DNA of 37,598 bases. It comes from Acidimicrobiia bacterium. GTDB taxonomy: Bacteria; Actinomycetota; Acidimicrobiia; IMCC26256; JACDBD01. The stretch covers positions 1-37,598 of the forward strand of contig DATFPZ010000219.1 in assembly GCA_035264545.1 (NCBI GenBank). The letters run 5' to 3'. Positions 1 through 37,598 of this stretch are shown one piece after another; positions within the stretch are counted from its first letter, which is position 1, and the number at the start of each line of letters is the position of its first letter. Position numbers and translations under genes: made by a program. The notes under the pieces are model-generated. The model did not search any database. It was given only the letters and a program-made list of their open reading frames with translations, and was not told where the DNA came from.

Positions 1-333
1 CCAGCACAGGCTGAGGTCGCCGGCCTCGCACGCCGGGCAGACCGGGTCGACGCCGCGCGGGCGGCACGACAGCCACGGGTTCAGCACGACCCGGTCTCCG
101 ATCTCGAGCCCTTCGGCTTCGGGCCCGAGCGCGACGACGTCTGCGACAACTTCGTGCCCGAGCACCTGCGGGAGCGAGAAGAAGCCCTTCATCGGGTTGT
201 CGGGGGTCGCCACGTTCACCCAGTCCATGAACACCTGCTTGGCGTCTGAGCCGCAGATGCCGGTGAGCCGGGGACGCGTGACCACCCAGTCGGGCAGGAG
301 GAATTCGGGGTCGGGCAGGTCGACGAGGCGCAT
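1..333 (-). CDS. Zn-dependent alcohol dehydrogenase / MDR-family oxidoreductase, N-terminal part (gene runs off the window)
   Basis: My translation of the minus strand from ATG 333..331 gives MRLVDLPDPEFLLPDWVVTRPRLTGICGSDAKQVF...LPQVLGHEVVADVV...GDRVVLNPWLSCRPRGVDPVCPACEAGDLSLCW. It has the GxCGSD and GHE zinc-ligand motifs and a Cys-rich structural-zinc loop. It is absent from the ORF track because it is truncated. An in-frame ATG at 447 is an alternative start. Confidence 0.75.
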   Translation of the reverse strand, partial: MRLVDLPDPEFLLPDWVVTRPRLTGICGSDAKQVFMDWVNVATPDNPMKGFFSLPQVLGHEVVADVVALGPEAEGLEIGDRVVLNPWLSCRPRGVDPVCPACEAGDLSLCW

Positions 334-517
334 AGGCGTCTCCGCCAACCCGCGCAGCAGATGGTTGTCCTCGTCCGGTTCGGGCTGTGGCTCGGGCGCC
401 ACGCCGTACAGCAGACCTTGCATCCACTCCCCCATCCCGCCGCTCATTCCTTCGCAGTCGACAGTACCGCCCCCTATCTCAGGGACAACTGTCAACTGCT
501 CGGGCGGGTCGGAGGCG

Positions 518-1063
518 TTACAGCCGTTCGGCCAGCTGCTCGTAGTCGATCGCGACGCCGTCGGCGTCGGTGCTGAACTCGAACCGGCCGTACTCGTCGT
601 CGGAATACGCCCACCGGTCGGCGGCGAGCCGCTGGTATCGCTGCACGAGTGGTCGCACCGACGCGGCGGGTGTCTCGATATAGGCCGCCCGGACCTCCAG
701 GTCGGCGCCGACCTCCGGCGCGACGCGACGGGTCACGAACGCGTTCGTGAACGGGTTGCCTGCGAGGTCGACGTCGGTGCAGCCCTCCAAGGACGGATCG
801 GGCCGGCCACCGCGCAGCCACGACCCCGCGCCGTCCGACTCCAACTCGAGGCGCCGCGTGCCGTCGTCGTCCATGACCTCCACGGTCGTGCGTTCGTGTC
901 GCCAGGCGGAATCGAGCTCGACCGAGAAGCGCACGGCCCAGCGTTGGTCGCCTTCGACGCAGATCTCGTGGCCCGCCGCCGACACGCCGCCGGGTCCGTC
1001 GTCCAAACGCGCGAACACGAGCCCGTCGAGGTCGAGTCGACGCCAGACGTACGTCGCGATCAC
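518..1063 (-). CDS. putative glycolipid-binding domain protein (DUF1089 family)
   Basis: Part of ORF 518..1150. The C-terminal half (DVDLAGNPFTNAFVTRR...VQRYQRL...FSTDADGVAIDYEQLAERL) resembles the DUF1089 pattern. I chose the GTG at 1063 because it overlaps the upstream stop as GTGA (1060-1063). GC3 is high. Confidence 0.65.
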   Translation of the reverse strand: MIATYVWRRLDLDGLVFARLDDGPGGVSAAGHEICVEGDQRWAVRFSVELDSAWRHERTTVEVMDDDGTRRLELESDGAGSWLRGGRPDPSLEGCTDVDLAGNPFTNAFVTRRVAPEVGADLEVRAAYIETPAASVRPLVQRYQRLAADRWAYSDDEYGRFEFSTDADGVAIDYEQLAERL

Positions 1064-1545
1064 GACATCTCGAGGGTTGTCCGCATCTTGGCCACCAACG
1101 CCCGAAACATCGGATAGTCGCCGGGCATCGCATCGATGGACGGCGTCCACATCTCCCAGCGATCAATCAGTCTCGGGCCGAGCAAGAGCCGGAGCACGTC
1201 GAAGTTGATCGCCCCGACTTGCTCGAGCGCACCCAACTGCTCGAAGAAGTCCAGCTCGCGATAGAGCACGAACGCCTCGGGCGAGTTGGCGTCGATGAAG
1301 CGCTGGAACGCCGCGCTCAGCTCTTCCTTCGTCTTGTACTGGGCGGCGAGCCGGCGCGCCTCGACGAGACCGTCCTCGTCCCATCGACGCACGAAATCGG
1401 CCGTGATCTGCGACTGCGTGGCGTGCCGTGCCTCCCGGACCTGTCGTCCGGCCGCGACCGCCAGCCCGACCGTGCTGAGCAGCCCGACGGCGCCGACTGC
1501 GGTCGCGATCGCGGTGACCTGCTCGGCCCAGTTCGGGTCCGACAT
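1060..1545 (-). CDS. hypothetical protein with N-terminal membrane anchor (161 aa)
   Basis: Internal ATG (1545..1543) of ORF 1060..1785. The product is MSDPNWAEQVTAIATAVGAVGLLSTVGLAVAAGRQ... followed by a helical soluble part. The start overlaps the upstream stop by 1 nt (TGATG). The upstream part of the ORF is Arg-rich shadow. Confidence 0.6.
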   Translation of the reverse strand: MSDPNWAEQVTAIATAVGAVGLLSTVGLAVAAGRQVREARHATQSQITADFVRRWDEDGLVEARRLAAQYKTKEELSAAFQRFIDANSPEAFVLYRELDFFEQLGALEQVGAINFDVLRLLLGPRLIDRWEMWTPSIDAMPGDYPMFRALVAKMRTTLEMS

Positions 1546-1913
1546 CAGATTGGCCAGTCGATCTGGGCCTCGGGAACCCCAACCGACCTCGCGTGCTCCT
1601 CTGCCTCGGCACGAGCGGACCGGTCGCCGCGCGGATAGCGAAACGCTCGACCGGCGAACACGACGAAGGTCTCCGTGTCCGATCGGAAGTCGCAGTACCA
1701 CGGCCCGGGCTCGAGAGCGCCGGTGAGCGCGGTCGCGAATGCGTCGACGGCGTCGTCGGGCACCTCGAACTCGATGAACGTCCACGTGAGGGGCTGACGG
1801 GCCGACGGGTCGCCGTCATCGGACCGTCTGATCCTTCGCACCGTGAGGGGGGCGGCGTCGAGCGGCTCCTCCCTCCGCAGACTCTCCGCGAGCAGGTTGC
1901 CGGTGAACGGCAT
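1545..1913 (-). CDS. hypothetical protein (122 aa)
   Basis: C-terminal segment of ORF 1545..2843, starting at ATG 1913..1911 (MPFTGNLLAESLRREEPLD...WYCDFRSDTETFVVFAGRAFRYPRGD...). GC3 is high from this ATG onward and lower upstream. I recognise no family. Confidence 0.55.
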   Translation of the reverse strand: MPFTGNLLAESLRREEPLDAAPLTVRRIRRSDDGDPSARQPLTWTFIEFEVPDDAVDAFATALTGALEPGPWYCDFRSDTETFVVFAGRAFRYPRGDRSARAEAEEHARSVGVPEAQIDWPI

Positions 1914-2088
1914 GTCACGCGCCCGCCTGCTTTGGATCGCGGCAGGTGTGATCGTCCTCGCCGGCCTCCTCTTCGGCAGCTGGGCGCGATTCCTGGCGAG
2001 GACGCACGAGATCGAGGAGATGGACCGGGAGGTCAGCCATCCGGACGCCGGAGCTGGGCGAGGGCGTCGGCCACAGTCGACGCGCTGA
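1912..2088 (+). CDS. possible small membrane protein (58 aa)
   Basis: Internal ATG 1912 of ORF 1843..2088 gives MSRARLLWIAAGVIVLAGLLFGSWARFLARTHEIEEMDRE..., with one clear TM helix and high GC3 over the first ~40 codons. The tail (2033-2088) overlaps the 3' end of the minus-strand 85-aa gene and has poorer GC3. Confidence 0.3.
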   Translation: MSRARLLWIAAGVIVLAGLLFGSWARFLARTHEIEEMDREVSHPDAGAGRGRRPQSTR

Positions 2089-2290
2089 TCCGGTCTTCGA
2101 GACGGTTGGCGGCGGCCTCGACCGCCTCTCGGGTGCCCAGGGGATCCTTCGCCCGGGCGCGCGCCATGCGGTCCTCGCGGCTGAGCCACCGCGCCAGCTC
2201 GGTGGCCGACGCGCTCGACAGATCGGGCCGCTCTTCGAACAGGTAGCGCAGCTGTCCGATGACGCGCGACACCGACGGCGCGTCCGACAC
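2033..2290 (-). CDS. hypothetical small helical protein (85 aa)
   Basis: Part of ORF 2033..2407. GTG at 2290..2288 lies 2 nt after the acyl-CoA synthetase stop (2293-2295). The product VSDAPSVSRVIGQLRYLFEERPDLSSASATELARWLSRED... has very high GC3. The upstream part of the ORF overlaps the synthetase gene. Confidence 0.5.
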   Translation of the reverse strand: MSDAPSVSRVIGQLRYLFEERPDLSSASATELARWLSREDRMARARAKDPLGTREAVEAAANRLEDRISASTVADALAQLRRPDG

Positions 2291-2292
2291 CG

Positions 2293-3828
2293 TCAGCCGA
2301 CCCCGCGGTCCCGGCCCTCCCAGTATGGGCCGCGGAGCTTGAACTTCTGCAGCTTGCCGGTAGCGGTGCGTGCGAGCTCGGAGCGGAACTCGACCGACGT
2401 CGGACATTTGTAGTGGGCGAGGCGGTCACGTGAGTGCGCGATGAGCTCCGCTTCGCTCGCCTCGGCGCCGGGCGCGAGCACGACGAGCGCCTTGACGGTC
2501 TCGCCCCACTTCTCGTCGGGCACGCCGATCGCGGCGACTTCGGCGACAGCCGGGTGCGAGAACAGGCAGTCCTCGACCTCGATCGACGACACATTCTCGC
2601 CGCCCGAGATGATGACGTCCTTCTTCCGGTCCGAGATCGACAGGTACTCGTCCTCGTCGATCGCACCGCCGTCGCCGGTGTGGAACCAACCCGCCGGGAT
2701 CGCCTTCGCCGTCTCCTCCGGCTGCTCCCAGTACCCGTCCATGATGACGTTGCCGCGCGCGAGCACCTCGCCCTCGTCGTCGACGCGTAGCTGCACCCCG
2801 AGTGTGGGCGCACCAGCGCGTCCCAGCCGCTGTGCGCGTTCACCGGGGGCGAGGTCGTCGTACTCGGCGCGGCTGCGGTTCATCGTGAGCAGGGGGGCGG
2901 TCTCGGTGAGTCCATAGATCTGGATGAACTCCCAGCCGAGCTCGGTCTCGACCCGCTCGATCGTCCGGGTGGGCGGCGGGGCGCCCGCCACCACCATCCG
3001 GGTGCGGCCACGGCCCGGAATCGCGCCCTGCCATTGCGTGGCGGCGTCGAGCACGGCGTTGACCACCGCAGGCGCGCCGTTGAGCAGTGTGACGGCGTGC
3101 TCCTCGACGCGGCGGAGGATCTCGGCGCCGTCCACCTTGCGGATCACGACGTGGCGGCCGCCCATGCCGGTCATCGCGTACGGCATCCCCCACCCGTTGC
3201 AGTGGAACATCGGCAATGTGTGGAGGTAGACGTCGCGGTCGTTCACGCCGGTCTGCCATCCGAAGACGGTGGCGTTGATCCAGCAGTTGCGGTGCGTCAG
3301 CTGCACGCCTTTGGGCCGGGCGGTCGTTCCGCTCGTGTAGTTGATCGTCGCGGTGGCGTCCTCGTCGGGCTCCCAGGGCTCGGGCTCGACGCCCTCACGA
3401 AACAGCTCCTGATCCGCTTCGGCGCCCATCACGAACCGGTGCTTGGCGCCGACGCTCGAGAGCGCCTCGTCGAGCTCGGGGTCGACGAGCAACATTGCGG
3501 CGCCGGAGTGCTCGACGATGTACCCGACTTCGTCGGCGTTGAGCCGGAAGTTGATGGGCACGAGGATCCGACCTGAGCCGCTCACCCCGAAGAATGACAC
3601 GAACAGGCGCGCCGCGTTCGGCGAGACGATCGCGACGCGCTCTCCCACGCCGATCCCGAAGTGGTCCAACGCGGCCGCTTGCGCCCGGGCGAGCGCGCGC
3701 ACGCGCCCGTAGGTCAGCCCGTCGAGGGGCGGGGCAGGCTGGTCGGGCTCGTCGAGAATGCCGATCCGGTCGCCGTACACGAGCGCGGCGCGCTCCAGGA
3801 AGTCGTTGACCGTCAGCGGCACCTTCAT
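2293..3828 (-). CDS. AMP-forming acyl-CoA synthetase (FadD-like, ANL superfamily)
   Basis: ORF 2293..3897. I chose the ATG at 3828 (MKVPLTVNDFLERAALVYGDR...), which is preceded by a GAGGGGGG RBS. AMP-binding motifs are present: YTSGTTARPKGV, YGLTE, TGD..., SGGENVSS. Confidence 0.9.
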   Translation of the reverse strand: MKVPLTVNDFLERAALVYGDRIGILDEPDQPAPPLDGLTYGRVRALARAQAAALDHFGIGVGERVAIVSPNAARLFVSFFGVSGSGRILVPINFRLNADEVGYIVEHSGAAMLLVDPELDEALSSVGAKHRFVMGAEADQELFREGVEPEPWEPDEDATATINYTSGTTARPKGVQLTHRNCWINATVFGWQTGVNDRDVYLHTLPMFHCNGWGMPYAMTGMGGRHVVIRKVDGAEILRRVEEHAVTLLNGAPAVVNAVLDAATQWQGAIPGRGRTRMVVAGAPPPTRTIERVETELGWEFIQIYGLTETAPLLTMNRSRAEYDDLAPGERAQRLGRAGAPTLGVQLRVDDEGEVLARGNVIMDGYWEQPEETAKAIPAGWFHTGDGGAIDEDEYLSISDRKKDVIISGGENVSSIEVEDCLFSHPAVAEVAAIGVPDEKWGETVKALVVLAPGAEASEAELIAHSRDRLAHYKCPTSVEFRSELARTATGKLQKFKLRGPYWEGRDRGVG

Positions 3829-3855
3829 GCTGGCCCCCCTCGGATCGGCATGCGC

Positions 3856-3898
3856 GATGGTGCGTTCAGCTTCGCATAGCGAAGCCGAGGAACGCATC
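3856..3898. repeat. nested-palindrome intergenic repeat, diverged copy D
   Basis: GATGGTGCGTTCAGCTTCGCATAGCGAAGCCGAGGAACGCATC. The outer stem is GGTGCGTT/AACGCATC and the inner hairpin is GCTTCGC-ATA-GCGAAGC. The architecture and termini match the copies at 6344, 11533 and 33850. It lies between the dehydrogenase stop and the synthetase start. Confidence 0.6.
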
Positions 3899-3903
3899 GT
3901 GGG

Positions 3904-5034
3904 TCAGGCCGGGCGCAGGCTCCGCAAGGGGGCGCCGTGGGTCCACGCCGCGGGGTCGCCGGGGCGGAAGCGGCGCCCGGCGCCGGCCTCGGCGATGCGC
4001 CGCCGCGCCAGCTGCTCGGCGGCACGGCCCGGCGGCACGTGCTCCGTGCGGGCGAGGTCGAACACGCGGCGGACCGTGTCGGCGATCCGAGCGGTGCGCT
4101 TCCGGGCGTTGTCGCGGTCGTAGCCGACGAACTCTTCGGCGAGGTTGATGATCCCGCCCGCGTTCACCACGAAGTCGGGAGCGTAGAGGATGCCTCGCTC
4201 GGCGAGGGTGTCGTCATCGGACGCTTCGGCGAGCTGGTTGTTGGCCGCGCCGCACACCGCCCGGCACTGCAGCCGCGGGATCGTCTTCTCGTCGAGCACG
4301 CCACCCAGCGCGCACGGCGCGAGGATGTCGCACGCCTCCTCCAGCGCCCCTTCGACCGGCAGCGGCTCGGCACCGATCTCCTGCACCAACACGTCGACGC
4401 GTTCACGGTTCACATCCGCTACTGCGACGCGGGCGTCCGCCTCCGCGAGGAGGCGTGCCAGGTGCGTGCCGACGTGGCCGACGCCGTCCACGACGACGCG
4501 CTTGCCGGCGAACGCGGCGTCCCCGTCGAGCTCCTCGAGCACCGCGCCCATCGCCCGCACCACGCCGTAGGCGGTCATCGGTGAGGGGTCGCCCGAGCCG
4601 CCGGGACCCTCGAGCCCGGTGACCCACGGCGTCTCCGACGCGATCACCTGCATGTCGTGCGGCGTCGCGCCGACGTCCTCGGCGGCGATGTAGCGGCCAC
4701 CCAGGTCGTCGATCGCCCGTCCCATGGCGCGCAACAACGCGTCGGTGCGCGGCGCGTCGGGATCGTCGACGAGCACGACCGCCTTTCCTCCGCCCTGATG
4801 CAGCCCGGCGGCGGCGGCCTTGAGGCTCATCGCCTCGGAGAGGCGCAGCGCGTCGACGACGGCGTCGTGCTCGGACGGGTAGCGCCAGAACCGTATGCCG
4901 CCGAGCGACGGCCCCAGCGCGGTCGAGTGCACGGCGATGACTGCCCGCAGCCCCGAGCGCGCGTCGGCGACGAAGACGACTTGCTCGTGGCCCTTCGCGG
5001 TCATCAGCTCGGTGACCGCGGCGTCGGTGCCCAT
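3904..5034 (-). CDS. Leu/Val/Phe dehydrogenase (Glu/Leu/Phe/Val dehydrogenase family)
   Basis: 376-aa ORF with HEQVVFVADARSGLRAVIAVHSTALGPSLGGIRFWRY..., the catalytic-Lys region LKAAAAGLHQGGGKAV and a Rossmann motif VDGVGHVG. Alternative ATG at 5004. Confidence 0.9.
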   Translation of the reverse strand: MGTDAAVTELMTAKGHEQVVFVADARSGLRAVIAVHSTALGPSLGGIRFWRYPSEHDAVVDALRLSEAMSLKAAAAGLHQGGGKAVVLVDDPDAPRTDALLRAMGRAIDDLGGRYIAAEDVGATPHDMQVIASETPWVTGLEGPGGSGDPSPMTAYGVVRAMGAVLEELDGDAAFAGKRVVVDGVGHVGTHLARLLAEADARVAVADVNRERVDVLVQEIGAEPLPVEGALEEACDILAPCALGGVLDEKTIPRLQCRAVCGAANNQLAEASDDDTLAERGILYAPDFVVNAGGIINLAEEFVGYDRDNARKRTARIADTVRRVFDLARTEHVPPGRAAEQLARRRIAEAGAGRRFRPGDPAAWTHGAPLRSLRPA

Positions 5035-5148
5035 CAGGGTCGACGGTACTGTGCCGCGCGCCGCTCGCGCGACGCGCGTGGTCAGGGGAATAGCGTCCGA
5101 TACGTCGGGTTTTCGAAGAGCGGTCCGTCGTTGCCCGCGCTGCGGCTG

Positions 5149-6345
5149 ATGTGTTTCGGGTCCGGGGCTGTGCGAAGCTCACCCTTCGTGCGCGGCAAGT
5201 CGATCGGTCTCCTTCTCTTTGCGCTCGTGGGCGTCCTCGGCCTGGTCGCGTCCGCTTGCTCGAGCAGCGACAACAGCAGAGCCCGGGGGGCACAGCCGTC
5301 TTCGACTGCGGCCACGACCACGGCCGCGCCCACGACCGCGCCACCGACGACCGCTGCGAAGCCTGACAACGTCTACGAGTTCACGCAGGCGAACCAGCTC
5401 GCGCCCTCGGTGCGCGACATTCCCACTCGCGTCTACGTGCCGAACGGGATGTCGAACACGGTCGACGTGATCGATCCGAACACGATGGCGGTCATCGACC
5501 AGTACCCGGTCGGGCGGCTGCCGCAGCACGTCGTGCCGTCGTGGGACATGCAGACGCTCTACGTGAACAACAACCAGGGCAACACGCTGACTCCGATCGA
5601 CCCCCGCACCGGGAAGCCGGGCGCACCGATCCCGATCGCCGACCCGTACAACCTGTACTTCTCACCCGACGGGACCAAGGCCATCGTCATGGCCGAGCGT
5701 GACAACTCCGTCGACTTCTACGACCCGAAGACCTGGGCGCTCATCAAGAAGCTGCACATCCCGCATACCGGTGTGAACCATGCCGAGTTCACTCCCGACG
5801 GGCAGACCATGGTTGCGAGCACGGAGTTCTCGGGGTTCCTCGTGAGGATCGACCTCGCCAGCATGGAGATCACCGGGGAGCTCGACGTGGGAGGAAAGCC
5901 CGTCGACGTGAAGCTCTCGCCCGATGGCACCGTCATGTTCAACGCCAACGAGACGAAGGACGGCGTCACGGTCGTGGACTGGGCGAACATGAGTGAGCTG
6001 CAGTTCATCCCGACCGGGAAGGGCGCGCACGGCCTGTACCCCAGCCGCGACGGCAAGCAGCTGTACGTGACGAACCGCGGCGCCGGCTCGGTGAGCGTGA
6101 TCGACTTCGCCTCACGGAGCATCGTCGGCAACTGGCACTTCGGCGGCAGCCCCGACATGGGCGGTGTCAGCAGCGACGGCAGGCAGCTCTGGCTCAGCGG
6201 CCGCTACAACTCCGAGGTCTACGTGATCGACACGACGACCGGGCAGCTGATCAAGAAGATCCCGGTCGGCAACGGTCCGCACGGCCTGGCGCTCTTCCCC
6301 CAACCCGGCCGGTACAGCATGGGCCACACCGGCAACTACCGCTGA
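5149..6345 (+). CDS. secreted/lipoprotein YVTN-repeat beta-propeller protein (YncE-like)
   Basis: C-terminal ~400 aa of ORF 4657..6345; the N-terminal 160 aa of that ORF are antisense to the dehydrogenase. It has a signal peptide with the lipobox-like LVASAC, a Thr/Ala/Pro linker and repeated YVxN/SPDG/LYVTNRGAGSVSVID propeller motifs. The start is ATG 5149 or GTG 5188. Confidence 0.8.
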   Translation: MCFGSGAVRSSPFVRGKSIGLLLFALVGVLGLVASACSSSDNSRARGAQPSSTAATTTAAPTTAPPTTAAKPDNVYEFTQANQLAPSVRDIPTRVYVPNGMSNTVDVIDPNTMAVIDQYPVGRLPQHVVPSWDMQTLYVNNNQGNTLTPIDPRTGKPGAPIPIADPYNLYFSPDGTKAIVMAERDNSVDFYDPKTWALIKKLHIPHTGVNHAEFTPDGQTMVASTEFSGFLVRIDLASMEITGELDVGGKPVDVKLSPDGTVMFNANETKDGVTVVDWANMSELQFIPTGKGAHGLYPSRDGKQLYVTNRGAGSVSVIDFASRSIVGNWHFGGSPDMGGVSSDGRQLWLSGRYNSEVYVIDTTTGQLIKKIPVGNGPHGLALFPQPGRYSMGHTGNYR

Positions 6346-6386
6346 TGCGTATCCGAGTGACGCTCAGCGTCCTCGAAATACGCATC
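6344..6386. repeat. 43-nt nested-palindrome intergenic repeat, copy A
   Basis: GATGCGTATCCGAGTGACGCTCAGCGTCCTCGAAATACGCATC. It has a 9-bp outer stem, a CGAG/CTCG middle stem and a GACGC-TCA-GCGTC inner hairpin. It begins inside the TGA of the propeller gene and sits between convergent genes. Confidence 0.75.
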
Positions 6387-6391
6387 GACAG

Positions 6392-8584
6392 CTAGCGAGC
6401 CGCGTCCCGCAGCTGCTGGTCGCGCAGGAGCGGCGAGCCTTTCTTGACGAAGAGCGGCACGCGGCCGAGGGGGACGTCCTCGGTGAGCTCGACCGGGCCC
6501 TCCACCACTCGCGAGCGGTCCCAGAAGTCCACCCACTTGCCCTTCGGGAGGTACACGGCGCGGCTGCGCGCGCCCGACTGCCACACGGGCGCCACGAGGA
6601 GGTCGTCCCCGAGCAGCCACTGGTCCCACCGGTCGGCGACGTTCGGGTCCTTCGGGTAGTTGAAGACCAGCGGCCGGACGAGCGGCGCGCCCGTGCGGTG
6701 CGCGTCGCGGGCGAGACGCTGCTGGTAGTCGGCGAGCGCGTGGTGGAGCACGACGTAGCGCCGGTAGATGTCGATCATCTCCTCGTCGACCTTCGGCTCC
6801 GTCGGCATGTCCCAGGGAGCGTCGGTGCCCTTGCCATGGAACCGCATGAGCGGTGAGAGGGCACCAACCTCGATCCAACGGGCGAATACCTCGCGGTCGC
6901 CGAAGTCGCTGTACCCGCCGATGTCGGAGCCCCAGTACGGCAAGCCCATGAACGCGCAACGCTGCAGGCTGACGAGCACGCTGCGCAGGCCGAGGTCGGT
7001 CGATGGGCCGGTGTCGGGCCGCTCGGGAATGAGAACTCCTTCGCGGCTGTGCGTGTCGCCGCCCCACGTCATCGCGTACCGGGCCGTCCCCGTGTATGCG
7101 GCGCGCGCGATCGCCCACCCGTCACCGCCGCGGGCTTCGTCCAGGGCGCGTTGCACGGCGTGCTGGAGCATCACCGGATAGGCGTTGTGAATCTGCCGGC
7201 CGTTGCGGCCGTCGTGATACACGTCGTCGGGGTCACTCGGCACGATCTCCTCGCTCCGGTCGACGAAGAACCCGTCGACGAGCCGTCCGGAGCCTTTGAG
7301 GAAACCGCGCAGCTCGCGCTCGAGCCCGCGCACGGCGGCCGGGTTCGTCAGGTCGAGCTCGCGCTCGCTGCCGGGCGCGAGCCAGCCCTGCTCGCGCGCC
7401 CGAGCCGCGCGCTCGTCGAGCGCCCACTCCGATACCCACACCTGACTCGACCAGCCGCGCCGCTTCATGACCTCGAGCATCCCGTCGGCGTCCGGGAAGC
7501 GGGCCGGGTCGAAGCGGAGCGTCCCGTAGCCCTCGGTGCCCTCCGCCCACGGCCGGTCGAAGTGGTAGATGCCGACGGGAATGTCGTAGCGCTCGTAGTT
7601 CAGGAGGTCGTCGGCCACGGTCGGGTTCACGGGCACGCCGTCGACGTCGACCGGCTCACCGATCACGGCCTGGTCGCGACCGCGCCAGTGCAGGAACACC
7701 TGCTTGGGCGGCACGATCGGCCTGCCGGTGAGGCGCGAGTACGCCTCGTTCTGCTGGTAGTGGCCGCCGGTGAACACGAAGTAGCGGCCCGTGTGCGCCT
7801 GCGGGTCGATCTCGTACTCGAAGGAGAGGACGGCCGGATCGGTCGCGCCGAGGTCGTAGATGCCGGGCATCGAGCCGTCGACGAACAGCCCGTACCCGTT
7901 CGAGGACTGGTAGAAGGGCGCGTAGGCGGAGATCGTCGGGCGCACGTACATGGTGACGCGCTCGCCCTTGCGGTTCAGCGTGCCGACCGGTTGCGGCGTC
8001 AGCTCGGACGCGCCGATGTCGTCGACGATGCGCTCGGTGAGGCCGTAGACGCGCTCGTCGGGCGTCGTGCGCAGCTGCTCGCCCCAATGCGTGATCGTGG
8101 CATCCTCGAAGGCCAATGCCACCGACACCGTGTCGTCGGCGTGGGCCTGGAGCGTGACCGTGCCGGTGGTGCCGTCGCCGAAGGTTGCACGCAGACGGAG
8201 CGCGCAGCGCTGGAGGCTCGTGGGCTGGGCGGCGCTCACGGTTACGGGCGCGCTCGCGTCACCGCGCCGGAAATAGAGCCCACCGGCCGGGACTTCCCGC
8301 ACGATCGCGCCCTTCCGCGTGGACACCGTGATCGCGAGTGGCGCGAGCGTGACCTCCAGGCGCATCCGCCCGGAACGGGTGGTGAGGCGATCGCCGTCGC
8401 GGTTGACGTCGGAGAAATCACGTACGGGCGCCCGCACGGCCCCCGAGGCCTTCCCGACCGCCGGGTCGGCGCAGCGCGAGCCCGCCGACAGCGCCCGATC
8501 CGCCGCCGCCGGCGCCGCCAGCCCGCCGCACGCCACCCCGAGCGCGACTGCGACCGCAACCGACCGGGGCCTCGGGCGACGCAC
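6392..8584 (-). CDS. glycoside hydrolase family 31 (alpha-glucosidase/xylosidase-like), secreted
   Basis: 730-aa ORF with an N-terminal signal peptide (MRRPRPRSVAVAVALGVACGGLAAPAAA). GH31-like blocks are present: YGLFVDG, IPVGIYHFDRPWA, GFFVDRSEE (nucleophile region) and WGGDTHS. Confidence 0.85.
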   Translation of the reverse strand: MRRPRPRSVAVAVALGVACGGLAAPAAADRALSAGSRCADPAVGKASGAVRAPVRDFSDVNRDGDRLTTRSGRMRLEVTLAPLAITVSTRKGAIVREVPAGGLYFRRGDASAPVTVSAAQPTSLQRCALRLRATFGDGTTGTVTLQAHADDTVSVALAFEDATITHWGEQLRTTPDERVYGLTERIVDDIGASELTPQPVGTLNRKGERVTMYVRPTISAYAPFYQSSNGYGLFVDGSMPGIYDLGATDPAVLSFEYEIDPQAHTGRYFVFTGGHYQQNEAYSRLTGRPIVPPKQVFLHWRGRDQAVIGEPVDVDGVPVNPTVADDLLNYERYDIPVGIYHFDRPWAEGTEGYGTLRFDPARFPDADGMLEVMKRRGWSSQVWVSEWALDERAARAREQGWLAPGSERELDLTNPAAVRGLERELRGFLKGSGRLVDGFFVDRSEEIVPSDPDDVYHDGRNGRQIHNAYPVMLQHAVQRALDEARGGDGWAIARAAYTGTARYAMTWGGDTHSREGVLIPERPDTGPSTDLGLRSVLVSLQRCAFMGLPYWGSDIGGYSDFGDREVFARWIEVGALSPLMRFHGKGTDAPWDMPTEPKVDEEMIDIYRRYVVLHHALADYQQRLARDAHRTGAPLVRPLVFNYPKDPNVADRWDQWLLGDDLLVAPVWQSGARSRAVYLPKGKWVDFWDRSRVVEGPVELTEDVPLGRVPLFVKKGSPLLRDQQLRDAAR

Positions 8585-8589
8585 CCCGG

Positions 8590-9627
8590 TCAGCTGCCCT
8601 TCAGCTCGACGACGGTGGCGACGGGGGCGCGATCCGTGCCTTGTCCGCCGACGAAGTACGCGGTGTCGCCGATCGTGGTCACCGCGCCGTCGGTCACGGG
8701 CGCCGGCAGCGTCCCGGCCTCGGCGACGGTTGCGTTCTGCGGCGCGAACCGCAGCACCTGCCCGCTCACCTGATTGCCGACGAAGCCGCCGAGCACGTAG
8801 ATGCGGTCGCCGAGCTCGACGGCGCTGGCATGTGACAACGGCGCGGGCAGCTGGCCGACGACGCTGACCTTGCCGCTTCCTGGATCGATCTTCTGGATCG
8901 AGCGCGTATCGGCGCCGCTCGCGCTGGCCACGCCGCCGAACACGTAGATCGCTCCGCCGGTTGCCGCCACCGCCGGGTAGCGCACGGGCTCGGCGAGGGC
9001 ACCAAGGATCCGGTAATTCGTGCCGTCGTCGCTCACGAGCACGTTCGGCGAGATCAGGTGACCGTCGTACCCGCCGACCACGTACACCTTGCCGTCGATT
9101 GTCGCCGAGACGTGGTCCGACAACGGGCCGGGAACGCTCCCTACGACCTTGCCGGCGGAACCGGGCTGGAACGACTGAACGGATGCGCTTCCTTCCTCGC
9201 CCGTGCCTCCGGCGATCACGACGTACGCGCCATTGACGACCGCGCCGGCGGCGTCGTGCACCGGCTGCGCGAGGGAGCCAAGCGTCTGCGACGCGCCGTT
9301 CGACGGGTCGACGCTCACGACGCTGCCCGTCGTCAGCTTCGACGCGTCGAGCCCACCCAGCACGACCAGCTGCTTCCCGTCCGTCAGCACGACCTCACGG
9401 GACGACGGCGACGGCAGCTTCCACGGCGCCGCGGTGATGCGTACTCCACCGGCGGCGGTCGTCGTGGGTGTCGACGACAGCGTGCTCCCCGGCGCGGTTG
9501 TCGACGGCGCACGCTTCGACGTGGAGTCGTCTCCGCCGCCTCCACCGCACGCGGCGACGAGAATGGCGACCGCGCCGAGCGCGACGACGGGGCGGACGGC
9601 GCGCAGCACGGCGGCACCCTTGCACAC
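8590..9627 (-). CDS. Kelch-repeat lipoprotein
   Basis: 345-aa ORF with a GTG start. It has a signal peptide with lipobox LVAAC, a Ser/Thr/Pro linker and repeated Kelch-type blades (VVLGG, VIAGG, YVVGGYDG, YVFGG, YVLGG, YFVGG). Confidence 0.8.
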   Translation of the reverse strand: MCKGAAVLRAVRPVVALGAVAILVAACGGGGGDDSTSKRAPSTTAPGSTLSSTPTTTAAGGVRITAAPWKLPSPSSREVVLTDGKQLVVLGGLDASKLTTGSVVSVDPSNGASQTLGSLAQPVHDAAGAVVNGAYVVIAGGTGEEGSASVQSFQPGSAGKVVGSVPGPLSDHVSATIDGKVYVVGGYDGHLISPNVLVSDDGTNYRILGALAEPVRYPAVAATGGAIYVFGGVASASGADTRSIQKIDPGSGKVSVVGQLPAPLSHASAVELGDRIYVLGGFVGNQVSGQVLRFAPQNATVAEAGTLPAPVTDGAVTTIGDTAYFVGGQGTDRAPVATVVELKGS

Positions 9628-9671
9628 CGAATACGACGGGCCCCAGTCGGATCGTCACGATACGATCAGGC

Positions 9672-9786
9672 TCGACCCAGTGGGGAGCTCGGGACAGCCG
9701 GGCTGAGAGGGTGGCCACGCCGAGAGCGTGTGGCAGCGCCACCGACCCGTGGAACCTGCACCGGGTAATTCCGGCGAAGGGAGGGA
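9672..9786 (+). promoter_or_regulatory. TPP (THI-box) riboswitch
   Basis: All conserved aptamer blocks are visible: GGGGAGC...GCUGAGA (J3-2), a variable P3 GGGUGGCC...GGCAGCGCCACC, ACCC, and GAACCUGCACCGGGUAAUUCCGGCGAAGGGA. The 3' end AAGGGAGGG doubles as the SD of the ATG at 9786, which suggests translational control. Thiamine genes follow. Confidence 0.9.
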
Positions 9787-10448
9787 TGGTGGAGACGCCC
9801 GAAGCGAGCGTGGCGCTCGTCTTCGCGGGCGGTGATCCGGTCGACGCCGCAGTCGCGGCGCGCCTACCCGACGCCGCCTTCACCGTCGCCGCCGACTCGG
9901 GCGTCGAGCACGCGCTCGCACTGGGGCGCAACGTCGACCTCGTCGTCGGAGACTTCGACTCCGCCGATCCGGGCGTGGTCGACGCAGCCGTCGCGGGTGG
10001 CGCCGAGGTGCGCCGGTACCCCGCCGAGAAGGCCCAGAGCGATCTCGAGCTCGCCGTGCGCGCGGCGCGTGACAGCGGCGCGACCTACGTGATCGTCGTC
10101 GGCGGCTCCGGCGGGCGGCTCGACCATCTCCTCGCGAACGCGTTGCTGCTCGCGTCCCCGTCGTTCGATGACATCGATATCGAGGCATTGCTGAATAGCA
10201 CCCGCATCACGGTCATCCGCCGCGACGCGAGTCTCTCGGGCGCGCCGGGCGACGTGTGCTCGCTGCTCGCGGCCGGTGGTCCAGCCCGCGGCGTGCGAAC
10301 GACGGGCTTGCGGTATCCGCTCGACCACGAAGATCTCCTGCCCGGATCCACCCGGGGGCTGAGCAACGAGCTCGCCGAACCAGTCGCGACCGTCTCACTC
10401 GAGCAAGGCACCCTGCTGGCCGTACAACCCGACCTCGGAGGAACCTGA
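9786..10448 (+). CDS. thiN: thiamine pyrophosphokinase
   Basis: Internal ATG of ORF 9468..10448 (MVETPEASVALVFAGGDP...). TPK hallmarks are present: VVGDFDS, EKAQSDLELAV, VVGGSGGRLDH and a C-terminal thiamine-binding beta domain. It lies directly behind the TPP riboswitch. Confidence 0.85.
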   Translation: MVETPEASVALVFAGGDPVDAAVAARLPDAAFTVAADSGVEHALALGRNVDLVVGDFDSADPGVVDAAVAGGAEVRRYPAEKAQSDLELAVRAARDSGATYVIVVGGSGGRLDHLLANALLLASPSFDDIDIEALLNSTRITVIRRDASLSGAPGDVCSLLAAGGPARGVRTTGLRYPLDHEDLLPGSTRGLSNELAEPVATVSLEQGTLLAVQPDLGGT

Positions 10449-10449
10449 C

Positions 10450-11520
10450 ATGCGCCGACTGCCCCTGTTCACGCTCGCCGTCTCGCTCCTCGCGGCGGCG
10501 TTGGCCACCGGTGGTCCGGTAGCGGCGACGGCATCGGCGCCGGCCGGCTCCGACGGCACGACGATCACGCTCATGACCCACGACTCGTTCAACGCGTCGA
10601 AGCGAGTCATTCGCCAGTTCACGAAGCGGACCGGCGTGAGCGTGGACGTGCTGCCGTCGGGCGACGCGGGAGCAGCCGTCAATCAGGCGATCCTCACCAA
10701 GAACAATCCGCTCGGCGACGTGTTCTTCGGCGTCGACAACACGCTGCTCAGCCGGGCACTCGACGAGGGCATCTTCGTCCCGTACAAGTCACCCGAGCTC
10801 GCGCACGTCCCGGAGTCGCTCCAGCTCGATCCGCGGAACCGCGTCAGCCCGGTCGACACCGGGGACGTGTGCCTCAACTTCGACCGGAAGTATTTCACCG
10901 ACAAGAAGCTCACCGTCCCGAAGACGCTCGACGACCTGACGAAGCCGGAGTACAAGGGCTTGCTCGTCGTCGAGAACCCGGCGACGTCGTCGCCCGGATT
11001 GGCGTTCCTGCTCGCCACGGTGGCCAAGTTCGGACCGGACGGCTGGCGCGCCTACTGGGACAAGCTGCAGGCCAACGACGTCAAGGTCGTCGACGGCTGG
11101 GAGCAGGCGTACAACACCGAGTTCTCGGGGAGCGCCGGCAAAGGGGACTACCCGCTGGTGGTGTCATACGCGACCAGCCCTCCGGCGGAGGTGGTGAACG
11201 CCGACTCCCGGCCGGAGGAGCCGCCGACCGGCGCGTTGCTCGACACGTGCTTCCGGCAGATCGAGTTCGTCGGCATCCTCAAGGGCACCACGCACGAGAA
11301 GGCCGCAAAGCAGTTCGTCGACTTCATGCTGTCGGACCGATTCCAGCGCGACATGCCTCTCCAGATGTACGTGTTCCCCGCCCGCGACGGCACGAAGCTC
11401 CCGCCGGCGTTCGTGAAATACGCCAAGGTCGCCCCGAGGCCGCTGTCGCTCCCGCCCGAGGACATCGCCCGAAACCGAGACCAATGGATCGACGAGTGGA
11501 CCAACACCGTCCTCCGGTGA
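10450..11520 (+). CDS. thiB: thiamine ABC transporter substrate-binding protein
   Basis: 356-aa ORF with a signal peptide and the TbpA/ThiB-like periplasmic-binding fold (LMTHDSFN..., GDVFFGVDN, SSPGLAFL). It starts 1 nt after the TPK stop. Confidence 0.85.
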   Translation: MRRLPLFTLAVSLLAAALATGGPVAATASAPAGSDGTTITLMTHDSFNASKRVIRQFTKRTGVSVDVLPSGDAGAAVNQAILTKNNPLGDVFFGVDNTLLSRALDEGIFVPYKSPELAHVPESLQLDPRNRVSPVDTGDVCLNFDRKYFTDKKLTVPKTLDDLTKPEYKGLLVVENPATSSPGLAFLLATVAKFGPDGWRAYWDKLQANDVKVVDGWEQAYNTEFSGSAGKGDYPLVVSYATSPPAEVVNADSRPEEPPTGALLDTCFRQIEFVGILKGTTHEKAAKQFVDFMLSDRFQRDMPLQMYVFPARDGTKLPPAFVKYAKVAPRPLSLPPEDIARNRDQWIDEWTNTVLR

Positions 11521-11530
11521 GCGTCGCGCC

Positions 11531-13198
11531 ATGATGCGTACCTCAACTGCGCAGAGCGCACCTCGGATACGCATCGGGCACGTGCTCCTGCTTTCGGTGC
11601 CGCTGGCGTTCCTGGGCGTGTTCTTCGTGTATCCGGTGGCGTCGATCATCGGTCGCGGGCTCACGCCGGGCGGGACGCTGGACCTCAGCCCGATCGGTGC
11701 AGTCGTGACCGACTCGCAGCTGCGGGACGTGGCGTGGTTCACGATCTGGCAGGCGACGGTATCGACCGCGCTCACGGTGCTCGTCGCGATCCCGGGCGCA
11801 TACGTGTTCGCGCGGTACGAGTTCCGTGGAAAGCGACTCGTGCGGGCGGCGGTGCTCGTCCCGTTCGTGCTGCCGACGGTCGTGGTCGGCTCCGCGTTCC
11901 TCGCCCTGCTCGGCGAAGGCGGCCCTCTCGGGTTCCTCGGTCTCGACCAGTCGCTCGCCGCCATCCTCGTCGCCCACGTGTTCTTCAACTACGCGGTCGT
12001 GGTGCTGATCGTCGGTGGTCTGTGGGCGCACCTCGATCCGCGCCAGGAGGACGCGGCCCGCGTCCTCGGCGCCGGTCGGTGGCAGACGTTTCGCGCGGTC
12101 ACACTGCCGGCACTCCGGCCCGCGATCGCGGCCGCAGCGGCGATCGTGTTCCTGTTCACATTCACGTCCTTCGGGGTGATCTTGATCCTCGGCGGGCCGG
12201 GCTACTCGACCCTCGAGACAGAGATCTACCGGCAGACCGTGCAGTTCCTCGACCTACCGCAGGCAGCTGCGCTGTCGATCGTGCAGCTGGCGGCGGTCGT
12301 CGCCGTGCTGCTGGTCGCGGGCCGCGCGCAAGGCCGGCGGGCGCTGGCGCTGCGGTTGCGCGCCAGCGCCGAGACGTCCCGCCTGGCTCGCACTCCCGGC
12401 GAGCGCGCCGTCGTGAGCTTCAACCTGGTGGTGATGGCCCTCCTGCTCGGCGGGCCGATCCTCGTGCTCGTCGAGCGGTCGTTCGACACGGCCGGCGGGT
12501 ACAGCTTGGGCTTCTACCGCGCGTTGTCGGAGCTGCGCCGCACGAGCACCGTCTTCGTGCCTCCGATCGAAGCTGTGCGCAACTCGGTCGTGTTCGCGTC
12601 GATCGCGACCGTCATCGCCCTCGTGATCGGTGGATTGGCGGCGTTCGCGGTCGCCGGCCCCCGCCGCGGCGCGCAGCCGGCACGCGGACTCGACACCCTG
12701 CTGCTCCTGCCGCTCGGGGTTTCGGCGGTGACGATCGGTTTCGGCTTTCTGATCGCGCTCGACCGGCCGCCGTTCGACCTGCGCGCGTCCCCCGCGCTGA
12801 TCCCGATCGCGCACGCCCTCGTGGCGGCGCCGTTCGTCGCCCGAGTCATGATCCCGGTGCTGCGGTCCATCGACCAGCGCCTGCGCGAGACCGCCGCGGT
12901 CCTCGGCGCCTCGCCGGGACGCGTCTGGCGGGAGATCGACCTGCCGATCGTCACTCGGGCCGTGCTCGTGGCGGCCGGGTTCGCGTTCGCCATCTCGCTC
13001 GGCGAGTTCGGGGCGACGATCTTCATCGCCCGTCCCGACTACCCCACCCTGCCCGTTGTCATCTTCCGCCTCCTCGGTCAGCCCGGCGCGTTGAACTTCG
13101 GCGCCGCGATGGCGGCGAGCGTCATCCTGATGGCCGTGACCGCACTGGCGATCTTCGCCATCGAGCGCTTCCGCTTCGCCAACATCGGGGAGTTCTGA
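11531..13198 (+). CDS. thiP: thiamine ABC transporter permease (two fused permease domains)
   Basis: 555-aa ORF with about 12 TM segments and two EAA-type loops (EDAARVLGAGRWQTFRAVTLP and ETAAVLGASPGRVWREIDLP). The ATG at 11531 gives a basic N-tail, but those codons are the repeat and have low GC3. Alternative start GTG 11582. Confidence 0.85.
   Translation: MMRTSTAQSAPRIRIGHVLLLSVPLAFLGVFFVYPVASIIGRGLTPGGTLDLSPIGAVVTDSQLRDVAWFTIWQATVSTALTVLVAIPGAYVFARYEFRGKRLVRAAVLVPFVLPTVVVGSAFLALLGEGGPLGFLGLDQSLAAILVAHVFFNYAVVVLIVGGLWAHLDPRQEDAARVLGAGRWQTFRAVTLPALRPAIAAAAAIVFLFTFTSFGVILILGGPGYSTLETEIYRQTVQFLDLPQAAALSIVQLAAVVAVLLVAGRAQGRRALALRLRASAETSRLARTPGERAVVSFNLVVMALLLGGPILVLVERSFDTAGGYSLGFYRALSELRRTSTVFVPPIEAVRNSVVFASIATVIALVIGGLAAFAVAGPRRGAQPARGLDTLLLLPLGVSAVTIGFGFLIALDRPPFDLRASPALIPIAHALVAAPFVARVMIPVLRSIDQRLRETAAVLGASPGRVWREIDLPIVTRAVLVAAGFAFAISLGEFGATIFIARPDYPTLPVVIFRLLGQPGALNFGAAMAASVILMAVTALAIFAIERFRFANIGEF
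11533..11575. repeat. 43-nt nested-palindrome repeat, copy B
   Basis: GATGCGTACCTCAACTGCGCAGAGCGCACCTCGGATACGCATC. It has an 8-bp outer stem and an inner hairpin TGCGC-AGA-GCGCA. It lies 12 nt after the thiB stop and covers codons 1-15 of the longest thiP ORF. Confidence 0.75.
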
Positions 13199-14154
13199 TG
13201 TTGCGGGTTGCGTCGCTCGAAGTCCGCTACGGCGACACCGTCGCGCTCGACGGCGTCGAGCTCGTCGTCGGCGACGGCGAGGTCGTGTCGGTCCTCGGAC
13301 CGAGCGGCAGCGGCAAGAGCACGCTGCTCCGCGCCGTCGCCGGCCTCGAGCCGCCGGTGCACGGCCGGGTCGAGTGGGACGGCGACGACCTCACGCGCGT
13401 GCCTCCCCACCGCCGGCAGCTGGGCTTGATGTTCCAGGACCACACCCTGTTCCCGCACCGTGATGTGCTCGGCAACGTCGTGTTCGGGCTGCGCATGCGC
13501 AACGTGCCGGCGACGCAGGCGGCCTCCCGCGCGAGCGAGCTGCTCACGCTGGTCGGGTTGGCCGGTTACGAGCACCGGCGCGTCACCGAGCTGTCGGGCG
13601 GCGAGCAGCAGCGGGTCGCGCTGGCCCGGGCGCTGGCACCAGCCCCGCGCCTGCTCATGCTCGACGAGCCACTGGGATCGCTCGACCGCGCTCTGCGGGA
13701 GCGGCTGATGGTCGAGCTGCGCGATTTGTTCACCCGCCTCGGGCTCACGTCCCTCTACGTCACCCACGACCACGACGAGGCCTTTGCGCTCGCAGACCGT
13801 GTCGCGGTCATGCACGATGGCCGCATCGAGCAACTCGGCTCGCCGGTCGACGTGTGGGAGCATCCGGCCAGCGAGTTCGTCGCGCGCTTCCTCGGATACA
13901 ACGTCACTGACGCGCTCGGCGGCGGCCGTGTCGCGGTGCGTCCCGATTCGCTGCGCGTCGACCCGGAAGGATCGATCGTGGGCGTCGTCACGGCCCGAAC
14001 GTTTCGCCGCGACCACTTCCTGCTCGAGGTGAAGGTCGCCGACGGACCGTCTTTGGAGGTGGCCGTGACCGGCGACCGCATTCCCGATGCCGGCGACCCG
14101 GTCCGCCTCACCGCCGACCCCGCCGCGATCGTGGCCCTGCCCTCTGATCGATGA
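13198..14154 (+). CDS. thiQ: thiamine ABC transporter ATP-binding protein
   Basis: Internal ATG of ORF 11734..14154, overlapping the thiP stop as TGATG. It has Walker A GPSGSGKST, signature LSGGEQQRV, Walker B LLMLDEP and a C-terminal TOBE-like domain. Confidence 0.85.
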   Translation: MLRVASLEVRYGDTVALDGVELVVGDGEVVSVLGPSGSGKSTLLRAVAGLEPPVHGRVEWDGDDLTRVPPHRRQLGLMFQDHTLFPHRDVLGNVVFGLRMRNVPATQAASRASELLTLVGLAGYEHRRVTELSGGEQQRVALARALAPAPRLLMLDEPLGSLDRALRERLMVELRDLFTRLGLTSLYVTHDHDEAFALADRVAVMHDGRIEQLGSPVDVWEHPASEFVARFLGYNVTDALGGGRVAVRPDSLRVDPEGSIVGVVTARTFRRDHFLLEVKVADGPSLEVAVTGDRIPDAGDPVRLTADPAAIVALPSDR

Positions 14155-14243
14155 CTCTCGCGACCGTCCCGTCGCGGCATCTGCACCGAATCTCCACACC
14201 CCTGGCAAGACTCCCCGAAACCGGTTCCTTATCCTGGCGTGCG

Positions 14244-14990
14244 ATGCCTCCGGCTCCCGCGGCTGCCGCCCCGGCCCGCACGATCGTCGTCGTCGAAGAC
14301 GAAGCCTCGATCGCGGCCGCGGTCGCGGCGCGGCTCCGCAGTGAGGGGTTCGTCGTCGAGATCGCGGCCGACGGACCCGGCGGGGTCGAGATGTGCGAGC
14401 GAGTTCATCCCGACCTCGTCGTGCTCGACCTGATGCTGCCGGGTCTCGACGGCCTCGAGGTATGCCGGCGCATCCAGCACGACCGACCGGTGCCGGTGCT
14501 GATGCTGACCGCCCGCGACTCGGAGACCGACATGGTCGTGGGGCTGGCCGTCGGCGCCGACGACTACCTGACGAAGCCCTTCAGCCCCCGCGAGCTCGTC
14601 GCGCGAGTGCACGCGCTCCTCCGCCGCGTCGAGCGCGCCGGCGCGGCGCCCGCCAACGCGGGCGGCATGCTGCACGTCGCCGGGGCCGACCTCGACCTCG
14701 CGACCCGCCGCGTCCGCCGGGGCGACGAGACCGTGCACCTCACCCCGACCGAGTTCGACTTGCTCGCGCATCTCGCTTCGCACCCGGGCCAGGTGTTCAC
14801 GCGCGGGCAACTGCTGCTGCAGGTATGGGGCTACCACGACGGCTCGGGTGCGCGCACCGTCGACTCGCACGTGCGGGCCGTTCGTCGCAAGTTGGGTCCC
14901 GACGTGATCCGCACGGTGCACGGTGTGGGCTACGCGGCCGACGATGCCGCCGTCACCGCCGCATCGGGCGGCACCCGGGATCGATCGTGA
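14244..14990 (+). CDS. OmpR/PhoB-family response regulator
   Basis: Internal ATG of ORF 14151..14990. The receiver domain has TIVVVEDE, DLVVLDLMLPGLDG and KPF; the winged-helix output has LTPTEFDLL and TVHGVGY. Confidence 0.9.
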   Translation: MPPAPAAAAPARTIVVVEDEASIAAAVAARLRSEGFVVEIAADGPGGVEMCERVHPDLVVLDLMLPGLDGLEVCRRIQHDRPVPVLMLTARDSETDMVVGLAVGADDYLTKPFSPRELVARVHALLRRVERAGAAPANAGGMLHVAGADLDLATRRVRRGDETVHLTPTEFDLLAHLASHPGQVFTRGQLLLQVWGYHDGSGARTVDSHVRAVRRKLGPDVIRTVHGVGYAADDAAVTAASGGTRDRS

Positions 14991-16054
14991 GCCCGCGTCG
15001 GCCGCTCGACACGGTCCCCTCCCTCAAGATCAAGCTCGGCGCCGTCATCTTCTCCGCGGTCGCCGTCACGGTGTTCGTGTACTGGGTGTGCCTCAAGGCG
15101 GGGGTGTGGCCGTCGGTCAGCGGGATCATCGCCGGTTCCGTGGCGCTGGTGATGGTGAGATTCCTCGCCCGGGGGATGACGTCGCCGTTGCGGGAGATGT
15201 CCGACGCGGCCCGGGCCATGGCCAAGGGCAACTACGACCGCCGCGTGGCGGCGACGTCGCGCGACGAGGTCGGCGAGCTGGCGCGGGCGTTCAACAAGAT
15301 GGCAGCCGAGCTCGCCGAGACCGACCGCCTGCGCCGTGATCTGGTGGCGAACGTCTCGCACGAGTTGCGCACGCCCATCGCCGCGCTGCAAGCCGTCCTC
15401 GAGAACCTCGTCGACGGGGTCGAGGATCCCGACCCGCAGACGTTCCGCACGATGCTGGCCCAGGTCGAGCGGCTTGGCCGCCTCGTCACCCAGCTCCTCG
15501 ACCTGTCGAGGTTGGAGTCGGGTGCGGTGCCGCTCGAACGGAGTGAGTTCGACGTGAAGCCCGTCCTCGAGCACGCCGTGCGCGAGCAGCAGCTCCACGC
15601 ACCGGGTGTCGACGTCGCCGTCGTGGTCGAGACGCCCGGGCTCACCGCCGACGGCGATCCCGAGCGCGTGCACCAGGTCGTCGCGAACCTGCTCGAGAAC
15701 GCAGTGCGCTACACGCCCACCGGCGGACGGGTCGAGGTCCGGGCGCGGCGCGCGGCCAACGGCCGGAGCTTCGGTCACGGCTCCGCGCCGAGCTCGACCG
15801 TGACGATCGAAGTGTGCGACGAAGGTCCCGGCATCGCCGAGGTGGAAGAGGCCCGCGTGTTCGAGCGCTTCTACCGCGCCGACACCGCCCGGGCGTCGAG
15901 CCAAGGCGGCGCCGGACTCGGCCTGGCGATCGCGCAGTGGATCGTCGACCTCCACGGTGGCGACATCCATCCCGAACGTCGCGAGCCGCACGGCTGCCGC
16001 ATGGTGGTGACGCTGCCCGGAGCGGCGGCGCAACCCGAGCGAGTCCCGAACTGA
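14987..16054 (+). CDS. sensor histidine kinase, intramembrane-sensing type (2 TM, HAMP, HisKA, HATPase)
   Basis: GTG at 14987 overlaps the regulator stop as GTGA. Two TM helices are separated by only ~7 residues (KAGVWPS). It has a HAMP domain, H-box SHELRTPIAAL, an N-box LLENAVRY and a G2 box GGAGLGLAIA. The upstream part of ORF 14393..16054 is shadow. Confidence 0.9.
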   Translation: MSPRRPLDTVPSLKIKLGAVIFSAVAVTVFVYWVCLKAGVWPSVSGIIAGSVALVMVRFLARGMTSPLREMSDAARAMAKGNYDRRVAATSRDEVGELARAFNKMAAELAETDRLRRDLVANVSHELRTPIAALQAVLENLVDGVEDPDPQTFRTMLAQVERLGRLVTQLLDLSRLESGAVPLERSEFDVKPVLEHAVREQQLHAPGVDVAVVVETPGLTADGDPERVHQVVANLLENAVRYTPTGGRVEVRARRAANGRSFGHGSAPSSTVTIEVCDEGPGIAEVEEARVFERFYRADTARASSQGGAGLGLAIAQWIVDLHGGDIHPERREPHGCRMVVTLPGAAAQPERVPN

Positions 16055-16065
16055 GGAGTGCAGCA

Positions 16066-16710
16066 ATGAAGCTGTCCACGATCGACGAGGCGCTGCGCCG
16101 GATCCGCCGGGGCGAGATGGTGCTCGTCGTCGACGACGAAGACCGTGAGAACGAAGGTGATCTCACGATGGCCGCCAGCTGGGTGACCGGCGAGGCCGTC
16201 AACTTCATGCTGCGGTGGGCCCGGGGGCTCGTCTGCATGCCGTGCGACTCCGCCCGTCTCGACGAGCTCGCCATCGAGCCGATGATCCCGGACGGACGGG
16301 CGACGTGCGACACGGCGTTCTGCGTGTCGATCGATCACGCGACCGCCGGCACCGGCATCGGCGTCGAGGACCGGGCCACGACCATTCGCAAGGTCCTCGA
16401 CGCCGGAAGTCGCTCCGGCGACTTCGTGCGGCCCGGGCACGTGTTCCCGCTGCGCGCCCGCCCCGGCGGCGTCCTCGAGCGGCGCGGCCACACCGAGGCC
16501 GCGGTGGACCTCGCCCGCCTCGCCGGGCTCCCGCCGGTGGCGGTGATCTGCGAGGTGCTCCAGGACGACGGCTCACCCGCACGGTTGTCGTTCCTCGAGA
16601 TGTTCGCCGACGAGCACCGGGTGGCGATGATCTCCGTCGACCAGATCGCCGAGCACCGCCGCGAGCTCGCCGCCGCCACCGAGCGCGCCAAGGCCCCGCT
16701 GCTGTTGTAA
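16066..16710 (+). CDS. ribB: 3,4-dihydroxy-2-butanone-4-phosphate synthase (stand-alone RibB)
   Basis: Internal ATG of ORF 15814..16710, preceded by a GAGGAG RBS, 11 nt after the kinase stop. Motifs: VVVDDEDRENEGDL, FVRPGHVFPL, RRGHTEAAVDLARLAG. There is no GTP cyclohydrolase II domain. Confidence 0.9.
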   Translation: MKLSTIDEALRRIRRGEMVLVVDDEDRENEGDLTMAASWVTGEAVNFMLRWARGLVCMPCDSARLDELAIEPMIPDGRATCDTAFCVSIDHATAGTGIGVEDRATTIRKVLDAGSRSGDFVRPGHVFPLRARPGGVLERRGHTEAAVDLARLAGLPPVAVICEVLQDDGSPARLSFLEMFADEHRVAMISVDQIAEHRRELAAATERAKAPLLL

Positions 16711-16819
16711 CCGCGACGCCGGCGGTCGGCCGGCCTCGGCATCCCACCCACCCACATGCCCGGCGGCTCCGCTGCACTCCGCCGCCGACACGCCTCGGCT
16801 CGACCGCCCACCGTCGCCG

Positions 16820-17077
16820 CTACGCGCCGGCATCCTCACCCAGCTCGCGCAGGGCGGCGGCGAGGGCGGCGCGCAGCCGGCGGGCCGTGTCGGGTGCGAG
16901 GTGGCCGACGAGGCCGTAGCCCGCACGACCCTTCTCCTCGACGGTCAGCACGACGCGCAGCTCGCCGGCGCCGCACGCGTCGCAGTCGTCGGAGACGGCC
17001 ACCGCCCACGAAACCGGCGGTCGCTCGTCGTCGTCGGGAGGATGGTCGTCAACGGCGTCGTCGATCGATTTCCGCAT
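16820..17077 (-). CDS. hypothetical acidic small protein (85 aa)
   Basis: Internal ATG 17077 of ORF 16820..17368, preceded by an AGGAGAGGG RBS. The product MRKSIDDAVDDHPPDDDERPPVSWAVAVSDDCDACGAGELRVV... has very high GC3. Confidence 0.5.
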   Translation of the reverse strand: MRKSIDDAVDDHPPDDDERPPVSWAVAVSDDCDACGAGELRVVLTVEEKGRAGYGLVGHLAPDTARRLRAALAAALRELGEDAGA

Positions 17078-17168
17078 CCCTCTCCTGTCGCCGTCGCAAG
17101 CTCCGGCTCTGCTCCGGCGGTCGGCCGAGCCGCCGCCCTCCGCGCCGAGCAGCGTACGGCGAGCCGTA

Positions 17169-17372
17169 CTAGTTCGAGGATGCCTCGCCTCCGCCCAGGA
17201 CACGACAGTCGCTGCTCGGGAAGTAGATCGTCTCGTGGCCGTCGTCCCAACGCACCCGATAGTGCTCGTCGCCGCCGTCACCGGGCATGACCTCCACGAC
17301 CTCACCCTGGCGACGGGGCTGGCCGACGTGCGGGCTTTCGACGACGATCCGGTCACCGGTCTTGGCATGCAC
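17169..17372 (-). CDS. DUF1918 domain protein (67 aa)
   Basis: GTG 17372 within ORF 17169..17417, preceded by an AGGAGG RBS. VHAKTGDRIVVESPHVGQPRRQGEVVEVMPGDGGDEHYRVRWDDGHETIYFP matches the DUF1918 pattern. Confidence 0.7.
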   Translation of the reverse strand: MHAKTGDRIVVESPHVGQPRRQGEVVEVMPGDGGDEHYRVRWDDGHETIYFPSSDCRVLGGGEASSN

Positions 17373-17465
17373 GGCGAACCTCCTCTCCTCCCCGCCCCTG
17401 CCCTCCTCTCTCCTCAATACTCATACCGCGTCAAGGGCGCCGACGGAACCGCCGCGAACGGCTCG

Positions 17466-18104
17466 TCAGCGCACGAGCGAGAGCGTGAGGCCGGCCTGGC
17501 CCAGGTGGTACGTCACCATGATGACGACCGGCGCCCAGCTCCTCGATCCGACGAAGCGCGACTCGGCGATGAGCGCATCCGAGGCCATGAACAGCACCGC
17601 GCCGGCGGCGGCCAGCACGTTGCCCGAGGCGACGGCGCACGTGACCATCGCCGCGATCACCGCCATGTAGGCGATGAGCGGACCAACGAGCTCCTGGTGA
17701 CCGCCGGCGCGTGCTGCCCGGAGGAACCGCGCCCCGATGAGGCCTGCCACCGCGACCACCGGGACCGCCGCGACGAGGAGCGCGCCGGCGGAGCCCCCGT
17801 GCCGGGTGAGCCCGATCACGTACGCCACGTGGGCGAGGAGAAACGAGGCCAGCCCGGCGACGAAGCGATCGGACGGGAGCATCAAGAAGACATCGCCCGC
17901 GAGTGACAATGCGAGCGCGGCGACGAACCAGGCGCGCACGTCGCCGTGCCTCGCATCGAGCGTCAGCGCGACGCCGATCAGGGCGGCCAGCGCGGCCGGC
18001 TTGCACACGTATTCGAGCCGTTTGTCGTGGCGGGCGACTGCGAGCCAATCACCGGCCGCCACCACCGCCGCCACGACCAGCAGCGTCCACGCCCCCGCCG
18101 TCAC
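17466..18104 (-). CDS. YhhN-family membrane protein (lysoplasmalogenase-like)
   Basis: ORF 17466..18182 is polytopic with YhhN-type blocks (YVCKPAALAALI, LALSLAGDVFLML, FLLAHVAYVIGL). I prefer GTG 18104 because the longest start (18182) would abut the divergent sigma-gene ATG at 18184. Confidence 0.75.
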   Translation of the reverse strand: MTAGAWTLLVVAAVVAAGDWLAVARHDKRLEYVCKPAALAALIGVALTLDARHGDVRAWFVAALALSLAGDVFLMLPSDRFVAGLASFLLAHVAYVIGLTRHGGSAGALLVAAVPVVAVAGLIGARFLRAARAGGHQELVGPLIAYMAVIAAMVTCAVASGNVLAAAGAVLFMASDALIAESRFVGSRSWAPVVIMVTYHLGQAGLTLSLVR

Positions 18105-18183
18105 GGCCGACTGTCTAGCTCGAATGCGGTTCGACAGCTCCGCTCGCGACGAGTCGAGATGCCCCTCTACGCTGGTGCCCACG

Positions 18184-19761
18184 ATGCGGACGGATGCGGA
18201 ACTCGTCGCGTCGGCGCGGTCGGGTGATCGAGGGGCCCTCTCGGAGATCTACGACGGATACGCCGACCGCCTGTACGACCTGTGCACCTCGGTGCTGCGC
18301 GATCCCGAAGCGGCGTTCGACGCCATGGTGGACACGTTCGTGCTCGCGGCGCTCGAGCTGTACCGGCTGCGACGGCCGGAGAAGCTCGAGCCGTGGCTGT
18401 TCGCCCTGGCTCGCCAGCAGCTACTCGGGCGTGACATCCAGGTGGGCGTCGACGAGCACGCCGAGTTCGACGGCGCGAACGGCAAAGCAGCATCGGACGG
18501 CGCCGGCGCCATCGTGTGGGAGGCGGTGTCGTGGTTCCCGGGCAAGGACCGGATCTTGCTGGACCTGCACGCCCGTCAGCCGCTCGACAACCAGACACTG
18601 GCGGACACGCTGGGGGTGTCTCCTCCCCACGCGGCTGCGCTCGTGCGCGACCTCGACGAGAAGATGGGGCGCCAGCTGAGCGCCCTGCTGGTCGCGCGCC
18701 TGGCCCGTCCCGGCTGCGAGCACATGAAGAAGCTGATCGCCGGCGAGGACGAAGCGCACCCGGACAAGTGGCTGCGCCACGTCGCCGCGCACGTCGACAC
18801 GTGCCGGAAGTGCTCGCTCTGGCGTGAGGACCAGCCGGAACCCATGCAGCTCCTCGGCGAGGTGCCGGCGGAGCCGGCGCCACCCGAGGTCCGTGACGAG
18901 GTGCTGGACCGGGTCGACCTGCTGTGGTCGGTGCTCGGCCCGCCCGAGTGGACGGCGGCGGTGCTGGGCCAGCCCCCACCCGACGACGGGGCGGCGGACA
19001 CGTCCGTCTTGAGCGCGACGACCGACGCGCCCGCGGCGACGAGCGACGCGTTGACTACGCCGCCGGAGCCGACCGAGCCGACCCAGATCGCGGCCCCGGT
19101 CGAGGGCGCCGCCCCCGTCGAGGGCAGCCACGGCGAGGTCACCGAGCGGGAGTACGACGCGTACGACGAGGTCGAGAGCCTGGTGCCGCCGCCGCCCCGG
19201 CTGCGTCGCAGCGGGTTCCCGCGCTCGATGTATCCGCGGCGCCGCCTGTTGGTCCGCGCGGCGGTCGTCGCGATCGCGGCGGTGTTCGTCGCGGCCATCT
19301 ACACCGACTTCCGCGGGTTCGGCCGTGACACGCGGTCCTTCGCCTCCGAAACGAAGGCTGCCGCCCCCCGGGAGAAGAAGCCGCCCGCCGCCACCACTAC
19401 GCCGCCGACGACCGCTCCACCCGTCACCACCGTTGCACCAGGGCCCGACACTCGCGGGCCGATCGTGTACAACCTCGCGACCGTCTTCGGATGCATCGGC
19501 CCTCGACAGACCACGACATCGGCCCTGGCCAGCGTGGTCGATCCCGGGGACCACCTGGCGTCGGTGGAGCTCGTGTTCGTCGACACCCCGTCGGGCGCCG
19601 AGACACGCAAGAGGATGACGGCCTCCGGTGGGGCGTTCGAAGCACCCATCGGCCCCTACACGGCCGACGGCACCATCACGTGGCGGGTCGAGGCGTCCGA
19701 CGAGGCCGGGAACTCGTCGAACGCCGAAGGCCCGGCGGTGGCGGCGTCTGCCCTCTGTTGA
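18184..19761 (+). CDS. ECF-type sigma factor fused to a ZAS anti-sigma motif, TM helix and extracytoplasmic C-terminal domain (525 aa)
   Basis: Internal ATG of ORF 17737..19761. A sigma-2-like region (RLYDLCTSVLRDPEAAFDAMVDTFVLAA...EPWLFALARQQL) is followed by a sigma-4-like HTH (ILLDLHARQPLDNQTLADTLGVSPPHAAALVRDL). Next come C-x..-H-x3-C-x2-C (PGCEH...HVDTCRKC), a Pro-rich linker and the TM helix LLVRAAVVAIAAVFVAAIY. A Thr/Pro linker and a ~110-aa terminal domain complete the protein. Confidence 0.75.
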   Translation: MRTDAELVASARSGDRGALSEIYDGYADRLYDLCTSVLRDPEAAFDAMVDTFVLAALELYRLRRPEKLEPWLFALARQQLLGRDIQVGVDEHAEFDGANGKAASDGAGAIVWEAVSWFPGKDRILLDLHARQPLDNQTLADTLGVSPPHAAALVRDLDEKMGRQLSALLVARLARPGCEHMKKLIAGEDEAHPDKWLRHVAAHVDTCRKCSLWREDQPEPMQLLGEVPAEPAPPEVRDEVLDRVDLLWSVLGPPEWTAAVLGQPPPDDGAADTSVLSATTDAPAATSDALTTPPEPTEPTQIAAPVEGAAPVEGSHGEVTEREYDAYDEVESLVPPPPRLRRSGFPRSMYPRRRLLVRAAVVAIAAVFVAAIYTDFRGFGRDTRSFASETKAAAPREKKPPAATTTPPTTAPPVTTVAPGPDTRGPIVYNLATVFGCIGPRQTTTSALASVVDPGDHLASVELVFVDTPSGAETRKRMTASGGAFEAPIGPYTADGTITWRVEASDEAGNSSNAEGPAVAASALC

Positions 19762-19787
19762 CCCATGCCCCGCCAAGTGGCCCACGC

Positions 19788-20378
19788 TCACGGCGCCAAC
19801 CGCTCCCGCACCCACCCGTCGTCCAGGCGGCGATACCGCACGCGATCGTGCAGCCGGTTCGGCCGCCCCTCCCACAGCTCGACCTCGTCGGGCGTGACCA
19901 CGTAGCCGCCCCACGAGTCCGGCAGCGGCGGGTCGTCGCCATAGCGGGCGGCGGCCGCTTCGTATGCCGCTTCGAGCTCGGCCCGGTCGGCGACGACCTC
20001 GCTCTGGGGCGAGACCAGCGCGCTGAGGCGACTCCCGAGCGGACGGTTGCGCCAGTACGCCAGTGACTCCTCGCGCGAGAGCCGCGCGACTGTCCCCGTT
20101 GCCCGCACCTGCCGTTCGACTTCCCGCCAGTGGAACACGACCGCAGCCCGCGGGTTGTCGTCGAGGTCGCGGGCCTTCGGGCTGCGGTAGTTCGTGTAGA
20201 ACGCGAAGCCGCGCTCGTCGAAGCCTCGCAGCGACACGGTTCGGGCCGATGGCATGCCGTCGCGGCCGGCGGTTGCGATCGTCATCGCGTCGGGCTCGCG
20301 GACGCCCTCGGCCATTGCCTCGTCGATCCAGTCCCGAAACTGCACGATTGGGTCGGGATGAACGTTGCGCTCGTCCAC
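19788..20378 (-). CDS. pdxH: pyridoxamine 5'-phosphate oxidase
   Basis: ORF 19788..20453. PdxH blocks are present: EPDAMTIAT, RTVSLRGFDERGFAFYTNY, FHWREVERQVR, WGGY, ELWEGRPNRLHDR, ERLAP. The start is uncertain: GTG 20378, or TTG 20453, which would overlap the divergent VOC gene by 28 nt. Confidence 0.8.
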   Translation of the reverse strand: MDERNVHPDPIVQFRDWIDEAMAEGVREPDAMTIATAGRDGMPSARTVSLRGFDERGFAFYTNYRSPKARDLDDNPRAAVVFHWREVERQVRATGTVARLSREESLAYWRNRPLGSRLSALVSPQSEVVADRAELEAAYEAAAARYGDDPPLPDSWGGYVVTPDEVELWEGRPNRLHDRVRYRRLDDGWVRERLAP

Positions 20379-20425
20379 GCTGCCTCCCGCGCGATGCTGG
20401 TGGCCCTCGGAGTCGGGAGGGCACG

Positions 20426-20962
20426 ATGGGCTTTCACCATGTCGCGGTCGCAACTCGGAACGTCGCCGCGACCCACGCTTTCTACACGGAGGCCATGGGC
20501 TTCGACCTGGTGAAGGTCGAGGCGGCCGCGACCGATGGTGGCGGCTGGGCCCGGCACCTGTTCTACGACACGCACGGCCAAGGCCTGATCGCGTTCTGGG
20601 ACATCCACGACGACGAGAACGTCCCCACCGAGTTCGAGCCTTCGCTCTCCGCCGGGCTGGGTCTCCCGATCTGGACCAACCATCTCGCGTTCGATGCCGG
20701 CGATCTCGCCGGGATCGAGGCGCACAAGCGCCGGTGGCTCGACGCCGGGCACGACGTCGCCGAGATCGATCACGGATGGTGCACGTCGATCTACGCGGTC
20801 GACCCCAACGGGACGCTGGTGGAGTTCTGTGCGACCACGAAGCCCTTCACGGACGCCGACCGCGAGGACGCGCAGCGGATGTTGACCGAGGCGAATCCGC
20901 CGCTCAAGGAAGCGCCGGCACCGACGTTCCACCAGGCTCAGAAGACCGTCGCCACCACCTAG
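20426..20962 (+). CDS. VOC (glyoxalase/bleomycin-resistance/dioxygenase) family protein
   Basis: Internal ATG of ORF 20063..20962, preceded by a GGGAGGG RBS. MGFHHVAVATRNVAATHAFYTEAMGF... and HLAFDAGD...DPNGTLVEF are typical paired beta-alpha-beta-beta-beta modules. Confidence 0.8.
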   Translation: MGFHHVAVATRNVAATHAFYTEAMGFDLVKVEAAATDGGGWARHLFYDTHGQGLIAFWDIHDDENVPTEFEPSLSAGLGLPIWTNHLAFDAGDLAGIEAHKRRWLDAGHDVAEIDHGWCTSIYAVDPNGTLVEFCATTKPFTDADREDAQRMLTEANPPLKEAPAPTFHQAQKTVATT

Positions 20963-20972
20963 ACGTTCGCGC

Positions 20973-22193
20973 ATGGCCCGGACCACGCGCGTCGGCCGCT
21001 ACGACAACCCGTACGCGGTCGCGGAGTGGAGCCGCCCGCCACCTACCGGGACGGTCTGTGAGCCGCTCGTGCTCGAGACGGCCGACCGGGCGGTCGCCGG
21101 CGGATGGCTGTACGCACGCGGCGGCGAGACCACCGCCGTGCTGCTCGTCCACCCGCGGGCGAACTTCTCGCACCACTACGCCGTCCCCGGGTTGGTCGAT
21201 GCCGGGTACGCGGTGCTGTGCCTCAACACGCGTTGGCTGAACAACGACTCGACCCTGCTCCACGAGGTCGTCCTCCTCGACGTGGCCGCGGGCGTGGCCG
21301 CACTGCGAAAGCGCTACGACCGCGTCGTGATGTGCGGAAACTCGGGCGGCGGCTCGCTGCTCACGTTCTACGTGCAGCAGTCGAGCGCCACCGGGGCACG
21401 CCTGAAGGACACCGCGGCGGGCGATCCGTTCGACCTCGACCGCTTCGACCTGCCGCCCGCCGACGCCATGGTGTACCTCGCCGCGCACGTCGGCGAGGGC
21501 TTCTACCTGCTGCGTGCCATCGACGCCTCCGTGACCGACGAGAACGACCCGGTGTCGTGCGACCCCGCACTCGACCTGTACGACCCCGCCAACGGGTTCG
21601 TCGAACCACCTGGCGACACGCGGTACGAACCCGAGTTCGTGAAGCGCTACCGCGATGCGCAGCGAGCCCGCGTCGAGCGCCTCGACGCGCTGGCGCGGGA
21701 ACGAGTGGCGCGGCGGCGCGAGGCACGCGCGCGGTGGGACCAGTCCGGATCGGTCGGCGATCGCCGGCGCTCGATCGCCACCGACTTCCTCACCGTGTAC
21801 CGCACCGACGCCGACCCGCGCTTCGTGGACCTCTCGCTGGACCCGTCACGGCGCACCGTCGGCTCGCTGTGGGGTGTGCGCCCCGACTGGATCAACTACG
21901 GCGCCGTGGGGTTCGGCCGGATCGTGTCGCCGGAGGCGTGGCTGTCGACGTGGTCGGGCTTGTCGTCGCGGGCGTCGATCGAACGTACCGGTCCCGGGAT
22001 GACGCTTCCCGCGCTCGTCGTGAGCTACTCGGGCGACCACGGCATCTTCCCGTCCGACACCGACCTGATCGCAACATCGCTCGCGGCGCCCCGCGTCGAC
22101 CGCGTCGAGATCGACTCCGACCATTACGGTCTGCCCACCGGCCGCGACGAGGCTGTCCTCGCCATCGCCGACTGGATCGACGCCACCGGCTGA
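20973..22193 (+). CDS. alpha/beta-fold hydrolase
   Basis: 406-aa ORF with the nucleophile elbow GNSGGG after VVMC, the HP oxyanion-like LLVHPR and a C-terminal SDHYG (His). Its function is unknown. Confidence 0.75.
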   Translation: MARTTRVGRYDNPYAVAEWSRPPPTGTVCEPLVLETADRAVAGGWLYARGGETTAVLLVHPRANFSHHYAVPGLVDAGYAVLCLNTRWLNNDSTLLHEVVLLDVAAGVAALRKRYDRVVMCGNSGGGSLLTFYVQQSSATGARLKDTAAGDPFDLDRFDLPPADAMVYLAAHVGEGFYLLRAIDASVTDENDPVSCDPALDLYDPANGFVEPPGDTRYEPEFVKRYRDAQRARVERLDALARERVARRREARARWDQSGSVGDRRRSIATDFLTVYRTDADPRFVDLSLDPSRRTVGSLWGVRPDWINYGAVGFGRIVSPEAWLSTWSGLSSRASIERTGPGMTLPALVVSYSGDHGIFPSDTDLIATSLAAPRVDRVEIDSDHYGLPTGRDEAVLAIADWIDATG

Positions 22194-22198
22194 CGGGT

Positions 22199-22864
22199 CT
22201 AGACGCGCGTGTCGTCGGTGGACGGGAAACGGAACATCTCGAACAGGCGCTCGGCGTCGGCGTGATCGCCTTCCAGGCACATGCGGCCCGAGCTGATCGC
22301 GGCGTCGACGTCCATCGACCCGGTGAGCAGCTCGCTCATGACGCCAAGTGCGGCCTCGATCACGACGTCCGGCTCCTGCGACGATGACGCCGGGATCGAC
22401 GCCTTTCCGCCCTTGACTGCGATGCGAAGGGACTTGCCGCCGATCCTCAACTCGTACACGCGCTGCGGTCCGCGCGCCTTCTCCGGATGGAAGGCACCGC
22501 GCAACGCGAGCGCCAGCGAGTCCATGCTGATGAAGTCGCCCTTCTCGGGCCCGCGCAGCCCCTTGGCGCCCCAGAACCCGAGTTGCAGCACGACCCCCTC
22601 CAGCTCGAGGCCGTACTCGGTGAGCGCATAGACGACGCCGCCACCCGGGCGATCTTGCACCTGCCGCTGCACGATCCCGGCCTCCTCGAGCTCGCGGAGC
22701 CGGGACGTCAACACGTTCGTGGGAATCCCGGGCAGGCCCTCCTGCAGCTCCCCGAAGCGCTTCGGCCCCGTGAGGAGATCACGCACGACGAGGAGAGCCC
22801 ACCGCCCGCCCACCACGTCGAGCGCGCGGGCCACACCGCAGTACTGCCCGTAGCCACGTGTCAC
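22199..22864 (-). CDS. HxlR-family winged-helix regulator fused to a C-terminal SCP2-like domain
   Basis: ORF 22199..22918 (TTG). I prefer GTG 22864 (VTRGYGQYCGVARALDVVGGRWALLVVRDLLTGPKRFGELQ...). The HxlR core is followed by a ~110-aa SCP2-type tail (...CLEGDHADAERLFEMF). Confidence 0.8.
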   Translation of the reverse strand: MTRGYGQYCGVARALDVVGGRWALLVVRDLLTGPKRFGELQEGLPGIPTNVLTSRLRELEEAGIVQRQVQDRPGGGVVYALTEYGLELEGVVLQLGFWGAKGLRGPEKGDFISMDSLALALRGAFHPEKARGPQRVYELRIGGKSLRIAVKGGKASIPASSSQEPDVVIEAALGVMSELLTGSMDVDAAISSGRMCLEGDHADAERLFEMFRFPSTDDTRV

Positions 22865-22904
22865 ACCACGAGTATGCCCGGCTCCCTTGACTTTCGCAAG
22901 GTTA

Positions 22905-22919
22905 CTTGCTAAAAGCAAG
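22905..22919. promoter_or_regulatory. candidate operator palindrome in the divergent HxlR/MFS promoter region
   Basis: CTTGCT-AAA-AGCAAG is a perfect 6+6 inverted repeat. It lies in the lowest-GC stretch between the two divergent genes. Confidence 0.4.
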
Positions 22920-23002
22920 GCAGCTGGTTTGAAGCAACGAGCGTGTCGATTCGGCGGTCTCCCGTTCGTCGTCTTGGCAAACCCCGGAGTGAGGAGAGCG
23001 AG

Positions 23003-24481
23003 ATGGCCACCACCACCCGTACCGGCGCCAGGAACCTGATCCTGGCGCTGACGTGCGCGGCCCAGTTCATGGTGATCCTCGACGTCGCCATCGTGAACGT
23101 GGCGTTGCCGTCGATCCAGCGCGACCTGGGCGTCAGCCAGAGCACGCTGCAGTGGGTCGTCATCGCGTACGGCCTGATGCTCGGAGGATTCCTCTTGTTC
23201 GGCGGGCGCCTAGCCGACCTGCTCGGCAGGCGACGGATCCTCCTCACCGGACTGACCATCTTCACGGGCGCGTCGTTCCTCGCCGGCATCTCCCAGTCGA
23301 TCGGGCTCCTGATCGTCACCCGAGGGCTCCAGGGCTTCGGCGCCGCCCTGGTGGCGCCGGCCGCACTCTCGATCCTCGCCGTCACCTTCTCCGAGGGTCA
23401 GGAGCGCAACCGCGCCCTCGGGATCTTCGGCGCCGTGGGCGGCACCTCGGCGTCGATCGGCGTGATCGCCAGCGGGCTGCTGACCGACGGCCCGGGCTGG
23501 CGGTGGGTGTTCTTCATCAACGTGCCCGTGGGCATCGTGCTCATCGCGCTCGCCACCGTGTTCCTCGTCGCCGACCGCGCGGAACGGGGCGGCAGACAGT
23601 TCGACGTCGCCGGCGCAAGCACCGTGACCGGTGGGCTGCTGCTGCTCGTGTACGCCCTCAACCGGGGCGCCGACTACGGCTGGGCCTCTGCTTCGACGCT
23701 GTTGCTGTTCGGGGCGGCGGCGCTGTTGCTCGCCGCCTTCGTGCGGATCGAGGGGCGGTCCCGCCATCCGCTCGTTCCCGCTACCGCGCTCCGGAATCGC
23801 ACGCTCGTCGCGGCCAACCTCTCGGCGTTCTTCACCTTCAGCGCCTTCTTCTCGTTCATCTTCCTGGGCTCGCTGTTGATGCAGCAGGGACTCGGATACT
23901 CGGCGACGAAGACGGGCGTGTCGTGGCTGGCGACCTCGGTGACCGCCTTCCTTGCGTCCGCCTTCACCGGTGCCCGGCTCGTTGGTCGCTTCGGCGTGCG
24001 CCGTCTCCTCGTCACCGGGCTCTCCCTGCTCGCGATCGGAGTCCTCTGGTTGACGCGGGTACCGGCGGACGCCAACTACGTCACGGATCTGCTGCCGGCG
24101 CTGCTGCTCGCCGGGGTGGCAATCGGGCTCTGCGCTCCCTCCGTGCAGATCGGAGCGCTGTCAGGCGTCTCCGATGCGGCGACGGGATTGGCGGCCGGCC
24201 TGGTCGAGACCATGCGCGAGATCGGAGGTGCCGCCGGTGTCGCGGCGGTGTCGACCGTGCTCGTCTCGCAAGCCGGCTTCGACGGATTCCACGCCGCGTT
24301 CCTCGTCATCTGCATCGCGGCCGCGCTCGGCGCGCTCATCGCAACGGTCGCATTCGAGCGTCGCACTCGGTCGGTGTCGGACGAGTCGCTCGGCGGGACG
24401 GTCGCTCCGGCGGGAGCCCCCGCGCTCGTGCCCGTGCCGGTTCCGGTGGAAGACCGCCCGGACGTGGTCCCGCGCAATTAG
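23003..24481 (+). CDS. MFS transporter, DHA2 (EmrB/QacA, 14-TMS) drug:H+ antiporter type
   Basis: Internal ATG of ORF 22943..24481, preceded by a GGAGTGAGGAG RBS. It has FMVILDVAIVNVALPSIQRDLG, the motif A-like GGRLADLLGRRR and about 14 hydrophobic segments. Confidence 0.9.
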   Translation: MATTTRTGARNLILALTCAAQFMVILDVAIVNVALPSIQRDLGVSQSTLQWVVIAYGLMLGGFLLFGGRLADLLGRRRILLTGLTIFTGASFLAGISQSIGLLIVTRGLQGFGAALVAPAALSILAVTFSEGQERNRALGIFGAVGGTSASIGVIASGLLTDGPGWRWVFFINVPVGIVLIALATVFLVADRAERGGRQFDVAGASTVTGGLLLLVYALNRGADYGWASASTLLLFGAAALLLAAFVRIEGRSRHPLVPATALRNRTLVAANLSAFFTFSAFFSFIFLGSLLMQQGLGYSATKTGVSWLATSVTAFLASAFTGARLVGRFGVRRLLVTGLSLLAIGVLWLTRVPADANYVTDLLPALLLAGVAIGLCAPSVQIGALSGVSDAATGLAAGLVETMREIGGAAGVAAVSTVLVSQAGFDGFHAAFLVICIAAALGALIATVAFERRTRSVSDESLGGTVAPAGAPALVPVPVPVEDRPDVVPRN

Positions 24482-24496
24482 GCGCGGGACCACGTC
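24461..24496. terminator. perfect 15-bp stem / 6-nt loop hairpin spanning the overlapping stop codons of convergent genes (candidate bidirectional terminator)
   Basis: GACGTGGTCCCGCGC-AATTAG-GCGCGGGACCACGTC. The loop holds the MFS TAG (24479-81) and the SRPBCC TAA (24480-78 on the minus strand). No U-tract is present. Confidence 0.5.
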
Positions 24497-24894
24497 GGGG
24501 CCTCCAGCGTCTGCTTGACGACGCCGATGCCGTGCGCCATGAGCTCGTCGATCCGAGGAGCGAGCTCGTCCGGGAGGACGTCCTTGATCCAGACGAACCG
24601 GCTGCGACCGTCCGCGTCCGGGAGGACCTGGGCGGACGAGTTGTCGTGGGTACTTCCCAAGGGACTCTCGACGATGGAGTAGACGAGGCGACGGGCGTCG
24701 TCGTCGATGTCGACCAGCAGCTCGCGTGCCACCGCGCCGTTGAAGAAGGTGACGACCCTCGCGTTGCCCTCGAGCCGGCAGTCGACGACGAACCCGGGTG
24801 CGAGCCGTTGGTGGACGGCACCGAAGTCGCGCAGCGCGTCCCAGACGTCGCCGGGCGATGCGTCGATGACAACCTGCTTGGTGATCGAAGCCAC
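24478..24894 (-). CDS. SRPBCC (polyketide cyclase/dehydrase-like) ligand-binding protein
   Basis: 138-aa ORF. MASITKQVVIDASPGDVWDALRDFG... is the typical SRPBCC N-terminus, and the size is typical of the family. Confidence 0.8.
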   Translation of the reverse strand: MASITKQVVIDASPGDVWDALRDFGAVHQRLAPGFVVDCRLEGNARVVTFFNGAVARELLVDIDDDARRLVYSIVESPLGSTHDNSSAQVLPDADGRSRFVWIKDVLPDELAPRIDELMAHGIGVVKQTLEAPTWSRA

Positions 24895-24922
24895 GGGATT
24901 CTCCTGATATTCGGGTTGCGCG

Positions 24923-25759
24923 TCAAACGTCGGAGCTGCGGATGGGCCAGCAGAGCTCGGTGCGCAGCTCGTCGGGATCGTCGGTGTGCGACGCGGCGAC
25001 GAGGTACAGCTCCCGGACCGGTAGGTCGGCCGGCTCGGCGTGCTCGGCGACCCACGCCCCGAGGTTCCGGTACGTGTCGTCCATGTCGTCGTAGGCGCCG
25101 TGATGGGCGATGACGGCGACCTCGGTGGCCGGCAGCTCGCCTACCTGCACCCCGACGGCGCGCGACGAAGCTGAGAGCAGCGGTGCCGACGCGACTGGCA
25201 GGAACGCCACCACCTCCTGCGCGTCGTCGTCGAGGAGCGTCGGGTAGCACCCGCCGAAGGAACCGACGACCACGGCACCGTCGGTGGCGGCGGCCTCGGA
25301 CAGGGCGGCGAACGCCCGGTCGAGGAATGCGAGCCAGCTTGCCTCGCTGACGGTCCCCGAGAACGTGAGCACGGTGAGCGCCCGTTCGTGGCGGCGGTGC
25401 ACGGGCGTGTGCAGCGTCGGTGCCTCGAGCGCCACGTTGAGCTCGTCGATGGCCCGCTGCATCCCGGCGAGCCGCGCCTCGAGGACGCTGCCGTGCTCGT
25501 CGAGGATCTTCCTCGTGACCGCCGGGTCGCGGGCGTCGAGCACTTCCCTGATCGCTTCGAGGGGCACGTCGAGGAGGCGCAGCCGGCGGATGATGGCGGC
25601 ATCGGTCAGCTGGGCGACCGAGTACGACCGGTATCCGGTCCGAGGATCGACGTCGGCCGGCACCAACAGGCCGGTTTCGTGATAGGCGCGCAGGGACTTC
25701 ACCGACAGCGACGACGCCCTCGAGAAATCACCGATGCGCAGCAGCGCGTCCCCGGCCAC
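24923..25759 (-). CDS. MerR-family regulator with C-terminal GyrI-like effector-binding domain
   Basis: 278-aa ORF with a GTG start and a GGAGG RBS. The MerR HTH is LRIGDFSRASSLSVKSLRAYHETGLL...GYRSY, followed by a coiled coil and then a GyrI-like domain. Confidence 0.85.
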   Translation of the reverse strand: MAGDALLRIGDFSRASSLSVKSLRAYHETGLLVPADVDPRTGYRSYSVAQLTDAAIIRRLRLLDVPLEAIREVLDARDPAVTRKILDEHGSVLEARLAGMQRAIDELNVALEAPTLHTPVHRRHERALTVLTFSGTVSEASWLAFLDRAFAALSEAAATDGAVVVGSFGGCYPTLLDDDAQEVVAFLPVASAPLLSASSRAVGVQVGELPATEVAVIAHHGAYDDMDDTYRNLGAWVAEHAEPADLPVRELYLVAASHTDDPDELRTELCWPIRSSDV

Positions 25760-25830
25760 GGGGCCATCCTCCGATCTCCCCCCGGGGGAGAGTCAAGCGT
25801 CAGGCGGTGCTTCGGGCGCGACGACGCGCG

Positions 25831-26619
25831 TCAGAGCTTCGAGCCGCTGGTGATGAAGAAGGTGACGGCGTACATGAACTCCCCGCCGGCGACGGAGGCG
25901 TCGATGTCGGCGTCCCATTGGGCGACCTCGTCGTCGGTGAGCAGCCCTTCGGCGTGCATCAGCCGTGGCCACGTCATGAAACCGAACGCATCACGCGGAT
26001 CCGTGAGGACGAGCGTCGCCGCCTCGCATTCCACATCGGCGAGTCCCGCCCGCCGGAACAGGCGCGGGAGCTGCCGCCCGATGGTGCCGTTGCACAGGTT
26101 GCGGTCCCGCCGGAAGTCCTTCACTTTGCGGAGCAGCGCGGGATCGGAGACGTCGGCGATGAGCGTCTCCTGATCGGGATCGATGGCGACGACGCGTCCG
26201 CCCGCGCGTGTGACGCGGGTGATCTCGTCGACAGCGTCCTCGGGCCCGGGGACGTGCTGGAGCACACGGTCGATGCGGGTGCCCTCGAACGCACCGTCGT
26301 CGTAGGGCAGCGCCCGCGCGTCGGCTTGCAGGTAGGAGCCGCCGCGAGTGTGGGCCGTCTTGAGCATGACCGCCGACGCGTCGACGCCGATCGCGATGCC
26401 GTCGGGACCCGCCGTCACCGCCAGGGCGCGGGTGTCATGGCCGGTTCCGCAGCCGACGTCGAGGAGGCGCGCGCCGGGCTTGACGTGCAGCAGGTCGACG
26501 GTCCGCTCCTTGTAGGCGCGAATGAACGGCCAGTCGCACATCGTGTCCATCCATTCGGCCGCCCCCACGGGGTCGGCCGAATGGTCGACATCGGAGTAAG
26601 TACCGGTCAGGTGAACCAT
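25831..26619 (-). CDS. class I SAM-dependent methyltransferase
   Basis: Internal ATG 26619 of ORF 25831..27105 ([10 protein letters not shown]...). Motif I is [11 protein letters not shown]; post-I and motif II are also present. Confidence 0.85.
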
Positions 26620-26660
26620 TTGCGGAAAACGTAATCGAGGAACAAACGGGCAGACGACGA

Positions 26661-27161
26661 TCAAGCCGACCGTGCTGCGAAGGGCCGGCGGATCATACGC
26701 AACAGACGAGCCCGGTTGTAGCGCTGGATGGCCAGGCACGGGACGTTGGCGATGACCCCGTATCCAGCCATTGCCAGCCCCAGCCACCACGGGCTCCACA
26801 GGAAGAACAAGGGGCTGGCGGCCAGGATCGACCAGTGCGTGAGCTCGGCCCGCCGGGTCTCGACGGCGAAGCGCTCGAGATAGACCGGATTGGTGGACCT
26901 CACGCGTCGCTTCGAGAATCCGCCGCGGAAGAGCGCGCCTGCTTCTGGGAGAAGGTCCTTCCACCGCTTGATCCGGAGCCATCGCTCGTAGAACCGGCCG
27001 CCGGCCTCGAACCCTCGGATGCGCAGCAACCCGCGGTCGAGCGCCAGGCGAGACGACGGGATGCGATGCGCGACGTAGCCGCAGAGCAAGCTCCAGGACG
27101 CCCACACGCCGGCGTCGAGCAACACGATGACGAGATTCCGCCGCGTCGCCAGGGTGCTCAC
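26661..27161 (-). CDS. CrtO-like acyltransferase (glycosyl-4,4'-diaponeurosporenoate acyltransferase family)
   Basis: GTG 27161 within ORF 26661..27518, overlapping the upstream stop as GTGA; 166 aa. It aligns by eye to S. aureus CrtO blocks: WLRIKRWKDLLPE, ETRRAELTHW (ETKRAELIHW), ANVPCLAIQRYNRARL (ANVPIIIVQRYNRPRL). Confidence 0.75.
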   Translation of the reverse strand: MSTLATRRNLVIVLLDAGVWASWSLLCGYVAHRIPSSRLALDRGLLRIRGFEAGGRFYERWLRIKRWKDLLPEAGALFRGGFSKRRVRSTNPVYLERFAVETRRAELTHWSILAASPLFFLWSPWWLGLAMAGYGVIANVPCLAIQRYNRARLLRMIRRPFAARSA

Positions 27162-28282
27162 CGCCTCGCCCGCTCCGGTCGTACCGGGACGGCTCTCCCC
27201 TTCCACCGGACCTGTCCGCGCGCCGTGAGCACGATCGACCGGAAGAAGATGACGAACCACGCCGCCAGCGGTATGGGGAACAGCCCGGCCGCCCACGAGT
27301 AGTTGCCGAGCGGACGGAGTTGCACAGCCAGTTGCACCGCGAACGCGATGAACCCGATCCACACCACGACTCCCGGACCCGACCACCCGGCTATCGCGGC
27401 GATCGCTTCGCGAACCGGCGCCTGCGCCGCGGTGCCCACGCCCACCACCCACGCGAACACGAGCAGGAAGCGCAGGACCGGCGTGGACCGGGCGCCGGAC
27501 GCGAAGTTCTTGCTCCAACCCTCGACGAGGTCATGCAGGCCGCCGCCGTAGAGACGGAAGCTGATCGCGCCGCGCCCCCCAGCGACGCGCACGGGCAGCC
27601 CGGCACGGCGGAACTGCTGCGCGAGCGCCACGTCGTCGACGACGGCGCCGCGTATCGACTCGTGACCGCCGGCCGTGTCGTAGTCACGGCGGTCACAGGC
27701 CAGGCACGGTCCGTATGCTCCCGTGACGCGCGCCGAGGGGCGCGCCGAGGCCGCGCCGACGCCCATGAGCGAGATCACGCTGAAAAAGGCCGAGAGGCGC
27801 TCGTACTGTCGCTGCATGCGGTGGTACGGCATCACCGACAGCATCCCCGGCCGGTGATCGAGCGCGTCGAGTAGGCGGGCGAGCAGGTCGGGCTCGGGTT
27901 CGGTATCGGCGTCGAGGAACACGAGCACGTCTCCCGTCGCGCGCTGCGCGCCCGTCCAGCACGCCCACGTCTTCCCGGTCCAGCCGTCGGGCAGAGCCGG
28001 GGCGGTGATGACGTCGGCGCCGGCCGCGCCGGCGACGGCACTGGTGTCGTCCTCGGAATCGTCGTCGACCACCAGCAGCTCGTCGGCGGGGCGCGTCTGG
28101 GCGGCGAGCGCGGCGAGCAAGCCGGGGAGACGGCCGGCCTCGTTCCGTGCGGGCACCACCACTGACACCCTGCGGCCGCAGGCGGCGCTCGAGGCGAGCG
28201 GGAGCCGGGGTACGCGCCAGAGCAGCAGCCACCCGATGATCCAGGTGACCGCGAGGAGCGGCACCTCGAACAGCGGTCTCAC
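27158..28282 (-). CDS. CrtQ-like family-2 glycosyltransferase (membrane-bound)
   Basis: 374-aa ORF with a GTG start. An N-terminal TM is followed by a GT2 core (VSVVVPARNE, VVDDDSEDDT, FLDADT) and C-terminal TM bundles. Its size and layout match 4,4'-diaponeurosporenoate glycosyltransferase. Confidence 0.8.
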   Translation of the reverse strand: MRPLFEVPLLAVTWIIGWLLLWRVPRLPLASSAACGRRVSVVVPARNEAGRLPGLLAALAAQTRPADELLVVDDDSEDDTSAVAGAAGADVITAPALPDGWTGKTWACWTGAQRATGDVLVFLDADTEPEPDLLARLLDALDHRPGMLSVMPYHRMQRQYERLSAFFSVISLMGVGAASARPSARVTGAYGPCLACDRRDYDTAGGHESIRGAVVDDVALAQQFRRAGLPVRVAGGRGAISFRLYGGGLHDLVEGWSKNFASGARSTPVLRFLLVFAWVVGVGTAAQAPVREAIAAIAGWSGPGVVVWIGFIAFAVQLAVQLRPLGNYSWAAGLFPIPLAAWFVIFFRSIVLTARGQVRWKGRAVPVRPERARR

Positions 28283-28335
28283 GCCAGTAGTTCTACGCCG
28301 CCCGCCGTCCGGATGTAGGGGTAGCGTGCCGCGAG

Positions 28336-29541
28336 ATGGACTTCGAGTTCAGCGCCCGTTCGCTCGAGCTCCAGAAGCAGCTGCGCGACTTCATCGAGAC
28401 GCACGTCGTCCCGGCCGAGCCCGTGTACCGGCAGCAGGTGGAGGAATCAGGCGACCCCCACTTCCACCCGCCCGTCATGGAGGACCTGAAGGCCGAGGCG
28501 CGCCAGCGCGGCCTGTGGAACCTGTTCCTCCCCAATCCGAACTGGGGCGCGGGCCTCTCGAACCTCGACTACGCGCCGCTCTGCGAGCTGATGGGACGCA
28601 ACCTGCTCGCGGCGGAGGCGACGAACTGTGCCGCGCCCGATACCGGCAACATGGAGATCCTCGCCGAGTTCGGCACCGCGGAGCAGCAAGAGGAGTGGCT
28701 GCTGCCGCTGCTGCACGGCGAGATCCGGTCCTGTTTCGCGATGACCGAGCCCTGGGTGGCGAGCTCCGACGCCACCAACCTCCAGAGCCGTATCGAACGC
28801 GATGGTGACGACTACGTGGTCAACGCGCACAAGTGGTGGACGAGCGGCGCAGCGTCGGCACGTTGCAAGGTCGCCGTCCTCTTGGGCGTCTCGAACCCCG
28901 ATGCGGACCCGTACCACCGTCAGTCGATGATCCTGGTGCCGATGGACGCGCCCGGTGTGCGGGTCGTGCGCACGCTCCCCGTCTTCGGGCATGACGCCGG
29001 CGGCGGCCATTGCGAGACGCTGTACGAGAACGTGCGGCTCCCGGCGTCGAACCTGTTGGGGGAGGAAGGCGGCGGGTTCGCCATCGCGCAGGCGCGGCTG
29101 GGCCCGGGCCGCATACATCACTGCATGCGGGCGATCGGCCTCGCCGAGAAGGCGCTCGAGCTGATGTGCGAGCGGGCATGGTTGCGCAGGCCGTTCGGGA
29201 AATCCCTCGCGGAGCAAGGGGTCGTGCAGGACCGCATCGCCGAATCCCGCATTGAGATCGAGCAGGCCCGCCTCCTCGTGCTCAAAGCCGCCTGGCTGAT
29301 GGACACGGCCGGGAACAAGGGTGCCCGGTTCGAGATCGCCGCGATCAAGGTGGTGGCGGCACGCCTCGCGACGACGGTGATCGACCGGGCGATTCAACTC
29401 TTCGGTGGCGCAGGCGTGTCGGACGACTGGCCGCTGGCGTCGATGTACACGCACGCGCGGACGCTGCACCTGGTCGACGGGCCCGACGAGGTGCACAAGC
29501 AGCAGATCGCCCGCCGCGAGCTCCGGCCGTACCAGCCGTGA
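28336..29541 (+). CDS. acyl-CoA dehydrogenase
   Basis: 401-aa ORF with the ACAD N, middle and C domains (CFAMTEP, WWTSGA, ...IHHCMRAIGLAE..., QLFGGAGVS). Confidence 0.9.
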   Translation: MDFEFSARSLELQKQLRDFIETHVVPAEPVYRQQVEESGDPHFHPPVMEDLKAEARQRGLWNLFLPNPNWGAGLSNLDYAPLCELMGRNLLAAEATNCAAPDTGNMEILAEFGTAEQQEEWLLPLLHGEIRSCFAMTEPWVASSDATNLQSRIERDGDDYVVNAHKWWTSGAASARCKVAVLLGVSNPDADPYHRQSMILVPMDAPGVRVVRTLPVFGHDAGGGHCETLYENVRLPASNLLGEEGGGFAIAQARLGPGRIHHCMRAIGLAEKALELMCERAWLRRPFGKSLAEQGVVQDRIAESRIEIEQARLLVLKAAWLMDTAGNKGARFEIAAIKVVAARLATTVIDRAIQLFGGAGVSDDWPLASMYTHARTLHLVDGPDEVHKQQIARRELRPYQP

Positions 29542-30431
29542 AAGTCCGCATCGGCTACGGGCTCGGCGTGCAGGGCCTCCGCGACGACACGAGCTTCGGC
29601 GAGCTCGTCGACGGGCTCGAGGAGCGCGGCTTCGACTCGCTGTGGCTCTCGGAGCGGCTCACCGGCGATGCTCCCGACCCGATGGTCGGCCTCGCGTTCG
29701 CGGCCGGCCGGACCCGGAAGCTCAAGCTCGGCACGAGCGTGCAGGTGCTCCCGGGACGAAACCCGGCCGACGTCGCCAAGGAGTGGGCGAGCCTCGACCG
29801 GCTCTCGGGTGGGCGCACTCTTCCCGCGTTCGGCCTCGGCGTCGCCAACCCGGCGGAACAGCAGGCGTTCGGCGTGACGCGTGACGAACGCGCCGCATGG
29901 TTCGACGAGGCGCTCCCACTCGTGCGGCGGCTGTGGACCGAAGACGCCGTCGACCACGACGGACCCCGCTTCTCCTACCGGGCGATCTCGGTCCGGCCGA
30001 AACCGGTGCAGCAGCCGCCCGACGTGTGGCTCGGCGGCCGCGCCAAGAGCGAGCTGCGGCGGGTGGGACGGCTCGGCGACGGCTGGCTCCCGAGCTTCTC
30101 GACCCCCGCGGAGGTAGCGGCGGGTCGCGTCGTCGTCGAGGAGGCGGCGGCCGACTCCGGCCGCGAGATCGAGGACGAGCACTACGGCGCCCTCGTGATC
30201 TACGCACGCGACGCGATCCCCGAGCTGCTCGCGTCGGGGATCAAGGCCCGCCGGCCCGACGTCGAGCCCGGCGACCTCGTCCCGGTCGGGCTGCCCGCGC
30301 TGCGGGCGCGCCTCGAGCAGTTCCTCGAGCACGGCTTCTCGAAGCTCGTGCTGGTGCCCGCGCACGATCCGGGGTCATGGGCCGCCGAGCTCGACGACGC
30401 CGCGCGCGAGATCCTCCCGCTGCAGACGTAG
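29538..30431 (+). CDS. LLM-class (luciferase-like) F420-dependent oxidoreductase
   Basis: 297-aa ORF whose GTG overlaps the ACAD stop as GTGA. MKVRIGYGLG...GFDSLWLSERL...LKLGTSVQVLPGRNP is typical of the F420-dependent LLM subgroup. Confidence 0.85.
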   Translation: MKVRIGYGLGVQGLRDDTSFGELVDGLEERGFDSLWLSERLTGDAPDPMVGLAFAAGRTRKLKLGTSVQVLPGRNPADVAKEWASLDRLSGGRTLPAFGLGVANPAEQQAFGVTRDERAAWFDEALPLVRRLWTEDAVDHDGPRFSYRAISVRPKPVQQPPDVWLGGRAKSELRRVGRLGDGWLPSFSTPAEVAAGRVVVEEAAADSGREIEDEHYGALVIYARDAIPELLASGIKARRPDVEPGDLVPVGLPALRARLEQFLEHGFSKLVLVPAHDPGSWAAELDDAAREILPLQT

Positions 30432-30653
30432 GCCGGCCGACGCGCGAATGGAGCGGGGGGCGGCCGCCGGGCGATGCGTCCCGGGCAGTCCGGCCCGCCC
30501 GGCCGAGACCCGGGTCGAAGACCCGAGCTGAGCGAGCGCAGCGAGCGAAGCGAGCAGGGGCTCGGACGGATCAGCGGTGCCGGCCCGGGCGCATCAGTCC
30601 GGTGCGCCGTCCACCGCGGTCACGTGCCACCCGGCCTGTGCGCGCCCGAGCTG

Positions 30654-31061
30654 CTACGGGCGTGGGATCGACTGGACGGCCCAGCCGTTGCCGTCGGGGT
30701 CGCTGAAGAAGACGAAAGAACCCCACGGGAAGTGCTGGACCTCGCTGACGTCGACGCCTCGCTCGACGAGCTCGGCGCGTGCGGCGTCGATGTCGGGTAC
30801 CACCATCTGGAGGCCTTGCACCGAGCCCGGCGGCATGTCGCTGAGGCCGGTGCCGAGCGCGATCGAGGTCGGGGACCCGGGCGGGGTGAGCTGCACGAAG
30901 CGCAGCTCATCGCTCACCTGGTGGTCGTGGTCGGCGTTGAAGCCGGCCTTGTCGGTGTAGAAGGCCTTCGCGCGATCCACGTCCGAGACGGGCACCTGCA
31001 CGAGCTCGAGTCGCCAGTCCACGGGCGGGAATCTATCGGGAGTCGCGCAGTCGGGCGGCAC
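30654..31061 (-). CDS. VOC/glyoxalase-family protein
   Basis: 135-aa ORF with a GTG start. LELVQVPVSDVDRAKAFYTDKAGF...FFSDPDGNGWAVQ is typical of the family. Confidence 0.8.
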   Translation of the reverse strand: MPPDCATPDRFPPVDWRLELVQVPVSDVDRAKAFYTDKAGFNADHDHQVSDELRFVQLTPPGSPTSIALGTGLSDMPPGSVQGLQMVVPDIDAARAELVERGVDVSEVQHFPWGSFVFFSDPDGNGWAVQSIPRP

Positions 31062-31100
31062 GTGCTCGACATCTCACCGTCGAGGAAGATTCGCATCGGC

Positions 31101-31841
31101 CTACGCGGGGCGGTGGCCGATGAGTGCGCACAGCCCGGTCGGGAGCTCCTCGGCGCCGAACGAGGCGGCAACGCGCGCTTCGACGCCGTGCGTCGCCAGG
31201 AACGCGGGAACGCGGGTGGTGTCGATCAGGACGTTGTCGTGTCGCTCGTCGTCCCGGCGCCAGGACCCGTCGTCGTTGCGGACGAAGGTCGTCATCTCCC
31301 GGACGAAGCGGTTCGCCGCCGGAACCGAGAACTGGGTGATGATCGCCCAGTCGTCACCGACGCGGCCCTGGCTGGACCAGTCTCGTCGCGCTTCACCCCA
31401 TGCGAGATCGCACACGTCGACCGCGAGCACGCCACCGGGCCGCAACGCCTCCGCGATAGCAATGAGCGCCCGGTCGACGGCCGCTTCGTCGGGCAGGTAG
31501 CTCAGGGCGTGGCCCACGCCGACGATCGCGTCGGCGGGCGGGATCGGGTCGTCGGGAAGCGTGACCTGGCGGACGTCCTCCGCGTCTGGCGCCTGTTCGC
31601 GGGCGAGCTCGAGCATCGCCGGCGACGCGTCGGTCGCGAGGACCCGATGGCCGGCGTCGAGGAGGTGCCGGGTGAGCAATCCGCTCCCACACCCGAGCTC
31701 GACGACCAGGCCGTCACGCTCACGCACGCGTGCGAGCAGTGCCGCCATCCCGGGTGCGCAGGCGTCGGCGTGGAAGCCGTACCCACGGTGGTGCACCAGC
31801 GCGAGGTCGTGGCGGTAATACGGATCTTCGACGTCGTCCAT
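31101..31841 (-). CDS. class I SAM-dependent methyltransferase
   Basis: 246-aa ORF. Motif I is VVELGCGSGLLT, followed by VLATDASPAML and GGVLAVD. Confidence 0.85.
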   Translation of the reverse strand: MDDVEDPYYRHDLALVHHRGYGFHADACAPGMAALLARVRERDGLVVELGCGSGLLTRHLLDAGHRVLATDASPAMLELAREQAPDAEDVRQVTLPDDPIPPADAIVGVGHALSYLPDEAAVDRALIAIAEALRPGGVLAVDVCDLAWGEARRDWSSQGRVGDDWAIITQFSVPAANRFVREMTTFVRNDDGSWRRDDERHDNVLIDTTRVPAFLATHGVEARVAASFGAEELPTGLCALIGHRPA

Positions 31842-31852
31842 CAGCCGCGCGT

Positions 31853-33838
31853 TCAGTTCACGCCGTCGTGCAAGACGGAGACGATGACCCGCATGATGAG
31901 CACGACGCTACAGAACAGGCTGAAGTAGCCGAAGAACTCGTACAGCGAGGTGTCGCCGGCGAACGGCGGTCCACCGCTGACGCCGACGAGGATCGCCCCG
32001 ATGAGACCGACGACGCCGCCGGTGAGCGCGAGCACGGTCCGGTTCACCAGCTTGGTGACGACGTGCTCGTCGTGCGGGTCGGAGAACAGGCTGACGCGGG
32101 CGCGGAAGTTGCCCCGCTCGATCTGGTTGGCCATCCGGTCGAGACGCCGCGGCAGACGGCGCAGCAGTGGTCCCATGCGGATGAGCTCTTCGCGGGCGAG
32201 CTCCTCGAGCGTCGACGGCGCCAGCCGTGCCCGCATCCACTCGGCCGCGATGGCCTCGGCCCGGTCGATGACCGGAAACCCGGGCGACAGCGTCGTGAGC
32301 GTCCCTTCCAGGGTGATGAGCGCCCGGAAGAACGTGCTCAGCTCGGGCGGCAGGTTGATCCCGAACGTGAAGAACAGCTGGAGCAGGTCGTTGAACATCG
32401 CTGCGCTCGGCACCATCCCCGGCGCGAGGTGACGCGTCATGAAGCGGGCCAGTGCCCGCTCGAGCTCCTCGTCGTCGACGTCACGCCGGAGCGTTGCGAC
32501 TTGCAGCACGGCTTGGCGGAGCAGATCGGGGTCGCGCTGCGACACGCCGATCATGACATCGCGGATCGCCGTTTGCTGGAGGGGATCGATGCGGCTGGCG
32601 GCGCCGAAGTCGATGAGGGCGAGCCGTCCGTCGCGCAGCACCATCACGTTCCCGGGGTGCGGATCGGCGTGGTACTGCGCGTCCACGAGCATCTGCTGGA
32701 GCATGCAGCGCAGCAAGTCCTCCGCCAGCTGGCGCCGGTCGACGCCGAGGTCGTCGATCTCGTCCGTGTCGCGCACGCTGACGCCGTCCAGCCACTCCAT
32801 CACGAGCACCCGGGGGGTCGTGAGGTCGTGGAACACGGCGGGGATCCGCACGTCGCTGCCGTCGTCGAGGTTGGCGGCGATGTCGGACGCGTTGCGCGCT
32901 TCGATCTCGAAGTCGAGCTCCTCCCGCAGGCGTTCGGCGAACTCGTCGGCGAGGTCGGACACGTGATAGTCGGCGCCCCACGTCGTGCGTTGCTCGACCA
33001 TGGTGGCGAGCTCGTTGAGGACGTCCAGGTCGCGGTTCACCGAGTTGGCGACACCCGGGCGCTGGACCTTCACGACCACTTGCTGGCCGCCGTGCAGGCG
33101 CGCCCGGTGGGCCTGCCCGATCGAGGCCGCCGCCAGCGGCTTCCAGTCGAACTCGGCGAAGACGTCGTCGACGGGAGCACCCAGCTCGTCCTCGAGCAGC
33201 TCTCGCACGCCGTCGGGCGGCGCCGGGGCGACGTGGTCCTGGAGATGCGACAGCTCCACCGCCACCGGTGGCGACACGAGATCCGAGCGGGTCGACGCGA
33301 CTTGGCCCATCTTCACGAACATCCCGCCGCACTCCTCGAGGGAATGGCGGAGCCGCCGCGCGAACGGCACCTGCCTTGCCTCACCGTCCTCGGAGTGACG
33401 CCCGAGCCCGAGGGACGGGCCGAGCCCGTTGCGGATCGCAATGCGCGTGATCTGCGCGTAGCGGCTGACGCGCCGGCCTCGGCGCTTCACGGCCTTGATC
33501 GGGTGCGGGATCGACGTCAGCCCGGTCTGGGCGCGCGCGAGCGTGCCCGGCTTGGCCAGCAGCTCGATCCACACCGATGCCGACATCACGCCGAGCGTCG
33601 AGAACAACCAGACGTTGCGGGTGAACCCCTGCGACACCGGCTCGCGCTGGCTCGCGATCGCAAGCGAAAGCGCGACGCCGCCGACCCAGCCGAGCACGCC
33701 GGAGAGGAGCGTCGCCGTCCACGACCGCCGTACGCCGAGCAGCCGCCCGACGAGCCATGCGAGGACGAGCACGCCCGGCAACGAGAGCAGGACGGCGAGA
33801 TCGATGAGGTCGCCGAGGTCCTCGGCCGCCAGGATCAT
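31853..33838 (-). CDS. ABC1/UbiB-family atypical kinase with N- and C-terminal TM segments
   Basis: 661-aa ORF with FVKMGQVASTRSDL, PLAAASIGQAHRA, VVKVQRPG and HADPHPGNV...LIDFGA. There are three N-terminal and two C-terminal hydrophobic helices. Confidence 0.9.
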   Translation of the reverse strand: MILAAEDLGDLIDLAVLLSLPGVLVLAWLVGRLLGVRRSWTATLLSGVLGWVGGVALSLAIASQREPVSQGFTRNVWLFSTLGVMSASVWIELLAKPGTLARAQTGLTSIPHPIKAVKRRGRRVSRYAQITRIAIRNGLGPSLGLGRHSEDGEARQVPFARRLRHSLEECGGMFVKMGQVASTRSDLVSPPVAVELSHLQDHVAPAPPDGVRELLEDELGAPVDDVFAEFDWKPLAAASIGQAHRARLHGGQQVVVKVQRPGVANSVNRDLDVLNELATMVEQRTTWGADYHVSDLADEFAERLREELDFEIEARNASDIAANLDDGSDVRIPAVFHDLTTPRVLVMEWLDGVSVRDTDEIDDLGVDRRQLAEDLLRCMLQQMLVDAQYHADPHPGNVMVLRDGRLALIDFGAASRIDPLQQTAIRDVMIGVSQRDPDLLRQAVLQVATLRRDVDDEELERALARFMTRHLAPGMVPSAAMFNDLLQLFFTFGINLPPELSTFFRALITLEGTLTTLSPGFPVIDRAEAIAAEWMRARLAPSTLEELAREELIRMGPLLRRLPRRLDRMANQIERGNFRARVSLFSDPHDEHVVTKLVNRTVLALTGGVVGLIGAILVGVSGGPPFAGDTSLYEFFGYFSLFCSVVLIMRVIVSVLHDGVN

Positions 33839-33849
33839 GGTGCGTGCAT

Positions 33850-33892
33850 GATGCGTATCTGAACTGCGCAGAGCGCAGCTGAGATACGCATC
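33850..33892. repeat. 43-nt nested-palindrome repeat, copy C
   Basis: GATGCGTATCTGAACTGCGCAGAGCGCAGCTGAGATACGCATC. It has an 11-bp outer stem and a CTGCGC-AGA-GCGCAG inner hairpin. It lies between the acyl-CoA ligase stop (33899) and the UbiB-like start (33838). Confidence 0.8.
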
Positions 33893-33898
33893 GTCGGT

Positions 33899-35539
<1,641 letters not shown>

Positions 35540-35574
35540 TGCGCCCCCCGAGGTTCAGTTGTCGTTCGCCGTGC

Positions 35575-36612
35575 TCACCAGCCGAGGATGACACCCGCGA
35601 TCAGGCCGAGCACCAGGAGCCCGCCGGCGCGCCGGGTATGGACGAAAGCCAGCGCCGCGAACCACAACGGCCAGATCGGGAAGCCCTCCGGCGGCTCGGC
35701 CGGTTTCGGCTGCGAGAACGGACCCCACACTTTCGCGAGCTTCGGCAGCGCGAGCAGGACGATCAGCGCCGCGATCGGGAGCGTTCCCGTGCCCACTAAG
35801 AGGATGACGAGGACGTAGAACGAGATCATCATCCCCTGCGTGAGCGCACGCGCCTTGCTCTCCCCGAGCAGCACGGGGAGCGTGTGCGTCCCGTCCGGCG
35901 CGTCCCACGGGATCTTGTCGATGTGCTTGCCCATCAGCACGGTGGCGCACAGCAGCGCGTACGCCAGTGACGCAACGAAGATCACGAACGGGTAGTGGCC
36001 GGTCGCGGCGTAGTAGGTGCCGCCGACCATCAGCGGACCCCACACCACGAGCACGGTGGGCTCGCCCAGGCCGTGCTTCTTGAGCCGGAGTGGCGGTGCC
36101 GTGTAGGCAACCGACAGCGCGAACCCGCTCAGCGCGAACGCGATCATCGGCCAACCGCGGAACACGAACAGCACGACGAGGATCACGAGGTCGGCCGCGT
36201 TGACGGCGATCGCGGCGGTCAGCAGCCCCCGGCGGCTGATCGTCCCCGACAGCACCGGATGGGGCGCGTAGAGCGCCCGCGGGTAGCTGTCGGAGTCCGC
36301 CCCGACTTCGAGGTCGAAGAGATCGTTCATCAGATTGTTGGCGACGTGGGCGAGCACCAACCCGAACGCCGCCAGCGCGAACAAGCCCCACCGCACGTTC
36401 TGGTCGTGGAACACCGCGAGCAGTCCCGCGATGGCCGCCGCGGTGAGCGTCATGGGCAGCACCGACGCGCGCGAGATCACGAGCCAGCGCGACACGGGAT
36501 CCACGCGTCCGGCCGGTGGGTTGCTCGTCCGCATCACGTGACGCCAGTTGCGGAGCAGGCGCGAGCGCGTGTTGACGCCGGATTCCGTTGCCGGATCGCT
36601 CACGTCAGTCAC
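35575..36612 (-). CDS. UbiA-family (MenA-like) aromatic prenyltransferase
   Basis: C-terminal 345 aa of ORF 35575..37596. I chose GTG 36612, preceded by a GGGGAGGG RBS; alternative ATG 36534. The first Asp-rich motif is NNLMNDLFDLEVGAD. There are about 9 TM helices, and a second motif region lies near KHIDKIPWD. Confidence 0.85.
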   Translation of the reverse strand: MTDVSDPATESGVNTRSRLLRNWRHVMRTSNPPAGRVDPVSRWLVISRASVLPMTLTAAAIAGLLAVFHDQNVRWGLFALAAFGLVLAHVANNLMNDLFDLEVGADSDSYPRALYAPHPVLSGTISRRGLLTAAIAVNAADLVILVVLFVFRGWPMIAFALSGFALSVAYTAPPLRLKKHGLGEPTVLVVWGPLMVGGTYYAATGHYPFVIFVASLAYALLCATVLMGKHIDKIPWDAPDGTHTLPVLLGESKARALTQGMMISFYVLVILLVGTGTLPIAALIVLLALPKLAKVWGPFSQPKPAEPPEGFPIWPLWFAALAFVHTRRAGGLLVLGLIAGVILGW

Positions 36613-36683
36613 GCCTGCACCCTCCCCGCTGCGCACGCAGCGTACCCGGGCGGTTGGGTTTCCGTCCCGGTTGGCTCGTCGAG

Positions 36684-37226
36684 TCAGCCGCCGTAGCTCA
36701 TCCGGGTGTCCTCCATCCGCAGGACCGGCGTCTCCTCGTCCTTCTGGAACCCGGCGTCGACGATCTCGCCGATGAACAGGCTGTGCGAGCCGACGTCGGT
36801 CGTCGCGTGCAGCTCGCAATCCGCGTAGGCGACGGCCTGGTCGAGGATCGGCGCGCCCGAGACACCGTCGTGGAACGGGAACCCGTTCAGCGTGCGTGCC
36901 TCGAGGTCGACCTCGACCGGCTTCGTGAACTTGCGGACGATGGCCCGGTCCTCGCGGTCGACGATGCTCAGCGCGAACACGCCGCCCTCGGAGATCAGGT
37001 CGTGCGTGACGGCGTCCTTCTCGACGCTGAGGCCGAGGAGCTTGGGATCGAATCCCAGTTGCGTGACCCAGTTGCACGTCATGCCGTTGCGTCGGTCGCC
37101 GGCGCGGCTGCCGACGATGTAGAGACCGGACGGCATCGTCCAGAGGACACGCCGCCGTAACCGGTCGTACTCTTCGGGATCGGCACCGGCGGGGAACGGG
37201 CCGACGGGTCCGCTGCTGAGTGGCAT
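36684..37226 (-). CDS. flavin reductase-like (FMN-binding split-barrel) protein
   Basis: 180-aa ORF. LYIVGSRAGDRRNGMTCNWVTQLGFDPKLLGLSV...HSLFIGEIV is the typical flavin reductase domain. Confidence 0.85.
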   Translation of the reverse strand: MPLSSGPVGPFPAGADPEEYDRLRRRVLWTMPSGLYIVGSRAGDRRNGMTCNWVTQLGFDPKLLGLSVEKDAVTHDLISEGGVFALSIVDREDRAIVRKFTKPVEVDLEARTLNGFPFHDGVSGAPILDQAVAYADCELHATTDVGSHSLFIGEIVDAGFQKDEETPVLRMEDTRMSYGG

Positions 37227-37251
37227 CCGGTGAGGCTATCGGGGGAGCTCG

Positions 37252-37598
37252 ATGACCGACTACGCGCAGACGTACGGCGCGCTTCGCACCCGGGTGTCTG
37301 ATCTGGTGCGCGAGGCCGACGACGAGCAGCTCGAGCGCCACGCGCCGGCGGCACCCGAATGGCGCGTCCGTGACCTGGTGGCTCATCTCAGCGGGATCAC
37401 CGCTGACATCAACGCCGGGAACCTCGACGGTGTCGCGACCGATGCATGGACGGCCGGCCAGGTCGACGCCCGGCGCGATTGGAGCATCGAGCAGCTGCTC
37501 GAGGAATGGGACACCGAGGCGCCGAAGGTCGAGGCGGTCATGTCGAGCCTGCCCGAGGTGGCGGTGGGTCAGATGACGACGGACGCTGCCACGCACGA
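37252..37598 (+). CDS. DinB/MDMPI-type (maleylpyruvate isomerase family, mycothiol-dependent enzyme-like) protein, N-terminal part
   Basis: My translation from ATG 37252, preceded by a GGGGGAG RBS: MTDYAQTYGALRTRVSDLVREADDEQLERHAPAAPEWRVRDLVAHLSGITADI... The 'W.v.dl.aHl' pattern is typical of the family. The gene runs off the window end. Confidence 0.65.
   Translation, partial: MTDYAQTYGALRTRVSDLVREADDEQLERHAPAAPEWRVRDLVAHLSGITADINAGNLDGVATDAWTAGQVDARRDWSIEQLLEEWDTEAPKVEAVMSSLPEVAVGQMTTDAATH

What the first reader, a model, noticed from the sequence alone, without database searches (positions are those of the whole stretch)
6344..6386. Family of ~43-nt nested-palindrome repeats, four copies in 37.6 kb, all at gene junctions (copy A, between convergent genes)
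Three copies are exactly 43 nt and share their termini:
- A (6344): GATGCGTATCCGAGTGACGCTCAGCGTCCTCGAAATACGCATC
- B (11533): GATGCGTACCTCAACTGCGCAGAGCGCACCTCGGATACGCATC
- C (33850): GATGCGTATCTGAACTGCGCAGAGCGCAGCTGAGATACGCATC
- D (3856): a diverged fourth copy with the same layout

Each copy folds as an outer 8-11 bp stem (GATGCGTA/TACGCATC), an internal bulge, an inner 5-7 bp hairpin and a 3-nt loop. The inner stems differ in sequence: GACGC/GCGTC in A, CTGCGC/GCGCAG in B and C, GCTTCGC/GCGAAGC in D. All remain self-complementary, which is the signature of selection on structure rather than sequence.

This is REP/BIME-like behaviour. I cannot assign it to any named actinobacterial repeat family from memory. 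Copy A starts inside the stop codon of the propeller gene and fills the 46-nt gap to the convergent GH31 gene, so it is positioned as a bidirectional terminator or RNA-end stabiliser.
Basis: seen in the sequence. Interest (0 to 1): 0.72.

Follow-up and report, generated by a model that had tools for sequence, protein, structure and literature searches.

The report
Stop-codon-hugging palindromic repeat family, Acidimicrobiia
The four repeats are real copies of a previously undescribed family of 43-base DNA palindromes that has spread through the very short gaps at gene ends of uncultured high-GC Acidimicrobiia, usually touching the stop codon; it resembles the REP and TRIT repeats of other bacteria, but how it moves and what it does are not yet known.

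Summary
Three exact GATGCGTA-N27-TACGCATC copies and a diverged fourth (3859-3898) lie at gene junctions, where shuffles give none.

A metagenome scan returned more than 100 further copies, all from contigs of about 70% G+C. The core is fixed at 43 nt, flanked by a pyrimidine and a purine. The outer arms (GATGCGTATC) and the apex (CGC-NNN-GCG) are conserved. The middle is variable but self-complementary.

- **Position:** of 111 gene 3' ends facing a copy, 53 use a TGA built from the flanking T plus the element's GA, and 49 more stop within 15 nt. Copies are about four-fold enriched between convergent genes.
- **Turnover:** one junction is empty in four relatives and filled in three, by different subfamilies at different offsets. 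Middles at orthologous sites are unrelated and tend to resemble other copies in the same genome.
- **Negatives:** no target duplication, U-tract, strand bias, RAYT or Rfam match.

Best reading: a REP/TRIT-like dispersed palindrome that spreads or is homogenised at the DNA level and is tolerated at gene ends. Its transcript would form a 20-bp hairpin at the stop codon, acting as a bidirectional 3'-end barrier. That function is inferred. I class it as a new variant of a known kind, of moderate interest.

The parts
6344..6386 (.). Copy A, 43-nt core. The 45-nt unit is 6343-6387 (T...G). It lies between the convergent YNCE-propeller (+) and GH31 (-) genes. The propeller stop TGA (6343-6345) is made of the flanking T plus the element's GA. 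The GH31 stop (6392-6394) lies 5 nt beyond the other end.
   Evidence: Empty and filled orthologous sites.
11533..11575 (.). Copy B, 43-nt core, between the solute-binding protein gene (stop 11518-11520) and the permease gene of a thiamine-type ABC operon. An in-frame ATG at 11531 overlaps the element. An alternative GTG start lies at 11582.
   Evidence: The junction is also occupied in L118, L120, L146, L153 and L113, with unrelated middles.
33850..33892 (.). Copy C, 43-nt core, between the stop of the acyl-CoA ligase gene (33899-33901, - strand) and the start of the ABC1-kinase gene (33838, - strand).
   Evidence: Identical copy in L238, and a copy of another subfamily at the same junction in L129.
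3859..3898 (.). Copy D, a diverged 40-nt copy (GGTGCGTT...AACGCATC) between the stop of the Glu/Leu dehydrogenase gene (3904, - strand) and the start of the AMP-ligase gene (3828, - strand).
   Evidence: E=1.7e-5; not in the training set. Only degenerate remnants at the same junction in L118 and L119.

Best explanation
The four copies belong to a family of DNA palindromes with a fixed length. The core is 43 nt: GATGCGTATC, then 7 variable nt, then CGC-NNN-GCG, then 7 complementary nt, then GATACGCATC. A pyrimidine precedes it and a purine follows it. The family lives in chromosomes of a clade of roughly 70% G+C Acidimicrobiia, and a 44-45-nt cousin occurs in an Actinoplanes strain.

It behaves as a non-autonomous repeat. 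Copies are gained and lost at gene junctions. Within a genome they are replaced or homogenised by other copies, probably through a single-stranded hairpin intermediate or by gene conversion, and they leave no target-site duplication. The enzyme responsible is unknown.

Copies persist almost only in the roughly 10-nt gaps at gene 3' ends, above all between convergent genes, and they abut or supply the TGA stop codon.

Shown here: the existence of the family, its anatomy, its position relative to genes and stop codons, gain and loss, and turnover of the middle.

Inferred, not shown: when transcribed from either strand the element forms a hairpin of about 20 bp (mean -30 kcal/mol) that starts at the stop codon. 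It most likely acts as an orientation-independent 3'-end structure, meaning an exonuclease barrier, a processing site or an insulator between convergent or differentially expressed neighbours, as REP does in malE-malF. It is unlikely to be a canonical intrinsic terminator.
For: **Family and anatomy**
- 3 exact matches against 0 in shuffles; D found by the model.
- A pattern allowing 39-47 nt matched 122 sites in the returned metagenome loci, and 107 of them are exactly 43 nt, from loci of about 70% G+C.
- Flanks: -1 is T or C and +1 is A or G at 97% of ends, and the two positions do not covary.
- Covariation on 82 distinct copies.
- Mean MFE -30.0 against -9.6 kcal/mol for shuffles.
- Solo arms are not over-represented.

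**Position**
- 53 of 111 facing 3' ends have the TGA overlapping the element, and 49 more stop within 0-15 nt.
- 57 of 73 flanking T's are the in-frame stop.
- Junction types with an element are 47 convergent, 34 tandem and 8 divergent, against 68, 380 and 95 without one (chi-square 83, p=8e-19). Gaps without an element have medians of 8.5-15 nt.

**Gain and loss**
- Junction A is empty in L241, L118, L242 and L119, and filled in the window, L120 and L243, with different middles and offsets.
- L198, L073 and L125 carry copies where the window has none.

**Turnover**
- At junction B the middles share 4-10 of 23 positions while the flanks are 73-92% identical, and the length stays 43 nt.
- Window copies B and C share 83% of the middle. 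Pairs on the same contig are more alike than pairs on different contigs (p=0.02).
- Identical 43-mers occur at four or more unrelated loci.

**DNA-level symmetry**
- G-U equals A-C, and the loops are orientation-neutral.
- No direct repeat of 2-9 nt at any boundary.
Against: - No mobilising gene was found. There is no transposase or nuclease in the window. There is no RAYT or IS200 match in about 1 Mb of flanks, but the queries were recalled from memory and the power is low.
Beyond the ascertained copy, density in related contigs is only about 1 per 70 kb.
- Junction B is occupied in every relative examined down to 73% identity. That also fits a conserved functional hairpin.
- The 48% overlap with TGA is not explained by random insertion followed by selection, so a targeting step I cannot identify is needed.
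- The RNA function has no direct evidence. There is no U-tract. Mycobacterial RNA polymerase needs one in vitro (title of the paper searched). The analogous TRIT motifs coincide with only 2-4% of mapped 3' ends.
Confidence: 0.6

Rival explanations
1. A vertically inherited cis-acting RNA hairpin (bidirectional terminator or mRNA-end stabiliser). Its complementarity is kept by selection on RNA structure, the copies are ancient and mostly orthologous, and there is no mobility.
For: Strong covariation. Tight placement at 3' ends and enrichment between convergent genes. Junction B is occupied in all six relatives down to 73% identity, and junction C in three. An unrelated 19-bp hairpin sits at another convergent junction in the window, so gene-end hairpins seem to be used generally.
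Against: - Four relatives have clean empty sites at junction A, and three have it filled by different subfamilies at different offsets.
- Middles at orthologous sites are at random-level identity while the flanks are 91-92% identical.
- Window B and C share 83% of their middles, same-contig copies tend to be more alike (p=0.02), and identical 43-mers occur at unrelated loci.
- There is no excess of G-U over A-C and no orientation bias.
- A purely structural role does not explain the conserved arms and apex or the exact 43-nt length.
- There is no U-tract.
Confidence: 0.2
2. A protein-bound DNA site. Candidates are a structure-specific recombination site (attC- or dif-like) or a binding site for a chromosome-organising protein. 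The conserved arms and apex would be the recognition elements, and the hairpin or cruciform would be the substrate.
For: Sequence-conserved arms and apex around a variable, self-complementary middle, with strict length. Strand symmetry. Conserved Y/R flanks that do not pair. As with attC, it abuts stop codons and is homogeneous within a genome.
Against: No integrase, recombinase or other candidate partner in the window or next to copies. Copies are dispersed singly among syntenic housekeeping genes, not in cassette arrays. The ends do not fit the attC R''/R' consensus (RYYYAAC/GTTRRRY, from my own knowledge). Placement at 3' ends rather than promoters argues against an operator.
Confidence: 0.12
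3. Chance palindromes, or part of coding sequence (for example copy B as the N-terminus of the permease), with no family identity.
For: At junction B an ATG precedes the element and the frame stays open through it in the window, L118, L120, L146 and L153. A few ORFs in other loci run through a copy.
Against: No match in 100 shuffles. More than 100 further copies with the same length and ends. L113 lacks the ATG. An open frame over 14 codons is expected about half the time. Most of the 'inside' calls are artefacts of start or stop choice at gene ends.
Confidence: 0.02

Closest known systems
TRIT (Tuberculosis Rho-independent terminator motif) of Mycobacterium, Gardner et al. 2011, NAR (PMC3152330)
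   Same: An actinobacterial hairpin conserved in both sequence and structure. It is palindromic and therefore bidirectional, present in about 147 copies, tied to gene termini, and has a very narrow position that overlaps the end of the coding sequence. Like the present family it lacks demonstrated terminator activity: it overlaps only 2-4% of Term-seq 3' ends.
   Different: TRIT is reported as restricted to Mycobacterium and centred at about -8 from the stop. Here the host is Acidimicrobiia (plus an Actinoplanes cousin) and the modal position is -2, so the stop is built from the element's own end. Sequence homology could not be tested because no TRIT model or sequence was available. The gain and loss and the turnover of the middle shown here were not reported for TRIT.
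REP / REPIN elements with RAYT transposases (GTAG and CGTC superfamilies, Di Nocera et al. 2013, PMC3733652; Bertels & Rainey 2011, PMC3116915)
   Same: Short, dispersed, extragenic palindromes found mostly at 3' ends. They form genome-specific sequence populations, show presence/absence polymorphism and leave no target duplication. A position between a binding-protein gene and a permease gene recalls the malE-malF REP (my own knowledge).
   Different: REP stems are 5-13 bp with an unpaired GTAG or CGTC tag and often a tail, and REPs commonly occur as inverted doublets or clusters. Here there is one 20-bp stem with a 3-nt loop, no tag, singletons only, and no RAYT found. The cited survey found tagged REPs in eight phyla and mentions no Actinobacteria.
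Integron attC sites
   Same: Imperfect palindromes with conserved outer sites and a variable, self-complementary middle. They act as folded single strands, abut or overlap the stop codon of the upstream gene, and are homogeneous within a chromosome (my own knowledge).
   Different: attC sites are 57-141 nt with R''/R' core sites, sit in co-oriented cassette arrays and lie next to intI. None of this is seen here.
Canonical intrinsic terminators
   Same: A stable G+C-containing hairpin just downstream of a stop codon.
   Different: There is no U-tract: T is 2-24% at each of the 12 flanking positions. The shared sequence and the exact length are not properties of terminators.

Membership tests
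REP/REPIN-RAYT | Short imperfect palindrome, dispersed and extragenic | tested here: met
   4 copies in the window, all intergenic. More than 100 further copies, about 90% outside ORFs. The stem is 20 bp, longer than the 5-13 bp of known REPs.
REP/REPIN-RAYT | Unpaired GTAG or CGTC tag at one end | tested here: not met
   The ends are symmetric, Y-GATGCGTATC...GATACGCATC-R. No tag appears in the flank profile.
REP/REPIN-RAYT | Inverted doublets (REPIN/BIME) or clusters | tested here: not met
   Of 114 contigs with a copy, 105 have one, 8 have two and 1 has three; same-contig copies are 1 kb or more apart. No further copy lies near any window copy.
REP/REPIN-RAYT | Cognate RAYT (Y1/HUH transposase) gene flanked by the repeat | tested here: inconclusive
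   No tblastn hit in family loci with recalled RayT and IS200 TnpA queries. No such domain in the window. No whole genome was available.
TRIT (Mycobacterium) | Palindromic hairpin conserved in sequence and structure, at gene termini, bidirectional | tested here: met
   compared with the description.
TRIT (Mycobacterium) | Narrow position overlapping the stop codon | tested here: met
   53 of 111 at -2 and 49 more within 0-15 nt. TRIT is at about -8.
TRIT (Mycobacterium) | Match to the TRIT covariance model or sequence | not testable with these tools
   The model and logos are not held. No Rfam family matched.
TRIT (Mycobacterium) | Restricted to Mycobacterium | tested here: not met
   The host clade is Acidimicrobiia: the best named GH31 homologues are from that class, and there is 73% nucleotide synteny with an Acidimicrobiia MAG.
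Canonical intrinsic terminator | Hairpin followed by a U-tract | tested here: not met
   The hairpin is present. The flanks have no T run.
MITE (DDE-mobilised) | Terminal inverted repeats plus a target-site duplication | tested here: not met
   No direct repeat of 2-9 nt at boundary offsets 0-3 in 97 copies.
DNA uptake sequence pairs | The conserved word is also over-represented as single copies | tested here: not met
   Solo 10-mers: none outside elements. Solo 8-mers: 9 observed against about 11 expected in 739 kb.
Integron attC | R''/R' core sites, cassette array, neighbouring intI | tested here: not met
   The flanking genes are syntenic housekeeping genes and no integrase is present. The core-site consensus comes from my own knowledge.

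The most novel reading that the evidence does not exclude
A new class of mobile hairpin that leaves no target duplication and is anchored on stop codons. It would insert precisely at, or regenerate, the TGA of gene ends and could hit the same 10-nt junction repeatedly. It would be moved by an enzyme that is not a classical RAYT. Its self-complementary core would be hypervariable between genomes and homogenised within each genome, either by templated copying of one arm from the other or by replacement from a master copy.
Probability: 0.25. Interest if true: 0.7.

Novelty: new variant of a known kind. Interest (0 to 1): 0.52.

Why it matters
REP-like and TRIT-like repeats are common, but their origin, their means of spread and their function remain unsettled. 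CGTC-type REPs and TRIT have no known mobilising enzyme.

This family offers an unusually clean case:
- the length is exact;
- the conserved arms and apex are sharply separated from a free but self-complementary core;
- one modal position relative to the stop codon holds about half of all copies;
- near-isogenic empty and filled sites exist;
- the same junction has been filled more than once.

That makes three questions directly testable. How does such a palindrome target gene ends? Is arm complementarity maintained at the DNA level or at the RNA level? Do hairpins without a U-tract mark transcript ends in Actinomycetota?

Practically, the element affects gene calling. It supplies stop codons and sometimes apparent start codons. 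It also marks a clade of uncultured soil and sediment Acidimicrobiia. The cousin in a cultured Actinoplanes strain offers an experimental host.

Tried and rejected
- **First genome scan too loose.** The genome-contig scan with the 8+8 pattern returned mostly chance hits and unrelated families that share the 8-mer (a Pirellula 45-46-nt family, Anaerolineae heptamer arrays, an Acidimicrobiales 60% G+C repeat).
- **Exact-protein look-up.** The look-up of a window protein found nothing.
- **Rfam.** Nothing at gathering thresholds and nothing meaningful at E<=10.
- **Viral contigs and plasmids.** No copies.
- **RAYT/IS200.** No hits, but low power and queries recalled from memory.
- **Target-site duplication.** None. 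The apparent 5-nt ACCGC/ACAGC repeat around copy A is not general.
- **Insertion inside a stop codon (T^RR).** This model predicts AG, AA or GA on the far flank. Observed 49% against 42% in controls, so it is not supported.
- **GATC target.** Insertion into GATC, with GA and TC derived from the target, would explain the enrichment at TGA. The one near-isogenic empty site (L241, CCGC|TAGCG) has no GATC, so this stays speculative.
- **DNA uptake sequence.** Rejected, because solo arms are not enriched.
- **Operator or transcription-factor site.** Rejected on position (3' ends) and on the complementary middle.
- **RNA strand.** A G-U versus A-C asymmetry to identify the functional RNA strand was sought and not found. 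The window-level impression that the minus strand folds better does not generalise.
- **Literature.** Searches for the sequence and for Acidimicrobiia repeats found nothing relevant.

Full report
**1. The observation**

The pattern GATGCGTA-N27-TACGCATC occurs at 6344-6386 (A), 11533-11575 (B) and 33850-33892 (C). None of 100 dinucleotide-preserving shuffles gave a match. The 8-mer alone is not enriched (29 matches at one mismatch or fewer, against 22.5 expected), so the signal is the complete unit.

Copy D is real but begins at 3859. A covariance model built from A, B, C and five copies from other genomes finds D at 3859-3898 with E=1.7e-5. With filters off it finds nothing else in the window. 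All four fold into long hairpins of -18.8 to -29.7 kcal/mol, with z-scores of -4.1 to -7.9.

Gene context:
- A fills the gap between the convergent YNCE-propeller and GH31 genes and shares its GA with the propeller's TGA.
- B lies between the binding-protein and permease genes of a TPK-SBP-permease-ATPase (thiamine-type) operon.
- C and D each lie between two minus-strand genes.

The window is 70% G+C and the elements are 53-60%.

**2. Host and relatives**

The best named homologues of the GH31 protein are from Acidimicrobiia. A MAG labelled Acidimicrobiia (L113) is syntenic with the window at 73% nucleotide identity. A mycothiol-type domain in the window fits Actinomycetota.

The first collection scan, with 8+8 specified bases, was too loose. 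It still showed 43-nt relatives in several MAGs of 70-72% G+C. Three of these are labelled Bifidobacteriaceae, which their G+C content and the 76% identity of L073 to the window make implausible. It also showed a 44-45-nt cousin in Actinoplanes sp. NPDC049265 (three loci).

It returned 120 loci holding 122 matching sites, and 107 of these are exactly 43 nt, from contigs of about 70% G+C. Viral contigs and plasmids hold none. Rfam has no matching family.

**3. Anatomy**

On 82 distinct copies the outer ten positions of each arm are more than 90% conserved, and so largely is the apex CGC-NNN-GCG. Positions 11-17 and their partners vary.

The 20-bp helix is paired in 91.3% of cells. Thirteen pairs change on both sides. 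No shuffle or slid register comes close (the smaller set agrees). Pair 12:32 is an exception: each arm carries G or C independently, giving a mismatch in 43% of copies.

Mean MFE is -30.0 kcal/mol against -9.6 for shuffles.

The base before the core is T or C and the base after it is A or G at 97% of ends. The two do not covary, so this is a sequence preference and not a base pair. No T run follows the hairpin. Arms are not over-represented outside complete elements.

**4. Position relative to genes**

I called genes with a codon-usage model trained on the window.

| Junction type | With a copy | Without a copy |
|---|---|---|
| Convergent | 47 | 68 |
| Tandem | 34 | 380 |
| Divergent | 8 | 95 |

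The difference is highly significant (chi-square 83, p=8e-19).

Junctions without a copy have gaps of only 8.5 nt (convergent) and 12-15 nt (tandem). The element is therefore essentially the whole intergenic region wherever it is present.

Of 111 gene 3' ends facing a copy, 53 end in a TGA made of the flanking T plus the element's GA. A further 49 stop within 0-15 nt. Of 73 such ends with a flanking T, 57 use it as the in-frame stop. Several convergent pairs use both ends of one copy.

Random insertion followed by selection cannot produce this pattern. The alternative frame, which would add only four residues in TCTGA-type copies, is used once.

Start codons lie 6-30 nt beyond the other end in tandem contexts.

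**5. Gain, loss and turnover**

Junction A was recovered from seven relatives.
- It is empty in L241, whose flanks are nearly identical to the window and where the two stops share CTAG.
- It is also empty in L118, L242 and L119.
- It is filled in the window, where a 50-nt block (T + core + GACAGC) is present relative to L241.
- It is filled in L120 and L243 by copies of other subfamilies. These sit at a different offset from the propeller stop, and the GH31 TAG overlaps their last base.
- This indicates at least two independent insertions into a junction of about 10 nt.

Conversely, L198, L073 and L125 carry copies at junctions where the window has none.

Junction B is occupied in all six relatives, down to 73% flank identity. 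Its middles share only 4-10 of 23 positions, even where the flanks are 91-92% identical. The arms, the 43-nt length and the ability to fold are all kept. Junction C shows the same to a lesser degree.

Within the window, B and C share 83% of their middle. Same-contig pairs are more alike than different-contig pairs (6 of 11 at 0.83 or more, against 20% at 0.7 or more; p=0.02). Identical 43-mers occur at four or more unrelated loci. No target-site duplication of 2-9 nt exists at any boundary offset.

**6. RNA or DNA?**

In tandem contexts, read in the sense orientation, G-U pairs (13) are no commoner than A-C mismatches (10). Loop triplets occur equally in both orientations. An RNA structure under long-term selection would be expected to tolerate G-U far more than A-C.

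This symmetry, the wholesale replacement of the middles and the empty sites together suggest that complementarity is kept mainly at the DNA level. Possible routes are copying from palindromic donors, gene conversion between copies, or template-switch correction of quasi-palindromes. That last mechanism is established in E. coli (my own knowledge) and was not tested here.

**7. Function (inferred)**

Any transcript crossing a copy gains a hairpin of about 20 bp that starts at the stop codon, from either strand. The enrichment between convergent genes, and between a binding-protein gene and a permease gene, matches what is known for REP. REP stabilises upstream mRNA in malE-malF, and REPs within 15 nt of a stop reduce upstream expression through ribosome stalling (Newbury 1987; Liang, Rudd & Deutscher 2015; both from my own knowledge, not retrieved here).

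The same enrichment is equally what purifying selection would leave for a selfish insertion, because convergent ends hold no promoter or ribosome-binding site.

A terminator role is doubtful. There is no U-tract. Mycobacterial RNA polymerase requires one. TRITs overlap only 2-4% of mapped 3' ends in M. tuberculosis.

I therefore rate a 3'-end barrier or processing hairpin at about 40%. 'Tolerated passenger with incidental effects' is the main alternative.

**8. Comparison with known elements**

The closest analogue is TRIT of Mycobacterium. It is sequence-conserved, palindromic, bidirectional, present in about 147 copies, and sits at a very narrow position overlapping the end of the coding sequence. 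Homology could not be tested.

The defining features of REP/REPIN are not met. There is no GTAG or CGTC tag, the stem is 20 bp rather than 5-13 bp, there are no doublets, and no RAYT was found.

MITE, DNA uptake sequence, attC and operator readings each fail a tested feature.

**9. Verdict**

The REP-like reading is right in kind, but the family is distinct. It is best described as a new TRIT/REP-like variant with a stop-codon-anchored position and a fast-turning, self-complementary core.

The mobilising mechanism, the copy number per genome and the RNA function remain open.

Noticed in passing
window 24456-24501: An unrelated 19-bp near-perfect hairpin (-45.9 kcal/mol, z -7.9) at the convergent MFS-transporter / polyketide-cyclase junction. 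Both stop codons (TAG 24479-24481 on + and TTA 24478-24480, which reads TAA on -) sit in its 6-nt loop AATTAG. Its two arms therefore encode the C-termini of the two proteins.
   Followed up: partly
window 11531-11584; L118 about 7053; L120 about 72; L146 3109; L153 4544: At junction B an ATG directly precedes the element (cATGATGCGT) and the frame stays open through it into the permease. The gene may therefore start MMR...(I/A)RI, with the element encoding an arginine-rich N-terminal tail. The alternative start is GTG 11582. L113 lacks the ATG.
   Followed up: partly
L221 3705-4764: Two copies 1 kb apart flank a single DUF559 / REase_MTES_1575-like endonuclease-fold gene (3746-4576, - strand) inserted among housekeeping genes (leuA-like, acyl-CoA dehydrogenase, gltX-like). 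This may be coincidence, or a lead to a partner protein.
   Followed up: partly
L024 1224-1267, L054 6975-7018, L105 4542-4586 (Actinoplanes sp. NPDC049265): A 44-45-nt perfect palindrome with the same outer arm (GATGCGTAT...ATACGCATC). The flanks are T or C before and A after. In L024 and L105 both converging ORFs end in an element-overlapping TGA, and in L054 one does. L054 also has a half-copy 11 nt upstream. This is a cousin family in a cultured actinomycete of another class.
   Followed up: partly
L035, L078, L088, L114, L025, L063 (Pirellula MAGs): A separate 45-46-nt palindromic repeat family (GATGCGTAAGCGAGGGA...TCCCTCGCTTACGCATC), usually bracketed by TAACCC...GGGTTA. It shares only the outer 8-mer with the family studied here.
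   Followed up: no
L008 787-901, L031, L034, L065 (Acidimicrobiales MAG CAYUOD01, about 60% G+C): A different 43-nt repeat with the same outer 8-mers but a middle that is not self-complementary (GTAGATGCGTAACTGGATCGGC...CTTACGCATCTAT). It occurs in two copies 72 nt apart in L008 and on at least four contigs.
   Followed up: no
L039, L042, L073 (MAGs labelled 'uncultured Bifidobacteriaceae'): These loci are 70-72% G+C, and L073 is 76% identical to window 28376-30358. The taxonomic label of these MAGs is therefore very probably wrong; they belong with the Acidimicrobiia clade of the window.
   Followed up: partly
window 3904-5034 (-) and 4657-6345 (+): The longest ORF of the propeller gene overlaps the dehydrogenase gene by about 380 nt. 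Orthologues are 378-430 aa (L119, L243), so the true start is probably well downstream of 4657.
   Followed up: no
window 26551-26584: Another strong hairpin outside the family (16-nt arms, 94% complementary, -32.7 kcal/mol), lying at the 5' end of the methyltransferase gene called at 25831-26619 (- strand), next to a stretch of about 540 nt with no called gene (26620-27157).
   Followed up: no
L118 (ENA ERZ25039536 contig_41379): Several genes are split or truncated relative to the window (propeller, AMP-ligase, ABC ATPase, histidine kinase). This suggests frameshift errors typical of long-read assembly, so details of its junction sequences, including the weakly paired copy B, should be treated with caution.
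   Followed up: no

Follow-up and report, generated by a model that had tools for sequence, protein, structure and literature searches.

A mobile 43-nt palindromic repeat as the probable start codon of a thiamine-type permease gene in uncultured soil Acidimicrobiia

Short palindromic repeats of bacterial genomes (REP, TRIT, Correia and RPE among them) tend to be seen as intergenic passengers or as RNA-stability elements. In Escherichia coli, a REP reportedly lies in the malE-malF intergenic region, in work ascribed to Newbury and colleagues in 1987. Mycobacterial interspersed repetitive units (MIRU), said to have been described by Supply and colleagues in 1997, are located between operon genes; they carry small ORFs that overlap the starts and stops of the flanking genes, suggesting translational coupling. 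Rickettsia palindromic elements (RPE), reportedly a finding of Ogata and colleagues in 2000, are translated as parts of proteins, and we know of no RPE that donates an initiation codon or is overwritten in place. The attC sites are recognised as folded single strands, measure 57-141 nt, occur in cassette arrays and require an integron integrase. TRIT, the 'Tuberculosis Rho-independent terminator' motif of Mycobacterium (PMC3152330; PMC13714241), was found in that genus only (PMC3152330), and was once considered a terminator but is now considered an RNase III substrate (PMC3152330; PMC13714241). In E. coli, REPs nearer than 16 nt to a stop codon reduce the output of the upstream gene, according to the part of Liang et al. 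2015 that is relayed in PMC12306157.

We analysed a window of 37,598 nucleotides from the genome of an Acidimicrobiia bacterium, in which a palindromic repeat (copy B, GATGCGTACCTCAACTGCGCAGAGCGCACCTCGGATACGCATC) is situated at the junction of thiB and thiP (Table 1). The operon was classed as encoding a thiBPQ importer, as the substrate-binding protein passed the thiamine model and a fused double permease and an ATPase were encoded alongside; the permease aligned over its full length to ThiP models, with scores below the equivalog cut-offs. An Rfam scan of the window found no TPP riboswitch, nothing at the gathering threshold in the window and nothing at E <= 1 around the junction, and a scan for intrinsic terminators and promoters gave no site at the junction. 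In agreement with a preliminary description of this DNA, copy B began 12 nt past the thiB stop (TGA, 11518-11520), with a spacer at 11521-11532, and the ATGs at 11531 and 11534 fell at the 5' edge of the element and were the first in-frame starts of a 555-aa ORF (11531-13198). The ATG at 11534 occupied element positions 2-4, and the one at 11531 straddled the element's first base.

Table 1. Positions of the repeat copies, predicted structures, genes and candidate starts in the window
Feature	Position	Strand	Basis or remark
Diverged fourth copy	3856..3898	.	Family D3, 62% identity
Copy A	6344..6386	.	Between convergent genes
Thiamine diphosphokinase gene	9711..10448	+	Directly 5' of thiB; NCBIfam TIGR01378, 144 bits vs cut-off 76.4; start coordinate 9711 from a crude in-house gene caller
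thiB, thiamine-type ABC substrate-binding protein	10450..11520	+	ORF; NCBIfam TIGR01254, 252 bits vs cut-off 93.4
Putative relic mini-ORF, GTG AGC GTC GCG CCA TGA, 5 codons	11517..11534	+	Sequence; 13/15 genus loci alike
Second in-frame ATG	11531..11533	+	One codon 5' of ATG 11534
Copy B, 43-nt palindromic repeat GATGCGT-N29-ACGCATC	11533..11575	.	Sequence, family matches
Outer stem, 5' arm GATGCGTA	11533..11540	+	Predicted fold; partner 11568-11575
thiP, fused double permease of thiamine-type ABC importer	11534..13198	+	Start at the element's ATG
Inner hairpin TGCGC-AGA-GCGCA	11548..11560	+	Predicted fold
Outer stem, 3' arm TACGCATC	11568..11575	+	Predicted fold
GTG, rival start	11582..11584	+	Rejected: not conserved
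ABC ATPase gene, thiQ-like, same operon	13198..14154	+	ORF, gene caller, profile search
Copy C	33850..33892	.	Between two minus-strand genes

The family to which copy B belongs is a repeat of uncultured soil Acidimicrobiia, with the pattern GATGCGT-N29-ACGCATC and a constant length of 43 nt. Of 24 genomes from this taxonomic family, 23 contained it, copy number varying from 0 to 56 across the family, and this genome held about 48 palindromic copies in 2.9 Mb. The pattern occurred 37 times here, against 0 for a reversed control pattern, and among 41 pairings of the two 7-mers the spacing was 29 nt in 37 and 0 nt in none. Every copy opened with Y|GATGCGT, and 44 of the 48 adjoined the 3' end of a gene, at a distance of -13, -2 or 0 to 12 nt from the stop. 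Shuffles of the window yielded no second match at <=3 mismatches, so the repetition of copy B is not due to chance. The flank CATGATGCG was also found at copy C (33847-33893, 89% identity over 47 nt), where no plus-strand gene starts, both as previously described. The copy A site was filled in one of four genomes and empty in three relatives with conserved flanks, and the copy C site was filled in 3 of 12 genomes of the genus; given this insertion polymorphism, the repeat behaves as mobile DNA. A scheme with 29-nt units entering a palindromic target of 14 nt was unsupported, GATGCGTACGCATC (spacing 0) being absent from the genome. Start-codon donation by other copies was also considered: six more flagged ATG-frame ORFs proved to be either shadow frames opposite genuine genes or matches that lack the palindrome, and copy B is the sole convincing start donor in this genome.

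Like the malE-malF REP, copy B is a short repeated palindrome at the boundary between the binding-protein and permease genes of an ABC importer operon, with a possible RNA stem. That REP lies in an untranslated spacer, however, whereas the 43-mer lies inside the permease ORF and supplies an ATG. With REPs in general the family shares a short imperfect palindrome and many dispersed extragenic copies, but REPs carry GT[AG]G at the 5' foot of the hairpin, and the 43-mer has neither a GTAG nor a GTGG head and is strict in its length. A cognate RAYT is expected for REP/REPIN systems, whereas RAYT (PF01797) was detected in 0 of 25 genomes here, namely that of the window and 24 others of the taxonomic family, some of them 94-99% complete, with control genomes positive in the same search. 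TRIT resembles the 43-mer in belonging to high-GC Actinomycetota, in being palindromic, bidirectional and present in many copies, and in its narrow placement at or inside the upstream stop. It presumably differs in sequence, and there is no report that it donates start codons or undergoes interior replacement at fixed sites, unlike the 43-mer. The small overlapping ORF of MIRUs is comparable to the mini-ORF at 11517-11534, but MIRUs are 46-101-bp direct, often tandem repeats, whereas the repeats here are single, inverted and 43 nt long with 29-nt interiors. RPEs are likewise mobile palindromes that lie in frame within coding genes and are translated into protein; they measure 100-150 bp and sit inside genes, whereas the 43-mer is shorter and sits at a gene start. 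By analogy, attC sites may be likened to the 43-mer in their invariant 7-nt inverted termini, variable palindromic interior and position at gene 3' ends, although attC sites stand in arrays and the 43-mer copies are dispersed among housekeeping genes.

Comparison with orthologues supported the element's own ATG, at 11534, as the likely start of thiP, whose codons 1-14 are then the element (MRTSTAQSAPRIRI). The earlier reading that thiP begins in the element and that its first codons are the hairpin was thus upheld, with the start refined from 11531 to 11534; as ATG 11531 was found in only about half of the orthologues, it is not a conserved start. The counterpart of ATG 11534 was the sole start candidate common to all orthologues, and at two loci (L009 and L011) it was the only ATG, GTG or TTG in frame near the junction. 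The element ATG was in frame in 17 of 18 junction copies, a count that does not represent 18 independent trials because frame and position were inherited from one insertion. All 16 usable junction copies kept the 14-codon element frame open, compared with 51% of the remaining copies in this genome and 77% in relatives; this contrast is tempered by there being only ~8 independent interior types, for which the chance of every frame being open is ~0.03. The stretch just 3' of the element showed a coding pattern in the thiP frame, where synonymous to nonsynonymous codon differences over 12 codons were 266:322, compared with 95:468 and 53:507 in the other two frames, and two Arg positions there were invariant and written with all four CGN codons. 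Within the element, orthologues kept the palindrome and not the peptide run on which the preliminary description had placed its test: peptide conservation was limited to M-R...R-I, encoded by the invariant termini, and the outcome of that test favours the observation. In relatives, thiP was annotated at 559-560 aa, beginning MR... or MMR....

The 43-mer lay 6-12 nt past the thiB stop, in frame and open, in 16 of 16 genus genomes with an assembled junction, and also occupied the junction in two further genera of the family, in a single genome of each (12 and 16 nt past the stop). All 11 genus-like metagenome contigs were likewise filled, in frame and open, and none of the 27 metagenome contigs examined had an empty allele at the junction. 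At 38 distinct Acidimicrobiia junctions that lack the element, an in-frame [A/G]TG overlapped the thiB stop, the thiP start of these relatives being an ATGA/GTGA overlap. The same kind of overlap opens the mini-ORF in this genome, as its GTG overlaps the thiB stop (GTGA); its TGA is formed by the flanking T and the element's GA and overlaps ATG 11534 (TGATG). Of 15 genus loci, 13 had a mini-ORF ending at T|GA, as did all new filled metagenome contigs with the flank read. Spacers at the genus loci were 6, 9 or 12 nt, and spacer-length changes were multiples of three in 4 of 6 cases (P ~0.1, hand calculation). The mini-ORF is a leftover of the ancestral thiP 5' end, and it may be a historical relic without a role. 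Probably, in the ancestor of the genus, the repeat inserted about five codons into thiP, which had previously started at an ATG or GTG on the thiB stop. The added length was apparently 44 nt, putting the old start out of frame, since deletion of the flanking T plus 43 nt restores the old frame. The repeat's ATG, in frame with the remaining thiP, would have become the new start codon, and its 42 remaining bases would have become the first 14 codons (M-R-x10-R-I), which form a variable cytoplasmic tail preceding membrane helix 1. Of the old gene start, five codons would persist as the mini-ORF running from the thiB stop to the TGA on the new ATG, with the copy retained at the junction in every sampled member of the genus.

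The inside of the junction copy had a different history from its surroundings. Mean identity between junction copies was 84% in the flanks, 95% in the termini and 40% in the interiors, and flank and interior identity were uncorrelated (rho 0.04). Loci L001 and L002, for example, had flanks 92.5% identical and interiors 17% identical, compared with 89% and 97%, respectively, for L002 and L007. The 29-nt junction interior departed from the phylogeny and tended toward other copies of the same genome, with a best match averaging 0.72 in the same genome vs 0.56 elsewhere (Wilcoxon p = 0.02), a likeness that failed in the low-copy genomes G001, G014 and G009. Within species the copy was stable, being identical where flanks were 98-100% identical; copy B itself recurred letter for letter in two metagenome contigs with flanks 98-99% identical. 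One candidate strain-level interior swap (L168/L171) was rejected, as the near flanks were almost identical but identity was <92% over 500 nt. These patterns indicate that the 29-nt interior has repeatedly been exchanged for interiors of other copies, mostly of the same genome, with no RAYT involved. The explanation that best accommodates the whole is that a mobile repeat became the thiP start, that its interior has been exchanged, and that its hairpin is mostly a by-product, and we consider this account probable.

A different start was the second reading of the preliminary description, in which thiP begins at GTG 11582 and the element would be an untranslated insertion in the thiB-thiP intergenic region. 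This GTG was the pick of a crude codon-usage gene caller and was also present in G001 and G009, and GC3 across the 15 element codons was low, as noted before (9/15 vs ~0.91 in the remainder of the ORF). The lineage carries a 15-nt deletion directly past the element, and this genome lacks five codons (DRRRV-type) that come after the element in other species; together with the presence of the GTG, this may indicate a lineage-specific start shift in this genome. The caller was overruled on comparative grounds, however, and we regard a start at 11582 as very unlikely: the codon is CTC or CTG in most orthologues, and P0011, one of the two closest metagenomic relatives with the same 15-nt deletion, encodes Ala there. 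A permease initiated at 11582 would lack a positively charged tail preceding its first membrane helix, the GTG also has no Shine-Dalgarno core, and a public protein collection contained the exact 554-aa product from 11534, as used in the deposited annotation, but neither the 555-aa nor the 538-aa version. It is also improbable that the junction copies arose by independent hot-spot insertions in each lineage, and not from one ancestral insertion that was overwritten. The copy C site was filled in three non-sister genomes with differing interiors, implying that sites can be hit repeatedly, and in G024 the element lay 4 nt farther from the stop, in another register and in frame with the old ATGA start. 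Yet the position and the relic mini-ORF were the same throughout the genus, no empty intermediate was seen in 16 genomes and 11 contigs, and the same frame would need restoring at each re-insertion.

The 43-mer of copy B had a predicted fold of -18.8 kcal/mol with 15 of 20 possible pairs formed, and the fold of an 86-nt region was -39.4 vs -31.5 +/- 3.3 in shuffles (z = -2.4). The description of the stem-loop as very stable was thus only partly borne out, copy B being the weakest of 17 orthologous copies (-19 to -33 kcal/mol). A GGAG, GAGG or AGGA core before the element ATG was absent in 15 of 16 orthologues, which is weak evidence because such cores precede only ~36% of this genome's genes (crude start calls). 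The predicted energy for opening the initiation window was 23.8 +/- 4.0 kcal/mol with the element vs 17.4 +/- 3.2 without it (Mann-Whitney p = 3e-6). As the new ATG has no Shine-Dalgarno sequence and is located at the base of the stem, thiP probably relies on ribosomes arriving from thiB, which may terminate and re-initiate via the mini-ORF and melt the stem as they arrive. By analogy with REP, the hairpin could instead be a selected regulator that blocks 3' exonucleases or is cut by RNase III and occludes thiP initiation, so that ThiB exceeds ThiP and the site is always filled through benefit. We think this somewhat unlikely, although occupancy was 100% at the junction vs polymorphic at other sites, and precise loss should be viable, since removal of T+43 nt restores the ancestral frame, yet no loss was seen. 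Selection for the hairpin would also fit the average rise of ~6 kcal/mol in opening energy with the element and the retention of pairing at the orthologous site (80% of cells pair; covariation score 0.41 vs 0.17 in shuffles). TRIT of Mycobacterium, likewise a stop-hugging palindrome, has been linked to transcript 3' ends, presumably via RNase III (PMC13714241). Against selection, pairing at the junction can be explained if the imported sequences were already palindromic, and it decays in genomes with few copies of the family, to -19 kcal/mol in G001 and G009, and the start-site opening cost predicted for this genome, whose copy is the weakest of the set, was 19.2 kcal/mol, within the element-free range. 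The GC-rich stem was followed by GGGCACGTGCTCC, with no U-tract, and so lacks the form of a canonical intrinsic terminator, and if REPs are defined by their link to RAYT, the element is not one of them. If the E. coli rule applied, a REP <=15 nt from the stop would cut the output of the upstream gene, and ThiB would be lowered, not raised (Liang et al. 2015, in the part relayed by PMC12306157). Most likely, the hairpin is tolerated as a by-product and is not a selected regulator, and any damping of thiP output would be moderate at most.

Repeats of this kind are typically treated as passengers; here one appears to furnish both the initiation codon and the N-terminus of a conserved transporter gene in all members of the genus that were sampled, having replaced an ATGA-coupled start that is still visible as a mini-ORF. 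At this fixed site the interior was replaced between species while the 7-nt ends and the length were unchanged, a turnover that points to a copy-and-replace mechanism in a lineage without RAYT. For annotation, start codons inside repeats will turn up in these MAGs, and accepting that of copy B is right. As a tentative proposal, which we hold to be possible rather than probable, machinery other than RAYT may act on the folded hairpin and overwrite hairpins in place via the invariant 7-nt termini, and the junction copy, overwritten many times, may have been domesticated as a start codon and a gate opened by ribosomes. If true, in-place cassette replacement would be a new mode of repeat maintenance, and would provide a new route for a selfish repeat into a gene, here an essential-type transporter gene.

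The binding protein encoded by thiB scored above the threshold of TIGR01254, the model for thiamine SBPs, and the gene immediately 5' of thiB encodes thiamine diphosphokinase. The permease was a fused double permease with ThiP architecture, an ATPase gene followed it, and thi gene names are reasonable for the cluster. Neither a TPP riboswitch nor a match to a sigma-70-like promoter was found from the thiamine diphosphokinase gene to the ATPase gene (window 9400-14400). Copy B, one of three good copies of the 43-nt palindromic repeat in the window besides one diverged copy, began after a gap of 12 nt from the thiB stop. Its positions 2-4 formed ATG 11534, and the next in-frame start of the thiP ORF after its two ATGs was GTG 11582. 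The predicted fold of copy B comprised an outer stem of 8 bp, two more pairs and an inner hairpin of 5 bp (-18.8 kcal/mol), and the 86-nt junction region was predicted at -39.4 kcal/mol, versus -31.5 +/- 3.3 kcal/mol for shuffles.

Features of the thiB-thiP junction and other repeat sites in the window
Feature	Position	Length	Details
thiB	10450-11520		stop TGA at 11518-11520
Mini-ORF	11517-11534		GTG AGC GTC GCG CCA TGA
Long ORF after thiB (thiP)	11531-13198	555 aa	ATGs at 11531 and 11534
Copy B	11533-11575	43 nt	GATGCGTACCTCAACTGCGCAGAGCGCACCTCGGATACGCATC
Copy A	6344-6386		
Copy C	33850-33892		
Repeat-like stretch	30473-30595	123 nt	in a long convergent spacer

From comparison of orthologous sequences, we conclude that thiP starts at ATG 11534, with the repeat making up the first 14 residues of its product (MRTSTAQSAPRIRI). 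Sequences of the thiB-thiP junction came from 40 relatives plus another 80 genome records. Element-free Acidimicrobiia junctions (38 distinct) had an in-frame ATG or GTG that shared bases with the thiB stop, forming ATGA or GTGA; one such start, in L016, was ATG AGA TGG CGA CGC..., giving MRWRRAALLAVP. The 43-mer stood 6-12 nt past the thiB stop in all 16 genus genomes with an assembled junction, and at 12 and 16 nt in single genomes from two further genera of the family. Of 18 junction copies, 17 had the element's ATG in frame with thiP; the sole exception was relative genome G004, whose thiP is frameshifted. The 14-codon frame was open in all usable junction copies; the same frame was open in 51% of other host-genome copies and 77% of those in relatives. 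The main host subfamily consensus had TGA at positions 11-13, where copy B had TCA. The 12 post-element codons read D-R-x-R-[VLI]-x-R-G-L-[LM]-L, with all four CGN codons used at two Arg positions, and the ratio of synonymous to nonsynonymous codon differences was 266:322 when read as thiP, compared with 95:468 and 53:507 for the two alternative frames. This codon pattern indicates that the stretch is translated and that the start lies upstream of it. At two junctions (L009 and L011), the element's ATG was the only in-frame ATG, GTG or TTG nearby. The public protein collection contained the 554-aa product of this locus, beginning at ATG 11534, and neither the 555-aa nor the 538-aa form; ATG 11531 was found in only about half of orthologues. 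The preliminary description had proposed that thiP begins in the element, with the hairpin as its first codons; orthologue frames, codon pattern and the public protein bore this out, with the start refined to 11534. Its other candidate, GTG 11582, was CTC or CTG in most orthologues and corresponded to the 538-aa form, missing from the collection. A 15-nt deletion after the element was common to the host genome and two close metagenomic relatives, and the protein of one of these (P0011) had Ala in place of the host GTG valine.

Five codons of DRRRV type (window 11576-11584) were missing in the host, P0006 and P0011 and present in all other genus members, and with their loss the element-encoded arginines are the sole positively charged residues N-terminal to the first membrane helix. 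One such arginine arose from an A-to-G change (CAG/GAG to CGG) that weakens the copy B stem. Separately, thiB and thiP formed one 947-aa frame in relative genome G013, and the G004 frameshift sat just after the element; as both assemblies have few, long contigs, these oddities are likely indel errors.

The old ATGA/GTGA start persisted across the genus, out of frame, and in the host genome opened a mini-ORF of five old thiP codons. Its TGA consisted of a flanking T and the element's GA, overlapping ATG 11534 as TGATG. This arrangement was found in 13 of 15 genus loci, with spacers of 6, 9 or 12 nt, and in all new filled metagenome contigs with the flank read (L162, L163, L165, L168, L171, L175, L179). 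Deleting the T and the 43 nt recovered an old-style ORF (e.g., MNAAP-DRRRVARGLLL), which points to a 44-nt addition five codons into thiP. The simplest history would be this insertion, followed by capture of the repeat's ATG as the start. In G024, a genome of another genus, the element lay 4 nt further along, in frame with the old start, and its insertion was probably a separate event. Copy C was followed, on the minus strand (33836-33892), by a mini-ORF (ATG CAC GCA CCA TGA) whose TGA overlaps the ATG of a UbiB-like gene, mirroring that at thiB-thiP.

The host genome, a MAG of 2.88 Mb in 435 contigs (70% GC), held 37 exact-end copies (GATGCGT...ACGCATC) and about 48 palindromic copies with one mismatch per end tolerated. 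Of 41 pairings of the two 7-mers, 37 enclosed an interior of 29 nt and none had spacing 0. Among 24 other genomes from the same taxonomic family, 23 had the pattern (1 to 56 copies), and of 16 further families in the order just one did; a reversed control pattern was absent from all genomes searched. The repeat-bearing lineage comprised uncultured Acidimicrobiia, mostly from soil. Interiors varied among subfamilies and genomes, yet stayed palindromic. With genes called by a crude method of our own, 44 of the 48 copies abutted the 3' end of a gene (distances of -13, -2 or 0 to 12 nt), and 18 convergent, 20 co-directional and 4 divergent spacers were occupied. No Y1/RAYT transposase gene was found in the host genome or 24 relatives, whereas control genomes matched, and Rfam gave no match for the repeat. 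Stem position 12/32 was a kept mismatch across the 48 copies (C.C 16, G.G 12, G-C 12, C-G 0), so that at least one strand of every copy reads TGA at positions 11-13 of the ATG frame. Many adjacent genes stopped at this TGA or at a T followed by GA on the element edge. The ends of the 123-nt stretch (GATGCGT...GGCGCATC) echoed the repeat termini, raising the possibility of a longer element related to the family.

Mean identity among junction copies was 84% in the flanks, 95% over the 14 terminal bases and 40% over the 29-nt interior, with flank and interior identity uncorrelated (rho 0.04). Interiors of L001 and L002 were 17% identical with flanks at 92.5%; those of L002 and L007 were 97% identical with flanks at 89%. 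In several genomes the junction interior matched the dominant subfamily of its own genome. The best interior match averaged 0.72 within the same genome and 0.56 in other genomes (p = 0.02), with the own genome top-ranked in 5 of 11 cases, and this resemblance broke down in low-copy genomes. Copy B was letter-identical in two metagenome contigs whose flanks matched the window at 98-99% identity; the junction copy is stable within a species. All 11 genus-like metagenome junctions were filled, the copy C site was occupied in 3 of 12 genus genomes, with differing interiors, and the copy A site only in the host genome. Since the copy A site was empty in three relatives with conserved flanks (e.g., ...ACTACCGCTAGCGAGCCG in L138), that insertion is specific to the host lineage, and such polymorphic sites indicate that the family behaves as mobile DNA. 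Between species, interiors at the junction are replaced, whether through gene conversion by other copies or through loss of the element and a new insertion; we know of no enzyme for such replacement. In L004 and L008, from low-copy genomes, flanks were 98% identical and 6 of 29 interior bases differed, all in the left arm; in these two genomes the repeat evolves far more rapidly than the DNA beside it.

No Shine-Dalgarno core preceded the ATG in 15 of 16 orthologues, and by our start calls such a core precedes just ~36% of host genes. Opening the initiation window was predicted to cost 23.8 +/- 4.0 kcal/mol in junctions carrying the element and 17.4 +/- 3.2 in those lacking it. We infer that thiP is probably translated mainly by ribosomes arriving from thiB: the mini-ORF would bring them to the stem foot, where they would melt the stem and restart at the overlapping ATG. 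The hairpin could be a selected regulator, which we consider unlikely. Pairing at orthologous sites held in 80% of cells, 12 of 20 pairs had changed on both sides and the covariation score was 0.41, versus 0.17 in shuffles; however, since palindromes arrive at the site complete, such pairing does not show that the stem is selected locally. Several observations argue against strong regulation: the copy B hairpin was the weakest of the orthologous set, its opening energy (19.2) fell inside the element-free range, junction stems were weak too where the family is rare, and no U-tract followed the hairpin. An earlier suggestion, by analogy with REPs, that the repeat raises ThiB relative to ThiP may hold but is unsupported. 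In E. coli, ribosomes stall at REPs lying less than 16 nt from a stop codon, and output of the gene upstream falls (Liang et al. 2015, as cited in PMC12306157); the mismatched stem of copy B would make a poor RNase III substrate. A locked-in by-product donating a start codon fits better than a selected regulator.

The repeat works partly like REP, TRIT, MIRU and RPE elements and belongs to none of them. Both the RAYT and the GTAG tests for a REP were negative, MIRU is a direct repeat, unlike the 43-nt repeat, and RPE is far longer. TRIT, now thought to be cleaved by RNase III (PMC13714241), is the closest analogue, but has been reported only from Mycobacterium. We class copy B as a stop-hugging palindromic repeat absorbed into a coding region as its start codon, with an interior that turns over in place.

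Follow-up and report, generated by a model that had tools for sequence, protein, structure and literature searches.

An uncultured soil actinobacterium of the class Acidimicrobiia carries a real and conserved gene that joins a predicted ECF sigma factor, a ZAS-type anti-sigma domain, a transmembrane (TM) helix and an Ig-like ectodomain in one chain of 525 amino acids. The gene lies at 18184..19761 on the plus strand of the stretch of DNA analyzed here (37,598 nucleotides, hereafter the window), and all of its parts described below are on that strand. The gene probably encodes a one-polypeptide transmembrane signal transducer, in which an ECF sigma factor clamped by the ZAS domain would be freed by proteolysis on an outside signal. 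This reading draws on the structural model and on analogy with known systems. In the window's clade, two patches that are normally basic and in contact with promoter DNA have become acidic.

Integrity of the fusion gene

The open reading frame at 18184-19761 comprises 525 codons and translates without stops. GC3 in this frame is 0.80-1.00 in all segments, linkers included. Contigs of two independent short-read soil metagenomes span 18052/18089-19850 with 0 gaps and no indel, and more than 100 full-length homologs of the fusion are found in Acidimicrobiia MAGs. The single-chain arrangement proposed in the preliminary description is therefore not a frameshift artifact. An assembly or sequencing frameshift, or a misjoin, that merged a sigma gene with a separate anti-sigma gene has a negligible chance of being the explanation. 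Frameshifts do occur within the low-complexity linker of the gene at four long-read (MFD) MAG loci (L015, L018, L019 and L021), so the region is error-prone. However, the errors at these loci disrupt the fusion and do not produce it. The two gap-free contigs covering the entire gene, the single frame with high GC3 along its whole length and more than 70 intact full-length homologs from many assemblies likewise refute a joining of two genes. Analysis of indels in the linker at the DNA level was uninformative because the alignment of low-complexity sequence is ambiguous. A suspected frameshift in a downstream glyoxalase gene was dismissed, as the L001 gene (L001:6223-7638) just diverges after residue 174. 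Transcript evidence was sought in two RNA runs, which gave only spurious 18-21-nt matches.

Domain architecture

The sigma-2 domain (aa 1-85, 18184..18438) and the sigma-4 domain (aa 106-174, 18499..18705) are separated by a linker of only ~20 aa in the AlphaFold model, which is confident at residues 1-90 and 106-260, at the TM helix and at residues 421-525. Residues 3-84 are recognized by NCBIfam ECF models (best E=9.4e-9), and a family profile finds SigW (E=5.5e-7), which upholds the sigma-2-like region of the preliminary description; pLDDT in this domain is >90. The Pfam Sigma70_r2 match (E=6.5e-4, 19.9 bits) falls below the gathering score of 24. Members of the wider family score 35-52 bits with Sigma70_r2, above the gathering score. 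The sigma-4-like helix-turn-helix (HTH) was also recovered. TIGR02937 aligns end to end, pairing residues 18-157 with its positions 2-157 (E=3e-4), although under its cut-off, and relatives reach E=2.9e-22 with the same model. One relative, P0217, exceeds the Sigma70_r4_2 gathering score at 30.1 bits. The sigma part of the model superposes over both domains on SigW of the SigW-RsiW complex (5wuq, TM 0.79) and on CnrH of the CnrY complex (TM 0.78), with much poorer superpositions on AlgU-MucA and sigmaE-RseA (TM about 0.4). The window clade is under the curated Pfam and NCBIfam cut-offs for every sigma model. The window protein is placed among sigma factors on the basis of its matches in profile and fold, and of relatives whose scores exceed the cut-offs. 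The arrangement is that of an ECF sigma factor, with a sigma-2 domain homologous to Sigma70_r2 and a sigma-4 HTH after a short linker, and without sigma-1.1 or sigma-3.

Sigma-4 runs straight into the ZAS-type anti-sigma domain (aa 175-260, 18706..18963, pLDDT >90), with no linker between them. The zinc motif with an upstream cysteine was already recognized in the preliminary description and reads C178-x24-H203-x3-C207-x2-C210. Among 74 sequences, H203, C207 and C210 never vary and conservation of C178 reaches 90% or more; all four ligands are invariant in a wider set that includes distant relatives. The family profile matches RsrA over residues 176-263 (E=1.2e-3). TIGR03988, the RsrA equivalog model, gives E=5e-3 and 16.8 bits against a cut-off of 62.5. 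Pfam zf-HC2 does not match the window protein and gives weak matches in relatives (E about 1e-3). The modeled sigma part is compact, in the way that SigW and CnrH are when bound by their anti-sigma factors. Across 74 sequences, conservation along the protein is highest in sigma-2, sigma-4 and ZAS.

A disordered, acidic linker rich in Pro, Ala and Thr follows (aa 261-330, 18964..19173, net charge -14, pLDDT <50). It is an insertion of the Acidimicrobiia clade and is absent from wider relatives. The linker contains the 18-nt tandem duplication described earlier for the Pro-rich spacer (19089-19125, 2.1 copies, 89% matches). On the cytoplasmic side of the membrane lies a conserved juxtamembrane motif, PPPPRLRRSGFPRSMYPRRR (aa 335-354, 19186..19245), in which P335, L340, G344, P346 and R353 are invariant among 74 sequences and whose GFPxPxxP core is common to distant relatives. 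The single TM helix was correctly anticipated and covers residues 355-375 (19246..19308); its Kyte-Doolittle hydropathy peaks at 2.48, and the AlphaFold model has a helix at 351-376. The topology is predicted to be N-in / C-out because there is a single TM helix with a +6 cytoplasmic patch N-terminal to it.

Outside the membrane, a Thr/Pro/Ala-rich linker (aa 376-420, 19309..19443, pLDDT <50) leads to an ectodomain at aa 421-525 (19444..19758). The preliminary description had the Thr/Pro linker and the terminal cysteine (C525) right. Its assignment of the C-terminal domain to an unknown fold was wrong, because residues 421-525 form a confident Ig-like beta-sandwich (pLDDT 92.6). Foldseek matches include a PPAD Ig-like domain, CBM56, a macroglobulin domain and FN3 (TMq 0.5-0.68), and there is a weak Pfam Big_13 match. 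The invariant residues of the ectodomain, among them C437 and C525, are common to the wider family. A C437-C525 disulfide probably staples the domain. No NPCBM match was obtained for the window protein at E<=1, and ten long relatives bear BACON_2 or Big_13, with NPCBM in none of the ten.

Family distribution, gene neighborhood and upstream region

The wider family comprises 2114 clusters at E<=1e-30 and spans Pseudonocardiales-type relatives to uncultured soil Acidimicrobiia. The family keeps the full architecture, and more than 150 clusters reach E<1e-100 over the entire profile. The divergent neighbor at 17466..18104 on the minus strand encodes, as expected, a YhhN-family membrane protein (PF07947, E=2.6e-37). 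The pairing of yhhN with the fusion gene holds within Acidimicrobiia loci. Pseudonocardiales-type relatives have no adjoining yhhN, with a sortase and substrate pair downstream instead. The proposal that YhhN is a regulatory target therefore found no support, since the pairing reflects synteny of the Acidimicrobiia lineage and is not family-wide. No protease or other partner gene was found within the 37.6-kb window, and Rfam and tRNA scans of the window gave no matches.

The divergent intergenic region is bounded at 18105-18183, as first given, because yhhN starts at the GTG at 18104. An alignment of 17 loci contains two invariant elements. TGTCTA at 18112-18117 reads TAGACA on the minus strand, 7 nt ahead of the yhhN GTG. 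TCTAnnCT at 18166-18173 includes the hexamer TACGCT, which ends 10 nt ahead of the ATG of the fusion gene. A semi-conserved TCGCGA (18144-18149) lies 18 nt upstream of TACGCT. The only conserved promoter-like parts are the candidate -10-like hexamers TAGACA for yhhN and TACGCT for the sigma gene, which seem placed as for leaderless mRNAs. No ECF-type promoter with a GGAAC/CGT-type motif is conserved among the 17 aligned upstream regions, and a generic scan of the intergenic region gave no match to a canonical sigma-70 promoter or terminator consensus. Motif searches across the window returned counts at chance level, with two near matches that looked irrelevant. The preliminary description had proposed looking for an ECF-type promoter here; an autoregulatory promoter of this type was rejected on the basis of the 17-locus alignment.

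Comparison with known fused systems

The preliminary description held that a small number of actinobacterial ECF groups include cis-fused versions and that these are poorly characterized, and the literature agrees. ECF48, ECF52 and ECF53 are actinobacterial sigma-ZAS-TM fusions for which activation by proteolysis is predicted (PMC8999054; PMC5826349). In SCO4117 of Streptomyces coelicolor (ECF52), the sigma domain alone is active (PMC5826349). The architecture of the window protein matches the published descriptions of these groups. They share one chain in which an ECF sigma factor, a ZAS domain and one or more TM helices are followed outside the membrane by a Pro-rich linker and a further domain; they are restricted to Actinobacteria and have proteolytic release proposed. 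The window protein has the sigma factor, zinc finger, TM helix and Pro-rich extension described for ECF52 (PMC5826349). Unlike SCO4117, which has an NPCBM carbohydrate-binding module (smart00776) at its C-terminus, the window protein ends in a small Ig-like sandwich with Big_13/BACON-type relatives. Two further differences from SCO4117 are an additional acidic cytoplasmic linker and a sigma-4 recognition helix with Asp in place of canonical Arg at two positions.

IutY of Pseudomonas putida (ECF243) is similarly a sigma factor fused C-terminally to a membrane-spanning anti-sigma part. Its release by Prc and RseP was shown, and it is the sole such fusion for which activation by regulated intramembrane proteolysis is demonstrated experimentally (PMC8999054). 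IutY differs from the window protein in having a FecR-type anti-sigma domain without a ZAS motif, a non-homologous extension, and a role in Gram-negative cell-surface signaling coupled to a TonB receptor. In sequence and fold, the sigma and ZAS parts come closest to RsiW-SigW (5wuq) and RsrA-SigR (5frf). These pairs share with the window protein an HxxxCxxC zinc motif preceded by a further Cys, and in the model sigma has the compact arrangement of the inhibited state. Each of these pairs consists of two separate proteins, whereas the window protein is one chain in which no spacer separates sigma-4 from the ZAS domain.

Proposed release of the sigma module

We suggest the following route for the signal. 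The N-terminal sigma-2 and sigma-4 domains, predicted to lie in the cytoplasm, are followed directly by a class I ZAS-type domain, and an acidic disordered tether of ~95 residues joins this module to the single TM helix. Outside the membrane, the Thr/Pro linker bears the Ig-like domain. At rest, according to the model, the ZAS domain would keep sigma-2 and sigma-4 compact and incompetent for RNA polymerase, as in SigW-RsiW. IutY and the proposals for ECF52/53 suggest, by analogy, that site-1 cleavage could follow a signal received by the ectodomain or its linker. An intramembrane site-2 protease might then cut the Ala-rich TM helix. Cytoplasmic proteases may finally trim the tether and the ZAS domain, leaving the sigma module free for core RNA polymerase. 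Several observations were counted against such a sequence of events. The lack of a protease gene in the window is one of them. The direct passage from sigma-4 to ZAS, with no linker, makes it hard to see how a processive protease would halt before sigma-4. The scores of the window clade under every sigma cut-off, the acidic positions of the recognition helix together with the acidic tract after region 2.4, and the upstream region devoid of a conserved ECF-type autoregulatory promoter were held against the explanation as a whole.

Release might also proceed with no proteolysis at all. As in RsrA, the ZAS domain would become oxidized or lose its zinc, which would relax the cis clamp. The sigma module would then engage RNA polymerase from its place at the membrane, held there by the ~95-residue linker, like ToxR/CadC-type factors. 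The ligand spacing C-x24-H-x3-C-x2-C resembles that of RsrA, which the family profile also matches, and the long disordered acidic linker between ZAS and membrane is specific to the clade. However, the RsrA equivalog model stays far below its cut-off, and PMC8999054 records no membrane-tethered sigma factor that works while tethered. The conserved, folded ectodomain with its invariant Cys pair argues for an extracytoplasmic input and not a purely cytoplasmic redox input. We consider this alternative improbable.

Remodeled DNA-contacting surfaces

A second alternative concerns the sigma module itself. It is also unlikely, though less so than tethered redox release, and holds that the module of the Acidimicrobiia clade keeps its fold and ZAS clamp but has ceased to read promoters. 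Its mode of action would then be a different one: the anchored protein might, for instance, compete for RNA polymerase core at the membrane or mimic a sigma factor in a PhyR-like partner switch. The end of region 2.4 and the start of the sigma-2/sigma-4 linker (aa 81-100, 18424..18483) are acidic in the window's clade. Over the 17 aa after region 2.4, the mean net charge is -3.1 in the clade (n=84) vs +2.1 in the wider family (n=69). In the recognition helix of sigma-4 (aa 147-166, 18622-18681), Asp156 and Asp158 replace the Arg of relatives. These two positions are Asp/Glu in the 84 clade sequences and Arg/Lys in the 69 of the wider family, and alignment with AlgU places A151, L153, D156 and D158 opposite the four Arg of its recognition helix. 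The basic DNA-contacting residues that ECF factors carry in the region 4.2 helix and after region 2.4 do not appear as such in the window protein. The clade has thus made acidic two patches that normally contact promoter DNA, and both changes raise doubt about normal promoter reading. The drop in Sigma70_r2 score from relatives to the window protein and the upstream region without a conserved ECF-type promoter point the same way.

Other evidence speaks against a loss of promoter reading. R155, K160 and R163 are still present on the recognition helix, and charge by itself is no proof of lost DNA binding. Sigma-2, sigma-4 and ZAS remain the most strongly conserved regions and the changed residues are nearly invariant too, so that a new specificity fits as well as a lost one. 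Given that the promoter-contacting surfaces are remodeled in the clade, an unusual promoter specificity would be expected. P0107, an ortholog with both Arg intact, occupies the same syntenic locus, which suggests continuity of role. If promoter reading was nevertheless lost, the shared locus of P0107 would indicate that the clade arose in place from a genuine fused ECF sigma factor. The window's clade (at least 84 sequences) would then represent a membrane-anchored pseudo-sigma with both DNA-contacting patches inverted in charge, while fold, ZAS clamp, anchor and sensor stay under strong purifying selection. Such a protein could signal, for instance, by sequestering the core of RNA polymerase or some partner protein, a scenario to which we give only limited credence. 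PhyR of Alphaproteobacteria provides a precedent for this scenario alone. Cited in PMC7826278, it is a sigma-mimic anti-anti-sigma factor whose ECF-like domain gave up promoter reading. PhyR differs from the window protein in being a soluble receiver-domain fusion without a ZAS domain or TM helix, with homology limited to the ECF fold.

Implications for fused sigma factors

To our knowledge, no route of ECF signaling has been studied less than fused sigma/anti-sigma proteins, and among the actinobacterial fused groups we know of experimental work only on SCO4117. The analysis reveals a large family that combines the fused design with a small Ig-like sensor. The architecture is already known from other Actinobacteria and the window protein adds little new as an instance. 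The peculiarity of its clade is the replacement of Arg by Asp at two positions of the recognition helix, together with the acidic tract after region 2.4. P0107 with its Arg residues and the window protein with its Asp residues form a natural pair of orthologs at the same locus. With this pair, one could study the evolution of sigma-4 specificity, or whether a sigma factor can become a module that does not bind DNA.

Integrity of the fusion gene

The open reading frame at 18184-19761 on the forward strand translates without a stop into 525 residues. The single-polypeptide fusion of sigma domains, zinc anti-sigma (ZAS) domain, transmembrane (TM) helix and ectodomain proposed in the preliminary description is confirmed by the translation, profile matches, invariant ZAS ligands and a structural model. 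Homologues of 511-545 aa share the same starting Met, and an in-frame extension to 17737 would overlap the divergent YhhN gene, hence the start is placed at 18184. The window has a G+C content of ~70%, and its best protein matches come from soil Acidimicrobiia metagenome-assembled genomes (MAGs).

GC3 remains at 0.80-1.00 in the sigma-fusion frame in every segment, including both low-complexity linkers. Contigs from two independent short-read soil metagenomes span 18089-19850 (run X1; 10 substitutions) and 18052-19850 (run X3; 19 substitutions) without any gap. Gap-free contigs and a consistently high GC3 in one frame argue against a sequencing frameshift joining two genes, and an assembly or sequencing artefact is exceedingly improbable. 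Frameshifts do occur in the GC-rich low-complexity linker at four loci from long-read MFD MAGs (L015, L018, L019 and L021), where the orthologues are annotated with lengths of 295-383 aa or 648 aa. The shifts probably reflect indel errors of long-read sequencing and not true pseudogenes, and such errors disrupt the fusion instead of generating it.

Domain architecture

The sigma-2 domain (residues 1-85) is supported by many NCBIfam ECF models matching residues 3-84 (best E=9.4e-9), and by a profile of 17 family members matching SigW at E=5.5e-7. The sigma-4 domain (residues 106-174) is covered by TIGR02937, with positions 2-157 of 165 aligning to residues 18-157 at a score below the cut-off, and by AlgU, which the family profile aligns over residues 3-169. 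Of the Pfam models named in the preliminary description, Sigma70_r2 reaches only 19.9 bits, under a gathering score of 24, and zf-HC2 does not match the protein. The full-length AlphaFold model, computed from 74 sequences, is confident at residues 1-90, 106-260, the TM helix and 421-525. Its sigma part superposes over both domains on SigW from the SigW-RsiW complex (TM 0.79) and CnrH from the CnrH-CnrY complex (TM 0.78), and reaches only ~0.4 on AlgU-MucA and sigmaE-RseA. Sigma-2 and sigma-4 thus appear compactly arranged, as in anti-sigma-bound ECFs, and the model suggests docking of the ZAS helices onto sigma.

The ZAS domain (residues 175-260) carries the motif C178-x24-H203-x3-C207-x2-C210. 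Among 74 sequences, H203, C207 and C210 show no variation and C178 almost none, which upholds the ZAS-type motif recognized earlier. All four ligands are invariant in a set including relatives only 35-40% identical. The family profile also matches RsrA at residues 176-263 (E=1.2e-3). The ZAS domain is followed by an acidic linker (residues 261-330), which is Pro/Ala/Thr-rich, has a net charge of -14, is disordered in the model and includes the previously described 18-nt duplication (19089-19125). Wider relatives lack this linker in the alignment, and it is an insertion of the Acidimicrobiia clade. The juxtamembrane motif PPPPRLRRSGFPRSMYPRRR (19186-19245, residues 335-354) on the cytoplasmic side is strongly conserved with several invariant positions, and its GFPxPxxP core also occurs in distant family members. 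The motif could be a docking site for a protease or partner. As described before, there is one TM helix (residues 355-375), the sole hydrophobic segment. A +6 charge patch on its N-terminal side places the sigma part in the cytoplasm.

Outside the membrane, a Thr/Pro linker (residues 376-420) leads to a domain of 105 residues (421-525). Its fold, earlier given as unknown, is an Ig-like beta-sandwich (pLDDT 92.6), with best structural matches to the PPAD Ig-like domain, CBM56, a macroglobulin domain, glycoside hydrolase accessory domains and FN3 (TMq 0.5-0.68). The Pfam match to Big_13 is weak. The alignment shows the terminal Ig-like domain to be common to the whole family, with D422, P426, C437, D453, W500, D506 and C525. 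C437 and the C-terminal C525 are invariant, making a disulfide between them likely. The same domain recurs 27 times in the giant protein P0209 (2960 aa) and 17 times in P0238 (2663 aa). Hence, the ectodomain is one of a family of domains that form repeats in large surface proteins.

Family and genomic context

MAGs assigned to Acidimicrobiia or 'Actinomycetota' supply more than 100 full-length homologues at 39-98% identity. More distant relatives, one from Actinophytocola glycyrrhizae, show 43-46% identity across the N-terminal half; their Sigma70_r2 matches exceed the gathering score, those to zf-HC2 are weak, and many carry BACON_2. Among 1.84 billion cluster representatives, a profile search recovered 2114 proteins at E<=1e-30, and over 150 of these match the whole profile at E<1e-100. 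BACON_2 or Big_13 is present in ten long members; none of the ten has NPCBM, and one passes the Sigma70_r4_2 gathering score. Since relatives pass the Sigma70_r2 and Sigma70_r4_2 scores and match TIGR02937 at up to E=2.9e-22, the wider family is a bona fide ECF family, with the window protein in a divergent branch.

The forward strand upstream (14151-16710) carries a head-to-tail array of genes for an OmpR-type response regulator, a HAMP histidine kinase and a stand-alone DHBP synthase (ribB), arranged identically in all related Acidimicrobiia loci. An Rfam scan of the window found no FMN riboswitch. A DUF1918 protein and YhhN follow on the reverse strand, YhhN divergent from the sigma gene. 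Downstream are a convergent pyridoxamine-phosphate oxidase, a glyoxalase, a 406-aa ORF, an HxlR-SCP2 protein and an MFS transporter. Acidimicrobiia loci conserve this gene order even where protein identity falls to 43%. YhhN is indeed the divergent neighbor, yet its suggested role as target finds no support beyond synteny, because Pseudonocardiales-type loci lack YhhN and carry other neighbors. At these loci (L029:6558-7660 and L031:6459-7579, including Actinophytocola glycyrrhizae), the genes next after the sigma gene encode a Pro-rich secreted protein and then a sortase. The secreted protein (175-179 aa) has a sorting-signal-like C-terminus (...NRIDTG(A/G)G, hydrophobic helix, basic tail). 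This arrangement points to a cell-surface regulon for the Pseudonocardiales-type branch.

Two further features were observed downstream. A single ORF (22199-22918, reverse strand) unusually pairs an HxlR-type HTH with an SCP2 sterol/lipid-transfer domain. The glyoxalase gene (20426-22193 region) matches the homologous locus L001:6223-7638 at 97% over the first 174 residues only, where the loci diverge; beyond, the window has the unannotated 406-aa ORF (20973-22193), without a Pfam match.

The intergenic region (18105-18183) contains two invariant blocks in an alignment of 17 loci. TGTCTA (18112-18117; TAGACA on the reverse strand) stops 7 nt short of the yhhN GTG (18104), and TCTAnnCT (18166-18173), including TACGCT, ends 10 nt before the sigma-fusion ATG. 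Upstream of TACGCT, at a distance of 18 nt, there is a semi-conserved TCGCGA. The equivalent at L030, the locus of the ortholog P0107, is TTCTACCAT, 6 nt, then ATG. TAGACA and TACGCT resemble the TANNNT-type -10 elements of actinobacterial genes whose mRNAs are leaderless or nearly so. Leaderless expression of both genes is suggested by these hexamers 7-10 nt before the starts and by the lack of a visible Shine-Dalgarno sequence before either gene. Nothing in the alignment resembles an ECF-type -35 'AAC' / -10 'CGT' pattern, therefore autoregulation is not indicated. Two RNA runs yielded only spurious matches of 18-21 nt and thus no usable reads. Only -10-like hexamers are conserved where an ECF-type promoter had been considered.

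Activation and promoter recognition

A sigma factor, ZAS and TM extension in one chain is exactly a design already known from the literature, and the cis-fused actinobacterial groups alluded to in the preliminary description exist as ECF48, ECF52 and ECF53 (PMC8999054; PMC5826349). ECF52 combines an ECF domain, zinc finger, TM helices, Pro-rich extension and carbohydrate-binding module, and is exclusive to Actinobacteria (PMC5826349). Compared by description, the window protein shares the anatomy of these groups; however, its ectodomain is Ig-like instead of the NPCBM of ECF52, one descriptive feature thus differing. Activation by proteolysis of the fused ZAS/TM extension is predicted for all three groups, and IutY (ECF243) is the only fusion with experimentally shown release, by Prc and RseP (PMC8999054). 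By analogy, we suggest that the window protein is probably a cis-inhibited ECF sigma factor. The sigma module would be held inactive while anchored at the membrane, and an extracytoplasmic signal would trigger regulated proteolysis, releasing the sigma. No protease gene lies in the 37.6-kb window. Release by redox or zinc, with the sigma still membrane-tethered, would draw on the conserved ZAS ligands, and is the more doubtful of the two remaining alternatives.

The other alternative, a pseudo-sigma, is unlikely, and touches on the DNA-contact surfaces. In the sigma-70 family, region 4.2 reads the -35 element, and in ECF holoenzymes the stretch behind region 2.4 sits close to the -10 element and template DNA. 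HMMER aligns the AlgU recognition helix VGTVRSRIFRAR to PPHAAALVRDLD of the window protein, with the four Arg of AlgU falling on A151, L153, D156 and D158. A census of the recognition helix and post-2.4 segment covered all sequences fetched, with H149, A150 and R163 fixing the helix register without indels. In 84 sequences, together the window's clade, residues 156 and 158 are Asp/Glu, versus Arg/Lys in 69 wider-family sequences (motif HAYVLxSRLRxQVERS). The mean net charge of the 17 residues after region 2.4 is -3.1 in the window's clade versus +2.1 in the wider family. The altered residues are themselves nearly invariant and P0107, with Arg at both positions, occupies the same syntenic locus; the change is therefore a derived, selected state. 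Of all the features described, only this Arg-to-Asp remodelling of DNA-contact surfaces merits experimental study. It means either a new promoter specificity or a loss of promoter reading.
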